A DNA stretch of 63,924 nucleotides from a virus (taxonomy: Duplodnaviria; Caudoviricetes), in IMG/VR virus record IMGVR_UViG_3300031687_000009, positions 1-63,924 of that record. One strand, written 5' to 3'. The position numbers and the translations under genes were made by a program. This document shows, piece by piece, positions 1 to 63,924 of the stretch. The notes below the pieces were generated by a model. That model did not search any database, was not told the DNA's origin, and saw nothing but the letters and a program-made list of their open reading frames with translations. The stretch's first letter is position 1; each line of letters opens with the position of its first letter.

Positions 1-2
1 TT

Positions 3-428
3 ACGATAGACGAAAACTTAACGCTAGGTGATTTTCCTATCATGCACAGTACTGCATCGATAGTAGATACAGAATCTGGTGATCAAATTACAGCATCGTC
101 TGTAGTAGGTATTGATCTTAATCAGAAAGGCATGCAAATGCCTCAGAAGTTTGGTAGCGCATCATCTTATGGCAAGAAATATGCGTTAGGTAATCTATTA
201 CTAATTGACGATACAGCTGACTCAGATGCAACCAATACGCACGATAAGTCTGCATCTAGACAAACGCTTAAAGCTTTGGCAGGAACTGTTGATGCTATTA
301 AGAAACCAGTTGTTGATGCAAGCAATATCGATCAAGCTAAAAAGTTCTTAGCTAATGGAGGTTTGATGAAGACTCTATTAGAGAAGTATACTATAACAGA
401 TGAAACACTAAAAATACTGAATGGATAA
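3..428 (+). CDS. ERF-family ssDNA annealing protein (5'-truncated by the window edge)
   Basis: Motif QKFGSASSYGKKYALGNLLLIDDTADSD matches the ERF GSa.tYarrYaL...DdD signature. The frame is open from base 3, upstream of the ATG at 42. Confidence 0.8.
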   Translation, partial: TIDENLTLGDFPIMHSTASIVDTESGDQITASSVVGIDLNQKGMQMPQKFGSASSYGKKYALGNLLLIDDTADSDATNTHDKSASRQTLKALAGTVDAIKKPVVDASNIDQAKKFLANGGLMKTLLEKYTITDETLKILNG

Positions 429-1152
429 TAAAGAAGCAATTGAGAAATTAAGAGACGACGAAAACTATTACGGCGACTTTGGTAAACAGTATCTTAGTAA
501 CAGTGATATATCTTCGTTGTTGAATAATCCGCTCGATTTCAAAAAGCCATCACCTCCAAACCCTGCGTTTATTGTTGGTGGTTATTTCCACACTACTATA
601 CTAGAGCCTGAAAAGCTTGATAAGTATAAGATAATTAAATCATCAACTAGAAATACTAAAGCTTATAAAGAGATATCTGGAGGCGATATATGTCTGCTAG
701 AACACGAGGCTGATAATATTGAGTTGATGCGTGAAAAAGTATTAGAAAACGAGTTGTTTTATGATATGATAAGAGAAGGTAACGTTGAATATGAAGTGCC
801 TGGTATTAAGACTCTAGACGGTCTTGATTGGAAAGGTAAAGCTGATATTGTTAATCATAGCCATCAACTTGTTATTGATCTTAAAACAACTAACAACATA
901 AATTCATTTGCTAGTTCAGCTTATAAGTATAATTATGACAGTCAAGCTTATATATATTCTAAGATGTTTGGATATGAGTTAATATTCATAGTTGTAGATA
1001 AGAAGACTAGACAGCTAGGATTGTTTGATTGTAGTGATCAGTTCTTACAATCAGGACAGAACAAAGTTGCTAAAGCAGTACAAGCTTATAATGAATTTTT
1101 TGTAAATGGCGAAGGAGATTTTAGCCAATATTATATCTCTAAAACACTTTAA
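421..1152 (+). CDS. PD-(D/E)XK exonuclease, RecE/exonuclease VIII (DUF3799)-like
   Basis: LSNSDI, G...H..ILEP, KGKAD, IDLKTT and Y.Y..QAY.Y motifs; adjacent to ERF. Confidence 0.8.
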   Translation: MDNKEAIEKLRDDENYYGDFGKQYLSNSDISSLLNNPLDFKKPSPPNPAFIVGGYFHTTILEPEKLDKYKIIKSSTRNTKAYKEISGGDICLLEHEADNIELMREKVLENELFYDMIREGNVEYEVPGIKTLDGLDWKGKADIVNHSHQLVIDLKTTNNINSFASSAYKYNYDSQAYIYSKMFGYELIFIVVDKKTRQLGLFDCSDQFLQSGQNKVAKAVQAYNEFFVNGEGDFSQYYISKTL

Positions 1153-1162
1153 TTTAAAACAA

Positions 1163-1483
1163 ATGGCAAGTTTAATATCAGCAAATATAGATTTAACTAA
1201 GATTGACAAGTCTAAAATATACGAAGGTAAGAAAGGTAAGTACTATCCTATTACTATAGTTATAAACGATGAGCTTGGACAGTACGGAGACTCAGGCTAT
1301 ATACAAACAGAACAAACTAAAGATGAAAGAGATGCTAAAGCACCTAAGTCGTTTTTAGGCAACTGTAAGGTAGTATGGACTAATGGGACTAATGTTAATA
1401 CAGCTCCTAAAGAAGGACAACCTCAACAGTCTAATGTTGAAACGCTACAAAGTATAGCAGCGGATCCTGATCTACCATTTTAA
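1163..1483 (+). CDS. Putative single-stranded DNA-binding protein
   Basis: Beta-rich IDLTKIDK..GKKGKY core and an acidic DPDLPF C-terminal tail typical of SSBs. The ATG at 1163 follows an A-rich leader and is preferred to 1106. Confidence 0.6.
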   Translation: MASLISANIDLTKIDKSKIYEGKKGKYYPITIVINDELGQYGDSGYIQTEQTKDERDAKAPKSFLGNCKVVWTNGTNVNTAPKEGQPQQSNVETLQSIAADPDLPF

Positions 1484-1551
1484 TGGATGATGAAGATTAC
1501 ATTAGTAGAGTTACCGACGATAACGGTAATATAACTTTAATAGAAGATTAA
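1483..1551 (+). CDS. Acidic 22-aa micro-ORF (MDDEDYISRVTDDNGNITLIED)
   Basis: Read by hand. TAATG overlap with the upstream stop; ends just before the primase ATG. Confidence 0.35.
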   Translation: MDDEDYISRVTDDNGNITLIED

Positions 1552-1552
1552 T

Positions 1553-3262
1553 ATGACAGTTAACAATACAGAGATCAACGGATTTACTATTGACCAGTTC
1601 AATCAGTATGATCTAGCGGTAGGTAAAAAAGAGGGCGTATGTCCTCTTTGCTCTGCTGATAGAAAACCTGAGAATCGTAAAGCAAAGTGTGCTATGTACG
1701 ATTGGGAACGTGGTCTTGGTACTTGTATGAATTGTGATGAAGTTTTTCAGTTGCATACGTTTAAGCGTAAAGGTGAAGCAAATAAAGTATATGTTAAACC
1801 TGAATGGAAGAACAACGTTATGCTAAGTGATAATGCTGTTAAGTGGTTTGAAGCTCGTGGAATATCACAGCGTACACTTATCAAGATGAAAATATCTGAG
1901 GCTCTAGAGTGGATGCCTCAGACATCACAGCAGGAAAATACAATACAATTTAATTATTTTATTAATAATGAACTTATAAATGTAAAGTATAGAGATGGTA
2001 GAAAGAATTTTAAATTGGTTAAAGATGCCGAAAAGGTATTCTATAATCTTGATAGTACTGTCGGCCATGACTATGTTGTTATTGTGGAAGGTGAGATTGA
2101 TGTTTTATCTTTTGTGGATGCTAAAGTCGACAGTGTTGTCAGTGTTCCAAACGGAGCTACTCTTAATCGTCTTAATCTTGATTACCTCGATAACTGCATT
2201 GAATATTTCGAAGACAAGAAAAAGATTATCATTGCAGTCGATGGAGATGAAGCCGGACAGAACTTACAACAAGAACTCATCAGACGTTTTGGAGCTGAAG
2301 TATGCTACACGGTTAGCTTCGGAGACTTCAAGGATGCTAATGAATATCTCGTCGCTCACGGCAATAGTATGCTCAAGCGCCTTATTGATACAGCTAGTCC
2401 TGTTCCTCTTGAAAACGTAGTAACCTTAAAAGATGTAAATGATGAACTACAAGAATTTATTCACGAAGGCTTTAAGCCTGGTTATCAAATCGGTCTTGAT
2501 AACTTTGATAGCATATTCTCTACTTACACGGGACAATTCATCACAGTTACAGGCGTTCCTAGCAGTGGGAAGTCTGATTTTGTTGATCGAATGGTCGTGG
2601 GATACCAAATGAAGTACGGCTGGAAAACAGCATTTGCTTCACCAGAGAACAAACCTACATTCTTACATACTCATAAGTTGATACGTAAGATAGGAGGTTG
2701 GATGCCTACTAAAGAAGATATAGGTACAGAGAAATGGGATAAAGTAACAGAAATAGTAGATAGTAACTTTTATTTTATAGAAAACGAAAGATATGATCTA
2801 GATTCTGTACTAGCTAAAGGTGCTGAGCTTGTTAAGCGTAAGGGTATTAAATGTTTAGTTATAGATCCATATAATAAAGTTAAAATGAATGGGTCTAGCG
2901 CAATGAGCATACCTGATGCAACGATGGAATACTTAACACGTATAGAAGCTTTTGCAAAGAAGTATGATGTGTTAGTTATTGTAGTAGCTCACCCAACTAA
3001 AATGTATAAGAAAGATGACGGAACAATGGATGAACCAACAATGTATTCTATTAAAGGCGGTGGTGAGTGGTATGATGCTAGCTATCATGGCCTTCTTGTT
3101 CATAGGAATTATAGTAATAAAACAGTTAAGGTTAAAGTTCTTAAAGTTAAGTTTCAGAATCTTGGCGAAAACCAAGCTGAAGCACACTTTAATTGGAACA
3201 AAGATTCGGGCGACTATATACCGCATGAACAAGAATTGAACTCAATGCCTTGGGAAGGATAG
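1553..3262 (+). CDS. DNA primase-helicase, T7 gp4/Twinkle-like
   Basis: N-terminal CPLC..CMNC Zn ribbon, TOPRIM motifs (IVEGEID, AVDGDEAG, KDANEYL), SF4 Walker A GVPSSGKS, LVIDPY and VAHPTK. Confidence 0.93.
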   Translation: MTVNNTEINGFTIDQFNQYDLAVGKKEGVCPLCSADRKPENRKAKCAMYDWERGLGTCMNCDEVFQLHTFKRKGEANKVYVKPEWKNNVMLSDNAVKWFEARGISQRTLIKMKISEALEWMPQTSQQENTIQFNYFINNELINVKYRDGRKNFKLVKDAEKVFYNLDSTVGHDYVVIVEGEIDVLSFVDAKVDSVVSVPNGATLNRLNLDYLDNCIEYFEDKKKIIIAVDGDEAGQNLQQELIRRFGAEVCYTVSFGDFKDANEYLVAHGNSMLKRLIDTASPVPLENVVTLKDVNDELQEFIHEGFKPGYQIGLDNFDSIFSTYTGQFITVTGVPSSGKSDFVDRMVVGYQMKYGWKTAFASPENKPTFLHTHKLIRKIGGWMPTKEDIGTEKWDKVTEIVDSNFYFIENERYDLDSVLAKGAELVKRKGIKCLVIDPYNKVKMNGSSAMSIPDATMEYLTRIEAFAKKYDVLVIVVAHPTKMYKKDDGTMDEPTMYSIKGGGEWYDASYHGLLVHRNYSNKTVKVKVLKVKFQNLGENQAEAHFNWNKDSGDYIPHEQELNSMPWEG

Positions 3263-3562
3263 ATGAGTGTAGGAACATTAAAAGCAAGAGAGCTTGCTAA
3301 ACGTAGAAAGTCAGGATTTCTTCTAGATGTAGAATGGGTGGCTGATACCGATCAGCAAGTTTGGTACGAGTGGGGAGTTAATAAAGGTATAATTATATCT
3401 CCAATACCTGTAACTAATAAACCTGGTAAATGGTTTGTTGGTATATCAGAGCCTGGTAAACATAAGAAAGTTTACAAATCTAAATTCCAATATGATTGGA
3501 AACAGATATGGGATGAGGTCATGAACGCTTATAAATATTATTATGATAAAGAGAAAATTTAA
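3263..3562 (+). CDS. Hypothetical protein
   Basis: 99-aa ORF abutting the helicase stop, within the operon. Confidence 0.65.
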   Translation: MSVGTLKARELAKRRKSGFLLDVEWVADTDQQVWYEWGVNKGIIISPIPVTNKPGKWFVGISEPGKHKKVYKSKFQYDWKQIWDEVMNAYKYYYDKEKI

Positions 3563-3845
3563 TTATTTAAGCATAAAAAGCTTTTTACTTTCAATAGTTA
3601 TTGTTATATTTACAGGCTTTGCATTGAGTGCTTATTCTCAAGCAGATCAAGTAATAGGTTTAAAACCAACAATTATAATAGCATGCTCTTTATTATCTAT
3701 TCTAATTAATTTAGAAGAAATAATAGAGCATACCAAGTATAGTTCTTTATATTATACTATATGTAAAACAATTGCTTTAATTTGGTATGTTTGTTTTGTT
3801 ATGATTGTATATAAATATTTTTTATTAGAATCTTATGAAGTATAA
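3543..3845 (+). CDS. Small membrane protein (about 3 TM segments)
   Basis: Three hydrophobic stretches; overlaps both neighbouring genes. Confidence 0.55.
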   Translation: MIKRKFNYLSIKSFLLSIVIVIFTGFALSAYSQADQVIGLKPTIIIACSLLSILINLEEIIEHTKYSSLYYTICKTIALIWYVCFVMIVYKYFLLESYEV

Positions 3846-4476
3846 TTTTAAAAATGCAAATCAAGCTTTTAATTATTTTTACAAAAGAATACCTAAAGAA
3901 GGTATTGATTTTGATAATACAAAAGCTCTTTTTGATGTTGGCTTTACTATTAAAGATCCACTAGATAATATCATTACAAATAAAGATCGAAACTTTAGCA
4001 TAAAATATGCTGAAGCTGAATGGAACTGGTATTTGTCTGGAGATAATAGTATTGATAAGCTTGGCCAGCTTTATGGTAAAATACCCTTGATATGGGAAAG
4101 AATGTCTATTGATCGTCATGTTAATTCTAATTATGGTTATCAATGGGAGCGCAACTACCAATTAGATTATGTAGTTGCTAAACTAAAAGACAATAGAAAC
4201 ACTAGGCATGCAGCAATAAGCATTTATGATGGTAAGGAACATAAGTTATATAGAAAAGATACTCCGTGTACTTATGCAGTTCAGTTTACTATACTTAATA
4301 ATAAGCTTAATATGTCTGTTCTGATGCGTTCTAATGACCTCTGGTTTGGCTTTTGTATTGATCAGTATTGTTTTTCATATCTACAAAAAATGGTTGCAGA
4401 TAGGCTGTCTATTGATGTTGGCACTTATTATCACTATGCACATAACTTACATCTTTATAACGATAAATTAAAATAA
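3835..4476 (+). CDS. Thymidylate-synthase-superfamily enzyme, T4 gp42 dCMP hydroxymethylase-like
   Basis: EWNWYLS, PLIW, VNSNYG, catalytic PC, and MRSNDLWFGFCIDQ with Asp at the TS Asn specificity position; C-terminal HNLHLY. Confidence 0.8.
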   Translation: MKYNFKNANQAFNYFYKRIPKEGIDFDNTKALFDVGFTIKDPLDNIITNKDRNFSIKYAEAEWNWYLSGDNSIDKLGQLYGKIPLIWERMSIDRHVNSNYGYQWERNYQLDYVVAKLKDNRNTRHAAISIYDGKEHKLYRKDTPCTYAVQFTILNNKLNMSVLMRSNDLWFGFCIDQYCFSYLQKMVADRLSIDVGTYYHYAHNLHLYNDKLK

Positions 4477-4477
4477 T

Positions 4478-4747
4478 ATGCAAATAGAAACTAAAGACGA
4501 AATAGTTCAAACAGTTCTTAAAAAGATGGATCAGCGTAGTTTGATTGGTCAAAAGAAATACGGTGCAACCATGATGGAAGAAATTGTGGGTGAAAAGAAA
4601 GATCTTAATAGATTTATAATAGATGTTCAAGAAGAAATGATGGACGCTATACTATATCTTGAAGCGGCCAAACGTTGTTTGTCTGATGAGATTGAAGATG
4701 CTATGGTTGAAAGATCTAATAGCGGAGGATTAAATTATAACTTTTAA
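4478..4747 (+). CDS. Putative all-alpha nucleotide pyrophosphohydrolase
   Basis: G.KKYG plus QEEMMDAILYLE (EExxD metal-binding pattern) in a helical protein next to the TS homologue. Confidence 0.5.
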   Translation: MQIETKDEIVQTVLKKMDQRSLIGQKKYGATMMEEIVGEKKDLNRFIIDVQEEMMDAILYLEAAKRCLSDEIEDAMVERSNSGGLNYNF

Positions 4748-4757
4748 ATCAAACAAA

Positions 4758-5090
4758 ATGAAAAAATTAATATTATTAGTATTATTACCATTAATGTCTT
4801 ACGCTCAAGGCTTTGAAAATATATATTATAGTCCAAGCATTACTATAAGTATTATGGATGATTCTTATGCTGAACCAATTCAAGATGCTAAAATATTAGC
4901 ATCAAAAAACAATCTTTATCCTTTGTTTGGAAAAGGAAAAGTTATGTCATCTTTTGAATCTAATTCTGATATAGATGCTTTGTATGATTATCAATGGAAA
5001 AGTGATTACATTACTAGACCAGGAGAACAAAAACAAGATGCTTTAGTTAAAGGCGATAACGGTAAATACTATATTATAAGATGGCAATAG
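4758..5090 (+). CDS. Hypothetical exported protein
   Basis: N-terminus MKKLILLVLLPLMSYAQ resembles a Sec signal peptide. Confidence 0.55.
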   Translation: MKKLILLVLLPLMSYAQGFENIYYSPSITISIMDDSYAEPIQDAKILASKNNLYPLFGKGKVMSSFESNSDIDALYDYQWKSDYITRPGEQKQDALVKGDNGKYYIIRWQ

Positions 5091-5962
5091 AAATAAGTCA
5101 AGGTAAGTATAAAGTCTATCATATACCAGGTCAAAAGGTTGGTTGTACAACTGATATACAAAAAAGAGTTACAGAACAACAAGGGTTCAAACCTGGTGAG
5201 TATGATATACTATTTGAAACAGATGATATAAGACTAGCATCTGAAGCTGAAAGAACTTTACAAAAAGATTTTGGTTATAAAGTAGATATTAAACCTTATC
5301 ATAAATTATTTAAAAAACAAATGAAACAAGATATAAACGTTACTAATCAAACTACAACATTTGCTGTATCTGTTCAAGATATTGACGCTAACTATTTAGA
5401 AAGTTTGGAATGGACCACTCAGTATGGTGATGTTGTTATTGATTCAACAGATAAAATTGAATGGATATTAAGTAATATCAAAGAATCAATGTTTAATAAA
5501 TCAAGAAGTTATGTTTACAATAAAGCATTATATGAAGCGGGTCCGTTTGAAAAGCAGACGAATATGGCTTTCACTAAAAATGACAGCACTTCATTTAATA
5601 TATTTAATCTTATACGCTCTTGGGCTGAGGTAAGAGGTATATTTGATAAAGGCAATTCACATACTCAGTATGTTAAGCTGATGGAGGAAGCTGGCGAATT
5701 AGCTCAAGCATTGCTTAAGAAAGATACTCCTGAGATTAAAGATGCTATAGGCGATATGGTTGTTGTTTTAACTAATCTAGCGCATCTTGAGAATTTTACT
5801 ATAGAAGAATGTATTGATTCAGCTTATATTGAAATAACAAACCGTAAAGGTAAAATGATTAATGGAACTTTTGTTAAAGATATAGAAGTTAAAGATCCTG
5901 AAACAATATCTGCTTATCCAGATCCAGGACCACCACCTAGGTTTACATCTAATAGAACTTAA
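5081..5962 (+). CDS. GIY-YIG-like N-terminal domain fused to a C-terminal MazG-like NTP pyrophosphohydrolase
   Basis: The C-terminal W...RG..Q..KLMEEAGELA...DAIGD..V...AY.EI..RKGKM.NG.FVK is MazG-like. The N-terminal YKVYHIPG.KVGCT...R...E resembles GIY-YIG. Confidence 0.75.
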   Translation: MAIEISQGKYKVYHIPGQKVGCTTDIQKRVTEQQGFKPGEYDILFETDDIRLASEAERTLQKDFGYKVDIKPYHKLFKKQMKQDINVTNQTTTFAVSVQDIDANYLESLEWTTQYGDVVIDSTDKIEWILSNIKESMFNKSRSYVYNKALYEAGPFEKQTNMAFTKNDSTSFNIFNLIRSWAEVRGIFDKGNSHTQYVKLMEEAGELAQALLKKDTPEIKDAIGDMVVVLTNLAHLENFTIEECIDSAYIEITNRKGKMINGTFVKDIEVKDPETISAYPDPGPPPRFTSNRT

Positions 5963-6414
5963 TGAAAAGAAAATCAGGAAAAAGAGGACCAGTTGCAGCA
6001 AAGAAGGTATCATATGATGGTATCAACTTTGCTTCAGGGTTAGAAAGATATACCTATATGGCTCTTAAAAAGAACAAATTATTTGAAGGTTATGAAAATG
6101 AAGTTTTCCAGTTGGTCGAAGGTTTTGATTTTAACAATGAATCTTTTGAAAAACAAGCAAACGGGAAAGGTGATTACACTAACCGAGGGCAAAAGAAAAT
6201 CTTGGGAATTAAATATACACCTGATTTTATTGGAAAAGACTACATAATAGAATGCAAGGGAAGAGCTAATGAGTCCTTTCCTTTAAGATGGAAATTATTT
6301 AAATTATGGCTTACGAAAAACAAGATTGGAAAGACACTTTACAAACCGCAAAACCAGAAAGAAGTAGAACGGACGATGATACTGATCAAAGAAAAAAGAA
6401 GGAAGCGAGGATGA
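5962..6414 (+). CDS. T7 endonuclease I-like PD-(D/E)XK nuclease (Holliday junction resolvase-like)
   Basis: FASGLE, YTPDF and IIECKG motifs. Confidence 0.75.
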   Translation: MKRKSGKRGPVAAKKVSYDGINFASGLERYTYMALKKNKLFEGYENEVFQLVEGFDFNNESFEKQANGKGDYTNRGQKKILGIKYTPDFIGKDYIIECKGRANESFPLRWKLFKLWLTKNKIGKTLYKPQNQKEVERTMILIKEKRRKRG

Positions 6415-6533
6415 TGTATTCGCGTAGAGTGTTACAAAAAGATATTAATAACTATATAAAATTAGCAAATGGAGCAATTAGATACTCAGACATCGAATCT
6501 ATTGGAAGAAAACATGGATTTTACACTACGTGA
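6411..6533 (+). CDS. 40-aa hypothetical protein
   Basis: ATGA overlap with the nuclease stop; this start is preferred to the 6306 start in the ORF track. Confidence 0.45.
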   Translation: MMYSRRVLQKDINNYIKLANGAIRYSDIESIGRKHGFYTT

Positions 6534-6618
6534 TCACCATGAAGAGCGTGTTAAACATCATATGAAAATGTTAAACTATTATTTAAAAGAACAAAAAAAT
6601 GACAGGATGGGAGATTAG
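6514..6618 (+). CDS. 34-aa hypothetical protein (MDFTLRDHHEERVKHHMKMLNYYLKEQKNDRMGD)
   Basis: Read by hand; part of an overlapping micro-ORF chain. Confidence 0.4.
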   Translation: MDFTLRDHHEERVKHHMKMLNYYLKEQKNDRMGD

Positions 6619-6736
6619 TGCTGGATTATACCCGGGAGTTCTTGTTGGTATGAGAAGCTACCCAGAAGACAATTTTGTAGAACACGTTTTCTACATACCT
6701 TTTATTGAATTATGTATAACAATTTATTATGGATGA
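6599..6736 (+). CDS. 45-aa hypothetical protein (MTGWEISAGLYPGVLVGMRSY...)
   Basis: Read by hand; A-rich leader; overlaps both neighbours. Confidence 0.55.
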   Translation: MTGWEISAGLYPGVLVGMRSYPEDNFVEHVFYIPFIELCITIYYG

Positions 6737-6878
6737 AATTAAAAAGTACGTGTTAAAGAATTATCCTACACGCTTTAAAAAAGATGATAATATTAAAGTA
6801 GAAGAAAGAGAAAAGCATTTTGTTGTATATGCTAAAGATAAGTCTCCAGTATTTCTCAGTAAAAAAGATTTTAAATGA
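6729..6878 (+). CDS. 49-aa hypothetical protein (MDEIKKYVLKNYPTRF...)
   Basis: Read by hand; ATGA overlap with the 6875 ORF. Confidence 0.5.
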   Translation: MDEIKKYVLKNYPTRFKKDDNIKVEEREKHFVVYAKDKSPVFLSKKDFK

Positions 6879-7093
6879 AAGAAAATAAACTAATAGAAAT
6901 GTCTAACAAAATAGACACAATGGGAAGTGTTTTAAATAGGATAGTTCAAGAACTAAATACTATGAAAGACATATCAGTTGGTACAACTGAATTACTTAAG
7001 TTAATGCCTGGTTATAAAAAAGCCTTAAAAGAATTAACTAAAGTGTTTGAGGAAAAAAGAAAAGAACAAGAAGATAAAAAACTAGAAGTATAA
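6875..7093 (+). CDS. Small helical hypothetical protein
   Basis: 72-aa ORF abutting nrdB. Confidence 0.6.
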   Translation: MKENKLIEMSNKIDTMGSVLNRIVQELNTMKDISVGTTELLKLMPGYKKALKELTKVFEEKRKEQEDKKLEV

Positions 7094-8062
7094 ATGGGAT
7101 TATTTGATGAGAGAATTGCGTACAAACCGTTTGAATATCCAGAGTACTATACTGAGGGATGGCTTAAACAAGCTCAAGCGTTCTGGTTACATACAGAGAT
7201 ACCTATGTCAGGTGATGTTAAAGACTGGAACGAAAAGCTTACAGACTCAGAAAAAAACTTGGTTGGAAATATTCTTTTAGGCTTTGCGCAGACAGAGTGT
7301 GCAGTATCTGATTACTGGACACAGAAAGTAGTAGGTTGGTTTCCTAAGCATGAGATAAAACAAATGGCTATGATGTTTGGTTCGCAAGAAACAATACATG
7401 CTGTTGCTTATTCTTATTTAAATGAAACATTAGGTTTAGAAGATTTTGAAGCTTTCTTACAAGATGAAGCTACAATGCAACGTTTTGATACTTTAGTAGG
7501 ATATGAAGGAACTGATAGAGTTAATATCGCAAAATCGTTGGCTGTTTTTAGTGCTTTTGCTGAAGGAGTTAGTTTATATTCTGCTTTTGCTGTGCTATAT
7601 AGCTTCCAAATGAGAAACCTTTTGAAAGGTGTAGGTCAACAAATGAAATGGAGTGTAAGAGATGAATCTCTTCACAGTAAAATGGGATGCCAATTGTTTC
7701 GGCAAATGTGTGCGGAAGATCCTAAGCTCCTAGAAGAAGTAAGAGATGATGTTGTGAATGCCGCGCAAATGATGTTAAATGCAGAAGAAAAGTATATTGA
7801 TAAAATGTTCGAACAAGGAGACATTGAAAACCTTAAATCCTATGACCTTAAACAATTCATTAGAAAACGACTCAATGAAAAACTACAAGAACTTGGTTAC
7901 TTCGACCTCGGGCAATACTTTGAATTTCACGAAGCCGCAGCAGACAACCTCGACTGGTTTTACCACCTTACAGGTGGTCATACCCATACTGACTTTTTTG
8001 CTATTAGGTCTACAGATTATTCCAAAGCTAATGAAGGTGAGGATTTTGAAGATATATGGTAG
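7094..8062 (+). CDS. nrdB: Ribonucleotide reductase class I beta subunit
   Basis: FW...E....D..DW, ETIH...Y (radical Tyr), EGV.LYS.F, RDESLH and DFF...R...Y tail. Confidence 0.93.
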   Translation: MGLFDERIAYKPFEYPEYYTEGWLKQAQAFWLHTEIPMSGDVKDWNEKLTDSEKNLVGNILLGFAQTECAVSDYWTQKVVGWFPKHEIKQMAMMFGSQETIHAVAYSYLNETLGLEDFEAFLQDEATMQRFDTLVGYEGTDRVNIAKSLAVFSAFAEGVSLYSAFAVLYSFQMRNLLKGVGQQMKWSVRDESLHSKMGCQLFRQMCAEDPKLLEEVRDDVVNAAQMMLNAEEKYIDKMFEQGDIENLKSYDLKQFIRKRLNEKLQELGYFDLGQYFEFHEAAADNLDWFYHLTGGHTHTDFFAIRSTDYSKANEGEDFEDIW

Positions 8063-8329
8063 ATGGTTAAGAAAATTAATAAAATCTTTACGTCTTTAGT
8101 AAAAGATAGAAGAATAACAGCTAGAGAGCGTATAGCTCAAAGGCTAGGTTATATGGGAACAGGCTTTATAATGCTAGGTCCTTATATATTGAGTGCAGGT
8201 GATATAGGACCTATAGTTTATATAATTGGTGGTTTTATATCACTGCCTCAAGTTTGGTTAGCTAAGCAATGGAATTTAGTTGCTGTTAATTTAAACGTTA
8301 TGATTGGCTATACTGTATACCTATTATAA
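8063..8329 (+). CDS. Small membrane protein (about 3 TM, possibly PnuC/SemiSWEET-like)
   Basis: Hydrophobic 88-aa ORF between the RNR subunit genes. Confidence 0.55.
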   Translation: MVKKINKIFTSLVKDRRITARERIAQRLGYMGTGFIMLGPYILSAGDIGPIVYIIGGFISLPQVWLAKQWNLVAVNLNVMIGYTVYLL

Positions 8330-8451
8330 TGGATAGACACATTATTAAATGTAGCCAATGTGATGAAACTTTTCCTGGTGGATTTGAATATAGAATACAC
8401 TGGGAAAAACATTTAGATGAATTTTTAAAAATTAAAAATGGATTGGAATAA
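8329..8451 (+). CDS. 40-aa C2H2 zinc-finger micro-protein
   Basis: Read by hand: MDRHIIKCSQCDETFPGGFEYRIHWEKHLDEFLKIKNGLE, i.e. C-x2-C-x3-F-x5-Y-x2-H-x3-H. TAATG overlap upstream; overlaps the nrdA start. Confidence 0.6.
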   Translation: MDRHIIKCSQCDETFPGGFEYRIHWEKHLDEFLKIKNGLE

Positions 8452-10189
8452 TGAATGGAAGAAAGGGATTGATTACCCTTCCTGGGGAGATACGGAAGTC
8501 TACAAAAAGACTATAGCCGGTGGATATTTATTACCAGGAGAAACGCCTAAAGAGGCGTATCAAAGAGTTTGCAAGGCTGTTGCAAGAAGATTATATAAAC
8601 CAGAATTAAGTGATAAATTTTTTGATTACATATGGAAAGGATGGCTATGTTTAGCTTCTCCTGTTCTATCTAATACTGGTACTGATAGAGGCTTACCTAT
8701 TTCTTGTTTTGGAATTGACGTTGCCGACAGTATTGCTGATATAGGTCAGAAAAACCTAGAAATGATGTTACTAGCTAAACACGGCGGGGGAGTTGGTATC
8801 GGAATTAATATGATTCGTCCTGCCGGAGCTAAAATAACAGATAATGGAACTTCAGATGGCGTTGTCCCTTTTTGCAAAATCTACGACTCAACTATACTCG
8901 CAACCAACCAAGGTTCCGTTAGAAGAGGAGCTGCATCAGTTAACATTAATATTGAACACCCTGATTTCCTCGAATGGCTTAACATCAGAGAGCCTAAAGG
9001 GGATATCAACAGGCAATCTCTTAACTTACATCAGTGTGCTGTCATTGGCGATAAGTTTATGCGAAGCCTTGAAGCGGGAGATCAAGAAGCAAGGAATAAG
9101 TGGAGTAAACTCATCCAAAAGCGTAAAGCAACTGGCGAGCCATACATCCTTTTTAAAGGAAATACGAACAAAGCTAATCCGCAAGCTTACAAAACGAACG
9201 GATTAAAAGTTCACATGACTAACATATGTAGTGAAATTACACTGCATACTGATGAGTCACATAGTTTTGTTTGCTGCTTGTCTTCATTAAACTTAGGCAA
9301 GTATGATGAATGGAAGAATACTAATTTAGTATATGATGCTACTTGGTTTTTAGATGGTGTGATGGAAGAGTTTATACAACGCGCTAAGAATATGCGAGGT
9401 TTTGAAAATGCCATAAGATCAGCTACTAAAGGTAGAGCTATTGGTCTTGGTGTATTAGGATGGCATACGCTATTGCAAAAGAGTGGAATAGCATTTGAAG
9501 GTCTTTTAGCGCAGTTTAAGACGCGTGAAATATTTTCAAAGATTAAGATAGAAACTGAGAGAGCTTCTAGGGCACTTGCGGAGACGTATGGCGAGCCCTT
9601 ATGGTGTGTAGGTACTGGAATGCGAAATACGCATTTAAGGGCTGTAGCGCCAACCGTATCAAATAGTAAATTAGCAGGTAATTTGTCACCAGGTATAGAA
9701 CCTTGGGCTGCAAATATATTTACTGATCAGTCTGCTAAAGGAACTTTTATTAGAAAAAATCATGAACTTAAGAAAATACTTAAAAAGATTGGTATTGATA
9801 CTAAGGAAACTTGGGATCAAATTCTGGAAGATGGTGGATCCATTCAAGGAATTAAAAAACTCGATGGATGGTTTTACGATCACCTCGGAAGATTAACTGA
9901 AGTATCTGAAGAAAACGAACCAGTAAAGAATGTGTTTAAAACATTTAAAGAAATTAATCAACTAGAATTAGTTGGTCAAGCTGGTATACGTCAAGATTAC
10001 ATAGATCAATCAGTTAGCTTGAACCTAGCTTTTCCTGCAGAGGCAGAGCCTAGGTGGTTAAATAAAGTTCATTTCGAAGCTTGGAAGCGAGGAATAAAAA
10101 CTTTATATTATACAAGAACAGAATCTGTTCTAAGAGGAGATATAGCTGCAAGAGCTATGGATCCTGATTGTATTTCTTGCGACGGATAA
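8438..10189 (+). CDS. nrdA: Ribonucleotide reductase class I alpha subunit (no ATP cone)
   Basis: ASPVLSN, ISCF, GGGVG, NICSEI (thiyl Cys), APTVSNS, KTLYY and C-terminal CISCDG. Confidence 0.95.
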   Translation: MDWNNEWKKGIDYPSWGDTEVYKKTIAGGYLLPGETPKEAYQRVCKAVARRLYKPELSDKFFDYIWKGWLCLASPVLSNTGTDRGLPISCFGIDVADSIADIGQKNLEMMLLAKHGGGVGIGINMIRPAGAKITDNGTSDGVVPFCKIYDSTILATNQGSVRRGAASVNINIEHPDFLEWLNIREPKGDINRQSLNLHQCAVIGDKFMRSLEAGDQEARNKWSKLIQKRKATGEPYILFKGNTNKANPQAYKTNGLKVHMTNICSEITLHTDESHSFVCCLSSLNLGKYDEWKNTNLVYDATWFLDGVMEEFIQRAKNMRGFENAIRSATKGRAIGLGVLGWHTLLQKSGIAFEGLLAQFKTREIFSKIKIETERASRALAETYGEPLWCVGTGMRNTHLRAVAPTVSNSKLAGNLSPGIEPWAANIFTDQSAKGTFIRKNHELKKILKKIGIDTKETWDQILEDGGSIQGIKKLDGWFYDHLGRLTEVSEENEPVKNVFKTFKEINQLELVGQAGIRQDYIDQSVSLNLAFPAEAEPRWLNKVHFEAWKRGIKTLYYTRTESVLRGDIAARAMDPDCISCDG

Positions 10190-10206
10190 ATTAATTAAAA
10201 ATAATT

Positions 10207-10419
10207 ATGGCACAAAAATTTACATTCGCTGATGCGAAAAAAAGAATAAAAGAATTAGAAAATCAAGTTGAAGAAGCTGCTACAAAAGCAGGCAACATAA
10301 TACTTGATACATCTGATAATGTATTCACTAGTAAAGAACTAAATAAAATTAAGTTCTTAGAACTATGGTCAGTACTTGGCCCTATAATTGGTATAGTTAT
10401 AGGAGTTATTATAGGATAA
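10207..10419 (+). CDS. Small coiled-coil protein with a C-terminal TM anchor
   Basis: 70 aa ending in the hydrophobic WSVLGPIIGIVIGVIIG. Confidence 0.6.
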   Translation: MAQKFTFADAKKRIKELENQVEEAATKAGNIILDTSDNVFTSKELNKIKFLELWSVLGPIIGIVIGVIIG

Positions 10420-10421
10420 TT

Positions 10422-10462
10422 AAAAGGGGGAGCTTGCCGTAATGGTTTGCTCCCCTTTTTTT
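10422..10462. terminator. Bidirectional rho-independent terminator
   Basis: AAAAGGGGGAGC...GCTCCCCTTTTTTT hairpin flanked by A and T tracts, located where the + and - blocks converge. Confidence 0.85.
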
Positions 10463-10463
10463 A

Positions 10464-11549
10464 TTAACCTCCAAAATTGTTATTAGCTTTTCTTCTATAT
10501 TCATCTATTCTAGATGAAATACCTTGGCTATCTATCTCTCTCTGAAGATTTATGTCTTGAAGAGTTTTATTAGGATCTATATTAGGTTGAATATTATTAT
10601 CAATATAAGATTCTGATTGTCTGTATTTTGGAGAATCAAAAAAATTAGCACCACTTGCCATTCCAGTAATATTTGACATTCCATTACCTATAGTGTCAAC
10701 TGTAGCTAATTGTGGCACATCTTTAGACTGTACTCTATCTCTTTGTACTCTTCCGTCTGAAGTGTCTTTTAAAGAGGTTTCTACATCTTTTTTTGATTGA
10801 TCTTCAGATACATCTTGTTTATCCGGTACTTTATTGTTTGGTATAACTGGTGCTATAGGTATTTTGCTACCTGCTTTTTTACCAATTATTTGTTCATACT
10901 TGTCAGGTGTTTCTCTAGCCATACCTCTATCTCTGTAGCCTAAAGCAGCTGTTCCTTTATAAGGAGAAGAAGCATCAAAAGTACCGCCTTTACCATCGTC
11001 CATAGCTTGTATAGTTCCTGGTCCAGCAGCTCCTTTTGGATTTTTACGATAATAACGATCTTCTATTTTATTTAAGTTTTTATCTAGATTTTCATCACTT
11101 GATGTAAAAGCGGTTAAAGCTTGGTTTAAACGATTACGCCTGTTTTGCATAAATTCTCGCGCCTGCTCTGGACCTAATCCGCGTTTTATACCAAGTCTTG
11201 TACCTCTTTTAACTAATCTAGCTTCTTTTCTTTCTTTTCTTTTAGCAACTCTATTGGCTAGTCTTTCATTTCTAGGTGAAAGATTTCTACTGTTTGCACC
11301 AGCCTCTGTTGTTCCTTTATATTGAGAACCATCACCTGTAGTTTCAACAGTACCACTTCCTCCTTGTCTTAAATCTTTAGTAACAGTAATGTTATTACGT
11401 TCATTTTCAGTTAATAAACCACCAACATTTTTTTTACCTTTTATAGTTTTTGTAGATACTTTTTCTCCTAAAGGTCCAGTAGTTTCCATTGGAACTATTC
11501 CCCTTTCCTGAATTTGATTTACTCGTTTTACTTTATCTCTTTTAGCCAT
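10464..11549 (-). CDS. Hypothetical hydrophilic protein, probable virion cargo
   Basis: Last gene of the late block; charged and low in hydrophobic residues. Confidence 0.6.
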   Translation of the reverse strand: MAKRDKVKRVNQIQERGIVPMETTGPLGEKVSTKTIKGKKNVGGLLTENERNNITVTKDLRQGGSGTVETTGDGSQYKGTTEAGANSRNLSPRNERLANRVAKRKERKEARLVKRGTRLGIKRGLGPEQAREFMQNRRNRLNQALTAFTSSDENLDKNLNKIEDRYYRKNPKGAAGPGTIQAMDDGKGGTFDASSPYKGTAALGYRDRGMARETPDKYEQIIGKKAGSKIPIAPVIPNNKVPDKQDVSEDQSKKDVETSLKDTSDGRVQRDRVQSKDVPQLATVDTIGNGMSNITGMASGANFFDSPKYRQSESYIDNNIQPNIDPNKTLQDINLQREIDSQGISSRIDEYRRKANNNFGG

Positions 11550-11553
11550 TTTA

Positions 11554-14500
11554 TTATTTTATATTAGATCTTTCCGCATTATTTGCTGCAATTTCCCAAG
11601 GTAATTTAGTACCACCCTCTATATGCATTTTACCTTTATATTCAATTTTACCATTTACTCTAGGATATTTTTGTTTGTTATAATAAACAAAGTTATCGTC
11701 ATAATCTAATTTTCCTGATTTAATTTCTTTTTGATGATGTTTTTCATGTTTAATTACAGCTTTTTTCTGTTCAGGTGGTAAATTAGAATCAACTTCAATT
11801 GTACCATCTTTATTAGCTCTACCAGCTACTCCTTTTGGTAAAGATTTTTTTAATGGTCCAAGATCAAGATCTAGATCTAAATCTAGATCAAGACTAAGAT
11901 CTAATGCAAATTTCTTTTTTTGATTTAAACCTAATTCCCATTTACTCCAACCTAAAGCTAGAAATAATTTTTGCCAAGCTTCAGATTCTTCATTAGCCAT
12001 AGCAGATAAATTTTGAGCTTTTCTAATAACTCTATCTAAAGGAATACCACCAAATGAAGCAGCATTACCAACAATTTCCAAAGCCTTGTTGTCAGGAGAC
12101 AGTTTAAAAGGATCATTTTTAATTTCTTTTTCATTGTATTTATATATATTTCCTATTGCAACTATGTCTTTTAACTTAGTATTAAGAGGTGGTGATATAG
12201 CTGTAGCCTCTAAAGCTATTTTATATGGATTATCAATTTTACCATACTTTTCTTGTTGCTCATTAGCTTCTGCTATAACACTATATATAGCTCCAGCAAC
12301 TGCACCAGGATTACCTAGACTTTTAGCATAAGATGTTAAAGCTCTTTCAACAGATAAAATAGTTTTTTCATCCATTAATTTTTCTTTTTCATCTTCATCA
12401 TCTTCAAATGCTACTGCAAATAAAGCAGTTTGTAAAGCATTAAAAAGCATTGCTTGACCTACGGAATAATATAAAACACTCTGCAAGTCTTGTCTAACTT
12501 TATTACCTCCGCCTTCAGCTGCTGATCTTCCAGATACTACATCTTGTAGTTTTCTTTTTACAATACGAGCATATTGAAAAGGTGTATTTGCAAAAGCGTA
12601 TATAACCTTACCAATTGTACTTGATTGTATTTCAGATATTTTAGAAGGATCAGATGACTGTTGAGATTCTTCAGCTGTTTCAATCCATTTTTGCATTGCC
12701 GCTTTTTTAGCATCAGCTTCACTCATTCCACCTTCAATTAAAGTTTTTAAAGTGTTTCTATAAAAAGCTGCACCACCTAAAGCAATAGCAAAACTATCAG
12801 ACATTCTTGTTGGTAAAAATCCAAATTTAAGTATTTTGTTTAAACCTGTTACATCACCTTCAGACATTTCATCAGCTAATACATCAAACTTAGCACCTTC
12901 TCTTCTGTTTTTTAAATAATCACTGTTCCAAAGAGTATTAAAATCTTTTTTCCAGTCACTACTAAACATTGCACTTGTTGCTTGGAATATGTTATTATTA
13001 GCTTTACCTATAAAATTTAAAGAAGATAACAACTGTAAGACAGCAGATCTAGTGTTTACAAACATAGTAGTTGCTACAGCTCTATTTATCCAATTTAAAA
13101 ACGCATTTGACTGTGCATCCGTACTTACACGGTTTCTACCAGTCTTCATTCTTTGTAATGAATTTTGTAAAGCTTGTCTAAACTTTTTACCATACAAGTT
13201 TTCTATTTCTTGCATGTTATCTTTGTTAAATATATTATCTACATTTTCAGCAAAAGTTTCTAAATGTTTAGCTCTAGTTCCAGAATTAATAGAATCGTAT
13301 ATAGATTTGTTTATAGTAGTATCATTTCTCCATGTAGATTTATATTCTATAGGAAAGTTTTGTTCAATTTGATCAGCAAGAGCTTTTAACTCAGGATCAT
13401 TTTCAACTGCTGACACCAATGCATCTATGTAACTTTGTTTTTCTATATCAACTTCTACTCCGTTTTTAATCCAATTGTAAACTTTAATAGCTTGGCCCTT
13501 ACTGTAAGGTGTACCATCTACTACTTCTTTTAAATCAGATTTAAAACTTTTCATTATTTCAGCAAATTGCTTAGTCTTAGCTAATATTTCAGCTTCGGCA
13601 GCAGCAACACCTCTTGAATAAGGTTCTAATATAGTTGATTGAAAAAACTTTTTAGCTTTTAAGCCAGCTTCTCCACCAGGCAAGAAAGCATAAAGTAATC
13701 CTTTAATGTCTTCTGCATTTGGTGGTATAAACCATCTTGATGGTTTACCTAATCTACCAGTTATAGAGTTTAGTATTTTTCTAAAGTTTCTATTTAATCC
13801 TTCGCCTTGACCTTCAGCTTTTGCTTTTTCTTTTTCAATAGCTTTATTTTGAACTTCTTCTAGTTTTTTATCTAGTTCTTCAGAAGTTTTGTTTTGGTCT
13901 TCTTCAGTATAATTATCAGATTCTTTTAAAGCTTTTATTTTTTTAAGTCTAGCGGCTTCGTTTTGTGCTGCATTTTCTTTAGCTATTAATAAAGCTTTTT
14001 CTGATGGAGTTTTGCCTATTTGTACTTCACTTGTTGTTTTAGCAACAAAATCAGACCACTCTTCAAAAGTCATGATATTTTTAACTGTTGAATAAGATTT
14101 TTTAATAGCTTCTATTAAGTTTTTACTTTCTTTATAAAACTTTTCTAAAGCTTTCAAACCTTGATATTCTGGATTAATAGAAGATCTGTATTCAGGATCA
14201 ACATTTGATCTAGATTTTTTATACCATGTTTTACCTTCTGAATCTTTTAGTTTAGAGAAATTAGACAAAGGATCGCCTGAAACAACTTCTGAAACAGCAA
14301 GATCAATCATTTGATCTAAAGTTAAATCTCCAAAGTTTTTAGTAGTAGGATCAAAGCCTAGCATGTTAGCTAACTCTGTCATATACTTGCTTATGATATC
14401 TTTTATTTGAGCAAGAGTATTTTTGTTAGTTCCTAAAGCTTTAGCACCATAATCTTCTAATATTCTAGCAAATATTTCATTTTCTAATCCAAAAGTATCT

Positions 14501-17500
14501 CCATTGTTATAGTTTTCTATTAAACCAGCGTAAGCAGGATCATTTTTTATCTTATTAAAAACAACATCAAATAATCCAGTTTCTTTAACTCTAGATATTA
14601 TATTATTCCAAACTTCTGGAGCAGAATTAAAAATAACTTGATTCCATACATGACCAGATTCATGAATAGTAGTATTTAAAGCATCTTTTCCTGTTAAATC
14701 TACAAATATTTTACTAGTACCAAGTATTTGAAAACCTAAATTGTTTTTCATGGCATTATCAGCGTCATCGCCTACAACTTCTTCCTCAGCTAATACTTCT
14801 TTTATTCTAGCTTTATCAGTTACTATTTCAAAATCTTGATCACCATTTTTATTCCAATTAGCCTCTAATATAGCGGCTAGACCTTCAGCTGCTTGATCAC
14901 CTGTTTTTTCAGAATCTGCTTTTTCGTTGTATACTTTATCTTTTGCTTTTCCAATTATTCTTTCGGTAGGATCAGCTTTTTCAGTAACAACTTTTTGTTG
15001 TGCTTTTATTAAATCAGGATTAGAATTTATACCATCTAAACCTGCTCCAAAAAATTCAGCTACAGTTTGACCATTACTTAATACTATACTGTTTGCATCT
15101 ATACCACCATTAACATTGTTAACGTTTGCATTAAAATATCTAGCCCATATACTATCAGTCAACATCCATCCTTCTGGAGTTTTGCTTTTATATGAAAAAC
15201 GTCTACCATCTGGCCCGTTTCCAGCTAGTTTATCGTCATTAACATTTAACAAAGCCCCTTGAAAATAATTTTTTTCAATTAAATTAAAATTATCATTTAC
15301 TTTTCCATTTATAGCTTGTCTGAATAAAAATTTAGCTACAGCTGAAGCTGGAAGAGTGTGTTCTTCTGTAAACAAAGCTTTACCTTTAGGATTTTTAGAA
15401 TAATCAAACATTTTACCTTTAGAAGTAAATTTAACTGGAGAAGCTAATCTCATAAAATGACCTTGCCATCCTGAAGAAGACTTTAAAAGACCACCTATTA
15501 CAGCTTTTCTTTGTGCTTGAGTTGAAGGCTTATTATTATTTTCAGGATCTTTAGCAATAAAATCCTCAAATATATTAAAAATTTGTTTTAAAGCTTTTAA
15601 TTTATTTTCTTGTTGTTTTTTAAATTCAGGGTTTTTAAAGTCATTTTCTAATTTAATTTCTCTTCTTCCATTTACAATTTTATCATAACTAGTTGGTGTA
15701 AAAAGATCTTTATATAATTCAGATTCAGCAGCGAAAGGACCATTTTCAGCTATCCATGCGTCTGCATCAGGGGCTGATTTAAAAAACACATGACCTCTAC
15801 GCGTTCTAAGTAAAGAATTTTTAAACTTACCTTTTCCGTTTTTACCATATTCTGGAGGATAAGTAGAAACTTCTTCACCTTTATTGTTTATTTTTGTAAC
15901 AGCTTCAACTTCTCCTCCATTTTTAAGTTGATAAAAAACTATTCCTCCTCTCATTACTGATGAAGGATCTGTGGTTCCGTTGAATTGTCTAAAAAAGCTG
16001 GCTGGAAGTAATTTAGTTAATCCAGTTGATTTTAATAATTTTAAAAAAGTTTGTACTCTTTCTTCGTTATTTAAATTAAAATCTTCAATGCCTTCATTTT
16101 CTAATAGTTTTTTCCAATCTAATGAATTTTCAGCAAAATCTTCTTTTGTTTTTTCTAAACTTTTTTGAAATTGTTCAAATTTAAAAGCAGCTATAGTATT
16201 TTCAAAACTTTGGTTATTTAATTTGCTTTTAGCTATAATAATAGTTTTTTCTGAACTAACATCTTTATTTGCAGCTTTATTTATTTCACTAGCTTCAATT
16301 GGATTAGCTAACAAATATTCAGCTCTAACATCTTCTGCTATTTGAGTTGACACAGCTTCCGCTAAAGCGGCTTTTCTATCGCTAATAACTGATTTTCTGC
16401 TTTTTCTATCTAATGGTATATCTTTTCCTTCATAGTAATCTACAAACTCAGATCTAGTAGGAGCAAACATTGACCATTGTTTAGATATTCCAGTTCCTTT
16501 TTGTCCAGCTTTTTGAGCTAAAAAAGCAGTTGCTAAAGGTTTATAATTTCTATTTAAATAATTAGAAAAATCTTCTTTGGTTTTTGTGTTTTTGCCAAAT
16601 TCTGCTTTTATGTCTTTTACTAATTGGCCATCATATATGCTATCTATAGCTTGTTTAGAAAGAGCTTGCCTTTTCTTAGCGGTTAATTCTTTATTTTTCT
16701 GTAATTCATTTACGGCTTTTTGTAATCCAACTGGTATAATTTTTTTAGCTTTATCAATTATAGCCATCGGAAGCTTAAGTTGATCTGCTAAAAATTTAGA
16801 ACCAATTTTTACTTCAAAGTCATTTTCTTCTTCAACTAATAAATTAGCTGCTTCTGTAGAGTTAAAATCTACATTATTATCTTGAGATAGTACTTTGGTT
16901 GCAGCTCTTTCAACTCTTTTATTTAATTGCTGAGCTATATATGCTGCTATTGGAACACCAGATTCTGGTTTATAAGTTTCTACTAATCTAGCGACACCTT
17001 CAGGGCCATATCTTAATTCACTAGCTAAAGCATCAACATCACCATCATATCGTCTAAACTGAGGCACAGAGTTCAGCTTTTTTATAGCTACACTTCTTAT
17101 TGTACCTTCTTGGGTTTCAACAATGCTATTTAAAGCCTTAACGCCATTAGCATCGTATAGCGATTGAGCTTGTTCAGATAAAACAATACTGTCTTCAGCT
17201 ACTATGCCATCTATAGTTTGTACAGCTTGCTCTGCTTTAACTATTTTTGAATTTATTTCAGATTCTAAATCCGGGTCACCATTCACTATAGCTCTATCTA
17301 AATCATTATATAAATCTACAAGTCTTAAAGATTCATCTTCTCTAAATTGTTGAGTTTTAGATTTTGGTTGTATTCTTGTTTTAGATGCGTTACTTATAGT
17401 GCTTAATTCTTCTTGTTTAGTTGTAAATTGTTCTTCATACGTTTTAACAGCTGCATTTCTTTGCTCTGTGTTTATTACACCATCAGCTAGTTTTTTATCT

Positions 17501-18933
17501 AACTCTGTAACGCCATTACTTATGATATCTACTTCATCTTGTATGACTGCAATTTGATCGATTTCTTTATCTGTTAATTTTGCTGCTTTAGCTTGAGCCT
17601 TTAAAGTAATATCAATAATTTTAGCTTCTTGTATAGCTATACCTTTTTTTATTTCTTTTTTAACCTGTGGATCTGTTGTTGTTGCTAAAGTTTTTCTTAA
17701 CTCAGCTATACTTTGTAAAGCTTGATTTTGCAATACTGTTTCAGCTGGTCCACGTAAAGCTGCTGTAGCTTTTTTAAATTTAATATTTTTTTTACTGTCT
17801 AATGATTTTGATATAGGATCATTACCTGAACCCCTCATTAATCCGCCACCTACAAAACCTTGTAAATAAGACTCTAATCCTTCTTGAGATAAAACAGCGT
17901 CAACAAAAGCTTCTGTTTTATTTTCATCTTTTGCAGAAGCTATATTTACAGCATCTAATCCTGTTTGAGCTAGTTCAGTTAATCCTTCTTTGTTTCCTGA
18001 GAGTAAAACGCTAGTCATAGTTTTTCCTAAACCAGCACCTGTTAACTTTTTAGTCATTAATCTTCCAGCGCCTTTCAACCCAGCACGCTCTAAAAGACCA
18101 CTTACAGTTCCTACAGTGGCAGCGGTTGTTATATCATCTTCACCATCTCTTATTAGATCAGATAAAGTTTTGCCTTTTTGTTTAGCAACTTCTTCATTAT
18201 AATCTATGTAAGATCTACCTATCATGTCTGGAATCAATCCTCCTCCAAGAGTAAGTGTGTTTATTGCAGCTGAAGATCCTATCGATGTTATACCATTGAC
18301 TATACCAGCGACTAATTCACCTGAACCTTTCATTATTTCACCTTTACCTAAAAGCTTTAAACCTTCCGTTATTGATCCAACCTCACCCATTTCAGCTTCT
18401 TCAAGTTTAGATTGTTGTATGGCTTCATCAAGATCTTTTTCAGAAAGTCCTTCTTTAAAAAATTCAGGAATATTTTCGTTTTTTAACCAAGATTCAACTG
18501 CTTCATCTCCAAAAATACCTCTGTATATTTTATTACTAGCAACTGTTAAATTTGGTAGAAATTGTTGAAATGAATTTGCTACATTTTTAAATATACTATT
18601 AACTATTTTATCACCAGAAGATAATTCTTTTAATTCAGGTTGTCCAGTTTCAGGGTTTATTTTAACTTGGCCTGTTGAATCATCAATAACATATTGATCA
18701 CTTAATGTTTCTTGAGTTTTAGCTTCTATCTCATCAGCTTGTCTTGCTTCTCTTTCTTCATATGTTTCGTTTCTTTCTATATCTTCTCCAAACAATTGTC
18801 CAAAGAAACCTTTAGCTGGATCTGTATTAACAGGGTTACCAAACTCATCGAGCTCTTCTTCCTCTTTGTCAGGAGTATAAAAATCATCCATGCTAGCAAC
18901 TGGAACGTTTGTGTAGTCGAATTCTTCTTCCAT
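11554..18933 (-). CDS. Giant (2459 aa) polyvalent internal virion/ejection protein with a sigma-70 region-2-like domain, a possible HNH-like domain and two zincin-like (HExxH) domains
   Basis: Position after the tail genes; motifs YKPESGVPIAAYIAQQL, EEHTLPA, TTIHESGHVW and VIKHEKHH...LPWE. Confidence 0.75.
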   Translation of the reverse strand: MEEEFDYTNVPVASMDDFYTPDKEEEELDEFGNPVNTDPAKGFFGQLFGEDIERNETYEEREARQADEIEAKTQETLSDQYVIDDSTGQVKINPETGQPELKELSSGDKIVNSIFKNVANSFQQFLPNLTVASNKIYRGIFGDEAVESWLKNENIPEFFKEGLSEKDLDEAIQQSKLEEAEMGEVGSITEGLKLLGKGEIMKGSGELVAGIVNGITSIGSSAAINTLTLGGGLIPDMIGRSYIDYNEEVAKQKGKTLSDLIRDGEDDITTAATVGTVSGLLERAGLKGAGRLMTKKLTGAGLGKTMTSVLLSGNKEGLTELAQTGLDAVNIASAKDENKTEAFVDAVLSQEGLESYLQGFVGGGLMRGSGNDPISKSLDSKKNIKFKKATAALRGPAETVLQNQALQSIAELRKTLATTTDPQVKKEIKKGIAIQEAKIIDITLKAQAKAAKLTDKEIDQIAVIQDEVDIISNGVTELDKKLADGVINTEQRNAAVKTYEEQFTTKQEELSTISNASKTRIQPKSKTQQFREDESLRLVDLYNDLDRAIVNGDPDLESEINSKIVKAEQAVQTIDGIVAEDSIVLSEQAQSLYDANGVKALNSIVETQEGTIRSVAIKKLNSVPQFRRYDGDVDALASELRYGPEGVARLVETYKPESGVPIAAYIAQQLNKRVERAATKVLSQDNNVDFNSTEAANLLVEEENDFEVKIGSKFLADQLKLPMAIIDKAKKIIPVGLQKAVNELQKNKELTAKKRQALSKQAIDSIYDGQLVKDIKAEFGKNTKTKEDFSNYLNRNYKPLATAFLAQKAGQKGTGISKQWSMFAPTRSEFVDYYEGKDIPLDRKSRKSVISDRKAALAEAVSTQIAEDVRAEYLLANPIEASEINKAANKDVSSEKTIIIAKSKLNNQSFENTIAAFKFEQFQKSLEKTKEDFAENSLDWKKLLENEGIEDFNLNNEERVQTFLKLLKSTGLTKLLPASFFRQFNGTTDPSSVMRGGIVFYQLKNGGEVEAVTKINNKGEEVSTYPPEYGKNGKGKFKNSLLRTRRGHVFFKSAPDADAWIAENGPFAAESELYKDLFTPTSYDKIVNGRREIKLENDFKNPEFKKQQENKLKALKQIFNIFEDFIAKDPENNNKPSTQAQRKAVIGGLLKSSSGWQGHFMRLASPVKFTSKGKMFDYSKNPKGKALFTEEHTLPASAVAKFLFRQAINGKVNDNFNLIEKNYFQGALLNVNDDKLAGNGPDGRRFSYKSKTPEGWMLTDSIWARYFNANVNNVNGGIDANSIVLSNGQTVAEFFGAGLDGINSNPDLIKAQQKVVTEKADPTERIIGKAKDKVYNEKADSEKTGDQAAEGLAAILEANWNKNGDQDFEIVTDKARIKEVLAEEEVVGDDADNAMKNNLGFQILGTSKIFVDLTGKDALNTTIHESGHVWNQVIFNSAPEVWNNIISRVKETGLFDVVFNKIKNDPAYAGLIENYNNGDTFGLENEIFARILEDYGAKALGTNKNTLAQIKDIISKYMTELANMLGFDPTTKNFGDLTLDQMIDLAVSEVVSGDPLSNFSKLKDSEGKTWYKKSRSNVDPEYRSSINPEYQGLKALEKFYKESKNLIEAIKKSYSTVKNIMTFEEWSDFVAKTTSEVQIGKTPSEKALLIAKENAAQNEAARLKKIKALKESDNYTEEDQNKTSEELDKKLEEVQNKAIEKEKAKAEGQGEGLNRNFRKILNSITGRLGKPSRWFIPPNAEDIKGLLYAFLPGGEAGLKAKKFFQSTILEPYSRGVAAAEAEILAKTKQFAEIMKSFKSDLKEVVDGTPYSKGQAIKVYNWIKNGVEVDIEKQSYIDALVSAVENDPELKALADQIEQNFPIEYKSTWRNDTTINKSIYDSINSGTRAKHLETFAENVDNIFNKDNMQEIENLYGKKFRQALQNSLQRMKTGRNRVSTDAQSNAFLNWINRAVATTMFVNTRSAVLQLLSSLNFIGKANNNIFQATSAMFSSDWKKDFNTLWNSDYLKNRREGAKFDVLADEMSEGDVTGLNKILKFGFLPTRMSDSFAIALGGAAFYRNTLKTLIEGGMSEADAKKAAMQKWIETAEESQQSSDPSKISEIQSSTIGKVIYAFANTPFQYARIVKRKLQDVVSGRSAAEGGGNKVRQDLQSVLYYSVGQAMLFNALQTALFAVAFEDDEDEKEKLMDEKTILSVERALTSYAKSLGNPGAVAGAIYSVIAEANEQQEKYGKIDNPYKIALEATAISPPLNTKLKDIVAIGNIYKYNEKEIKNDPFKLSPDNKALEIVGNAASFGGIPLDRVIRKAQNLSAMANEESEAWQKLFLALGWSKWELGLNQKKKFALDLSLDLDLDLDLDLGPLKKSLPKGVAGRANKDGTIEVDSNLPPEQKKAVIKHEKHHQKEIKSGKLDYDDNFVYYNKQKYPRVNGKIEYKGKMHIEGGTKLPWEIAANNAERSNIK

Positions 18934-18941
18934 TAAAGTTA

Positions 18942-20330
18942 TTATTTTTTACGAGTTAAAAACTTTTTTAGTTTTTGAACAGGGGATGATTTAATATTAT
19001 ATTTTGGGGTAAACTTAGATGAATCTACTCCGTAAACAGCACCGGATAAATACCTAGCTAAAATTTCAGGATTATCAAACATTTCTTGTGTTATTTCTCT
19101 GTACAGTTTTCCGCCTTTAACTAAAACTATTTTACCGTCAGTTTGATCAAGTGGAGCTATTGATATATTTTGATTTCCTTGTAATCCAGCTGAATCTAAC
19201 CATAGAGATAAGTTTTCTTTAGTTGGAGGTGGCAATTTTTTCAATATACTTGCTTTAGCCATATTATTTCTTTCTTTTTCACTTCCGGCCATTTGCATTT
19301 GAGCGGCTCTATTGGCATCAATTTGTTGCATTTTTTGAAGTTTAAGATCGTAATCTTGCTGCTTCCAATTGGTTTGTTGTTTGACTATGTAATTATCTAC
19401 AGCCATTTGAGAATACTTTTCTTCAACATCATATTCTAATTTACTAGAATAAATTTCACCATTAGGTCCTTCGTATTGACCAGAATTTATGTCAGCATTT
19501 ATTTGTTCATGAGTATATCCCATGTAATCAGCTGCCAAAGATTTTAATCCCATTTCACCTCCGTTTTTTTCTAAAAAAGTATCAAAGCTACTTCTAACAG
19601 TTTTTTCAAACTCAGGAGATTCTAACATAACTCCTCTAACAACTTCTTGACCATTAGGTAATTGTCTTCTTTCTGGTACAGCCATTTTAGTTAAAACAGG
19701 GCCTAATAAAGATTCAAACGAAGGAGCTCTTTGTATAGGTTGAGGCATTTGATCTATTTTATTAGCTGGTATGCTAAAACTTTCACCATCTTCTGTTTTA
19801 CCTTGAAAAACTAAAACACCATTATCATCCATACCAAAATTACCTCTATTATTTATAATAGCTTGATAATATTGCTCTTGTTCTGGTGTTATAGCTTTAC
19901 TTAGTGATCCTTCAGATAAACCTGTAGCATATTGAACAGCAACTCCATTTACAGCACCTATCAATTGTTTTATTTGAGGAACTTGGCTATTTATTTTAGC
20001 GCTAGCTGTAGCAAATTCATTTTGACTTATTTCTTGGTTTTCTAAACTGTTAACCAATCCGCTATATTGATCTACAAGTTGTCTACTCATAGATTGTTCG
20101 TAGTTTTGTAAAGATTCATATTCAGTGTCTGATGAAATCATCAAACCCTGTATGTCTTGTGCTTTAAGCTTTGCTAATTGTAAGTCTCTAGACTTTTTTT
20201 GATCTGCAGCTTGTCTTAGTTTTACTCCTTGTGCTATATCAGCATCCATACCAGCCTCTGCTCTAGATAAATCTAAATATGTATTGTATGGATTTCTGCC
20301 CGTAGGACTTGTGGAAACTTTAATCGCCAT
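18942..20330 (-). CDS. Putative internal virion/ejection protein
   Basis: Helical 462-aa ORF between the pilot-like and giant proteins. Confidence 0.55.
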   Translation of the reverse strand: MAIKVSTSPTGRNPYNTYLDLSRAEAGMDADIAQGVKLRQAADQKKSRDLQLAKLKAQDIQGLMISSDTEYESLQNYEQSMSRQLVDQYSGLVNSLENQEISQNEFATASAKINSQVPQIKQLIGAVNGVAVQYATGLSEGSLSKAITPEQEQYYQAIINNRGNFGMDDNGVLVFQGKTEDGESFSIPANKIDQMPQPIQRAPSFESLLGPVLTKMAVPERRQLPNGQEVVRGVMLESPEFEKTVRSSFDTFLEKNGGEMGLKSLAADYMGYTHEQINADINSGQYEGPNGEIYSSKLEYDVEEKYSQMAVDNYIVKQQTNWKQQDYDLKLQKMQQIDANRAAQMQMAGSEKERNNMAKASILKKLPPPTKENLSLWLDSAGLQGNQNISIAPLDQTDGKIVLVKGGKLYREITQEMFDNPEILARYLSGAVYGVDSSKFTPKYNIKSSPVQKLKKFLTRKK

Positions 20331-20382
20331 TTTGTTATTTTGAAGATTTAATTATTAAAAACTTTTTATTATTCACTACTTA

Positions 20383-21696
20383 TTAGCCTTTATTGCCTCT
20401 TAAGAAATTACTTACTCTATTACTTCTACCAGCAACAGCGGATATACCTCCTATTAAGTCATTAGTAGCAGAATTTCTAGCAGCTGTAGCGGCTCCTAAT
20501 CTATCTCCGGTTATATTAAATTGATCCATATTTTGATTATATTGACTTTCTTGTATATCATTACCTGCAGTTGCAGCATTTTGATAATAATTATTTAATT
20601 GCTGCTGATTTGCCATGTCAAATTGGTTTTGAGAACCTGCATTAAATTGACCTGATTGGTTCATTGACTGTTGATTAGCTAAAGCAAATTGATTTCCAGC
20701 ACCAAATTGCGTTTGAGCAAAACTATTTTGAGCAGAAGTATTATATTGATTCATTTGATTTTGAGCACCAAATCTAGCTTGAGCAAAAGCATTATTAGAA
20801 GAAGCCCCAAACTGTCTAGCTTGATTTTGAGCTTGCATATTAGCCATACTCATTGTATTTTTGGCTTGTGCGCTAAACTGATTAGCCGTATTTCTAGCTC
20901 CAGCACTAAACTGATTTGCTTGATTTTGAGCACTTGCACCAAATTGAGCAGCTTGATTTTGAGCACTTGCCGCAAATTGAGAAGCATCATTTTGAGCGCC
21001 TACATTAACTTGCTGTTGTCCTAAGTCAAATTGAGATGCGGTATTACCTTGTGCTAATTGATTTTCTTGTAATCTTTGTTCAGCACTTGCTCTAGCCATG
21101 TTATTTGCCTGTTCTTGTTGGCCTATTTTAGCTGCTATACCTTGTTTTGATTTAGCGGCAGCTGCAGCTATTGCGGTTGCTCCACCAGCACCAGTACCAG
21201 CTTGAGTAGCTGCATCTTGAGTTGCAGCTAAAGCTTGATCTACTTCTTGGTTTTGCATATCAGCTTCAGCTGTACTAACTTGCAAATTATTCATATTATT
21301 AGTAAGTCCAGTATCAGCTCCTCTTTGTAAATTAGAAACATTAGTTCCCATAGCTGAATAACCTTGAGATGTGTAACCTTGACCTTGGTAACCTTCACCT
21401 TGATAACCTTGAGCTTTACCTTGTGCGGCTTGATAACCTTGAGCGCTACTTAATTTACCCATTTCAGCTTGTGCAGCTGGACCTAATTGACCAACTTCTG
21501 CTATAGATCCTTCGTAGGTATTAGCATCTCCTAATTCAACTGGATCATAATCATCAAAAGCATTTGTAAATTCAAAATTTTCTAAATTATCTCTAGCCGC
21601 TTCAAAACCTTCTTCAGCAGCATCTTCTTCTCTTCTTCTAGCTCTACCACCAAATAAAGACGCAACGCCTTTTCCAACTTTACCAAAAAATCCCAT
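20383..21696 (-). CDS. Putative DNA pilot/ejection protein (Q/N/A-rich, 11-residue repeats)
   Basis: Amphipathic Gly-rich N-terminus, QF.A.AQNQA hendecad repeats and QGY repeats. Confidence 0.6.
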   Translation of the reverse strand: MGFFGKVGKGVASLFGGRARRREEDAAEEGFEAARDNLENFEFTNAFDDYDPVELGDANTYEGSIAEVGQLGPAAQAEMGKLSSAQGYQAAQGKAQGYQGEGYQGQGYTSQGYSAMGTNVSNLQRGADTGLTNNMNNLQVSTAEADMQNQEVDQALAATQDAATQAGTGAGGATAIAAAAAKSKQGIAAKIGQQEQANNMARASAEQRLQENQLAQGNTASQFDLGQQQVNVGAQNDASQFAASAQNQAAQFGASAQNQANQFSAGARNTANQFSAQAKNTMSMANMQAQNQARQFGASSNNAFAQARFGAQNQMNQYNTSAQNSFAQTQFGAGNQFALANQQSMNQSGQFNAGSQNQFDMANQQQLNNYYQNAATAGNDIQESQYNQNMDQFNITGDRLGAATAARNSATNDLIGGISAVAGRSNRVSNFLRGNKG

Positions 21697-21697
21697 A

Positions 21698-22141
21698 TTA
21701 TTTATATTTTATCATTAATTCGCAGGAAGAAATACTGTTAACATTGTAATCCGCTTTTTTATATTTTTCTAATAACTTTTCATCTTTACAAATGCTATAG
21801 GAATATTTATAACCTAAATCTTTAGCAAAATCAGTTGTAAAATTTATTAAAAGTTGTAATGCATCATCTTTATCAATATCACAATAAGATTTATCATCAA
21901 CAATTGCAGCTGGAATTGCCATACTGCTATTTGTCATCCACAGCCACATAGCTGCTATTGGATCATCTCCCTTGCATACCATGAAACCACCTAAACCTTT
22001 TCTTTTTTCTTCTTGTTTATCACCTACTTTAAAAGAACCAGGCAACATGTCACGTGGAAGAATTTTTTCATCATAAGCTTCCCACCATTTTGGTATTAAA
22101 TTCCAATCTGATTCTTGTAATTTTCTAACTTGTAATTCCAT
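21698..22141 (-). CDS. GNAT-fold-like protein (T7 gp13-like position)
   Basis: VRKL..SD..LIPKWW...GG.MV...AKDLGYK...LLEKYKKA.Y pattern; lies between the tail and cargo genes. Confidence 0.5.
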   Translation of the reverse strand: MELQVRKLQESDWNLIPKWWEAYDEKILPRDMLPGSFKVGDKQEEKRKGLGGFMVCKGDDPIAAMWLWMTNSSMAIPAAIVDDKSYCDIDKDDALQLLINFTTDFAKDLGYKYSYSICKDEKLLEKYKKADYNVNSISSCELMIKYK

Positions 22142-22146
22142 ATAAT

Positions 22147-22386
22147 TTAACTTGACGAATTCACTGCCTGCGCATTTAAAGCAAATAATTCTTTTTGAAC
22201 AGAAGCGTTTGCCACTGGTAATTTTAATTTAATATTAGCATAGGCTCCTTTTATTCCACCTACTATTTGAGTTCCGCTTGCTTGAATAGCACCATTAACA
22301 ACTATATAATTAGGTTGTTCAGATGCTATTGGTGCAAAGTATTTACCTTCATTATTTTGAAAAGCAAAATTTACTAAATTTCCCAT
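22147..22386 (-). CDS. Detached C-terminal segment of the tail stabilisation (muzzle) protein
   Basis: EGKYFA, GIKGAY and ELFA...SS motifs, which I recall as the C-terminus of crAss-like stabilisation proteins. Confidence 0.55.
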   Translation of the reverse strand: MGNLVNFAFQNNEGKYFAPIASEQPNYIVVNGAIQASGTQIVGGIKGAYANIKLKLPVANASVQKELFALNAQAVNSSS

Positions 22387-22388
22387 AA

Positions 22389-25300
22389 TTATGTAACTTG
22401 TTGATTTATTACTATAGTTCTAAAAGAAGGTGTCATACTAGATTTAACTCTATCATTGTTAACTGCTACAACTACATTACCTGTTCTTATTGATCCTGTG
22501 TTGTTATCTGTTGCAGCTATTGTAAATCCAACAGTTGGACCTAACTCTTGTGTTGACCCTGGATCACCTCCATTTATTATTAACCAGCCAACATCTGGAT
22601 TAGCAGTTACATTAACATTCCAAGCGTTAGCAATAGTGGTACTTGTACCTGCTTTAGGTAAAGAAATTGGAGTTGAAAGTGCTGCAATTACAGCTGTTTC
22701 TGGAGCAACTTTAGTTATAGTAGGTGTTATTATTGTATTACTTAATAGTATTGGAACAACAGTTGTTATTATTAATGTTCCAAAATTACTAGATGCTAAT
22801 ATATTACCACTAACAGAAGGTGTTACTCCGGTTGAAGCCATTGAAGCTGTATAACTGTTACTAGTTAAAACTTGACTATTTGAACATGTATATGTTAAAA
22901 CAGTTGTTCTAGTACTTGCTACATCATATGGTCCATTATAAAATGGATTTCCTGTAGATGTTGTATCACCATTAGCTTGAACTGGCATAACAAATGAAAC
23001 TGTACCCGCCGCGTCTGAAATAGTAAGAGCATTACCTACGTCAAATATTAATTGCCATTTTAGAGTAGCAAAACCATTTATCGTTATTGATCCAGCTGTT
23101 GCAGACGTAGGTACTGTTATTGGAAGTGTATAAGTTAAATTGTTTAAAAAAGGAGCACTTCTTGCCACTGTTGCAGCTTGCGGATTAGTTGAAGCTGGCA
23201 TACCGCTGGTACTTAACGTTGTATTAGAAGCATCTATATAAAAATTGTCAACAACAGCAGTGCTAAATACTATATTATTAGCACCTGCATTGTTAAAAAC
23301 TAAAGATGCTGGTGTTATAGCTGAATTTGATACTGTATCAACAATATTAACAGTTAATAATGCAACTGTAAAAGCTAATTCAGCACCAGTTCCTCCTATA
23401 TTTAAGGTTTGAATACTATTCTGATTTCCTACAGTATGTTGTACTAAAAAAACTAATCTTCCATCTGTAGATTCAAAAGGTTTTGTTCCAACAGGGTTTG
23501 TAACTGTTAAAGAACTTCCAGAAGCTTGCGTTAATGTAATATTATTTATATTTGTAAATTCAAATTGAGAATTTAATGGAGATACAAATATAGCCCATTG
23601 TATTCCAGCGCCTTGTTTGGCTATAGAAGTGTTTGATCCAGTGAAAGTTGAATTAGCTGCAGCGCCCGATAATTGTAAAGTTGTTGTAAAAGTAACTGCT
23701 TCAACAGGAATTGTTCCAGCTGTATCTATGTCAGTTTCTATATATTCTAGTTCCCAACCAGAATCTCCTTCGTAACTTAATGAATTAAATTGTTTTATAT
23801 TAGAAGGTGCATCGTTAAACACGGGCACCACATAAGATTCTGTAGTTCCTGCTCCATAAAAATTATTACTTGTAACATTTGGACTATGGTGCTGCCACAA
23901 ATCTCCTCCTTTAAATGTATAATAAGAATTATTTAAAGATATACCGCTTTCTTGTTTGAAGGATCTAAAACTAGTCCACCCATTTGATCTATCGTCAAAC
24001 GATAACGTTAAAAATCCAGAAGAAGCTGTTGCTAAATTAGTATCTGGATTGCTATCATATCCTTCGCCTATTATTGTTAATTCATATATGCGACTATATT
24101 CATCAAATGATCCTATTATTTGTGTAGATGTTTTTAAAGCATCTCTAAAAAAATCACCCATGCCAGTTTGTGATATTTCTTGAATACCATTTTGAGACAA
24201 TCTTAACACTGAACCTCTATTTTTATCAGTAAAATATCTAGAAAATCCAAAAGAAGAAAAAGATTCTGGATTCTCAGCTATACCATATTGACCTGCGTAT
24301 GCTGCTATTGTTCCTAAAAATTGTGTATTACTAGTAACGGGTATTTGACCACCTTCTGCTGAATAAATAAAATCTTTATCTATTGGTGATCTTGATACTT
24401 TGTCTTCTTGAAAAACAACTATTTGAGTATCATCTGCAAATAATTTTTGTATAGATCCATTTAGTGGATCCAGAGAAACAGTTAGACCACCCTCACTTTC
24501 ATTAAATTGATTTATATAATTAATACCTGTTCTTGAGTTTAAAAGTCCACTAGAATGTATAAGAGTATTACTTCTTCTTTCTTCTGTAAAGTTTTCTTGA
24601 ACAACAAATGCTCTTACGCCTATGTCAAAAAAAGGTTCATTAAAACCTGCTTTAATTCTATTAATCTCAAGATGAGCATTATTTCCTCCATCTGGATCAA
24701 AAGTAAGTAAAATACAATTAAAAAACTCTATATCTATAGCTGTTAAAGGAATATTTTCTACTAATCCACCCGTTGATGTTTCGTAAAAAATATCTAATTC
24801 AGAGCTAATTGGTTCTGTTTCAAATACACATATTCCACCACTTACGCTAACGTTACTATTGTTTAAAGTTGTTACTAAAGCATCGCCAGATGGATTACCT
24901 ATTGATTGAACTTTAGTTAAATTACCAGCTGCTGTAGCATTTGTTACGTTATCTCCAGCTATGTATTTAGGAAAAACAGAAATATCACAAGGTGATATAG
25001 TGCTTGATGTGCTTGGAGGTATAACGGCAGTAGGATCTCTTGGTATTTTGTTAATACTATCACCTAATCTTTCTACGGTATTAACACTGCTAATAACAGA
25101 AATCCAATTATAATATTCTTGTTCTCGTTGTTTTACAACAACTTTATATGAATAAGCCCATGTTGGTATTTGATTTATAGGATCTGTAAAAACTAATCTT
25201 AATGCATGAAAAGCATTTGTACTTGAAGAGTTTCCAAAACCTGGATCTATAAAAACAGTATCAACGCCTGAACTAGAAAGTATAACTGGAGATTGTCTTC

Positions 25301-26459
25301 CAAATTTATCAGCAAGAACAATACCTACTTGATATGTTCTTCTTGACTTTAAAGATTGTTTATTTAATATAGTATTTCTTGCAGAATTTTCTCCTGTTTC
25401 ACTAACTGTAAAAGCTATTTGTGGTATATCAAAATTTTGTAAAAAATTACCATAAACTAATCTACCTCCACCAACTTCTTGAGATTTAGCTTTTCTTGGA
25501 ACTGCATCATAAACTCTAGTAAGTTGATCACCAGGTAATGTTCTAAATGGATCCGTGGATGAATAAGTAAAATTTATAAAAGGTTCTGTTGTAACTTCTA
25601 TATCTTCAACAACATACAACGCGCTAGATCCTGATTCTTTATATATTAATTCTACATTAGATATACCATATCCTTGAGGAGTTGGTATTTGTAATTGTAT
25701 TTTATTTATAGCATTTACAAAAGTTTCTATTTCACCAAAATTAGAAACTGTAGAAGTAACAACGTCTACTTCGTTTAATCTAGAAAAACAAATAGGTGTA
25801 AATGGAGCCAATATACTGTATTCATTGTCTTCAAATTTCCATCTATAAGAAAATCTTACTAATTTTAACTGTAAAAAAGTAGAAGATATAGCTGCATCTT
25901 TTACTGCAGACACTAAAGTTGGAGATTCGTAAGGTGCAAATTTACATACAGATATTAAATTATCAATATTTGAAGTTGACGTATAGTAATTAACGTTATT
26001 TCTAGCTGTTTCTACATTTATCTTTCTTGGAGCATTTCTATTGTCCGTAAAAAACAATAAATCATCAATTATATTGACACCTGTAATAGTATATTTTGTG
26101 TGAAAATTTAATTGTTGAGATACAAGTAATGCTGTTGTTTGTTTTGATTTTTGATCATATTCATATACACCATGATTACCTGTATTTGTTTCATTATATA
26201 TAGAATTTGTTGTTACAAAAAAATAAATTTTTTCAGAACTATTATCTCTAAGTGAACCAATACAAACTGGATTACCACTTAAACCACATTGAGCAACTAG
26301 TTCGTTACCTAATAAGTTTTCTACAGCACCAACATCTGATCCTTCTGATTGACCTATGTTAATATTAAATCCCTCTCTATATTCTCCTGGAGGTACCATC
26401 CTATCATCCAGGTCTCGGTTCATTTTACCGACATTGAATGTTCTTTTAATTTCTGGCAT
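22389..26459 (-). CDS. Tail stabilisation/muzzle protein (P22 gp10 / tail tubular B-like) with a C-terminal Ig/BACON-like extension
   Basis: N-terminal GKMNRDLDDR..P.GEYR, RLVYGN, YQVGIV..DKFGR, YFTD..RG.VLRLS and GWTSF motifs; BACON-like end (W.V..WL...NTG..RTG.V.V....I.INQ). Confidence 0.8.
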   Translation of the reverse strand: MPEIKRTFNVGKMNRDLDDRMVPPGEYREGFNINIGQSEGSDVGAVENLLGNELVAQCGLSGNPVCIGSLRDNSSEKIYFFVTTNSIYNETNTGNHGVYEYDQKSKQTTALLVSQQLNFHTKYTITGVNIIDDLLFFTDNRNAPRKINVETARNNVNYYTSTSNIDNLISVCKFAPYESPTLVSAVKDAAISSTFLQLKLVRFSYRWKFEDNEYSILAPFTPICFSRLNEVDVVTSTVSNFGEIETFVNAINKIQLQIPTPQGYGISNVELIYKESGSSALYVVEDIEVTTEPFINFTYSSTDPFRTLPGDQLTRVYDAVPRKAKSQEVGGGRLVYGNFLQNFDIPQIAFTVSETGENSARNTILNKQSLKSRRTYQVGIVLADKFGRQSPVILSSSGVDTVFIDPGFGNSSSTNAFHALRLVFTDPINQIPTWAYSYKVVVKQREQEYYNWISVISSVNTVERLGDSINKIPRDPTAVIPPSTSSTISPCDISVFPKYIAGDNVTNATAAGNLTKVQSIGNPSGDALVTTLNNSNVSVSGGICVFETEPISSELDIFYETSTGGLVENIPLTAIDIEFFNCILLTFDPDGGNNAHLEINRIKAGFNEPFFDIGVRAFVVQENFTEERRSNTLIHSSGLLNSRTGINYINQFNESEGGLTVSLDPLNGSIQKLFADDTQIVVFQEDKVSRSPIDKDFIYSAEGGQIPVTSNTQFLGTIAAYAGQYGIAENPESFSSFGFSRYFTDKNRGSVLRLSQNGIQEISQTGMGDFFRDALKTSTQIIGSFDEYSRIYELTIIGEGYDSNPDTNLATASSGFLTLSFDDRSNGWTSFRSFKQESGISLNNSYYTFKGGDLWQHHSPNVTSNNFYGAGTTESYVVPVFNDAPSNIKQFNSLSYEGDSGWELEYIETDIDTAGTIPVEAVTFTTTLQLSGAAANSTFTGSNTSIAKQGAGIQWAIFVSPLNSQFEFTNINNITLTQASGSSLTVTNPVGTKPFESTDGRLVFLVQHTVGNQNSIQTLNIGGTGAELAFTVALLTVNIVDTVSNSAITPASLVFNNAGANNIVFSTAVVDNFYIDASNTTLSTSGMPASTNPQAATVARSAPFLNNLTYTLPITVPTSATAGSITINGFATLKWQLIFDVGNALTISDAAGTVSFVMPVQANGDTTSTGNPFYNGPYDVASTRTTVLTYTCSNSQVLTSNSYTASMASTGVTPSVSGNILASSNFGTLIITTVVPILLSNTIITPTITKVAPETAVIAALSTPISLPKAGTSTTIANAWNVNVTANPDVGWLIINGGDPGSTQELGPTVGFTIAATDNNTGSIRTGNVVVAVNNDRVKSSMTPSFRTIVINQQVT

Positions 26460-26468
26460 AAAATCTTA

Positions 26469-27404
26469 TTAATGTTTAATCCACTTGGCTTTATTTCTAA
26501 ATATCTGAGTCATTTCATCTAACTTCATATTTGAAATTCTTATTTTTGCATTTCTGGTTTTAGCAGCAGCTTCTTGTCTATATAATTGAGCTGCTCCAGC
26601 TGCAGAAGGTCTTAATTTACATAAATTATAAAGTATAGTAGACATTACAGCATCTTCTGCCATTTTAGGCACTAAAACATTGTCAAAATCTCCATTTTCA
26701 CCTAAACCGTCAGATATATAATTTAATGTAACATAAGTATCTTGAGGTATTGATGTTGGAAAATATATTTGACCGGCGTTTAGATCTAATACAAAATTAC
26801 CATTAGTATTTGCATATTGTGGATCTAATCCATATCTTCTACCATAATAACCAAATGAATTTTGCGCATCAAAAAATCCATAATAATAATTACTAGCTGT
26901 TTCGGCTGCTGCTTCAACAGACTGCTGCGATTTAGATTGATATCTGTCTATTGTTTCAGATGTTTCTGCAAATACAATGTTACCCTCATTATCGTATAAA
27001 TAATGATAATTATTATCTTGAGCAACACCTTGGTTTGCTCTAGTTGCTGTGCTTGGAAGCATTGTTCTCATAACACCCGTAACATCAGTCCATTGTACAC
27101 TTATGTAATTTACATAATCAGAAGGAAGTGACATTTGTCGCATTGAATTCAATTGTATTTCTAATGCTTTTTCTGAATGAAAAGTATCATAACTAAATTC
27201 TTGTACAGCTCTTTGAGCCCAAAAGGCAACTTCATATCTAGGTATTTTTGTAAGAACTTTACCATCACCAATATAAGCAACAATAAAATTGTTTATTATA
27301 TCATTTAAATTTGTTCTCCTGTAATATCCAGGGACTGCCAATCCATTACCACCATCTAATGCGGAATAATTATCTACGTCTAAAGGTCTTCTTGATATTG
27401 CCAT
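26469..27404 (-). CDS. Tail ring/adaptor protein (crAss-like)
   Basis: LPSDYVNY, Y.SDG and NAKIR.S..K..E motifs; position upstream of the muzzle gene. Confidence 0.7.
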   Translation of the reverse strand: MAISRRPLDVDNYSALDGGNGLAVPGYYRRTNLNDIINNFIVAYIGDGKVLTKIPRYEVAFWAQRAVQEFSYDTFHSEKALEIQLNSMRQMSLPSDYVNYISVQWTDVTGVMRTMLPSTATRANQGVAQDNNYHYLYDNEGNIVFAETSETIDRYQSKSQQSVEAAAETASNYYYGFFDAQNSFGYYGRRYGLDPQYANTNGNFVLDLNAGQIYFPTSIPQDTYVTLNYISDGLGENGDFDNVLVPKMAEDAVMSTILYNLCKLRPSAAGAAQLYRQEAAAKTRNAKIRISNMKLDEMTQIFRNKAKWIKH

Positions 27405-28120
27405 TATTGTTCAGTTGCTGCGTTTTGTTGTTCTTTGCTTTGTGCGAATCCTGCTACGTCTGCTTGTTTTATAACTACTCCAGCATAATTCAATATACTT
27501 ACAACTAAATTATTTTCTTCAGATGGGTGTAATTCAAAATTATAAGACTTAGCTGGAGTATCATAACTATCTGTTGCAGGATCAAATAAAGTTGAATCGT
27601 AATAAGGTACAGTACCTTGAAGTACATAACCCCATTTAGGTCTAACTGGTTGTTTTAAATAATCTAAACTTACGCCATCTGTAACTGTTGAAGGATAAAT
27701 AACCACGCCTGAACTTGTTAAAGTATAAACTGGTTGAGTTTTTACAGGTGCTGTTAATGGAGATAGATTTATATATTTAATCTCTTCATTAGAAGCTCTA
27801 TCTGCAACAGAATTACCTACAGAAACTACACCAACTCTATATAAATCTGCAGGATATGTAAACTCTTTATCTAACTTTGTTAACGTAGTATTTTTATAAA
27901 AAACACTTATTTTTTCTGCTAAGTATTGGTTTGGGTCTGAAAAATCACTAGTTAAAAATGCATTTAATTCATAACCAGCTTCTCTCATGAAATAACTAGC
28001 AAATATTTCATTTTGTGCTTGCTCAGCTAATCTATTAAATTCAGCCGGTGTTATATAACCTCTATGATCCTTGTTTGTTATAACAAGAACTGTCTGGTAT
28101 ACATTATTTATATTAACCAT
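27404..28120 (-). CDS. Tail ring/head-tail adaptor protein (crAss-like)
   Basis: NK..RGYITPAEFN..A..AQ.EIF and P.WGY motifs; position in the structural block. Confidence 0.7.
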   Translation of the reverse strand: MVNINNVYQTVLVITNKDHRGYITPAEFNRLAEQAQNEIFASYFMREAGYELNAFLTSDFSDPNQYLAEKISVFYKNTTLTKLDKEFTYPADLYRVGVVSVGNSVADRASNEEIKYINLSPLTAPVKTQPVYTLTSSGVVIYPSTVTDGVSLDYLKQPVRPKWGYVLQGTVPYYDSTLFDPATDSYDTPAKSYNFELHPSEENNLVVSILNYAGVVIKQADVAGFAQSKEQQNAATEQ

Positions 28121-28147
28121 GTATCTATGTTTGTTATTTATTTAGTA

Positions 28148-28176
28148 GGTATAAGGTTGATTTCTCACCTTATACC
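28148..28176. other. Intergenic stem-loop
   Basis: GGTATAAGG-tTGA-tttc-TCA-CCTTATACC inverted repeat with no U tract. Confidence 0.55.
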
Positions 28177-28184
28177 AAGTTAAG

Positions 28185-28949
28185 CTATGAAAGCTTTTTA
28201 GTTATTGACTTCATTAAATTTATACCTTCATCTGTTTTAAAATATTGAGATAAAGCAGCATAAGGATGTTGGTCAAAAGGAATTGTCATTACTTTTTTAC
28301 CATTACTTAATTTAAAAACTGTATTATCATCTGTAAGTTGTAATATACCAGTTTCAACAGCTCTGTTAGCTAAGTTTCTTAATTTTATATCTTCGTCTTC
28401 AGACAATTCTATAAATAAATCAGGCTCTTGTCTAGCAAATCTGTAAGCATCTCTTTTTAATTCTTTAGAAGACATTGTAGAAACACTTGAACCTAATTCT
28501 GTTCTCATTATTGCTTCTAAATGTTCTATATCTAAAGATTGAACTAAGTTTAATGCTATAAGTTCGTTTTCTACATTTTCAACTTCGTCATTAGCTATTA
28601 AAACATCATCAATTTCTTCCCATAATTTATTTGGATGATAAATTGATAATAATTTTTGAGTATTTGGATCTTCTTTTGGAACGTATAAAGCTCCATCTTC
28701 AAAAATAATATGAGATAAAGTAGAAAAACCATCTTGTTCATCAACAAAAACTGATTTTTGATTTGATGCTAATCTTATTTCTCTATTTAACTTTTTATCA
28801 TCATCCCAATAAAGCAAAGGCTTTCTAGGCGTATGTCTTGTTTGTATAGTGTATGTAAGAGGCGCTATTTCGCCTTTTAATAGATAAGTTCTATCTTTAT
28901 ATTCCCATTTTTTTTCAATGGTAGTTGTTTGTTTTCTTGTTGCATTCAT
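28185..28949 (-). CDS. Conserved protein downstream of the major capsid gene
   Basis: 254-aa ORF occupying the slot that follows the capsid gene in crAss-like phages. Confidence 0.6.
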   Translation of the reverse strand: MNATRKQTTTIEKKWEYKDRTYLLKGEIAPLTYTIQTRHTPRKPLLYWDDDKKLNREIRLASNQKSVFVDEQDGFSTLSHIIFEDGALYVPKEDPNTQKLLSIYHPNKLWEEIDDVLIANDEVENVENELIALNLVQSLDIEHLEAIMRTELGSSVSTMSSKELKRDAYRFARQEPDLFIELSEDEDIKLRNLANRAVETGILQLTDDNTVFKLSNGKKVMTIPFDQHPYAALSQYFKTDEGINLMKSITKKLS

Positions 28950-28970
28950 AATTAAATAATATATAATAAG

Positions 28971-28997
28971 AATACTGAGCCCCGAAGGGCTCGTATC
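28971..28997 (-). terminator. Terminator-like hairpin after the capsid gene (cUUCGg tetraloop)
   Basis: On the minus strand GATAC-GAGCCC-TTCG-GGGCTC-A-GTATT followed by CTTATT. Confidence 0.7.
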
Positions 28998-29012
28998 CTA
29001 TAGTTAAAAAAA

Positions 29013-30575
29013 TTAAGCTTTGAATAATACAAAATTATTCGCTGCTTGGGTAATAAGGCATCTTTCACTTAAGTAAGATATTCTCATTTCATCAATATCA
29101 GTTGTAGGACTTGAAGTTCCAACAGATCCTGTAATCCAAGATTTATTTTTTCTGTTTTCAGTTTCAGAAGACCTGTAACGAATATGTAAAAATGGTCTCT
29201 TGATGTTTTGACCTAATTGTTGGTCGTAAACAGTAGAAGTACCTGCTGGTACTAATACACCTTCAACATCTCCAAAACCTCCACGAGTTGACCAATCATT
29301 AAGATATTTCCAGTCAGTTTTGTAAAAGTCATAAGAACCTCTACGGTAACCAGTAAATCCTAAATTAAGAGCCATATCTTCGCTGTTATTAAATACTCCA
29401 AAAGAAGTACCACCAGCATAAGCTCCATTTTGTTGAGCAAGAATATCGTCAATTTCTAAAGATAAATCTCTATTTAAAAACATCATATTCTCTTCAATAG
29501 CACCTTGCTTATCTAATTGCTTAAGAACTGCATCAAAATCAGTTAACGCACCACCACCGGTAGCTTGTGCTCCAAATCCTGCATAAACATTTCCTCTTGC
29601 TTCTAAAGCAGCAAAGAAACCTTCAGTACCTTTAGCATTTTGATTAGTACCTCCAACTGTTATCGAGCTAGCACCTGCAGTATAACCTAAAGCTATTCCG
29701 TTAGCACCTGCTTGACCACCTGTTTTTACTACACCTTCTACCATAGACATTTCTAAGTAATCTTCCCAACGAAGTCTTACTTCATGTTCTGCTTTCATGT
29801 ACCATAAATATCCATTAGCTCCATTTTCAGAAGTAACTTCAATCCATCCAATCTGAGCTGTGTCAGATCCATTAATAGCATAGTTATCTTTTAAGATAAT
29901 TGGTGAATTATTAAACGTAGCATAACTAGGATTTAAAGATTCTGTAAAAGTACCTGTACCTTTAGCAAATTCATTACCATATGCAACTACAGTTACTCTA
30001 GCAGCTGCTGCTACACCTGTATGAGCAACATAACATTTGATCTGAAAGTTTTGTGCTGCAACTGCAGTAACAACACCTTTGATAACTGCTCCAGTACCTC
30101 CAACTGCTGATGCAACTCCCGTTTGAACTTGAACCATCACTGTTGCGCCTGTTCTAAAGTTTACAGGTTCTGTTTTGTCTGTAGTAGTTCCTGTACTTCT
30201 TGGTTGTGCAATTGGTACACTAAAATTAAGTACCGTACCTGATGCGCCTGCTGCAATTGCTCCTTGCGCTGCTCCACCTGGTAAAGCTGCTTGATTTCCT
30301 AAAGGAACCACATTTGCATAACGAGTATGTAAACGTCCTTGTTCTGTCCATATAATTTGATCTGAAGTTGATGGCATCTCTGCTGATACCATACGTAAGA
30401 AAGATCCGATAGAACGATTTCCGTAACGTTCTACTTCTTTTTCATACACATCTGGTAAAAATTGTTGACCCCATTGTTCAAATCCTGCTGCGGTGAAATC
30501 TATATAGTTTCCTCCGTACATTGTTTTCGACTGCGTTGGTTGTAACGCTGCCGGTATTCCTGCTGTAAAAGCCAT
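29013..30575 (-). CDS. Major capsid protein (HK97 fold, crAss-like)
   Basis: QQFLPD.YEKE.ERYGNR, W.EQGRLH, GF..FRRGSYDFYKTDWKYLND-type and LSERCL motifs; follows portal and scaffold genes; strong downstream hairpin. Confidence 0.85.
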   Translation of the reverse strand: MAFTAGIPAALQPTQSKTMYGGNYIDFTAAGFEQWGQQFLPDVYEKEVERYGNRSIGSFLRMVSAEMPSTSDQIIWTEQGRLHTRYANVVPLGNQAALPGGAAQGAIAAGASGTVLNFSVPIAQPRSTGTTTDKTEPVNFRTGATVMVQVQTGVASAVGGTGAVIKGVVTAVAAQNFQIKCYVAHTGVAAAARVTVVAYGNEFAKGTGTFTESLNPSYATFNNSPIILKDNYAINGSDTAQIGWIEVTSENGANGYLWYMKAEHEVRLRWEDYLEMSMVEGVVKTGGQAGANGIALGYTAGASSITVGGTNQNAKGTEGFFAALEARGNVYAGFGAQATGGGALTDFDAVLKQLDKQGAIEENMMFLNRDLSLEIDDILAQQNGAYAGGTSFGVFNNSEDMALNLGFTGYRRGSYDFYKTDWKYLNDWSTRGGFGDVEGVLVPAGTSTVYDQQLGQNIKRPFLHIRYRSSETENRKNKSWITGSVGTSSPTTDIDEMRISYLSERCLITQAANNFVLFKA

Positions 30576-30600
30576 TTGTCTTGATTTTAAAAATTATTGT

Positions 30601-31848
30601 TTATTTCCATTTAATTCGCAATTTTGAAGAATCATTACCGGATACAACTTTAACTTTTTGACCATTTGAATTTATAACACTAGTATTATCTGCTCTAGGG
30701 GACATATCAATGTTTTTAGATAATTTAGCTTGCTCTTTTATGGCGTCGGCACGGCCTTGATCATAAAAATGAGTAGCTATTTTATCTGCATTTCGTCCTG
30801 CAAATAATGCTTTGTGATATCCTTTGACATTATTAACTTTACCATCTTTTGAAAAATATTCAAAAGCAAAGTTATCAATATCGGATTGAAATTCTTTAAC
30901 GTCATTAGGATTTTCTACCTTAAACCTGTACTTGCTTTTTCCAACGCTAAAATCAAAACCTTTGAAATCGTCTGAAAAAACATCATTTGTTTTATTTAAA
31001 AAATCTTCGTGTATCTTTTTATTTTCTTCTTGAATTTGCTTTTGAGTATTATGATATTCATAAGCTTCTTTATATTCAGGAGCAATATCATTTTGCTTAC
31101 TTAACTTAAGATCAGCATAATATTGTTCTTTACTTGTTTTAAAGTGCTTTTGAGCATTATATAACTCTTCTTTAAAAGCTAATTGCTTAGCTTTAACTTC
31201 TGACGGATCGTCCGCGTCCTCATCATACCCAAAATTTTTGCCCAATAAAAATTCGACATCACTTGAGTCTAGATGTGGTTTTGTTTTATTATAATATTCT
31301 CTAAGTAAAGATGTATTATCATATTTACTTATATCTTTATTTAGTTCTACAAAGTCTGAAACAGTACCACCTGTTTCTTCCATAAAACTAACTAGTTTAT
31401 CTATATTTTCAGGAAGAACTCTTGCATCCTCTTTTGGTTCTTCTTTTTGAAGTTTTACTTCTTCTTTTTTTGGTTCTTCAATTGTAGTTTCATCTTCAAC
31501 TATTAATTCTAAAGGACCACTTGTTTCTGCTACTTCTTCTTGTTTTGTTTCAGTATTTTTTTCACTGGATTTGACCCGTACTTTTTCGACCACTTCTTTG
31601 CTATCTCCGGTTCGTTCGCCCACAGGTATTTCCTTTGTTTTTCGCTCTTGAATGGCATCTTTTTCTTTTGTATTAGGATCTTTGTCTAAATCTATTTTAA
31701 AAACACCATCGTCTTGTAGCCCATACTGAGCATCAACTTCACCAGACTCTATAGCTTTTTCTAAAACTTGTACTTCTTTTTCTTGTGATGTAGGCGATGG
31801 ATCTGTATTATCAACCGCCTTTACTGTTACTTTTTCTTGTTCTTCCAT
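30601..31848 (-). CDS. Putative capsid scaffolding/assembly protein
   Basis: Acidic disordered N-terminus and helical C-terminus; lies between portal and capsid genes. Confidence 0.6.
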   Translation of the reverse strand: MEEQEKVTVKAVDNTDPSPTSQEKEVQVLEKAIESGEVDAQYGLQDDGVFKIDLDKDPNTKEKDAIQERKTKEIPVGERTGDSKEVVEKVRVKSSEKNTETKQEEVAETSGPLELIVEDETTIEEPKKEEVKLQKEEPKEDARVLPENIDKLVSFMEETGGTVSDFVELNKDISKYDNTSLLREYYNKTKPHLDSSDVEFLLGKNFGYDEDADDPSEVKAKQLAFKEELYNAQKHFKTSKEQYYADLKLSKQNDIAPEYKEAYEYHNTQKQIQEENKKIHEDFLNKTNDVFSDDFKGFDFSVGKSKYRFKVENPNDVKEFQSDIDNFAFEYFSKDGKVNNVKGYHKALFAGRNADKIATHFYDQGRADAIKEQAKLSKNIDMSPRADNTSVINSNGQKVKVVSGNDSSKLRIKWK

Positions 31849-31879
31849 AATTATATATAATAAAATATTTATTTTTTAT

Positions 31880-34345
31880 TTATTTAGGCGAAAACCTAGA
31901 TAAATCAAATCCTCCTAAAACATCATTACCTTTTGATTCAAATGATTTTTTAGTTTTTCCTGAAGATGGCGGTCCCGTTATTGAACTTGCTGATATTTTA
32001 GCAGCCTCTCTTTCGTTAGCTCCAGATTCTTTCATGCTGGATAATTGCATGGCATTTTCATTATTAGCTTGAGCTAATTCTTTTTGAGCTCTTAATTCTA
32101 AATCTTTTAATTTAACATTAAGTTCATACTCATATTGCATTAATTCTCTTTTAGTAGAAGCTTCTACCTCTAGTTTTTTAATTTCAAATCCAACATCGGC
32201 TTGTCTATATTGTATTTTTGATTCAGTTTTAATTTGCTCTGCTTGAGCTTTAGCTTCTTCTATTTGTACTTGAGCTTGACCTTGAGCTTTGGCTTGTGCA
32301 ACACTCGCTGCTTGAGCAGTTTGTTGATCCATGCCTTGCTTTCTAATTCTTCTTATCTTTAATAATTGATTAGCTAATTTTAAATTTTTAACTTCTCTTA
32401 TATCGATAGCATCTTCTAAATTTATACTATCTCTTGACAAAGCCATTTGTATATTAGCTTCTAATAAAGATTTTTCTTCTTCATCTGGCATTAATTCTAA
32501 AAATATTCCAAAATCATGCAAATGTAAATTTTTCATTTCCTCTAAAGAACCAACTGAAAATTGGCCTAAAGCTCCTATAAAAGCTTCTTTAGTTGGATGA
32601 AATTCTAGAACATCTTTAAATCTTAAACAAATAGCCTCAGCTAAAGCTAAAGTTATATACATGCTAGAACTTAATATATGTCTAGTTGCAGTGTTGCTAT
32701 TTGCAGCTGCTAATTTTTGAACACCTACAAGCGCATTTGGATCTGGATCAGAACCGTCTCTAGCTTCATTTAATCCAGTAACATCACGCATCATCTGTAT
32801 GTATTGATTATATGCGCCAACTAAAACTTGAATTTGACCACCGCCACTTCCTGGTAATTCTTGTATAGGTACTTTACCTGGATTTGGATTACCTTCTACC
32901 GTTAAAGATCTACCTATAATAGAACCTGTTGAAAAGTACATATTAAGAGCTTCTTGAGCATTATAACTGCTTCCGTTACCTAAATCTACCTCAGCTAAAC
33001 CATCTGCATCTATAAATACACCTGAAGGTGTCATTCTTTGTATGGCTTGCTGTAGTTTTAAATGAGTTAATTGAACTAAATCAGCGTAAGGGCACATTTT
33101 AGAAACAATAGATGTTATGTTTCCTTTGTACATTCTTGGAGCTGAAACAGTATAATTCATTACAACTTTATTTGTATTAGAAGATGGACGAATCATATTC
33201 GTAGCTTTTTCCCATTTTAATAAAGTATCTGTACCTAAAACATAAGCACCTTCATACACAACTTCTCTAGCTGTAGCAACTCTTTCGAATCTTGTGCTTT
33301 TATCCTGAGGAGGATTAAATTCATCTGATTTAGCTATAGCTCTTTCTGCTCCAGTAGATGTTTCTTTTATTTTATAAACATTATTTTCCCATGTTTTCCA
33401 ATTAAAATATAAAAGTGTTACAGTGTTATTGTTATCAATATCACCTTGACCACGAGCTTGACTTGAAAAATCTGAATTATTATCAACCCAACTTGATCCT
33501 TTTCTAGTTAACTCAGACATTTCTTCGTCACTTATGCTAGGAAATTGTTTTTTTAATTCATTTACAGGCAATCTTTTAACTTCGCCAAAATAATAACAAT
33601 CTTCAAAATTAGGATCTTCAGTATAAGACCATATTAAATTAGCTGGATCTACATAATCTAATTTTATTCCATCAGTATTATTAAAGGTATTTTTAACAGC
33701 ACCTATTCCTAATACAGTTAAATCATAATCAAACCTTTTCTTTATTTGTGGAAATTTGTTTGTTAAGAAAACATTATTTATAGCTTGTTCTTCTGCTATT
33801 TCAATGCCTTGCTTATAACCAAGTTGCATGTATAACTCTAATTCCTCTGTATTTGATGGTAAATCTTCTTCGGGTACATTTCTAGCATTTACACCTAATT
33901 GAGTCTCAATGCTTTTAAGTAAACCTTGCGCATTAATATCTCTTTGAACGTCATTAACAAATTTAGTTCTTTTTCCAGTTGAAACAGGATCTTGAGCAAA
34001 AGCTTTAATATCAAACAATCTATCTTGCATTCCATTTACAACTATATCTACAAATTTAGGTATAATAGGAACTGGTTTCCAATCTAAATTTAAATAAGAA
34101 AGATCGCCATTTACAGCAAATTCATCTTTGTATTTTCTAATAGATTGCTCACCTCTAGCATATAATCTAAGTCTATGAAATTCATCTCTAGTTTGAAAAT
34201 ACATTCCTGGTCCACTGTCTCTATTGAACCACTCTTGCTCAATAGCACGAGATACTGATAAACCATATTCCCTTGACATTTTTTCTTTATCTGAGACTGA
34301 TTGACTCGGAAATTGTGTAGGAAATTGTCCTGTAGTTATTGCCAT
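31880..34345 (-). CDS. Portal protein
   Basis: 821 aa directly after TerL; LDW.PVPIIPKFVDIVVNG and RDVTG.NEARDG motifs; coiled-coil C-terminus. Confidence 0.85.
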   Translation of the reverse strand: MAITTGQFPTQFPSQSVSDKEKMSREYGLSVSRAIEQEWFNRDSGPGMYFQTRDEFHRLRLYARGEQSIRKYKDEFAVNGDLSYLNLDWKPVPIIPKFVDIVVNGMQDRLFDIKAFAQDPVSTGKRTKFVNDVQRDINAQGLLKSIETQLGVNARNVPEEDLPSNTEELELYMQLGYKQGIEIAEEQAINNVFLTNKFPQIKKRFDYDLTVLGIGAVKNTFNNTDGIKLDYVDPANLIWSYTEDPNFEDCYYFGEVKRLPVNELKKQFPSISDEEMSELTRKGSSWVDNNSDFSSQARGQGDIDNNNTVTLLYFNWKTWENNVYKIKETSTGAERAIAKSDEFNPPQDKSTRFERVATAREVVYEGAYVLGTDTLLKWEKATNMIRPSSNTNKVVMNYTVSAPRMYKGNITSIVSKMCPYADLVQLTHLKLQQAIQRMTPSGVFIDADGLAEVDLGNGSSYNAQEALNMYFSTGSIIGRSLTVEGNPNPGKVPIQELPGSGGGQIQVLVGAYNQYIQMMRDVTGLNEARDGSDPDPNALVGVQKLAAANSNTATRHILSSSMYITLALAEAICLRFKDVLEFHPTKEAFIGALGQFSVGSLEEMKNLHLHDFGIFLELMPDEEEKSLLEANIQMALSRDSINLEDAIDIREVKNLKLANQLLKIRRIRKQGMDQQTAQAASVAQAKAQGQAQVQIEEAKAQAEQIKTESKIQYRQADVGFEIKKLEVEASTKRELMQYEYELNVKLKDLELRAQKELAQANNENAMQLSSMKESGANEREAAKISASSITGPPSSGKTKKSFESKGNDVLGGFDLSRFSPK

Positions 34346-34347
34346 AT

Positions 34348-36579
34348 TTATTTTATTATCTCACTCATTGATCCGCCATTTTTATACTTTGCAAATCCAA
34401 AATCAATTTTTCTTGTTATTCTTTGTGCATTAGGTCTATACATATGTTTTCTACAAGCCATTATAGCTAAACCGCTACTTATTGAAGCATCGTAAGCTGT
34501 TCTTTTTGATATATCAAATTTAGCCCAATCTTCTAATGTTCTTTGAAAAAACATATTACCATGACTTTCTTCATTACTACCTACATATTCTTCTATGTAA
34601 GATTCTATAGCTGCAGCATGTGCTTGTTTTATGTCTTCAGATGTATTAGGTATGCCACCTAATTCTACTTCTGTTTTTGATAAATTACCAAGAAGTTTAT
34701 CTGGTCTATTCATAGACATACCTCTGTAACCTCTTCTTTTAAAATGATATAATAATCTTGGTTTATTATTTTCAGCTAGTATTGGCATTCCATAAAATAT
34801 ACAAGCCATTAAAACTTCTTCAAAAAATATTTCAGCAGTTTGTGGTCTAGCAACATATTCTAAAAAAAACTTACTATTAGGAACATCATTTATCATTGAA
34901 AACGTTGTTAACCCGTGCAATGCTCCATTTGATCCGCCACCGCCTACTGTACCTGATATATCATAAGAATCACAGCCAAAAGCGCCTAATCCATCATTAC
35001 CAGGATATTTAATACCATTTTTATTTATAACATTATTTTGTAATTCATCTGGTGGTATCCAAGATACCTTAAATCTACCATTAGCAGTAGGTACCCAAAT
35101 AACCTTTGTGTCTTTTATTCCATTTTTCCAAGCAAATGTTCCTCGAATAACATAACCCTTAATGGTCATCTCTTCGTTAAAATCAATTTGTTGATATATT
35201 TTTGTTAGATTAAATAACGAATTAATTGTTTCATCTCTAAACGCATGTTTTTCTGATCTTGGAAATTGTCTGTAATACTCATTTAAAGCATCACTATCGT
35301 TTTTTAAACCATCAACCTCATTGTCCCAGTGTTCAATAACGCCCGAATAGATTTTTTCGCCATCAATTCCTTCAACCTCATTTGATGGAGTTTCGAAGAC
35401 AGGATAGCCGAACTTATCAATAAATCCTTCGTAACCCCATTCCATAGGCAAGAACAAAGAATATAATCCACTTGAAGTCTGGCCATTTTTATTTCTATTG
35501 TTGACATCTGAATTGTAATATAATTTTTTAAAATTATCTCCTCCTTTTGCTAAAGCATTAGAAGTAGATCCCATCATACATTTTCCAACTATTTTTGATC
35601 CGAGCCTGAGGCAGGTTTTCGTGACCCTCCAGTTGTTGAGGATATTGTCGGGCCTCTCCCATTTACCCGATTCGTCGTGAACGAGGAGTTGTAATTTCTC
35701 CCCATCGTACGAGTTGTCTCCTGTGTTCTTCCAATCGATTGTTGTATCGAGCCCTTCTCCAAGTTTTTCTTCTTGATTGGTTTTCTGTAAGGAATTTCTG
35801 GTAAGTCTTCTTGATGGTATTTTATAGGATAATTCTGTTTTGGGACGTTCCATACCGTCCTGTATTGGTTTGAAAAAGAATGGATAGTTGATGCTAATGG
35901 GTACAACTTTGTCTGTGAACATTTTTTTAGCATCTGCTCCACTCTTAGATAAGATCCCAAACCTAGAGTCTTTTGAAGTTGTAGCTTGGTTAACGGATTC
36001 AGATGATGCCATGAAAGAAAATCCAGACCTTCTGTTCTTAAGGTAGCACATCCCATAAGACCTCTTGTCAGCCTTGCATGCCTCCCAAAAGTAGTAAAAT
36101 ATTCTGTTTGCCTGCCTGAAATCAGGCGATCCAACGTCGATCTTTGTCCAAGTGAGATATACATAGTGCGATCCTGTAATGTAGTTCGCGGAACCGTTGC
36201 ACATGAACCAATAACCATCGTTACGATAATTAAATTCAGCATCAATATATGGGTAATATTGTTCTTTATCTTTTTCATTAACTTCCTTAAAATCATAAAT
36301 AGTTTTTATTTTAATTAAAGAATTAGGTTTATTACGAATTTTAAAATATTGATTTTCTACTTTTAAATCTTCTCCATTTACTTTTTCTGGAGTTTTAGGT
36401 ATAGCTACCTTAAGACCTTGTATTTCATATATATCACCTATAGTTCCATCTTTACTTATAACAACACAATCTAAATCTTGATTATATCCATAAGCAAATT
36501 TTTTATATCTGTTTAAATTCTTTACTTTTTTATCTAATAAATGATCAGTAAGAACTTTATATAACGTTTGTTTATACAT
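34348..36579 (-). CDS. Terminase large subunit
   Basis: Walker A variant LKNRRSGFS, Walker B LLVHDESGK, MGST motif; nuclease domain GCDSYD and ENN. Confidence 0.9.
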   Translation of the reverse strand: MYKQTLYKVLTDHLLDKKVKNLNRYKKFAYGYNQDLDCVVISKDGTIGDIYEIQGLKVAIPKTPEKVNGEDLKVENQYFKIRNKPNSLIKIKTIYDFKEVNEKDKEQYYPYIDAEFNYRNDGYWFMCNGSANYITGSHYVYLTWTKIDVGSPDFRQANRIFYYFWEACKADKRSYGMCYLKNRRSGFSFMASSESVNQATTSKDSRFGILSKSGADAKKMFTDKVVPISINYPFFFKPIQDGMERPKTELSYKIPSRRLTRNSLQKTNQEEKLGEGLDTTIDWKNTGDNSYDGEKLQLLVHDESGKWERPDNILNNWRVTKTCLRLGSKIVGKCMMGSTSNALAKGGDNFKKLYYNSDVNNRNKNGQTSSGLYSLFLPMEWGYEGFIDKFGYPVFETPSNEVEGIDGEKIYSGVIEHWDNEVDGLKNDSDALNEYYRQFPRSEKHAFRDETINSLFNLTKIYQQIDFNEEMTIKGYVIRGTFAWKNGIKDTKVIWVPTANGRFKVSWIPPDELQNNVINKNGIKYPGNDGLGAFGCDSYDISGTVGGGGSNGALHGLTTFSMINDVPNSKFFLEYVARPQTAEIFFEEVLMACIFYGMPILAENNKPRLLYHFKRRGYRGMSMNRPDKLLGNLSKTEVELGGIPNTSEDIKQAHAAAIESYIEEYVGSNEESHGNMFFQRTLEDWAKFDISKRTAYDASISSGLAIMACRKHMYRPNAQRITRKIDFGFAKYKNGGSMSEIIK

Positions 36580-36824
36580 TATTTTATTCTGTTTTCAACA
36601 CCAAAAAAAGCTTCTTTGTTTTCTTTAATATCTTTCGCACCTGAAAGTTCTTCTATTTTTTCTATTATCTTTAAAGAATCTTCTATAGCAACCCATTTGG
36701 CTTGAGCTGCTGTCTTTGCTTTTTCAGGATCTAGTTCAACTAAATCAATATTTTGTCTTATAACTTTTTCTAATTCAACTAATGCAACTTCAGATGCTTT
36801 AACTACTCTTTCTCTTCGATCCAT
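36579..36824 (-). CDS. Small helical protein, possible terminase small subunit
   Basis: Translationally coupled upstream of TerL. Confidence 0.45.
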   Translation of the reverse strand: MDRRERVVKASEVALVELEKVIRQNIDLVELDPEKAKTAAQAKWVAIEDSLKIIEKIEELSGAKDIKENKEAFFGVENRIK

Positions 36825-37377
36825 AATTAATTGTTATTTGATTTGATAAAATTCTATAAAGTTTTTGGCCGTCTATATTAAATTCATATTCTGAGTTTGG
36901 CGTAAACCCCACTACGTCTCCAGGGAACATCCCTAAAGAACTTAATATGTCATTGCTATATGTAAGTATGCCTTTTAAGTTTTCGTCTGTTTTAAGCGCC
37001 CATTCGTCATCTTTATAAATAGGTTTAACAAAACAATATTCAGGTAAACAATTCCATCCATCTTTATTTTTATAAGCAAAAACTTGATCAGGCATAACTG
37101 AATACATGTTTTCATCTAAATAACTAGCTGAATTTCTTTCTTCTCTATGGGCATCAAACCATCTTCTAAAAACATTGTGATGTAGTATAACTTCATCACC
37201 TTCTTTTATCAATGATTGTCCCGAAATAGGGCAACTAACAACAGTACCGATACGGTTAACAAAAATATGGTCACGTTCTGTAATTTCAGTATTAACAATT
37301 AATTCTTTTTCGTCGATTTTAATCGCATTATTATAGCGATTTTCAGTAGATATGATATAATTAAAAAGTGCTTGCAT
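36799..37377 (-). CDS. Tandem GroES-like co-chaperonin
   Basis: Two GroES-like units (G.VV..P...IKEGDEVI; FVKP...G......PGDVVGF...Y...IDG..LY). Confidence 0.6.
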   Translation of the reverse strand: MQALFNYIISTENRYNNAIKIDEKELIVNTEITERDHIFVNRIGTVVSCPISGQSLIKEGDEVILHHNVFRRWFDAHREERNSASYLDENMYSVMPDQVFAYKNKDGWNCLPEYCFVKPIYKDDEWALKTDENLKGILTYSNDILSSLGMFPGDVVGFTPNSEYEFNIDGQKLYRILSNQITINYGSKRKSS

Positions 37378-37598
37378 TAATAATCTAAATTATATTCAAC
37401 AGATACCGCCATGTTAGAATTAAAGTGCTTCCACGGTAGTATCTCTTTGTTTTTAGTTATAAATATTTTATATGATCCTTCGTCTTCTAGTATGTCAGAA
37501 ATTTTATGTCCACCATATACTTCTTGACCTACTGCGTAATGCATTGCTTCGTTCTTATAATCAGAACCAATACTTATTTTTCTTATTAACTTTGCCAT
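37377..37598 (-). CDS. Conserved small phage protein
   Basis: 73 aa (IRKISIG.DYK..AMHY.VGQ), coupled to the downstream gene. Confidence 0.65.
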   Translation of the reverse strand: MAKLIRKISIGSDYKNEAMHYAVGQEVYGGHKISDILEDEGSYKIFITKNKEILPWKHFNSNMAVSVEYNLDY

Positions 37599-37609
37599 TT
37601 AATTTAATT

Positions 37610-38017
37610 TTATATTAAGTGAGAATACTCACTTGGTACATCAAAACCAGGACATTCTTTAGTTGAATACTGATTATGACCTGATATTTTATTTATATTA
37701 TATTTTTTTATAAGATCAATAAGTAACATAACTAATGCATCTTTTTGTTCTTCTGTTCTAGTGTCTTTTCCTTTTTTAATATTTCCACCTATGTAACATA
37801 TACCTACTGTACGTCTATTATGTCCTTTGCAGTGTGCACCTGTTCTATTTATAGGTCTACCCTCTTGAACAGTTCCATCTAATTTAACCACATAATGATA
37901 ACCTACATCACTCCATCCATTACCATTGACGTGCCAGTCTCTAATGTCTTCAACATCAAAAGGTTTTCCTTCTGGTGTAGCGCTGTAATGTATAATTGCT
38001 TCGTTTATTGTTCTCAT
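37610..38017 (-). CDS. N-acetylmuramoyl-L-alanine amidase endolysin (T7 lysozyme-like)
   Basis: IIHYSAT, GWSDVGYHY, GAHC.GHN, GICYIGG and GH....KECP (Amidase_2) motifs. Confidence 0.92.
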   Translation of the reverse strand: MRTINEAIIHYSATPEGKPFDVEDIRDWHVNGNGWSDVGYHYVVKLDGTVQEGRPINRTGAHCKGHNRRTVGICYIGGNIKKGKDTRTEEQKDALVMLLIDLIKKYNINKISGHNQYSTKECPGFDVPSEYSHLI

Positions 38018-38031
38018 TAAAATATTTCATT

Positions 38032-38181
38032 TTATTCTTGTGCTTTTTTTATTATCATCAATATAGTATATCCTATAGATAACAATAAAACTATTGTCTG
38101 TAACACTGTGTTTATTTCCGGTGCGAATGAAAATAGCACAGCTCCTACGTTTATTCCAAAGATCTTCAAATCTTGTATCAT
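38032..38181 (-). CDS. 49-aa membrane protein, putative holin
   Basis: Read by hand: MIQDLKIFGINVGAVLFSFAPEINTVLQTIVLLLSIGYTILMIIKKAQE. ATGA overlap with the upstream gene; directly before the amidase. Confidence 0.6.
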   Translation of the reverse strand: MIQDLKIFGINVGAVLFSFAPEINTVLQTIVLLLSIGYTILMIIKKAQE

Positions 38182-38603
38182 TGTTTATGTTTATTATTTC
38201 CAAATACTTTCTCGACGCCGCGAGAACCAAAATAGCCTCCTATGACTATAGTTAAAAGTGAAGTTACTGATTCCAGTGAATAGCCGGCGTACCACCCTAT
38301 AACATATGATATTGTTAAAAATACAAGAACCAATGGACGAACATTGGATGCAAGCCAATTTCCGCTTCGAGCATCTGCTACCCATCTTTTGGTTGTGCCG
38401 TCTATTTCGGCTCTTTCTATTCTTAATTTCTCTAGCGCAACTTGTTTATCGTTTTCAGATAAACTTGAGTTACCGCTAATTAGTTCTGATATTACGTTCC
38501 CTGGCAATATTGCATCGCCGACCATTCCTAGAATACTCGGTGCCTTTTCGATTAAAAACCGTCCGACACCTGTATCTTTAAAAGATTTCTTTTTTTCACT
38601 CAT
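38178..38603 (-). CDS. Holin-like protein (GTA 3TM holin-like)
   Basis: RW..D...WL..NVRP..L and GGYFGSRGVEK motifs with TM segments. Confidence 0.7.
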   Translation of the reverse strand: MSEKKKSFKDTGVGRFLIEKAPSILGMVGDAILPGNVISELISGNSSLSENDKQVALEKLRIERAEIDGTTKRWVADARSGNWLASNVRPLVLVFLTISYVIGWYAGYSLESVTSLLTIVIGGYFGSRGVEKVFGNNKHKQ

Positions 38604-38613
38604 TTAATTTAAT

Positions 38614-40929
38614 TTAAGCTATTGCAAGGTATATATAAGTTCCTCCTGAAATATTTGTATCATTAGTAGAACTTTGTCTTGGAGAAAAACCAGTTGAAGT
38701 AAATGATTCACCTTGACCAGCATCTTCTGCATTACTTAAATTTGCATATAATCTATTATCTCCATTTGCTCTTTTATCATCAACAATTACCCAATTACCA
38801 TCAGCATCAGTTCGTTTGATCATAACAAAAGAAGGTTCAAATCCAACGTACACAGTAAGGCTACCTCCTGTTCCGATATAAGAACCTACGCGACTGTAAC
38901 CCGGTATTGATGCAAAACAATAGGCGATTAAAGTAGCACCAGATGAATTATTATTAAAATTTCCATCAACAACACCAAACACACTATTTGTAGGTGCAGC
39001 TGGTCCCCAATAATTAGAATAGTTAGATGATAAGCCTGCATTGTCTAATTCAAGATATTTATTTATTCCTGTTGGCTCAGAATAAACTGCCCAACTTGCA
39101 CTGGCAGATGTAACTTTAACTAAAATTAATTCTGCAGGTTTTCCGAGCCCATGACCTACGGTAGATGGACTTGCATTTCCTGTATACCTTACAACACTGA
39201 ATCCAGCTTCTTTATTTGCAGATACGCTACTTGTTATAGTACCATCTGTATTTGTATCAGTTATTCCTGAACCTTTCCAGTTCCAAGCAACAAATGTTTG
39301 TCCATTTTCATTACCATCTAAATCATTTCCCAAAGTAAATCCATTTGTGTCAAATGAAGTTAAACTTGTAGATGCAGTTCCCTGTGCGTCTGCTACGTTT
39401 GAATTTATTCTTTTTGTTACACCCCTAATAGAATCAAATAATTCGTGCCATCTTGTTCCACTTCTTTGTTTTATCCAAGTAAAATCAGGTTTAAATCCTA
39501 CTGTAGAAATTGGATTAGTTCCACCATTACCAGTATACACAACAGTATTAAAACTATTAACTATAGTAGCTGCTGGACATTCAATTTCATTGTAAAGCGT
39601 AGTTACATCAGCTGCTGATATAGCTGAGTCGTATATTCGTATTTGGTCTATTGAGCTATCTGTATAGTAAGCAAAACCGCTCCCACTTTGATACGCCCCT
39701 ATTAAATTCAGTCCGCCAGACCCACCAGCAATAGAATTTGCTGTACTTGAATCACTTGCAACTTCTGAACTATTTACATACATTTTTCTTCCTGTAGAAG
39801 AACTTTTAGTTATAACAATATTGTACCAAGTTGATGTAGCAACAGTGGATGCGGGCGAGTATAAACTCACTCCGTCATAAAAATGAAGAGCACCACTCGC
39901 TGTAATATCTAAATAATTTCTATAAGTATTTTGAAATCCAATGGTTGTATCATATAGAGTTAAAGTATTAAATTTTATCCAAAACGACCAACTAAAATTA
40001 TTATTTTTATTTACACCTGCAGGTAGTGAAACATAACTATCACTACCATTAAATTTTCCAGCAAATCCAAAATTACCTTCAGTATTAAAGTTTACATTAG
40101 TAGCTGTACCATTGTAATTACCAAGCTGATCTGAAGCATTTGACATTTTGTAGTATGCAATACTATTAGGATTAGCATTTGCATAATTAATACTAGCTGA
40201 ACTTGATGTTGCAACTGTTTCGTTATATAAAGTTGTTACAGCGCCTTGTGGTAAAGCTGTGTTAAAAATTCTTACTTGGTCTAAATATGATGAAGTCAGT
40301 GGTTCAGTGGCATACGCTCCTGCTCTTCCTAAATATAAAGGATTGGAGTTATTATATGTGTCACCATCCATTGGTTGAGTATAACCTGATCTATCACTCA
40401 TTAACGAACCATCTTGGTAAAATGTCCATTCGTTATTATTAACTGACATCACTATGTTTGTCCATACATTTAATACATTTCCACCTCCTTGATATCTTCC
40501 TAAAGTAGAAGACCCGTTTCTTGTTATAATATCAAACCTATATCCACCACTAGAATCATAAACTCCAATTGCAAATCCATTTAAAATACCAGTGTCAGTT
40601 GTTCCTAATATATATTCAAACTGACTAGAAGTAGTTCTTTTGTACCAAAACGAAATAGAAAAGGTATTTGTGTTAAATATTGATCCAGGAAGACCTGTTT
40701 GAATATAACCATTCCCACTAAAAGAAGCTGCATTACCAAATTTACCAGTTGCATACGCTGCATTTGTAAATGTTCCAGGATATGTATTGCTAGGAATAGA
40801 AGTTGTAGCATTGTTTAACTGGTATGTAGCTATAGATGTAGCTGTTACATCTGATGTAAATAACTGATCTGTGTCTGTTGTACACGCCGCGCCACCAAAA
40901 GCGCCTGATAACAAGCTTTGTCCAAACAT
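38614..40929 (-). CDS. Tail fibre/receptor-binding protein with two LamG (ConA-like) domains and a C-terminal YTGNG-type domain
   Basis: FSISFW..W.NIV...LDQVRIFN and FSWSFW..WYNIV..IDQIRIYD; YTGNG..GFKPDFTWIK.R. Confidence 0.75.
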   Translation of the reverse strand: MFGQSLLSGAFGGAACTTDTDQLFTSDVTATSIATYQLNNATTSIPSNTYPGTFTNAAYATGKFGNAASFSGNGYIQTGLPGSIFNTNTFSISFWYKRTTSSQFEYILGTTDTGILNGFAIGVYDSSGGYRFDIITRNGSSTLGRYQGGGNVLNVWTNIVMSVNNNEWTFYQDGSLMSDRSGYTQPMDGDTYNNSNPLYLGRAGAYATEPLTSSYLDQVRIFNTALPQGAVTTLYNETVATSSSASINYANANPNSIAYYKMSNASDQLGNYNGTATNVNFNTEGNFGFAGKFNGSDSYVSLPAGVNKNNNFSWSFWIKFNTLTLYDTTIGFQNTYRNYLDITASGALHFYDGVSLYSPASTVATSTWYNIVITKSSSTGRKMYVNSSEVASDSSTANSIAGGSGGLNLIGAYQSGSGFAYYTDSSIDQIRIYDSAISAADVTTLYNEIECPAATIVNSFNTVVYTGNGGTNPISTVGFKPDFTWIKQRSGTRWHELFDSIRGVTKRINSNVADAQGTASTSLTSFDTNGFTLGNDLDGNENGQTFVAWNWKGSGITDTNTDGTITSSVSANKEAGFSVVRYTGNASPSTVGHGLGKPAELILVKVTSASASWAVYSEPTGINKYLELDNAGLSSNYSNYWGPAAPTNSVFGVVDGNFNNNSSGATLIAYCFASIPGYSRVGSYIGTGGSLTVYVGFEPSFVMIKRTDADGNWVIVDDKRANGDNRLYANLSNAEDAGQGESFTSTGFSPRQSSTNDTNISGGTYIYLAIA

Positions 40930-40930
40930 A

Positions 40931-41377
40931 CTATGTTGCTATTTGTGATATAGTGTACCAGAATTCAGTAGCACTAACACATGTGATTTGTATAAAATTC
41001 TTTTTTGCAGATGTATCGTCATAGGTACCAGATATTTTATTAAATGTACCAGCTGATCCGCCAACAGTATAAGCTATTACATATGACCCGCCTGCACCAG
41101 TTACTATTATGTTTTTAGTTACACCGATTACAGGATTAGTTATATTAAGTGTAGTTGCAGCATTAGGCGTCAATGTAAATACTTGAGCTGCTGTATAGTC
41201 TACATTAATAGTACCTGCTGGTGTCAATACAGAGCTTGTTATAAACTCTGTACCTACCTTAGCGCTAGTAACACTACTTGCTGCTAACTTACCTGAAGTC
41301 ACATTTGAATCTAGGATTTTACCTGTTGTTACAGCATTGTCTGCTAGTACATTACTTGTTACTTTTGTTAAAGCCAT
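40931..41377 (-). CDS. Fibre-associated structural protein
   Basis: MALTKV N-terminus with VT.GKI repeats. Confidence 0.6.
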   Translation of the reverse strand: MALTKVTSNVLADNAVTTGKILDSNVTSGKLAASSVTSAKVGTEFITSSVLTPAGTINVDYTAAQVFTLTPNAATTLNITNPVIGVTKNIIVTGAGGSYVIAYTVGGSAGTFNKISGTYDDTSAKKNFIQITCVSATEFWYTISQIAT

Positions 41378-41383
41378 TTTTTA

Positions 41384-43996
41384 TTAATTTTCTTTTATTG
41401 CTAAGTATATAAATTTAGCGCTAGAGTCATTTAAACCACTTGCAGCTGTATTTAACGCAAAGCCAGTTGCATTTATACTAACATAAGTACCTGTTGCTTC
41501 TGATCCATTTGTATTTGCTATTAATTGATCTGAATATACTCCTGTTGTTCTTTTATTATCAAACATATACCAATTACCGGTAGCACTAGTTCGTTTAATC
41601 ATTAAAAAACCAGCTGCAAATCCTGTTGTTATATTATGACCAGCAGTTCCATTTCCGGTATAAGTGCCCACTTTGCTGTAACCTGTTATTGATTTGAAAG
41701 AGTAGGCAATATAAGATTGTCCACTTACAGAAACTCCATTTCCTACAGAAATAGTTGTTGATGTTGGTGCTGTATTATTCCAAAATCCTGAATTTGTTTC
41801 TTCAGCACTAGTTTCATTTAATCTTATAGCTCTATCTGTTTGATTTGTCAAAACTGATGAATTTACAAACCAAGAGTCAGTAGTTGTTGTTACTTTTAAA
41901 ATCACTAAATCAGGAATTACACCAAGTCCGTGACCTGCGGTAAGTGTAGTTGAATTAGCTGTCCATTTTGCAATACTAAATCCAGCAGCTTGATTTGCGC
42001 TAACTAAACTTGTAATAGATCCATCTGTGTTTATAGATATTATACCTCCAGCTTTCCAGCTCCAAGCAACGTAATCTTTTCCACTTGCACCTGTATAATT
42101 AGAATTTCCTATTGTAAATCCATTATTATTAAAGGTTGATAAATATTCAGCAGCCCCTGGATCCGCAATTCCACTAAGATTTGCGTAAAGAATTTTTGGA
42201 TTAGGTAAAGGACCACGAACACTATCAAATAACATATGATCTCTGTTTGGAGTTGATCTTTGTTTTATCCAAGTAAAATCTGGTTTAAATTCAGTAGTTA
42301 TGGATTGTGTTCCACCATTTCCAGTATAAATTTCGGGAGCAAAACTCTTAGCTAAAGTAGGTGTTGATGTAGTACCGTCAGCTGCAAAAGCTAGGTAGAT
42401 GTAGGTTCCATTATTAATGTCGGCATTGTTTCCATCTACAGTAAACCCATTAGCTAAAAAATCAACATTTATAGAAGCTGCATCTCCTTCAGCGTCAGTT
42501 GTATTTGCTGTTAAAAATTTAGTTCTTGGGTTTGATGTATCTCTCTTATCATCTAACATTATCCACGACCCACTTCCACTATTTCTTTTAATCATTAAAA
42601 ATGAAGGTTCAAATCCTGTAACAATTGATGTTAAACTTCCATTTCCGGTGTAAGAGCCTACTTTGCTAAAACCTGCTTTTGATGCGAAAGTATATGCTAT
42701 ATAGTTATTGGCATTATTGTTTACTTCCCCATCACTACCAATTGTAAATACGCTTGAAGTTGGAGTAGTATTATTCCATCTATCATTTGCAGTTGCTTCT
42801 CCTTGGGTCGAGTTTAATCGTAAATATTTTGTATTTCCTATTCCTGAACTATAAACACACCAATTGTTACTCCCAAGATTTTTTACAATTATTAATTCTG
42901 GAATAGAACTTAGTCCGTGTCCAATTTTAGCTCCTGCTGTGTTATTACCTGTATACTTTACAATACTAAATCCTAAAGTATCATTAACACTAACTTGACT
43001 ATCAATAGTTCCATTAGTATTTGCTACAGCAGCTCCTCCGGCTTTAAGATTCCAAGCAACAAACGTATTATTATTACCATTAGAATCAGTTGCAGAGCCT
43101 AATGTAAAACCGTTAGAATTAAAAGAAGTTACGTTACTTGAGTAAGTTGTTACACCGTCTTCACTATTTGAGGAAAGTTGACTGTTTGTTCCCCTAATTG
43201 AATCTGTTAAAATATGCTTTTCAGCTGCGCCCCTTTCTTTTATCCAAACTAAATCTGGTTTAAAATTTAAAGTAATATTTTGTGTACCACTATTACCTGT
43301 GTATATATAAGGCGCAAAATGATCGCTAGGTGCATCATTTGTAACTATTATATTAAAAGATCTTACAGCACTAGTTTGATTTTCATCGTCTGTAGCTGTA
43401 ATACTAAATGTTGTTGTCGTATCTGCTGACACAGCAGGTGCTGTTCCTGTAATAGCTCCTGTAGCTGTTGCTAGAGATAAACCTGTTGGTAAAGTTCCTG
43501 TTGTTACGGCATATTCTATGGTATCAGTACCTTCAGTGGCTGTTACTTGAAAAGAAGCCGCTGCTGCTTCTGTTACAGAACCTATATTACCTGCTGCAGT
43601 TGTCCATATTGGTATACCGCTATATTGTATAAAGTTAGCTTGTGAAGCTGTACCACCGTTGGAATTAGTTACTGCAACCGCATATGCGCCAGCTGATTTA
43701 GCTGGTGTATTGATTGTAATTTGTGTAGCTGAATTAAAAACTGTTGTAACTGTTGTTCCGCCTACTGTACATGTTATACCTGAAGCAAATAAAGTACCAT
43801 TAATAATAACACTTTCACCACCAGCAGGATTTGCTGCAGTAGCTGTTCCTGGATAATCAATAGACGTTATTGTAGGGTTAGTTATAGGACTTGCCCAAGC
43901 CATACCACCTGTACCGTCGGTTTGTAAAAACTCACCATCTGTACCGTTATCTGATACGCCGTAGAATTGCCCTGCTTTAGGTTTAGTTTGTGCCAT
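41384..43996 (-). CDS. Tail fibre/decoration protein: IPT/TIG and He_PIG-like Ig domains plus two YTGNG-type domains
   Basis: PTITSI...INGT.F...VAVTN, LPTGLSL..TGAITGT, and a duplicated YTGN.G...FKPD..WIK domain. Confidence 0.75.
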   Translation of the reverse strand: MAQTKPKAGQFYGVSDNGTDGEFLQTDGTGGMAWASPITNPTITSIDYPGTATAANPAGGESVIINGTLFASGITCTVGGTTVTTVFNSATQITINTPAKSAGAYAVAVTNSNGGTASQANFIQYSGIPIWTTAAGNIGSVTEAAAASFQVTATEGTDTIEYAVTTGTLPTGLSLATATGAITGTAPAVSADTTTTFSITATDDENQTSAVRSFNIIVTNDAPSDHFAPYIYTGNSGTQNITLNFKPDLVWIKERGAAEKHILTDSIRGTNSQLSSNSEDGVTTYSSNVTSFNSNGFTLGSATDSNGNNNTFVAWNLKAGGAAVANTNGTIDSQVSVNDTLGFSIVKYTGNNTAGAKIGHGLSSIPELIIVKNLGSNNWCVYSSGIGNTKYLRLNSTQGEATANDRWNNTTPTSSVFTIGSDGEVNNNANNYIAYTFASKAGFSKVGSYTGNGSLTSIVTGFEPSFLMIKRNSGSGSWIMLDDKRDTSNPRTKFLTANTTDAEGDAASINVDFLANGFTVDGNNADINNGTYIYLAFAADGTTSTPTLAKSFAPEIYTGNGGTQSITTEFKPDFTWIKQRSTPNRDHMLFDSVRGPLPNPKILYANLSGIADPGAAEYLSTFNNNGFTIGNSNYTGASGKDYVAWSWKAGGIISINTDGSITSLVSANQAAGFSIAKWTANSTTLTAGHGLGVIPDLVILKVTTTTDSWFVNSSVLTNQTDRAIRLNETSAEETNSGFWNNTAPTSTTISVGNGVSVSGQSYIAYSFKSITGYSKVGTYTGNGTAGHNITTGFAAGFLMIKRTSATGNWYMFDNKRTTGVYSDQLIANTNGSEATGTYVSINATGFALNTAASGLNDSSAKFIYLAIKEN

Positions 43997-45252
43997 TAAT
44001 TGTCGTTAAATTGTATATTTCCTGTTCCTGTTAGAAAAGTTGTTACTTTATCAGTTCCTACTGTAGTTGTTGTACCTGATAATCCAGATATTGTATATGA
44101 GCTTGGATAACGAAGTATTATAATTCCTGATCCACCAGCACCTCCTTGTTGCACTGATACACCCATACCACCACCACCACCACCGGTGTTAGCACCACCA
44201 GCACCACCAATAGAACTAACATCTGGACCACTACCATTTCCTCCAGAATTTAAACCAGAACCTCCAGTTCCTGCTCTTGCTGAACTTGAATAATTAGCGC
44301 CACCGCCACCTCCACCATTACCACCATTCCCGGAATATGTAGAACTTCCTTGAGCGCCACCTCCACCGCCGCCAGCAAAGTAATAGTTAGTTCCATTAAT
44401 ACTTGAAGCAATACCTATGCCTCCGTTACCTGAACTAACTCCTGAATCTGAAGATCCAGGGGCACCAGCTCCACCACCACCAGAAGAATTGTATGGATTA
44501 CTAGCAACATCGTTTGTTGTTCCTCCAACTTTTCCTTGAGCATTGCCTGCTGGTAACGCAGCTCCACCTTGAGCTTGAACACCAGCACGGAAACCACCAC
44601 CACCACCAGAACCACCTGCTAAACCATCTTGACTTCCAGTTACATTATAGCCGTAAGCACCGCCACCTCCACCACCTATCGCAATTGCAATAGATGCTAA
44701 AGAAACATTACTTCCATTAGTTCCTTTGATATCATTACCATTAGTAGCTCCAGCGCCACCGTTTCCAAGCGTTAAAAGATAATTTGTAGCTTTTGAAAAA
44801 TTATGTGTACCGGTTAATAAACCACCTCCACCACCACCACCAGCTCCACCACCACCACCACCGCCAGCAACTACTAAATATGTAGTCGCAACAAGTAATG
44901 ATACTAAAGAAACATCTTGTGATGTCCAGCCTCTAGTTGCATCTTGGTATATTAATGTAGCAGTAGCATTATTGGTTGTTATTTCGCCGCCAGTAGTTAC
45001 ACCTTGAATCTTTTCAGAACCATTAGCAGTGAGTATAACTTTATTAGTTGCAAATGTACCAGCATAGTCTTGTATTACTATTTCAGCACCCACAACACCT
45101 ACGGGTAAGTTTACATATAAAACTTGACTAGTTGTATTAACAAAATAACCTTTACTAGCTACTGCTGTAAAATTACTTGTCTGGATAGTTGATACCCATT
45201 CGGTACCAAAATTTCCGTCTATTAGGTTTTGTGTTAATTTTGTTAATGCCAT
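43996..45252 (-). CDS. Glycine-rich tail fibre protein
   Basis: YLVVAGGGGGG...GGAGGSGIIILRY Gly-rich domain; N-terminal YFVNT...LP....DY.GTF..N...Y.D..RGW module. Confidence 0.75.
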   Translation of the reverse strand: MALTKLTQNLIDGNFGTEWVSTIQTSNFTAVASKGYFVNTTSQVLYVNLPVGVVGAEIVIQDYAGTFATNKVILTANGSEKIQGVTTGGEITTNNATATLIYQDATRGWTSQDVSLVSLLVATTYLVVAGGGGGGGAGGGGGGGLLTGTHNFSKATNYLLTLGNGGAGATNGNDIKGTNGSNVSLASIAIAIGGGGGGAYGYNVTGSQDGLAGGSGGGGGFRAGVQAQGGAALPAGNAQGKVGGTTNDVASNPYNSSGGGGAGAPGSSDSGVSSGNGGIGIASSINGTNYYFAGGGGGGAQGSSTYSGNGGNGGGGGGANYSSSARAGTGGSGLNSGGNGSGPDVSSIGGAGGANTGGGGGGMGVSVQQGGAGGSGIIILRYPSSYTISGLSGTTTTVGTDKVTTFLTGTGNIQFNDN

Positions 45253-45255
45253 TTT

Positions 45256-46014
45256 TTAAAATTCTAATATTGATGCTCCCGCATATGCATTACTTATTAC
45301 TAAAGCGTTTTGAACTTTCATTTCAACTTTTAATGAAGTAGTAAAATATAAATAAGGCAATCCCTGCATAGAAGCAGTAACTGCATCTATCATATCAAAA
45401 CTTACTTTTATTGCACCACTATCCCAATTGTTTTGATTAGTATATCCACCTGTTGTAGCGTCATAATAATTATATAAAGGATTTACTCCATTTCCACCAA
45501 TCATTTGAGTTCTAGATGAAATAGCACCATATGGGCTAGATTGATAAAGACTTCCAAGAATCCAAGCTTGTCCCATAGCTACAAAATTACGTCTTGTATC
45601 TGTATATGGTACTGGAGCAAAAGCGTATTCTGTAGCTGTTCCTCCATCTAATGTTATTCTAGCTGTCCAATTTTTATTTGCTGCTGTATTAACATCGCCC
45701 ATCCAACCTAATATTCCATAGCAACCACCCCCATTAGTAGAGCTTGTAATATCTGCAACAGTTTCATAAGTGTCGGCAGTAGCTAATCTTTTTACATACA
45801 TTGTTCCAGCTGGCTGAGTTAAGCTAGACATTTGATTATTTAAATTACTAATAGCAGAACCAGTACCATTACTACTAGCAAAAACTGTAAGTTTATGGCC
45901 TGTAAAAGTAGCTAAACTTTGTGCGTTAGGATAACTATAATCTCCTACTGTTATTGTTTGTCCAATACCACCACCACCTCCTGCTGCTGGAAAAAAATCT
46001 GTAAAATTACTCAT
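45256..46014 (-). CDS. Putative fibre/receptor-binding protein
   Basis: MSNFTDFFPAAGGGGG N-terminus; beta-rich; within the fibre cluster. Confidence 0.55.
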   Translation of the reverse strand: MSNFTDFFPAAGGGGGIGQTITVGDYSYPNAQSLATFTGHKLTVFASSNGTGSAISNLNNQMSSLTQPAGTMYVKRLATADTYETVADITSSTNGGGCYGILGWMGDVNTAANKNWTARITLDGGTATEYAFAPVPYTDTRRNFVAMGQAWILGSLYQSSPYGAISSRTQMIGGNGVNPLYNYYDATTGGYTNQNNWDSGAIKVSFDMIDAVTASMQGLPYLYFTTSLKVEMKVQNALVISNAYAGASILEF

Positions 46015-46015
46015 A

Positions 46016-47629
46016 TTATTGTCCTATTATTACCCATCCTTGAGCTGTTCCTGTAAATATTAATTCAAAGCTAGCAGCAGCTGTATCTAATGTCATTGTA
46101 GTTGCACTACCCATTATTTTATCTGATCCAGCTGGTACAATTGTACATGTTTCAACAGCAGATCTATTACTTATTTGTAAACTTTCTCCTAAAACACCTG
46201 CTGGAAGTGTTAAAGCTAAACTAGCAGTTAATATATAAACTCTTCCTGTTGCTGCTGTAGTATTTGTAGATATTACATTAGGTGTTATATTTTGTGCTAT
46301 GGTAAAGTTGTTAGGTGAATTAGTTGTAACATTAATTCCTGTACCACCTGTTAAAGTTGCAGGTGATAAAGTACCACCTGAATTTAAGAATCCTACAGAT
46401 CTTATTTCTATTATAACACCACTTGGTGGTGCTGTAGCAAAAGTAACTGTATTTGCTGATAATGATAATGTACTTACGTTTTGATACAAACCGTTTAAGT
46501 ATACATCAATAGCATTTAAATCAACTGGTGTTATGCCAAGAGCATATGCCGTTGTTGATCCATTACCTGTAAAAGTATCTGTATATAAAGCATTAGTCGA
46601 TGCTGATATAGCACCTAATACCATTACCTCTACATTGTAACCATTTTGAGGTGCTGTTGCAAACGTAAGTGTTGTACCTGATATTGCATATGTACTTTTA
46701 TCTTGGTATATACCTTCTAAAAATACAAAGGTCATATTCTCTTCATTTACAGTAGTTGTCAAGGTAAATGCTGTTTTAGAACCTGTACCTACAAAGTTAT
46801 TCTTATTAAATCCACTTAAAGCTAAGGCTTTTATATGAACTATTTCTATATTAGCACCGTTTGGTGGTGCTGTTGTAAATGTAACTACATTGCCTGTGGT
46901 TCCATAAGTTAATTTAGACTGATAAACACCACTTACATATACTTGTGTTGCATCTTCATTAATTATAGAAAGTGATGTAGCAAAGTTAATTGTAGTACCA
47001 TCGCCTACAAATTCATCAACTTCAATTACACCATCAACTGCAACATAGTGCATTATTTCTATTTCAGCGCCCGTTGGAGGTGCTGTACCAAATGTTACTG
47101 TACTACCAGTTGTAGTAAAGCCATCTTTATCTTGATAAACACCATCTATATATATCTGTATATTATTTTCAGATACTATAGTAGACGAAACACCATAAGC
47201 AACGGTTGAACCGTTACCAGTATAGTTGTTTCTTTGTATCGTTACTGTACCACCACCAGATCCTCCTGTAGAAGCGATTGTAAGCGTGTCTGTTGCAGCA
47301 TTTGTAGTTAAACTTATATTACTACCAGCTGCCACTGTTAAAGTGTCCGTAGGACCATCTGCTACAATACTAGTTTGTCCTGATACAGCAAATGTTTTAA
47401 ATGCTTCAGTAACAGTACCACCACCACCGCCGCCACCTATCTCACCCCAAGCTGGAGTTGAGCCAAAGTATCCTTCAAATTTATCAGTAGTTGTATTATA
47501 CCTAAACATACCAACTGCAGGCGAACCTGGGCGCTGAGCCGTTGTACCATCAGGTACTTGGATCCAGTTCCCGCTTGATATTGATAGATAACCATCAATT
47601 TCTACCGAATTTTTAAACTTAGTGGCCAT
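46016..47629 (-). CDS. Tail fibre protein with four G.G.T..F/FTTAP repeats
   Basis: P.GTTAQRP..G.FRYNTT..FEGY module; four ~70-aa V...G.YQ...TF.TAP..G..IEI repeats; C-terminal SFEL.F....GW.I. Confidence 0.75.
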   Translation of the reverse strand: MATKFKNSVEIDGYLSISSGNWIQVPDGTTAQRPGSPAVGMFRYNTTTDKFEGYFGSTPAWGEIGGGGGGGTVTEAFKTFAVSGQTSIVADGPTDTLTVAAGSNISLTTNAATDTLTIASTGGSGGGTVTIQRNNYTGNGSTVAYGVSSTIVSENNIQIYIDGVYQDKDGFTTTGSTVTFGTAPPTGAEIEIMHYVAVDGVIEVDEFVGDGTTINFATSLSIINEDATQVYVSGVYQSKLTYGTTGNVVTFTTAPPNGANIEIVHIKALALSGFNKNNFVGTGSKTAFTLTTTVNEENMTFVFLEGIYQDKSTYAISGTTLTFATAPQNGYNVEVMVLGAISASTNALYTDTFTGNGSTTAYALGITPVDLNAIDVYLNGLYQNVSTLSLSANTVTFATAPPSGVIIEIRSVGFLNSGGTLSPATLTGGTGINVTTNSPNNFTIAQNITPNVISTNTTAATGRVYILTASLALTLPAGVLGESLQISNRSAVETCTIVPAGSDKIMGSATTMTLDTAAASFELIFTGTAQGWVIIGQ

Positions 47630-47632
47630 ATA

Positions 47633-48997
47633 TTATATTTCTTGAATAAGTACTCTTATATCATTTGTTGTAGGCGCTGTTGTAAAACTTACAGTTACAA
47701 CATTGACGCTAGTTCTTACAACATCAGCATACACTGTGTCATAAGTTGATAGATCATAAAGTTGTACTATAACGTCAAAATTATTTAAATTATGTGTGAT
47801 TGTATATGACAGGGCTGATCCATTACCTATTGATGTGGTAAATGTCTTAGGTGCAAGTTGCACCCAACCAGCTGTGTCTACTGTAAAACTAGCTGAATCA
47901 TAACCAGATATACCTTTTATAGCGGCGCCTGAGGTGGCCGCTGCGGTAGCTATGTCTATATTACTCTGAACAACTGTCCAGTTAGCCAATGCGCTACCAG
48001 CTGCTGCGGCCGTTGCTACTTCCGCAATTAAAAAGTCTCCTATCCTTACTTGTTCTGAGAAGAATAAACCATCTACAGTAACTGTGTAAGTATCTCCTAC
48101 AGCTATTGCAATATTTCCACTACTTACATTGCTACCCATATTTAAATGGTAATAACATATATAATTTAAGCTTGGTACACCAACTGGTAAAGTTACAGTT
48201 ATTTTTCTTGCAGTTGCTGCCGCAAATCCACTTATGTAAGCATTATAAGTTACTACAGCACCGTCTAAATAATAAACAACTCCAGTACTGTAAACACCAG
48301 CTGCAGCATTTGTTGTACTTAATAACAATGGATGCGGTGCATTACTAGCATCATCTTGATTTATAGTGTATGCAGTTCCTGGTATTAGCGTTAAAGTTTG
48401 TTGCTGTATACCGTTTATAAAATATCTATTACCAGCAGCTACTGCTTGAACTGTTATAGTATAAGTTGCTGCACTTGTAGATGAATCTAAATCAGGTGTA
48501 TTTGTAGACGCATTATATCCGCCTTTATAAGTTAAACCACCAACAACAGCATTATCAACATATGCTTTTGTTGCTGCATCTTGTGCGGCTGCAGGATCAG
48601 TAACATTTATAATTTTATTACTACCCATGTCCACATTAGCAGTAGCTGTAGCTAATGAACTTATAGGTGTACCTACAACAAAGTCATATATCTGATCACC
48701 TGTAGCAAGTGCTGTACTATTATTTGCAACTGTAGCAGTTACTATAGCTAATTGAACTATAGGACCTGTTCCGTTTGTTACAGTTAATTGATTAGCTGTA
48801 CTTGTTGAAATTTCAGTAATATCACCAGAAAAAGAAGACCAAGCTGTTCCATTGTAAAAGTATATATTATTATCCGTAGAGTCATAGTATATCTGGCCAG
48901 CGACAGCATTAGCGGGTGCAGTTGCTAGCACCTGTATTACAGCATTTTGTAGCTGATTCTTGTTTAAATCAAGATTGTTTAAAAAATTTATTGCCAT
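47633..48997 (-). CDS. Tail fibre protein with an inserted cupredoxin-like domain
   Basis: LDLNKNQLQNA, DAATKAYVD, HP...CYYHLNMG insert and C-terminal ITHNL. Confidence 0.7.
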   Translation of the reverse strand: MAINFLNNLDLNKNQLQNAVIQVLATAPANAVAGQIYYDSTDNNIYFYNGTAWSSFSGDITEISTSTANQLTVTNGTGPIVQLAIVTATVANNSTALATGDQIYDFVVGTPISSLATATANVDMGSNKIINVTDPAAAQDAATKAYVDNAVVGGLTYKGGYNASTNTPDLDSSTSAATYTITVQAVAAGNRYFINGIQQQTLTLIPGTAYTINQDDASNAPHPLLLSTTNAAAGVYSTGVVYYLDGAVVTYNAYISGFAAATARKITVTLPVGVPSLNYICYYHLNMGSNVSSGNIAIAVGDTYTVTVDGLFFSEQVRIGDFLIAEVATAAAAGSALANWTVVQSNIDIATAAATSGAAIKGISGYDSASFTVDTAGWVQLAPKTFTTSIGNGSALSYTITHNLNNFDVIVQLYDLSTYDTVYADVVRTSVNVVTVSFTTAPTTNDIRVLIQEI

Positions 48998-49002
48998 TTT
49001 TT

Positions 49003-49698
49003 TTAGTTTAAATATGCATTACCACTTGTTGCGGAATTGAATACTACTGTTATTTTGTTTTCATTATTGTAAGTTACAGCACCTGTGATTTCGCTACCAG
49101 CTGAATCTACAGTAGTTATACTTGGAAATCTACCTAAGTTATGTTGTATTACCCATGTTGATAATGGATTTGGAAAATCTTGATCATATTCAAAACCTTC
49201 ACCTCCAAATGGTTGAAGAGATATGATATCATTGCCAACTAATCCAGAAGCTCCTTGAGGTTCTAATGAAAAAAGAAAAGCTTCACCAGATTGTTTTGTT
49301 GAAGAGCTTTTAACTCTAAATAAACCATAACCTTTATCAGTGGAAGTTCCTATATCTAGTATTCTAATTAGTTGATTAACTAAATGAGGTACCATAGGCG
49401 TAACATCTTCTCCGTTTCTGTTAAACCTACTTATAGCTATTCCAGTTATCTGTGCCCAGTTATATATAATTGGTGCACTTGGATCTACTTGATATCTATA
49501 CTCTCCTGTGTTTATTACTTCAGTGCTGTAAGTTCCAGCAAAGTTATATTGAAATAATGCATTACCGCTTTGTTCAAAATACTGTGCAAGTTCTTCAACC
49601 TGGTAATTTTTAGTAGCATTACCGTTTATATCAGTCCCAACAAGTTTATCACCACCAGTTATAGCAGTATCATTGGGATAAAGTTTTATTCTTGCCAT
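49003..49698 (-). CDS. Structural protein (fibre anchor-like)
   Basis: MARI..Y..D.....DKLVGTD N-terminus shared with 53130..55250; C-terminal W.I.HNLG.FPS.T.VDS. Confidence 0.65.
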   Translation of the reverse strand: MARIKLYPNDTAITGGDKLVGTDINGNATKNYQVEELAQYFEQSGNALFQYNFAGTYSTEVINTGEYRYQVDPSAPIIYNWAQITGIAISRFNRNGEDVTPMVPHLVNQLIRILDIGTSTDKGYGLFRVKSSSTKQSGEAFLFSLEPQGASGLVGNDIISLQPFGGEGFEYDQDFPNPLSTWVIQHNLGRFPSITTVDSAGSEITGAVTYNNENKITVVFNSATSGNAYLN

Positions 49699-49707
49699 AT
49701 TGTTTTT

Positions 49708-50520
49708 TTATGGAAATTGATTTCCAGTAGCTTGAGTATTAAGACCAGTAGCACATGGTACTGTTGATGTTTTTGTAACTTGAAAGTTAAAAGAAGGAGC
49801 ATAAGAACCTGTATAAGTCCATTCTGCAGAAGCTCCACTTTCACTAGTTTGAAAAGCTGTATCAGATGTAACAGATTGACCACCCGCATCAACACTATAG
49901 TAAGATGAAGGAGATGACCAAGTTCCACCTGAGCCACTAATTTCTGATACAACTTGTTTTGTTGGAGAATTAGATGCAGCTGTTGTCCATACTATTGAAA
50001 ATTTAGATCCAGTAGACCAATTAACTTGACCACCTATTGTAACAGTATTTCTAGTTATTACAGAAGCTACAGCTATAGTATGACCGCCAGTAACAGTTAC
50101 ATTTACTGGTCCAGCAGCTTGAATAACATTACTTGTTGTCGTTAAACCAACAGGATCAAATGCAGTGCTACCTTGAGTTGATATTGTTGCAGTAGGGTTT
50201 CTAACACCAGCACCACAAGCTCCGTTAGCTGCAATAGCTAATTGATATGTTGTTGGACTTACCGATAGCACTTGAGTACCAGCAAGACCAGTTGCACCTA
50301 AAGAACCTAATACAGTAAATGAAGATCCAACGTCTCCGGATACTGTATATGGTTGGTTTTGAACTGCATTTGTTATATTAGAACCAGCATTATCAAATGC
50401 TGCCGCAGTTATAGATGACTCATTAGGAAATATTTGATTAATTCCCACATAAGCATTTAAGATATTTTTCTCACCTATTTTTAAAGCGGCTAAAGCGTTG
50501 TTTGATAAATTTAATGGCAT
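49708..50520 (-). CDS. Putative fibre/decoration protein
   Basis: S/T/G/A-rich beta protein; K.G...I..AY.G..QIFP N-terminus. Confidence 0.6.
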   Translation of the reverse strand: MPLNLSNNALAALKIGEKNILNAYVGINQIFPNESSITAAAFDNAGSNITNAVQNQPYTVSGDVGSSFTVLGSLGATGLAGTQVLSVSPTTYQLAIAANGACGAGVRNPTATISTQGSTAFDPVGLTTTSNVIQAAGPVNVTVTGGHTIAVASVITRNTVTIGGQVNWSTGSKFSIVWTTAASNSPTKQVVSEISGSGGTWSSPSSYYSVDAGGQSVTSDTAFQTSESGASAEWTYTGSYAPSFNFQVTKTSTVPCATGLNTQATGNQFP

Positions 50521-50521
50521 A

Positions 50522-50914
50522 CTACGTTGCTGTTATTAAGTATACGGTTTCTGGTAAGTAACTGTCTATAGTATAACCAGTTGTAGCTGTAGAAGTGTAT
50601 GCAGCTATTGATACGGTTACACTTGTGGCCGTTGGTATTGCTGTTACTGTAGCTACAGTTCTAGTAGTATTGCTACCAGTTGTTCCAGTTACGTAAACAG
50701 AATCTCCTACAACAAATGGATTTGGAGCCGTAAAGCCTGTGAATGCTAGACTTGTAGCACTTGTAGGAGCTGTGGCTAATATAGCACTTGTTTTTTTCAA
50801 AGCATTATACTGAGCCTGTGTTCCTTTCCAAAAGTCTAATAAATTATTCTTTTCATTACCAGCTGTTGCACTGTAGTACGGTTGACCACCTATTATTTGT
50901 GTTAAATTTGCCAT
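50522..50914 (-). CDS. Small fibre-associated protein
   Basis: W.GTQAQY.AL ... T.YLIT motif of the minor-tail gp31_C type. Confidence 0.55.
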   Translation of the reverse strand: MANLTQIIGGQPYYSATAGNEKNNLLDFWKGTQAQYNALKKTSAILATAPTSATSLAFTGFTAPNPFVVGDSVYVTGTTGSNTTRTVATVTAIPTATSVTVSIAAYTSTATTGYTIDSYLPETVYLITAT

Positions 50915-50917
50915 TTT

Positions 50918-51073
50918 TTATTTTTTATAAGGTATTTTTTTGTTTAACCATTCTTTACGTTCATCACATCCACAACCGTTGCCAAATATAGATTTTACAA
51001 TTGTTTTTATTCCTGTGGACGAAGTAAATCTTTCAACAGTATCACCAAAACCTTTATCGCTTATAGTAGCCAT
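50918..51073 (-). CDS. 51-aa CGC-motif protein (KGFGDTVERFT..TGIK...GCGCDERKEWLN)
   Basis: Read by hand; fills the gap in the operon and overlaps the upstream ORF. Confidence 0.65.
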   Translation of the reverse strand: MATISDKGFGDTVERFTSSTGIKTIVKSIFGNGCGCDERKEWLNKKIPYKK

Positions 51074-51284
51074 CCTGAGCGTTTCTTACTAGGTTTAAAA
51101 CTTTATTTATTACTTCTGGTCCTTGAAAACTTAAACCCTCGTATTGCAACATAGGCACATTTTCTGGTGTAAATCCTCTATACTTTTTACTACTTATATT
51201 AAATGTAGTTGTTTGGATTTTTTTTGGTATATCTAATTGATCGCAAAAATTACAATCATCTTTTGTAAAAATTTTTATTTCCAT
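51054..51284 (-). CDS. Glutaredoxin/NrdH-like protein
   Basis: IKIFTKDDCNFC (CxxC) and the VP cis-Pro motif. Confidence 0.6.
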   Translation of the reverse strand: MEIKIFTKDDCNFCDQLDIPKKIQTTTFNISSKKYRGFTPENVPMLQYEGLSFQGPEVINKVLNLVRNAQDGYYKR

Positions 51285-51308
51285 TTTATTTAATTTAATT
51301 TAATTTAA

Positions 51309-52580
51309 TTATTGACAAGGAGGCCTAGTGCATCCTAAATTATTAGTCGGCGTTGGACTTCCATTTTGATTACTCCAGCTTCCACCACCACATACTAAAG
51401 GTGGATTTGCTACTGAACAAGCTCCAGAAGCTCCAGTTACAACAGGAGCTGTAACGATAGTTATATTAGTTCCGTTTTGCTGAAGAGTACAATTTGCTAC
51501 TAATTGTGCTGCACTCATACCCGCACCTCCACCTGGACAAACTATAGTCCATTGTGCCGTTATACCAGATACTCCAAATGTTACGTCTTGAGAACCTCCA
51601 TTACTTAAACCACTAACGTTAGGACTTCCACTCAAATTGAAATTATTAGTATCTACAGTAGGTGAGCTAAATGAACCAAAGCATGAATTTGCTGCTGGAG
51701 GATTACTTGCTGGATTACAATTAGTACCTGAACATGTTGCTGATACAGACACCCCTGAACGAGCTGCAGGATAAATTCCACCTGGACAACTAGTAAAACC
51801 AATGTAAGTTCCTGAATAACTATAACCTAAACACAATACATTAGCTGTAACTGTTCCTGATGACTGTGGAAAGCCACCTGTGTCACTAAAATTAGTTGAA
51901 CCACTATTATATCCAGATTTGCTAGAACTAAATGAAGCGTTACAAGTAACACCGCAGCCATTTCCATAAGCTCCGCCTGCTAAATTGGGTCTATTATAAC
52001 CATACCATGTATCACTATTACCACTACCAGCATTTTGAGTACCTGAACCTGTAGTTCCACCAACACAACCAGAATCTGCACTTGCAGACCAATTGTATGT
52101 TCCTAAAGCAGAACCATTGCTAGTTGTTGTTGTAGGATAAGCACCATTATTTGTAACAACAAGGTTTGGTAATTGTACTTGTGTTGCTCCGTTTACTGTC
52201 AAAGTAACTGTTACTCCTTGAGTTGGATACGTACCGCTAACATTTAAAGTTGCTGTAGTAGATCCTTGACCGCTTATAGAAGCATTAACATTGTTTCCAC
52301 TGTCTCCAGCTTCAGCAACGGTAACTGTACCGTTAAATATTCTACCACTATCAGTAGTTATAGTTCTAGTAAAAGAAGAAAATGATGCACCAGGAGTTCC
52401 TATTGATGAAAACTGAGTTGTACTCATAGTAGCACCAGAAATAGCATCTACAAAATTAATTGTAATTGCTAATGTGTTTACATAGAACTGATCGGTTTGT
52501 TTATAACCATTCTGTATCTCAGTTGATCCTTTTCTTAGGTTACCACTGGAAACTTCGTTACTTCCTTTATATATTGGCAT
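51309..52580 (-). CDS. Cys-rich fibre/receptor-binding protein
   Basis: S/T/G-rich, with 14 Cys in the C-terminal ~250 aa. Confidence 0.6.
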   Translation of the reverse strand: MPIYKGSNEVSSGNLRKGSTEIQNGYKQTDQFYVNTLAITINFVDAISGATMSTTQFSSIGTPGASFSSFTRTITTDSGRIFNGTVTVAEAGDSGNNVNASISGQGSTTATLNVSGTYPTQGVTVTLTVNGATQVQLPNLVVTNNGAYPTTTTSNGSALGTYNWSASADSGCVGGTTGSGTQNAGSGNSDTWYGYNRPNLAGGAYGNGCGVTCNASFSSSKSGYNSGSTNFSDTGGFPQSSGTVTANVLCLGYSYSGTYIGFTSCPGGIYPAARSGVSVSATCSGTNCNPASNPPAANSCFGSFSSPTVDTNNFNLSGSPNVSGLSNGGSQDVTFGVSGITAQWTIVCPGGGAGMSAAQLVANCTLQQNGTNITIVTAPVVTGASGACSVANPPLVCGGGSWSNQNGSPTPTNNLGCTRPPCQ

Positions 52581-52807
52581 TAGGTTACGAAATAAAGTGT
52601 ATTAGCGTCTTTAGGGCTTACAGCTGCATAAGCAGTTGCATCTCCAGTCCAAACTAAAACGTTTGAGGCTGAATTTTGATCATCTACAGAATTACCAACT
52701 GTTGCAGTAGTGGCTGTAGTGGCTAATGTAGCTAATGCAGCATCTGTAGCATTGTTTATTGTGTTAGTCGCTGTAGCGCCTGGGTAAAATGTTTTTGCGT
52801 TTGCCAT
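52580..52807 (-). CDS. Small fibre-associated protein
   Basis: VWTG....Y.A...KDANTLYFV motif; paralogous to 50522..50914. Confidence 0.6.
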   Translation of the reverse strand: MANAKTFYPGATATNTINNATDAALATLATTATTATVGNSVDDQNSASNVLVWTGDATAYAAVSPKDANTLYFVT

Positions 52808-52810
52808 AGC

Positions 52811-53125
52811 TTAAGTTATTAACCAACCAAAAGTAGCATTTACATATACTAAACGTATTGCCTGGTTGTTTGTTATTTCTATTGTTTGATTTGTTCCTTC
52901 GATATTTGCTGCAGCTATTGTAACTGTTTGATTTCCTACTTTTTTAATAAGAATTTCACCACCATCAGCTGTTACTGTTGCTGGTAATGTTACGGTAAAA
53001 GGTGCTGCTTGCTTGCAAACATATATTTTATTAATACCCATTGTGGTATTAGCCGTTATTTCAAAGGCTTGCGCGCCGGATATTCCTAGAAGGCCAGCGC
53101 TTGGTAGATCTATTGTAAGTCCCAT
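52811..53125 (-). CDS. Small fibre-associated protein
   Basis: TVTLP...G..I.IK...LVY..ATFGW.I module shared with the fibre C-termini. Confidence 0.6.
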   Translation of the reverse strand: MGLTIDLPSAGLLGISGAQAFEITANTTMGINKIYVCKQAAPFTVTLPATVTADGGEILIKKVGNQTVTIAAANIEGTNQTIEITNNQAIRLVYVNATFGWLIT

Positions 53126-53129
53126 ATTG

Positions 53130-55250
53130 TTAGTTTAGTATCCATCCGTCAGCAGCGACAGAATAGAATATTTCAAATGATTGAGTTGATGCATCTAAAA
53201 CTAACTCTGAAGCTCTCATTATTTTTTCAGTTCCATTTGGATCAAGCTTCCAAACGAAAGCATTTTCTTCTTCGTAAGTTACAGGTAGACCATTAGCGTC
53301 TAATTGTGACATGTTAGTGAATTTTATGCTTTGACCAGTTACACCCGCTGGAAGAGTTACGGTTCTATCTGCAGTAATATTACTTAATATATAATGATTA
53401 AAATTAACAACTGTTGTGTCTACCGTTAATGCACCACCAAAAGTATAACCTTGTTTTAAGGTTACAACACCATTAGCTGGTGCTGATATTATAAAGTTAT
53501 CAAAATCAATTGATACAACCGGTACATTAGTATTACCACCAAATGTATATGTAGCACCATTTGCAGATCCTAAAACACTAAGTGGATTATGAGATATAGC
53601 TTTTGTAGCTGTATCATAATACATATAATTTGTTTTAGCAGCTTGTGGTATACTATTAAACTTAACAACCTCTGAATCTATATTCAAAGCACTTGTAGAT
53701 ATATTTAAAGTACCATAACCTTGTCTACCAAAAGTAGCAATGTAAGTTGCGGTATCATATGCAACTACTAAATACATATTTATTGATGCATCAAGTAATT
53801 GACCTCCAGCTGCTGGAAAAGCAGTTGTATACGTACTGTCTACAAAGTATAAACTCTGACCAGTAGGTACATTTGCAAAATAAGCTGCAAAGTTAGTTTG
53901 ATTGCCAGTGTCTACAGCAAAAGAAGTAACGTCTTGCGCTATGCTTTCTGCTGTTGATAAAGATGGTGGGGTTGTTGCAGTTTGAAATAAAGCTCCTGCT
54001 GCATTTTGTATACCGTAGAAAAAACGGCCTGTTGTTATTGCTATTGGTGGACCAGCTAAAGTTTCGCTTAGTCCTGGTAATGCTTCTGCAACTCCAGAAG
54101 ATAATGCTGGAAGTTGAAACCAGTTATCATCAACTTTTATTGAAGAAAGATATCCTCTATTTGTTAAAGTACCCTGTGCTGCATTACCTGATACTTGTTG
54201 TACGGCTAAAGCAGTTCCAGATGCATCTTGTAGTACGCTTCCAGCATTTGAAAGTACACCTCTTGTGCCATCTGTAGCTATTGCTGTAAATGTATTTTGA
54301 CCCATAATGGTTCTACCGTCAGTAGAAGTAGCATTAGTGTCTTTTACTATATCTTTTGTAAATCTAGTTGCGTTTGTAATAAGGTTAGATCCAGTTCCAG
54401 TTCCTGAAACAGTAAGATCACTACCATCTGTGCTCATAAGCACATTATTAGTATCACCACCAAATTTTATACGACTTTCAGTTGTAGGTAATTTTATATC
54501 ACCATATACCGTAAGGTTATGTGGGTCTGTTATAGGTGATAACGTACCTATAGTAACATCACCATCCGGTACCTCAATATTACGAGTAACCTTAAGTGTA
54601 CCTATAGCCTGTGTTTCTATTTGAGTAGCACCTGTTAAGAAAGTGAACTCAGTAAAGGCAACTTGGCCTCCAGTGTATGTAGGCGCTGTTGTAACGTTAA
54701 ATGCCCAGTCTGTATATTTTACACTTCCGCTTGAAACATACTGAGTAGCGTTAGCTGCAGGGCTTGCATTAGAAAAGTCTGGAGTATTAAAAGCTGTAAC
54801 AGTTCCAGTATGAGCAACACCTCCGATAACACCTGACCATGTAGCTGAATTAGCTGCAAAGTCTGCTAGATCGTAATCAACGGCAAAAGAACCGTTGTTA
54901 TAATCTCTTATAATTAAAAAAACCTGACCACTACCTAATGTATTTAAGTAGATGTCTGCACCTGTATTGATTGTAGCACTTTTAAGAACAACATTGGTAA
55001 GCGTAGAGCCAGCTAAGGTTCTTACTAAAGCTCTTTCATAGTCAGTTCCTTCTCTATTAACAGTAAGCGCAAAACCTAAAGGTATTGTGTCTATTATATT
55101 AGCAGGAGAACCTGTTTGTATGTAAGTCTTTAGGCTATCAATTGTGTAATTTCTAGTTGCAAGCGATGAGGTTGATGCAGAGTCAGTACCAAGCAGCTTA
55201 TCGTTGCCTTCTATAATAGAGTCTATTGTATATGTACTGATTTTAGCCAT
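53130..55250 (-). CDS. Tail fibre/structural protein
   Basis: MAKISTY.ID.....DKLLGTD N-terminus; C-terminal TVTLP...KIM...LD....SFEIFY....GWI. Confidence 0.7.
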   Translation of the reverse strand: MAKISTYTIDSIIEGNDKLLGTDSASTSSLATRNYTIDSLKTYIQTGSPANIIDTIPLGFALTVNREGTDYERALVRTLAGSTLTNVVLKSATINTGADIYLNTLGSGQVFLIIRDYNNGSFAVDYDLADFAANSATWSGVIGGVAHTGTVTAFNTPDFSNASPAANATQYVSSGSVKYTDWAFNVTTAPTYTGGQVAFTEFTFLTGATQIETQAIGTLKVTRNIEVPDGDVTIGTLSPITDPHNLTVYGDIKLPTTESRIKFGGDTNNVLMSTDGSDLTVSGTGTGSNLITNATRFTKDIVKDTNATSTDGRTIMGQNTFTAIATDGTRGVLSNAGSVLQDASGTALAVQQVSGNAAQGTLTNRGYLSSIKVDDNWFQLPALSSGVAEALPGLSETLAGPPIAITTGRFFYGIQNAAGALFQTATTPPSLSTAESIAQDVTSFAVDTGNQTNFAAYFANVPTGQSLYFVDSTYTTAFPAAGGQLLDASINMYLVVAYDTATYIATFGRQGYGTLNISTSALNIDSEVVKFNSIPQAAKTNYMYYDTATKAISHNPLSVLGSANGATYTFGGNTNVPVVSIDFDNFIISAPANGVVTLKQGYTFGGALTVDTTVVNFNHYILSNITADRTVTLPAGVTGQSIKFTNMSQLDANGLPVTYEEENAFVWKLDPNGTEKIMRASELVLDASTQSFEIFYSVAADGWILN

Positions 55251-55251
55251 C

Positions 55252-55398
55252 TTATCCTTTTAATTTAGTTCCGCCTTGTGACATTTTTACTTTAGCAGTA
55301 ATAGGCATACATTGATTAGGGTTTTCTACTTTTTCAGGCTTTATTTCAAGTGGTCTAGTAAAAACGTTTTCTGGTTGTATTTTTAATCCTTTTTTCAT
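55252..55398 (-). CDS. 48-aa basic hypothetical protein (MKKGLKIQPENVF...PITAKVK)
   Basis: Read by hand; fills the gap between 55250 and 55412. Confidence 0.5.
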   Translation of the reverse strand: MKKGLKIQPENVFTRPLEIKPEKVENPNQCMPITAKVKMSQGGTKLKG

Positions 55399-55411
55399 TT
55401 TGTTTTTTTTA

Positions 55412-56224
55412 TTATACGTCAGTATCTGTTATTAATGCATGCACTACTCCATTAGCTGTACCTGTAGTTACCCAAAATTCAAAAGATTGAGCTAAAATAC
55501 CTTCATTCCATACTATTACATCATAACCGCCTAAATTTATAGAACCTTTTGTGTTAGATACATAAACTGGAACATCATAAACTAAATTATAAGCAATAGT
55601 ATCGTAATACTCATAACTAATAGTTGTTACTTTATCATTACCTTGATAAGCATTGTTTAATGTTATTATATTTTCAAATACAGAGAATCCATCTCCTTGA
55701 TGTAGTGTAGTTGCTGCTTGCGTAGAACTTTTTATTTTTAATACAGCATTTCTAATAGTTTGAGGTCTATTTAAAAGCTGGTAACCTGTAGTTGCATCTG
55801 AAGTGTAAGATGAAGTAAAACTAATCACTGCTGAAAAGGCAGTTGGTAGACTTGTTATAACACCATTTTCAGGAACGTTATTATTTCCCGTAGCATTAAA
55901 AACTTGTACTTTTTGACCTACATACCAATATAAATTAGTTATGATTTGGCTTAAACCTGTTAATGTCATTGTTGTTGCATTAGATGGAGCAGCGCTTAAG
56001 CCACCAGTTCTTGCATCATCATTGTAATTAGGTACCGTTATAGTTGTAATATTACCATTAGGTACTGTTAAAGCTTCATTTTCTACATTATAATTATATG
56101 CACCTGCACACATTCTTTTTCTAAGTACAACACCTTCTAATGTAGCATTAGCCGCTACAGTAAAGCTATTTATGGGTGTACCTGTGTCTGGATTTACTGA
56201 AGAAGTAATTGGTATTAATGCCAT
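55412..56224 (-). CDS. Putative structural protein
   Basis: Thr/Asn-rich beta protein; shares a YTS.ATTGY segment with 50522..50914. Confidence 0.55.
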   Translation of the reverse strand: MALIPITSSVNPDTGTPINSFTVAANATLEGVVLRKRMCAGAYNYNVENEALTVPNGNITTITVPNYNDDARTGGLSAAPSNATTMTLTGLSQIITNLYWYVGQKVQVFNATGNNNVPENGVITSLPTAFSAVISFTSSYTSDATTGYQLLNRPQTIRNAVLKIKSSTQAATTLHQGDGFSVFENIITLNNAYQGNDKVTTISYEYYDTIAYNLVYDVPVYVSNTKGSINLGGYDVIVWNEGILAQSFEFWVTTGTANGVVHALITDTDV

Positions 56225-56227
56225 TTT

Positions 56228-56677
56228 TTATTTTTTTTGTTTGTTGAATTCTTTTATTGCTTGGCTGTACACTTTGTCTATATAAGTGTCACGCTTCATG
56301 ATTTTATTTCTTCTCGCTGAATAAGGTAGTTCTTCTACTCCTATTAATATGCGATATATTCTTTTTATTAATAATTTACCTTTTTGACTTACTTTATATT
56401 TATTATGATCACCCTTTCGGCCACCACCTTTCCAGGACTTTTCAATCCATTGGTTTTTTTGTAATCTATAAAACCGGTCTTTATCCCATGAATAAAATAA
56501 AGTACCGGTCTTAAAATCTTCTATAGTAAAATATACTATTGGATCTAAATAAAATAATAGTTCTAAATCAGCTACACTTAACTCATTATTCTGAACCGCC
56601 CATCTAGATACTAATCTGTAGTATTTAAGGAAATCAATTTTTAATTCCCCACGTTGTGCGAAATCAGATCTTTTCAT
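56228..56677 (-). CDS. Winged-helix (MarR-like) DNA-binding protein
   Basis: LSVADLELLFYL ... RL....WI ... YKVSQKGK pattern. Confidence 0.55.
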   Translation of the reverse strand: MKRSDFAQRGELKIDFLKYYRLVSRWAVQNNELSVADLELLFYLDPIVYFTIEDFKTGTLFYSWDKDRFYRLQKNQWIEKSWKGGGRKGDHNKYKVSQKGKLLIKRIYRILIGVEELPYSARRNKIMKRDTYIDKVYSQAIKEFNKQKK

Positions 56678-56931
56678 TACATTACTGCTACAACGTCTCT
56701 TAACTGAATAACTTTGTATACTTCGTCTCCATATTCTACTGGAAAGCCTGATACACGGTCATAGAGTATCCTCTGACCACTTTTAAGAGCGTTTGGTCCA
56801 GAAGAGATAATATTAGCTTGTCTGTATCTTATATCTTCTCTATGCTTCTCTGATAGCTCTAAACCACCTTCGGTTTTTTTAGTAACTTCTACTATTTCAT
56901 CTATAACTATATAATTTCCTACTGCTTCCAT
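56677..56931 (-). CDS. groES: Co-chaperonin GroES
   Basis: A.GNYIVI....KTEGGL.L (mobile loop), G..ILY and DVVAV motifs; the ATG at 56931 overlaps the GroEL stop (TAATG). Confidence 0.8.
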   Translation of the reverse strand: MEAVGNYIVIDEIVEVTKKTEGGLELSEKHREDIRYRQANIISSGPNALKSGQRILYDRVSGFPVEYGDEVYKVIQLRDVVAVM

Positions 56932-58508
56932 TATTCTCTTACGTTTGAAATTACACAATCAGTTGATAGTATCGTATTAGCTACAGATACAGCATTATTT
57001 AATGCACTTTTGGTTACTAATAAAGGATCTATGATACCTGTGTCTATCATGACCTTATCAACGCCCAGAGTTACATCAACTCCAATGCCCCATTCATTTA
57101 ATGAAAAAGATTTTGGATCTAATCCTGCATTTGTTAATATTTTGGTAAATGGCGAAACTAAAGCGTCTTTTAATATATTCACTCCAGCTAACATACCCCC
57201 ATTAAGTTCCATTTCCCAATCTACAGAAGCAGCATATGCTAATGCTGAACCTCCTCCTGGTAAAATGCCTTCTTTACGAGCTGCTTTAACAGCGTGTATG
57301 GCGTCATCTACTCTGTCTTGCTTTTCTTTTAACTCTACGTCAGTATCTGCACCTACATAAATTATAGATACACCACCGCATAATAAAGCCAAGCGATCAT
57401 TCAAGTGTTTCGTTAAAACATGATGATCTTCTTTTTCAAGAGCAGTTTTTAAATATTCGATACGCTCTAATGCTTCTTCAGATTTTTCCTGAATAACTAA
57501 AACTGTACCTTCTTTGTTTGAGATAGCTTTATCAGCTTCTCCTAGCATGTCCGGGGAAATTGCATCAATCGAATCTCCTAGGGTTTCGTCAAAAACTTTA
57601 GCCCCGACAAGCAATGCTAGATCCTCTAAAATATCCTTACGCTTAAGTCCGAAGCTAGGGGGATCTATGACATTGACCTTAATATTGCCCTTAGCCATGT
57701 TCATAGCTAAAGCCGTAATTGGCTGAGCTTCCAAGGGGGCAATAAGTAGTATGCTACGGTTTGACTTAATAGCATACTCTAGGATGTCTTGTATTTTTCT
57801 AACGTTTGGAATATCTGTTGCGCTTATAAACACAAGGGGATTTTCCAGTTCCGCAACTTCTTTTTCTTTATTAGTATAGAAATGCGGCATTTTTGTAGTA
57901 GAGTTTAATTTAGTTCCCTCAACTACGTCTACGTATGTTTCACTTGTAGCGGATTGCTCCATTGCTACTATACCATTATCACCAGCTTTTCTAAAAGCGT
58001 CAGCAATAAGAGTACCTAACTCTTTATCATTATTAGCAGATATGATGGATACATCATCCAGCATTTTATCATCAACATCTATAGCTTTTTTTTCTAAAAA
58101 GTCTACAATGTGCTTTTTATACTTATTTACACCTTCTTTTACGTCTCTAAAAGAAAAATCGCTTGCATTTGATTTATGATAACAGTCAATAATAGCCTGA
58201 GTTAGTACTATAGAGGTGGTGGTACCATCTCCTGCTATATTGGCTGTCTGTTGTGCTGCTTGCTTCATCATAGATACGCCCAGGTTCTCCACCGGGTCCA
58301 TAAGCATTATGGAATTAGCTACCGTTACACCATCTTTAGTGACATACGGGTTGCCAAAGTCATCTTCTATGATTACACTACGTCCACTAGCTCCTAATGT
58401 AGAGCTAACCGCGTCAGCAATCTTATTTATTCCTGTAATTAATTTATCTTTTGCCGTATTATCAAAGTACAGTGCTTTGACAAGTTTAGGACCTCCGAAT
58501 TGTGCCAT
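56931..58508 (-). CDS. groEL: Chaperonin GroEL
   Basis: AV.STLG..GR.V, VTKDGVTVA, AGDGTTT, ELKEK.DRVDDA, EGILPGGG and GIIDP..VT motifs. Confidence 0.95.
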   Translation of the reverse strand: MAQFGGPKLVKALYFDNTAKDKLITGINKIADAVSSTLGASGRSVIIEDDFGNPYVTKDGVTVANSIMLMDPVENLGVSMMKQAAQQTANIAGDGTTTSIVLTQAIIDCYHKSNASDFSFRDVKEGVNKYKKHIVDFLEKKAIDVDDKMLDDVSIISANNDKELGTLIADAFRKAGDNGIVAMEQSATSETYVDVVEGTKLNSTTKMPHFYTNKEKEVAELENPLVFISATDIPNVRKIQDILEYAIKSNRSILLIAPLEAQPITALAMNMAKGNIKVNVIDPPSFGLKRKDILEDLALLVGAKVFDETLGDSIDAISPDMLGEADKAISNKEGTVLVIQEKSEEALERIEYLKTALEKEDHHVLTKHLNDRLALLCGGVSIIYVGADTDVELKEKQDRVDDAIHAVKAARKEGILPGGGSALAYAASVDWEMELNGGMLAGVNILKDALVSPFTKILTNAGLDPKSFSLNEWGIGVDVTLGVDKVMIDTGIIDPLLVTKSALNNAVSVANTILSTDCVISNVRE

Positions 58509-58534
58509 TTAATTTAATTTAATTTGATTTTATT

Positions 58535-58921
58535 TTAACATTTCCATCTACGTCTAGCTGCTCTACCTCTTTTACCGGTCCAGCTTTTAGATCTAGCACA
58601 AAATGATTTACGTCTGCCAGCAGCTTTGCTACCTTTTTTAACCTCACCGGTTACTGCAGTTTTTAATTTACTACCTGGGTTTTTAGATCTGTATTTTTTA
58701 ACTCCAGCGGCCGTCATACCGGCTCCTTCTTTTACAGTTCTAAAATTACGACCTTTACCTTTAGTAGTTTTTCTAGGTTCTTTACTTTTTTTGCGTAAAA
58801 AAGGTGATTCATCAGTATTGGATTCAACATTCTGCTGTATCTTTGGTTCTTCTTTTACACTAAAAAGAGATTTACCTGCATTTGACTGATTGAAAGGATT
58901 TCCTTTTTGTACGTAAGCCAT
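58535..58921 (-). CDS. Small basic protein (RRKSFCAR...RWKC family)
   Basis: GMT..GV..YR..NPGSKLKTAVT...RRKSFCAR...RRWKC, a pattern I recognise from aquatic phages. Confidence 0.7.
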   Translation of the reverse strand: MAYVQKGNPFNQSNAGKSLFSVKEEPKIQQNVESNTDESPFLRKKSKEPRKTTKGKGRNFRTVKEGAGMTAAGVKKYRSKNPGSKLKTAVTGEVKKGSKAAGRRKSFCARSKSWTGKRGRAARRRWKC

Positions 58922-58924
58922 TGC

Positions 58925-59335
58925 TTAAGGAGTAGTAATAGTATCATCATCTAATCCAACCTTAATCATTTCAGGTGGCTTATTTAAAGATTCATTTGCT
59001 ACGGCACTTGATTCTTTTAATCCACTCATATCAGGTCCTTTTTCGTCTTCTTTAGCAACATTCTTTTCAGCTACTTCTAATCCATCTTCTTGATCTAATC
59101 CTGAACTAATAGCACCTTCAATTCCATCTCTACCTTGAGAAGGATCAGCGTCACTATATAGACCTGTACTTCTAGCGCCTTGAGCTATTGCAAATAATGG
59201 AGATCCGTAGGAATCCATTTTGTCTGATGACTTTTTACTAAACGAACCTTCAGTATGAAGTTCTTTAGAACCTTGATTCATAGTGAATGGATTTCCACCT
59301 TGTGAAAAACCACTACTTTTTGGAAATTTTGGCAT
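58925..59335 (-). CDS. Hypothetical protein
   Basis: 136 aa, in the operon; contains NPF/SPL motifs. Confidence 0.6.
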   Translation of the reverse strand: MPKFPKSSGFSQGGNPFTMNQGSKELHTEGSFSKKSSDKMDSYGSPLFAIAQGARSTGLYSDADPSQGRDGIEGAISSGLDQEDGLEVAEKNVAKEDEKGPDMSGLKESSAVANESLNKPPEMIKVGLDDDTITTP

Positions 59336-59344
59336 AATATATAA

Positions 59345-59560
59345 TTAAGAGTTATTGCTCCAATGTTTAGATAAAAAAGTACCGCCTCTTCGAGACTTAG
59401 CATCGTAGCTAGCATCTTTCTTTAATGCATGCGCGTGATCGAAATCGTTCTTAGCAGCCGCCATTTTACCTGTAGCCGCTTCATAGCGACCATCAGCTTT
59501 TAGTTTCTTTTCGTGAGAGTAATCATCCATAGATGATTCTTTGTCTTGGTACTTGTTCAT
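59345..59560 (-). CDS. Hypothetical protein
   Basis: 71 aa with an A-rich leader. Confidence 0.6.
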   Translation of the reverse strand: MNKYQDKESSMDDYSHEKKLKADGRYEAATGKMAAAKNDFDHAHALKKDASYDAKSRRGGTFLSKHWSNNS

Positions 59561-59576
59561 TTTTTGATTTTTAAAT

Positions 59577-59654
59577 GTCAGATGGTCTAGCCGTCTTTAA
59601 GGTTTTTTGTTTTGGACCGTCTGTCCTTAACCTTTCAGGCTTTTGCCTTCTGAC
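59577..59654 (-). ncRNA. Candidate structured intergenic RNA element
   Basis: Nested stems GTCAGA/TCTGAC, AGGC-AAAA-GCCT, AAGGTT/AACCTT and GGAC-AGACG-GTCC in a ~100-nt gap of the late block. Confidence 0.35.
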
Positions 59655-59659
59655 TGTTT

Positions 59660-60091
59660 TTATTTATTTTTACAGTTACACTCTTTTTTGCCACACTCAC
59701 AGGGAGCATCCTCGATGTCTCCTAATTTAGTTAGCCTTGTAATGATATTCTTTTGTATTTGAATGATCATAGATTCAAGCTGGTCGTTACGTACTTCCAT
59801 CATTTGCATTCCTGCCTGAAGTGATTCATTCTTATTTCTTAAACTTTCTAGTTCCTCTGGGTTCTTTCCAATGATTGTATATATTACTACTGATAAGGAT
59901 CCTACCATCATACCTACTACAGATACAAACACATCTTTGTTAACCGGAGGTATTTCATTATATGATAAGAATAACAATAGAAAAACAATCAATAAGAATA
60001 TACCCGCTGCACCTAAGTAGTGCCTTAAATCTTTTGCTGATCTGGGTGTCATACTCATATTGTTTTTAAATTTTCTAATAGTTTCTGTCAT
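59660..60091 (-). CDS. Two-TM membrane protein with a C-terminal coiled coil and Cys-rich tail
   Basis: Two hydrophobic helices, a heptad region and a CECGKKECNC end. Confidence 0.65.
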   Translation of the reverse strand: MTETIRKFKNNMSMTPRSAKDLRHYLGAAGIFLLIVFLLLFLSYNEIPPVNKDVFVSVVGMMVGSLSVVIYTIIGKNPEELESLRNKNESLQAGMQMMEVRNDQLESMIIQIQKNIITRLTKLGDIEDAPCECGKKECNCKNK

Positions 60092-60104
60092 ATTAAATTA
60101 AATT

Positions 60105-60236
60105 TTATTTCTTCACACAGTTGTTGACCATCTTAGCTTTACCGCCTTTAGTCTTTTTCCCACTAGGAGATTTTTTCTTTCCAACTGCTTTATAACCTTT
60201 CCAACAACTAGGTCCTTTCTTTTTTTTAGCAGCCAT
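60105..60236 (-). CDS. 43-aa Lys-rich CWxGY-motif protein
   Basis: Read by hand: MAAKKKKGPSCWKGYKAVGKKKSPSGKKTKGGKAKMVNNCVKK. Confidence 0.65.
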   Translation of the reverse strand: MAAKKKKGPSCWKGYKAVGKKKSPSGKKTKGGKAKMVNNCVKK

Positions 60237-60239
60237 TAC

Positions 60240-60443
60240 TTAGTACATTTTATTTTTCCTAATAGGCTCAGTTGTTTTCTTTTTAGTTTTTTTAGTTGGT
60301 TTAGCAGCTAAAATACTTTTCTTAATAGCATCAGGTAAATTCTTTTGCTTACCAACTAATGCCTTTTTAGCTGGAGATTTCTTTACAGCTTTTTTCTTTA
60401 CAACTTTTTTCTTTACAACTTTTCTTTTCAATATAGGTTTCAT
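60240..60443 (-). CDS. Lys-rich, histone-H1-like small protein
   Basis: KKKVVKKKAVKKSPAKK repeats. Confidence 0.65.
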   Translation of the reverse strand: MKPILKRKVVKKKVVKKKAVKKSPAKKALVGKQKNLPDAIKKSILAAKPTKKTKKKTTEPIRKNKMY

Positions 60444-60462
60444 AATGATTATTTTTTAAATT

Positions 60463-60648
60463 TTATTCTTGACTTTTTTCCATTGCTTTTTTAGCGAGCA
60501 TCTGTGCGCCTATCTTAACTAGCATAGCTGGTATTACTTTGATTGGACTACCTGAAGCCCCACCTGTTTTTTTACTCATAGTAGTTCCGCAGTTATGTAC
60601 ACCTTTCTTTGTACCCGCGCCACCTAAATTCATTGGTCCTAATCCCAT
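60463..60648 (-). CDS. Small basic hypothetical protein
   Basis: 61 aa, in the operon. Confidence 0.55.
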   Translation of the reverse strand: MGLGPMNLGGAGTKKGVHNCGTTMSKKTGGASGSPIKVIPAMLVKIGAQMLAKKAMEKSQE

Positions 60649-60649
60649 G

Positions 60650-60871
60650 TTATCTTTTTTTATCTTTTTTAATTTTAGCTGCTTTAGCCTTAGCGTTAGC
60701 TTTTAAATACGCTGCTCTTACAGCAGCCTTTCTCTCTGACTCTCTAATGGCAGCTTTCTGTAGTTGAGATAGTTTACCAGTCTTTTCTCTTTTCTGCGCC
60801 TTCTTCAATGACCTAGCATTGTCCTTGTCACTCGCATAGAGATTCTTATTCTTAGGTTTTCTTCTTACCAT
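60650..60871 (-). CDS. Lys/Ala-rich small protein
   Basis: 73 aa, highly basic. Confidence 0.6.
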   Translation of the reverse strand: MVRRKPKNKNLYASDKDNARSLKKAQKREKTGKLSQLQKAAIRESERKAAVRAAYLKANAKAKAAKIKKDKKR

Positions 60872-60873
60872 AG

Positions 60874-60993
60874 CTACTTCTTGGTATGGCTGTACCCTTT
60901 CTTCTTCAGGGCCAGATGGTCCTTCATAGTCTTAGCAGTTTTTACCAAGCCCGTCTTGCTGTACATCTTATGTACCTTGAATGCTTTTGCCAT
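60874..60993 (-). CDS. 39-aa basic protein (FKVHKMY...DHL.LKKKGY.H), first gene of the leftward block
   Basis: Read by hand; A-rich leader. Confidence 0.6.
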   Translation of the reverse strand: MAKAFKVHKMYSKTGLVKTAKTMKDHLALKKKGYSHTKK

Positions 60994-61503
60994 TTGTTAA
61001 TGTTTTAAATATAGGAGTATTGTGTAATATATATGTATCTAGTAATCAGATGATTAGAAAAGTCATATCTTATTATGCCCCCATATCAATAGTATATTGT
61101 TGATTTCATTGCGTATTTGACAGATAACATACAATTCTATTATCGTATTGACAATCGTATGTCAATGTGTCATGTATTATTCATTGATATCATCCAATCA
61201 TTATCATATTATCATTATATAGCTATATCGTTATGTTATTATCATATATGTATACATATCGTTAAGACATTGATATGTATTGTATTGTATATGTCATTGT
61301 GTCATAGTTATATTAATATAATATAGTATTTGGTTATGACATAGTGTCATGATATATATATAGTTATATGACATTGTGTCATATGATTGATGTCATTATC
61401 ATATTGTCGATATATCTCATTATATCTATGAGATTATTATATATATAGTATTATAGTGCAATATATTCAAAAAGGGACATTTTATATATATGTTATAATA
61501 AAG
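60994..61503. repeat. Non-coding AT-rich junction with TGTCAT/ATGACA/TATCAT repeats (candidate genome terminus or origin)
   Basis: 15-mers at 61159, 61291, 61336 and 61368 (ATG[AT]CA-N3-TGTCAT) plus many TATCAT/TTGACA variants; lies between divergent gene blocks. Confidence 0.65.
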
Positions 61504-61537
61504 TACGTTACAAAGTGTATATTAATGTGATAATATA
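61504..61537 (+). promoter_or_regulatory. Early promoter motif, copy 1
   Basis: TACGTTACAA-N12-TGTGATAATATA, 24 nt upstream of ATG 61562. Confidence 0.8.
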
Positions 61538-61561
61538 TATGAATATAATAATATAAATACT

Positions 61562-61804
61562 ATGAAATACAATAAAATATATAATTTAATAAAAAATGAC
61601 TGTGAAGAATTATATCACGTGAATGATTGTGAAAACTTTCTAGAAGAAAATGAATTAGATTTAAATTGGTTTTCAAAAAATGAATATATAATATTCTCTA
61701 ATATATGTACAAATTATAATAATGTTATAAAAACATTAAACAATAATAAAATTAAATTTAATGAATATGAAGATTATTTAAATTTAAAATATATAATTGT
61801 ATAA
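61562..61804 (+). CDS. Early hypothetical protein
   Basis: 80 aa, downstream of motif copy 1. Confidence 0.65.
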   Translation: MKYNKIYNLIKNDCEELYHVNDCENFLEENELDLNWFSKNEYIIFSNICTNYNNVIKTLNNNKIKFNEYEDYLNLKYIIV

Positions 61805-61806
61805 AG

Positions 61807-61840
61807 TACGTTACAACTCACATATAAATGTGATAATATA
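61807..61840 (+). promoter_or_regulatory. Early promoter motif, copy 2
   Basis: Identical boxes with an N12 spacer, upstream of ATG 61863. Confidence 0.8.
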
Positions 61841-61862
61841 AATGAATATAAAAATAATATAA

Positions 61863-62066
61863 ATGCAAAAACTTAAAACAAATCACTACAAATCACAATT
61901 GATTTTCACTAAAAAACTAACTAAAAATAATATTTCTTATTACGGTTTTAAATTAAATGAATTAATAGATTTTAAATTATACAAATTAGATTATGACTTT
62001 CAATTTAAAGGTTTAACATTTATAAGTGATGAAAAATTAAGCGAAAGTTTATATATAAAAAGATAA
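61863..62066 (+). CDS. Early hypothetical protein
   Basis: 67 aa, downstream of motif copy 2. Confidence 0.65.
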   Translation: MQKLKTNHYKSQLIFTKKLTKNNISYYGFKLNELIDFKLYKLDYDFQFKGLTFISDEKLSESLYIKR

Positions 62067-62074
62067 TAATAAAA

Positions 62075-62108
62075 TACGTTACAAATCATATTAATGTGTG
62101 ATAATATA
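62075..62108 (+). promoter_or_regulatory. Early promoter motif, copy 3
   Basis: Identical boxes with an N12 spacer, upstream of ATG 62132. Confidence 0.8.
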
Positions 62109-62131
62109 ATGTAAGTAAAAATAATAATAAT

Positions 62132-62272
62132 ATGATAGTAACAGTAAAAAGTAAAGATAATTATAAAATAGATGTGACGAGATTATATCTTCAAGCATTA
62201 GAGAAAACTATAAGTGTAGAAGACTACAAAAAAGAATTAGATTTAATAACAAGTAATAATAAAAATATATAA
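62132..62272 (+). CDS. 46-aa early hypothetical protein
   Basis: Read by hand (MIVTVKSKDNYKIDVTRLY...); downstream of motif copy 3. Confidence 0.6.
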   Translation: MIVTVKSKDNYKIDVTRLYLQALEKTISVEDYKKELDLITSNNKNI

Positions 62273-62273
62273 T

Positions 62274-62507
62274 ATGAATGATATAAAAAATGTAAAGCGC
62301 TTTGTGATAAGTGTAAAAGGTATAGAAAATAAACAAGTATGTGTGTTTATAAATAAAAAAGGTGTTGAGTATAAGTACGATCAAAGTGTAGTATTCAATC
62401 AATTAAAAGAAAAGTTTGAAAAAATGAATTGTTGGACAAAGTATAAAACTTATACTAATACAAATAACTTACCAACTTTCGTTAAAGCTTTAAATAGCTT
62501 AGTATAA
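62274..62507 (+). CDS. Early hypothetical protein
   Basis: 77 aa, starting immediately after the previous stop. Confidence 0.65.
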   Translation: MNDIKNVKRFVISVKGIENKQVCVFINKKGVEYKYDQSVVFNQLKEKFEKMNCWTKYKTYTNTNNLPTFVKALNSLV

Positions 62508-62557
62508 TAAAAGAATAAGGTGTTGAAGTGTGTTCTTTCCTTAAACGAACAGACAAT

Positions 62558-62631
62558 TGAGTGAACGGTTAGCAAGGTTAAATTCCTTAGTTAAATGGGA
62601 AATAAAGGTTCGATTCCTTTCCGCTCTACTA
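62558..62631 (+). tRNA. Degenerate tRNA-like element (pseudo-tRNA)
   Basis: Perfect T arm AAAGG-TTCGATT-CCTTT; imperfect acceptor TGAGTGA/CCGCTCT; GG-containing D-like loop; tRNA length; ends in A-CTA rather than CCA. Confidence 0.4.
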
Positions 62632-62641
62632 AATAATAAAT

Positions 62642-62797
62642 ATGAATAAAATAGAAAAGAAATTATTAAACAAAGTGTTTAATGACTATATATATAACTA
62701 TTGTTATAAAGATAAGAAACCAAATGAATTTAAAAGTGATGTAGAACACAAAATAGTAAGTGATATATGTGACTTTATGAAAAAATATAAAATATGA
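62642..62797 (+). CDS. 51-aa early hypothetical protein
   Basis: Read by hand; ATGA overlap with the 62794 ORF. Confidence 0.55.
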   Translation: MNKIEKKLLNKVFNDYIYNYCYKDKKPNEFKSDVEHKIVSDICDFMKKYKI

Positions 62798-62988
62798 CAG
62801 AGAAAATGATGAGTGAAAAACTGCTTAAAATAGCAGAGTTCGAAAAAGAATATGGCGAAGATCATGGTATTACAAACGTAATAGCTATGAAGAAATATTG
62901 TAGTGACAAACAATATAGAGAAAGAGTACACGCTTTTAATAAAGCAAGTGCTAATACAATTAAATATTATAAATTATTCACATGTTAG
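62794..62988 (+). CDS. Early hypothetical protein
   Basis: 64 aa, coupled to its neighbours. Confidence 0.6.
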   Translation: MTEKMMSEKLLKIAEFEKEYGEDHGITNVIAMKKYCSDKQYRERVHAFNKASANTIKYYKLFTC

Positions 62989-63566
62989 AAAAATTAAAAC
63001 CACTAAGAAGTACACCAACAGGTATATATTTCCGTATGGCAGATGGTCGTATCGGTTACGCTAATCACCAATATGCTCGAGTGAGTGTCACTCGCGAAGG
63101 AATTAGAAATGGTCAATATTACAAAGAAGATTGTAGTATCGGCGATAGAATGTATCAAATAAATACAAGAATTAATTATCCTCACCACGAAACATCAAGT
63201 ATAAACATGATAGGTAGAGTGAGATATAATGATATTAGCGAAGCGATTAACGCTTTACAAAATTTTAACTGTAAAAACTGTGGTGAATACGCTGTAGAAT
63301 TACGTAAAAATAAAATTATAAAAGAATATAACGAGCACAAAGCTTTAAATATTCGCTCTGTATTAACAAGAGATGAAGACGAAGCATACAATCGAGGTCA
63401 TGATGACGGTAGAGAAAATGGTTATAGTGACGGTAGAGAATTTGGTTATAGCGAAGGTTATAAAATGGGCAAAGAAAATGGCTATGAAGATGGTTATAAC
63501 GAAGGTTTTAGCGAAGGTGTTATTTCAGTCGAAGAAAAATTAAATAAATTATTAAATACATTATAA
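62982..63566 (+). CDS. Early protein with a C-terminal GxxxG repeat helix (FliH/Yae1-like)
   Basis: RGHDDGRENGYSDGREFGYSEGYKMGKENGYEDGYNEGFSEG. Confidence 0.65.
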   Translation: MLEKLKPLRSTPTGIYFRMADGRIGYANHQYARVSVTREGIRNGQYYKEDCSIGDRMYQINTRINYPHHETSSINMIGRVRYNDISEAINALQNFNCKNCGEYAVELRKNKIIKEYNEHKALNIRSVLTRDEDEAYNRGHDDGRENGYSDGREFGYSEGYKMGKENGYEDGYNEGFSEGVISVEEKLNKLLNTL

Positions 63567-63775
63567 TGAATAAAGAAGATAAATCAATTTTAAAATATGC
63601 ACTTAGTATAGATGAAAAAGGTAGAGTAACACCATTAGAATTTGCTTCATGGTTAAGACAATCACTAGATATAGAAGCAGAAAACTTATTTGGTGAATTT
63701 GGTTTTGCTACATTAACAAACGACGAACAAAATCTTTGCTTTGCAGAAGTATATGAAAAAGGATTGATTGAATAA
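63566..63775 (+). CDS. Early hypothetical protein
   Basis: 69 aa; TAATG coupled to the upstream gene. Confidence 0.6.
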   Translation: MNKEDKSILKYALSIDEKGRVTPLEFASWLRQSLDIEAENLFGEFGFATLTNDEQNLCFAEVYEKGLIE

Positions 63776-63777
63776 AA

Positions 63778-63811
63778 TACGTTACAAAACAAAATAGTTT
63801 GTGATAATATA
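63778..63811 (+). promoter_or_regulatory. Early promoter motif, copy 4
   Basis: Identical boxes with an N12 spacer, upstream of ATG 63834. Confidence 0.8.
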
Positions 63812-63833
63812 TATGTAACAAATAAATAATAAT

Positions 63834-63924
63834 ATGCAAAAATACTGTAAATGTGGTAGTACACTACACCCTGTTAGATTAAGTTTAGGATATACTAGAT
63901 GCATCGAATGCTCTACTATCAATA
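63834..63924 (+). CDS. C4 zinc-finger protein, DksA/TraR-finger-like (3'-truncated)
   Basis: Read by hand: MQKYCKCGSTLHPVRLSLGYTRCIECSTIN... Confidence 0.55.
   Translation, partial: MQKYCKCGSTLHPVRLSLGYTRCIECSTIN

Follow-up and report, generated by a model that had tools for sequence, protein, structure and literature searches.

A very probable sigma2 homologue within a giant virion-block protein of an uncultured phage

Residues ~580–686 of P0001, a protein of 2459 aa encoded in the virion block of the phage under study, very probably represent a divergent true homologue of the sigma2 domain of the sigma-70 family. Sigma factors of phages are textbook matter, as are polymerases that arrive with the virion, and what appears to be new, as judged from literature searches, is the occurrence of a sigma domain inside a virion-block protein. 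The domain may belong to a system in which an injected specificity module directs the host RNA polymerase to the phage's own promoters, and this possibility is weighed below against four alternatives. In the window (i.e., the whole stretch of DNA that was analyzed, 63,924 nucleotides in length) P0001 is present in the ORF list as a single long minus-strand ORF, the relevant parts of which are as follows:

11554..18933, minus strand: giant ORF P0001 (2459 aa), the penultimate gene of the virion block on this strand
16876..17196, minus strand: sigma2-like domain (regions 1.2–2.4), residues ~580–686 of P0001
16801..16875, minus strand: acidic disordered linker, residues ~687–711, with pLDDT below 50 in both AF2 models
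16306..16800, minus strand: all-helical domain following the sigma2-like domain, residues ~712–876, containing FLADQLKLP
14650..14664, minus strand: HExxH motif 1, residue 1424, zincin-like
11908..13797, minus strand: conserved C-terminal module, residues 1713–2342, without a Pfam family
11734..11748, minus strand: HExxH motif 2, residue 2396, within a small C-terminal domain that is preceded by a run of D-L repeats

The giant protein and its genomic setting

Upstream of P0001 in the virion block lie a portal gene (31880–34345, P22_portal by Pfam), several genes classified by PHROGs as ‘virion structural protein’, and a muzzle-like gene (22389–26459). By synteny, the position of P0001 is that of the giant ‘structural protein’ genes of phi38:1 and Gundel_1, while the giant gene at the equivalent position in Panino bears the label tRNA methyltransferase. 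The ‘structural protein’ labels of phi38:1 reportedly derive from the Holmfeldt 2013 proteomics. Gene position and isolated relatives suggest that P0001 is an internal virion protein, of the ejection or cargo kind, of a ~64-kb podophage with Flavobacteriaceae-type hosts, and its delivery by the virion, based on synteny and on labels assigned by others, is considered fairly probable.

Searches of PHROGs, Pfam and NCBIfam with the whole of P0001 and with residues 560–800 returned noise only (PAP1, E 0.085; a phosphatase, E 0.013; the MuF-like model SPP1 gp7, E 0.21), and a phmmer search of whole P0001 against PDB sequences gave no match at E up to 1. The best conserved block in an alignment of 17 proteins is the C-terminal module, which is 31% identical to the distant homologue P0007 across 678 alignment columns; HExxH motif 2 is also kept in P0006. 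The candidacy of P0001 as a crAss-like virion RNA polymerase was dropped, as the protein is devoid of both a catalytic motif and a PDB sequence match, its DxDxD strings being located only in a lineage-specific, non-conserved insert and in the D-L repeat. Furthermore, Pfam scans of P0001 and 30 other larger ORFs revealed no phage RNA polymerase, and no separate sigma factor was found in the genome using Sigma70_r2 (six-frame translation) or Sigma70_r4 (PF04545), the latter giving no match anywhere in the genome. A PF00940 search of the genome was also without a match but is uninformative, its control being silent in every genome. ARAGORN on the 63,924-nt window and Rfam on positions 60900–63924 found nothing.

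The sigma2-like domain and the adjoining helical domain

The sequence-only reading had proposed that a sigma region-2-like domain is embedded in a virion cargo protein at 16740–17150, which corresponds to residues 595–731 of P0001; the peptide quoted in its support (GVKALNSIVE...) represents residues 597–680, and no second ORF of at least 80 aa overlaps this interval. The sigma2 part of this proposal is borne out by structure prediction, structural searches, profile alignment and language-model comparison, which agree with one another. Two AF2 models, built from different alignments and with pLDDT values mostly between 86 and 98 across the domain, both match the sigma2 fold, with the helices of regions 1.2, 2.1, 2.2 and 2.3–2.4 in canonical order. 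VIA-align superposition on E. coli sigma70 gave a Z-score of up to 9.4 and an rmsd of 2.6 Å over 90 residues. When 48,161 PDB chains were searched, sigma-factor entries filled ranks 1–24 (the best being SigB, Z 9.2) and the first clearly unrelated chain appeared at rank 26, while the second AF2 model placed sigma entries at ranks 1–18. The search tool itself cautions that chance alone can give helical bundles Z-scores higher than the ~9 obtained here; what carries the case for the fold is that the top matches are all of one kind. This uniformity extends to Foldseek against the PDB, where all 49 among the matches listed are sigma entries (best E 6.5e-3), and to BFVD, where the named rows, bar one, are phage sigma factors or labelled as RNA polymerase subunit.

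At the sequence level, E-values against single sigma factors are weak overall (0.16–0.5). A phmmer search with residues 560–800 against all PDB sequences returned RpoS region 2 as the best four of six matches (E 0.39–0.54), two of the three matches of a 23-sequence family profile against the PDB were sigma factors (E 0.16 and 0.55), and Pfam Sigma70_r2 (PF04542), with E-values up to 10 allowed, matched nothing in P0001, in the six-frame genome or in the 23 family members. Alignment of the family profile with five E. coli sigma factors by hhalign paired query positions 27–88 with RpoD 373–433 (P 3.8e-4, probability 36%), with regions 2.1–2.3 of the E. coli sigmas in register. RpoD residues D403, G408, G411, F419 and Y430 are thereby matched in the P0001 family by an Asp, two Gly, an aromatic residue and a Tyr, respectively, and the best conserved parts of the family are the blocks aligned with regions 2.2 and 2.3–2.4. 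The family HMM scored the sigma2 regions of RpoS, FliA and RpoH above all 400 of their respective shuffles, while the scores of RpoD and RpoE were not above their 400 shuffles. In the ESM-Atlas, all of the 30 nearest named clusters are sigma-related, 24 of them with Sigma70_r2 and six named sigma factor.

In bacterial sigma factors, sigma2 is the unit that attaches to core RNA polymerase at the beta-prime clamp helices and that both recognizes and melts the -10 element, the region 2.3 aromatics Y430, W433 and W434 of RpoD being used for melting. Tyr is found at the Y430 position in 21 of 23 family sequences (Phe and His in the remaining two), while the W433/W434 positions are occupied by K/F in the family consensus and by Q/Q in P0001; ECF sigma factors also lack these tryptophans. 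The region 2.2 residues through which RpoD contacts core are partly kept in the P0001 family. A complex prediction combining the domain alignment with residues 1–420 of RPOC_FLAJ1 scored 0.04 and 0.01, and gave no answer, neither for nor against binding.

The modelling that had been suggested for residues ~590–880 thus supports a sigma2 fold at ~580–686, while no sigma3 or sigma4 domain was found. The domain is followed by the linker, whose acidic stretch is also evident in the family alignment, and by the separate 165-residue helical domain, which is modelled at a pLDDT of ~80–85 and is weakly conserved in the family. Structural matches of residues 712–876 are weak and mixed (Z 6.4 or less) with no sigma3 or sigma4 fold among them, and an ESM-Atlas search with the same residues gave no usable match, although a strongly diverged sigma4 may have escaped these comparisons. 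The suggestion that FLADQLKLP represents the region-3 helix-turn-helix is therefore unsupported, and the upstream blocks of the promoter-like sites described below are left without an identified reader.

Protein family and promoter-like sites

The sigma2-like domain defines a large, unannotated family that was found only in metagenomes and comprises 307 clusters, mostly of 2000–3300 aa; 99 of 156 family proteins examined are at least 1900 aa in length. Its members occupy the position of the giant ‘structural protein’ gene in isolated relatives, and the phages that carry the domain are probably a large uncultured marine group with genomes of ~60–70 kb that infects Flavobacteriaceae. The domain was absent from 50,697 isolated phage records when these were searched with the gene or P0001 (megablast, tblastn) and with the short member P0030 (tblastn). 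Pfam analysis of 17 full-length members identified only DUF5763 (in three) and a 5'-nucleotidase (in one). An HExxH motif is located upstream of the domain, at a distance of no more than 400 aa, in 86 of the 98 long members, which suggests that the two form a functional pair. Of note, two candidate assignments were rejected in the course of the analysis: the DFDDT string of many relatives, considered as a polymerase motif, looks like that of HAD phosphatases and is missing from P0001, and gp101 of phi38:1, considered as a family member, gave a marginal match only (4.6 bits, a single target) in the region of an SGVPL...FI string.

Four sites near one end of the window resemble promoters:

61504..61537, plus strand: promoter-like site 1, TACGTTACAA-N12-TGTGATAATATA, ORF start at 61562
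61807..61840, plus strand: promoter-like site 2, TACGTTACAA-N12-TGTGATAATATA, ORF start at 61863
62075..62108, plus strand: promoter-like site 3, TACGTTACAA-N12-TGTGATAATATA, ORF start at 62132
63778..63811, plus strand: promoter-like site 4, TACGTTACAA-N12-TGTGATAATATA, ORF start at 63834, the ORF running off the record

The four copies of TACGTTACAA are exact and all on the plus strand, each followed after exactly 12 nt by TGTGATAATATA, and the sites can be read as GTTACA-N16-GATAAT plus a TG extension, with a small ORF 31–33 nt downstream. The earlier claim of four promoters at 61504–63811 is thus matched by four exact, bipartite and promoter-like copies. The motif is confined to the front of the small genes that open the opposite transcription unit, and none precedes the virion genes.

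A shared promoter element surfaced by k-mer counting in relatives, where seven of nine sequenced domain-bearing relatives showed clusters of a three-block motif that ends in KGATAATAT, and same-strand clusters of its last block were found by pattern count in two further domain-bearing relatives. Overall, related GATAATAT promoter-like clusters are present in 10 of 16 domain-bearing relatives versus none of three isolates without a clear domain, the counts for G007, G008, G010 and G015 being pattern matches only. The co-occurrence of domain and motif, proposed as a check in the sequence-only reading, is partial: the motif is missing or was not seen in six of the 16 domain-bearing genomes, three of these six being at most 92% complete. 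Counting GGATAATATA alone misses the TGATAATAT variant of the relatives' motif, and a search of five distant relatives for the window's exact bipartite motif with up to three mismatches yielded one match (three mismatches) and is uninformative.

The region-2.4-like helix and the base that precedes GATAATAT vary together. Where the helix reads RAIEA[SA], or RTIEAA (one genome), the base is G in six of six genomes, and where it reads RAIAAS the base is T in three of three motif-bearing genomes. This covariation involves two clades only and may consequently reflect a single inherited event. The Bacteroidota housekeeping -7 element is TAnnTTTG, which the motif block TATAwATG partly resembles, so that the host holoenzyme might read the sites unaided.

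Proposed role, alternatives and relation to known systems

The mechanism under consideration is one in which the giant protein would enter the cell together with the phage DNA and its sigma2 module would dock on the host core polymerase. This module, alone or with the adjoining helical domain, would then steer the enzyme to a promoter class that belongs to the phage, consisting of a -10-like GATAATAT block and phage-specific upstream blocks before small genes at one genome end, such that the first transcripts would require neither a phage polymerase nor any phage protein synthesized beforehand. That the sigma2 domain acts as the specificity factor for the window's promoter class is put forward tentatively, and the whole chain, in which a virion-borne sigma2 module directs host core polymerase to phage promoters, is viewed with equal caution. 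The general form of the idea, i.e., that these phages inject a ready-made promoter-specificity module whose sigma2 domain captures host core at DNA entry for private promoters, is offered more tentatively still.

It is rather unlikely, if deserving of serious attention, that the domain is a polymerase docking module without promoter specificity, serving only to tether the giant protein to the clamp helices of beta-prime. Host sigma would then be displaced (host shut-off), or zincin or other effector domains would be brought to the polymerase, with the GATAATAT sites being read by the host holoenzyme or another factor. The HExxH motifs so often found upstream of the domain are in line with such docking, as are the failure to find sigma3 or sigma4 and the loss of the RpoD melting tryptophans, although the zincin motif of P0001 itself lies ~740 residues from the domain. 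The region 2.3/2.4 helix of bacterial sigma factors has no role in core docking, yet no other block of the family is as invariant as its counterpart, which also co-varies with the base before GATAATAT; both points argue against docking alone. Injected modifiers of the host polymerase have precedent, e.g., T4 Alt, which is described in PMC5512222. A role outside RNA polymerase, for example in holding single-stranded or end DNA in the capsid or as a part of the ejection apparatus, is less probable again: the burial of the domain in a protein of 2459 aa, from which its release, perhaps by the zincin domains as the sequence-only reading supposed, is putative, and the partial retention of the region 2.2 core contacts would suit a re-used fold, but nearly all of its neighbours, by language model as well as by structure, are functioning sigma factors, and the phage has no other identified means to mark its own promoter class.

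Similarly, the domain could act as a sigma factor from newly made protein, as a late or middle factor and perhaps after cleavage, rather than from the infecting particle. As far as is known, the characterized phage sigma factors are all made during infection (reviewed in PMC7824862 and PMC13282480), which would favour this option; the P0001 gene, however, is located distally in the virion block, and late appearance of its product is to be expected, while the motif is found only before the small genes of the opposite unit and not before virion genes, making the option improbable. Chance resemblance of a generic helical bundle to sigma2 is the most improbable of these explanations, despite the lack of a Pfam match, the weak E-values and a Z-score below the tool's caution line for helical folds, as four kinds of evidence converge on one family and one register and sigma entries occupy ranks 1–24 of 48,161 chains.

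With respect to known systems, the domain resembles sigma2 of the sigma-70 factors (E. coli RpoD and RpoS, S. aureus SigB) in helix order and packing (Z 9.2–9.4, rmsd 2.6 Å, 87–90 residues), and differs from these factors in being under the Pfam threshold, in residing inside a 2459-aa protein, in the lack of a recognizable sigma3 or sigma4 and in having residues other than Trp at the W433/W434 equivalents. T4 gp55 is a minimal late sigma factor, essentially sigma2 only, which reads just a -10-like element, TATAAATA. This element resembles TATAAATG, which occurs inside many copies of the relatives' motif, and gp55 (chain F of 7d7c/7d7d, a gp45/gp55 complex, with the identity of the chain inferred from the entry titles) is ranked second of 48,161 chains (Z 8.3, rmsd 2.6 Å, 91 residues). 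In contrast to the P0001 domain, which is part of a giant virion-block protein, gp55 is small, free-standing and synthesized in the infected cell, where it has gp33 and the gp45 clamp as partners (see PMC6024815).

P0001 also resembles the virion RNA polymerases (N4 vRNAP, phiKZ vRNAP and gp66 of the crAss-like phage phi14:2) as a giant virion-block product by which early transcription from phage-specific promoters would be initiated at time zero. The phi14:2 gp66 protein is a virion RNA polymerase delivered with the DNA. The same applies to the enzymes of N4 (PMC13434306, PMC4496689) and phiKZ (PMC13282480). Unlike these enzymes, P0001 has no polymerase catalytic domain, and it would deliver a specificity module for the host enzyme instead. 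Finally, P0001 shares with the so-called polyvalent proteins (Iyer et al. 2017, PMC5512222) its very large size, multi-domain composition, and zincin-like HExxH motifs (two in P0001), and its virion-block position would suit such a protein; polyvalent proteins of phages and conjugative elements are thought, according to that survey, to travel with the DNA and to act on the host at entry. In contrast, none of the domains named in the survey was detected in P0001 by Pfam (the MuF-like model giving the E of 0.21 mentioned above), and the word ‘sigma’ occurs 0 times in its main text. Literature searches returned no description of a sigma domain within a virion-block protein, in agreement with the earlier statement that an injected sigma domain has no characterized example.

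If the proposed mechanism is true, it would constitute a third route by which phage infection can be started, beside reliance on the host holoenzyme and injection of a whole polymerase, and it would explain how phages that lack a polymerase, and whose hosts use unusual housekeeping promoters, can have private early promoters. The system would furthermore represent a minimal, natural, sigma2-only arrangement with matched promoters, in which E or A in the region-2.4-like helix versus G or T before GATAAT would be a readable specificity code, and it would provide a function for more than 300 protein clusters that have been left blank by Pfam, PHROGs and NCBIfam.

A sigma region 2-like domain within a giant protein

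The sigma-like domain lies in P0001, which is encoded by the following gene:

11554..18933, minus strand: P0001, the largest ORF of the window, 2459 aa

Residues about 580-686 of P0001 are very probably a true homologue of sigma region 2 (sigma2), as indicated by the uniform identity of the structural matches and their agreement with the sequence register. An AF2 model, based on a 23-sequence alignment of diverse family members (A2), had a mean pLDDT of 80, with blocks of 95-98 across the domain. A Foldseek search of the PDB listed 49 rows, every one a sigma-factor entry (best E 6.5e-3), while VIA-align, applied to the Foldseek candidates, gave sigma entries in 50 of 50 rows, including residues 110-447 of E. 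coli sigma70 (Z 9.4, rmsd 2.6 A, 90 residues; Z values below about 13 from this tool can be chance in helical folds). As a control independent of Foldseek, the model was aligned to 48,161 PDB representatives, identities being taken from entry titles. Ranks 1-24 were occupied by sigma factors or complexes with sigma as the listed chain, among which SigB scored Z 9.2, the T4 gp45/gp55 complex (its chain F) Z 8.3 and a fragment of RpoS Z 7.9; rank 25 was a chain without an assigned name, and the first clearly unrelated row was SipA at rank 26 (Z 6.2). A second AF2 model, covering residues 575-880 and based on an alignment of whole short family members, placed sigma at ranks 1-18. Both models thus recover the sigma2 fold that a sequence-only reading had proposed for this domain. 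Of the named matches in a viral structure library, all but one either were phage sigma factors or carried the label RNA polymerase subunit.

The peptide on which the sequence-only reading was based starts at residue 597, and the interval assigned to it (16740-17150) corresponds to residues 595-731. No sigma match was obtained in Pfam, NCBIfam or PHROGs with either whole P0001 or residues 560-800, nor did PF04542 match the six-frame window genome, the same model matching in 11 of 14 control genomes. A phmmer search of PDB sequences with residues 560-800 returned six matches, the best four of which were to RpoS region 2 (E 0.39-0.54), in exactly the alignment that had been drawn by eye. A2 returned three matches to PDB sequences, two of them sigma (SigE N-terminal domain, E 0.16; pro-SigK, E 0.55), and when A2 was compared by hhalign with five E. 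coli sigmas, query positions 27-88 fell on RpoD 373-433, a span comprising regions 2.1 to 2.3 (P 3.8e-4, probability 36%). The family HMM scored above the best of 400 shuffles for RpoS (9.7 vs 2.3 bits, residues 115-152), FliA (7.9 vs 4.3) and RpoH (7.7 vs 3.9), and no higher than the 400 shuffles for RpoD and RpoE. In an Atlas language-model search, 24 of the 30 nearest named clusters carried Sigma70_r2 and the remaining six were named sigma factor. Read along the hhalign alignment, the family conserves RpoD positions D403, G408, G411, F419 (as Y), G424 and Y430, while the W433/W434 positions are K/F in the family consensus and Q/Q in P0001.

The protein family and its genomic setting

The domain is followed by an acidic, disordered linker and then by a helical domain of 165 residues (712-876; pLDDT about 80-85) containing the FLADQLKLP string, formerly read as a region-3 helix-turn-helix. 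That assignment is not upheld: the best structural matches of this domain score low (Z <= 6.4) and are heterogeneous, coming from a PNPase helical domain, transporters and designed repeats, with no sigma3 or sigma4 among them, an Atlas search with these residues returned nothing, and PF04545 had no match in the window genome. These results point to a module limited to sigma2, like T4 gp55. Zincin-like HExxH motifs occur at residues 1424 and 2396, the latter within a small terminal domain that is separated from the conserved C-terminal module by D-L dipeptide repeats (residues 2343-2358, window 11860-11910); P0006, a relative, has a longer D/F/T-rich repeat at this position.

A two-sequence profile matched 307 clusters at E <= 1e-3 (137 at E <= 1e-30) among 1.84 billion representatives. 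Of 156 domain proteins examined, 99 were at least 1900 aa long; relatives are encoded on 200 viral contigs, several of which belong to records 58-71 kb long and 89-100% complete. Gene/protein and short-member searches of 50,697 isolated phage records did not find the domain. Among 98 long members, 86 have an HExxH no more than 400 aa upstream of the domain and 55 have a HAD-type DFDDT motif, absent from P0001, between the sigma2-like and C-terminal modules. One of 17 scanned members matched a Pfam 5'-nucleotidase family. Conservation across the family is highest in the module of ~630 residues at the C-terminal end (31% identity between P0001 and family member P0007).

The 63,924 bp record is complete or nearly so (CheckV 98%). 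P0001 closes a long minus-strand block that encodes a P22-type portal, several genes assigned to virion structural protein by PHROGs, and a gene of 1356 aa that weakly matches the crAss muzzle C-terminal model. Records of isolated phages matched by the muzzle-like protein number 87 (Flavobacterium 68, Cellulophaga 15, Tenacibaculum 2, Maribacter 1, one without a name), which makes a host within the Flavobacteriaceae probable. An equal gene order ending in a giant gene is found in Cellulophaga phage phi38:1 (1691 aa), Tenacibaculum phage Gundel_1 (2482 aa) and Maribacter phage Panino (1829 aa). In phi38:1 and Gundel_1 this gene carries the label structural protein, in Panino that of tRNA methyltransferase. 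On the basis of this synteny, the virion is a candidate location for P0001. The phi38:1 gene product, gp101 (L006 20710-25785), has a marginal family-profile match at residues 868-938 (4.6 bits, around an SGVPL..FI string), and its first 35 residues are 43% identical to P0001 (E 0.023); gp101 could be a degenerate relative.

The plus-strand unit encodes a nuclease, primase-helicase, thymidylate synthase, MazG and ribonucleotide reductase at one end of the record and includes, at the other:

61.5-63.9 kb, plus strand: small ORFs

One of these, a 194-aa ORF (62982-63566), contains tandem 12-24 nt repeats (63414-63506) encoding G-Y-x-x-G units, which match Pfam Yae1_N. A non-coding stretch between small ORFs (62510-62635) has a tRNA T-arm-like GGTTCGATTCC string, for which ARAGORN and Rfam reported nothing. 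The AT-rich gap between the divergent units (61120-61450) holds several inverted-repeat units of the type ATGACA-nn-GTGTCAT together with repeated TCATTATCATATT strings, an arrangement resembling operators or an origin. The minus-strand unit opens (60100-61000) with short ORFs very rich in lysine, whose coding strand specifies repeated K-K-x-V-V-K-K units (repeats D5, D8); these ORFs may encode small DNA-binding proteins.

Promoter-like sites and their distribution

Four early promoters had been proposed between 61504 and 63811, and four promoter-like sites are present there. TACGTTACAA occurs in the window as four exact copies only, on the plus strand at 61504, 61807, 62075 and 63778, each followed after 12 nt by TGTGATAATATA. 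A consensus scanner found GTTACA-N16-GATAAT at all four, which alone in the region carry a TG extension, and an ATG-started ORF lies 31-33 nt downstream of each GATAAT start.

Among relatives' genomes carrying the domain (G001-G015), a three-block motif, TTACAGAC / AATACGA / N8-9 / KGATAATATAwATG, forms same-strand clusters in seven of the nine that were read (G002, 4 copies; G003, 5; G004, 6; G005, 4; G006, 4; G011, 13; G014, 11) and is absent from G001 and G012. Pattern counts gave clusters in G009 (5 copies) and G013 (3-4), and none in G007, G008, G010 and G015, three of which are <= 92% complete. Clusters are thus present in 10 of 16 domain-bearing genomes, the window included, and were not seen in six, compared with none of three isolates without a clear domain (phi38:1 read; phi38:1, Panino and Gundel_1 counted). 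On counts such as these, the link between domain and motif is suggestive but falls short of significance. The base preceding GATAATAT is G in six of six relatives whose region-2.4-like helix is RAIEA[SA] or RTIEAA (G002), and T in all three motif-containing genomes with RAIAAS; since this covariation spans two clades, it may be a single inherited change. The A at position 2 and the T at the last position of the GATAAT block are retained.

Other repeats were observed in these genomes. G005, which is complete with terminal repeats and has four GATAATAT-type sites at 56-60.4 kb, carries a second, unrelated repeated signal near both record ends:

about 970-4090 and 64000-64980 (loci L088, L091), same strand: at least 12 copies of GGCAACGTCGGGAT(T/C)GGGA

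GTGTATAGCA is repeated in G001, G011, G012 and G014 (loci L092-L095, L111-L122), its 8-nt core being read 4 to 15 times per genome in G001, G012 and G014 and the 10-mer nine times in G011; at two G014 sites it lies immediately 5' of the TTACAG block.

Possible roles of the domain

In sigma factors, sigma2 attaches to the beta-prime clamp helices, after which it reads the non-template -10 strand via A -11 and T -7; T4 gp55, a sigma2-only factor, can guide the host's core enzyme to a promoter consisting of a -10 element alone. The position of the P0001 gene predicts late synthesis and packaging, while the promoter-like sites precede small genes of a kind typical of early regions. The simplest reading, held tentatively and with somewhat less than even confidence, is that the domain would arrive with the phage DNA and be used at time zero. 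Against it, TATAwATG partly resembles the Bacteroidota -7 element, TAnnTTTG, so that host holoenzyme may suffice at these sites.

The main rival, which we consider rather unlikely, is that the domain serves for docking, either delivering zincin or other domains to the polymerase or blocking host sigma. The adjacency of the zincin speaks for this reading; that the 2.3/2.4-like helix is invariant and covaries speaks against it. Reuse of the sigma2 fold for a non-polymerase role is improbable, sigma action by newly made protein still more so, and a chance resemblance to sigma2 scarcely credible.

The sequence-only reading knew of no characterised injected sigma, and full-text literature searches likewise found no description of an injected, packaged or virion sigma. 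In passages of jumbo-phage reviews, sigmas are phage-encoded factors that associate with host polymerase or recruit it, and what is co-injected is polymerase or modifying enzymes, a packaged or injected sigma being unmentioned in those passages (PMC7824862, PMC13282480); similarly, the word sigma is absent from the main text of a polyvalent-protein survey (PMC5512222). The feature joins two elements of known kinds, a sigma2 domain and a giant virion protein of the cargo type, in a combination that appears to be new; its function is putative.
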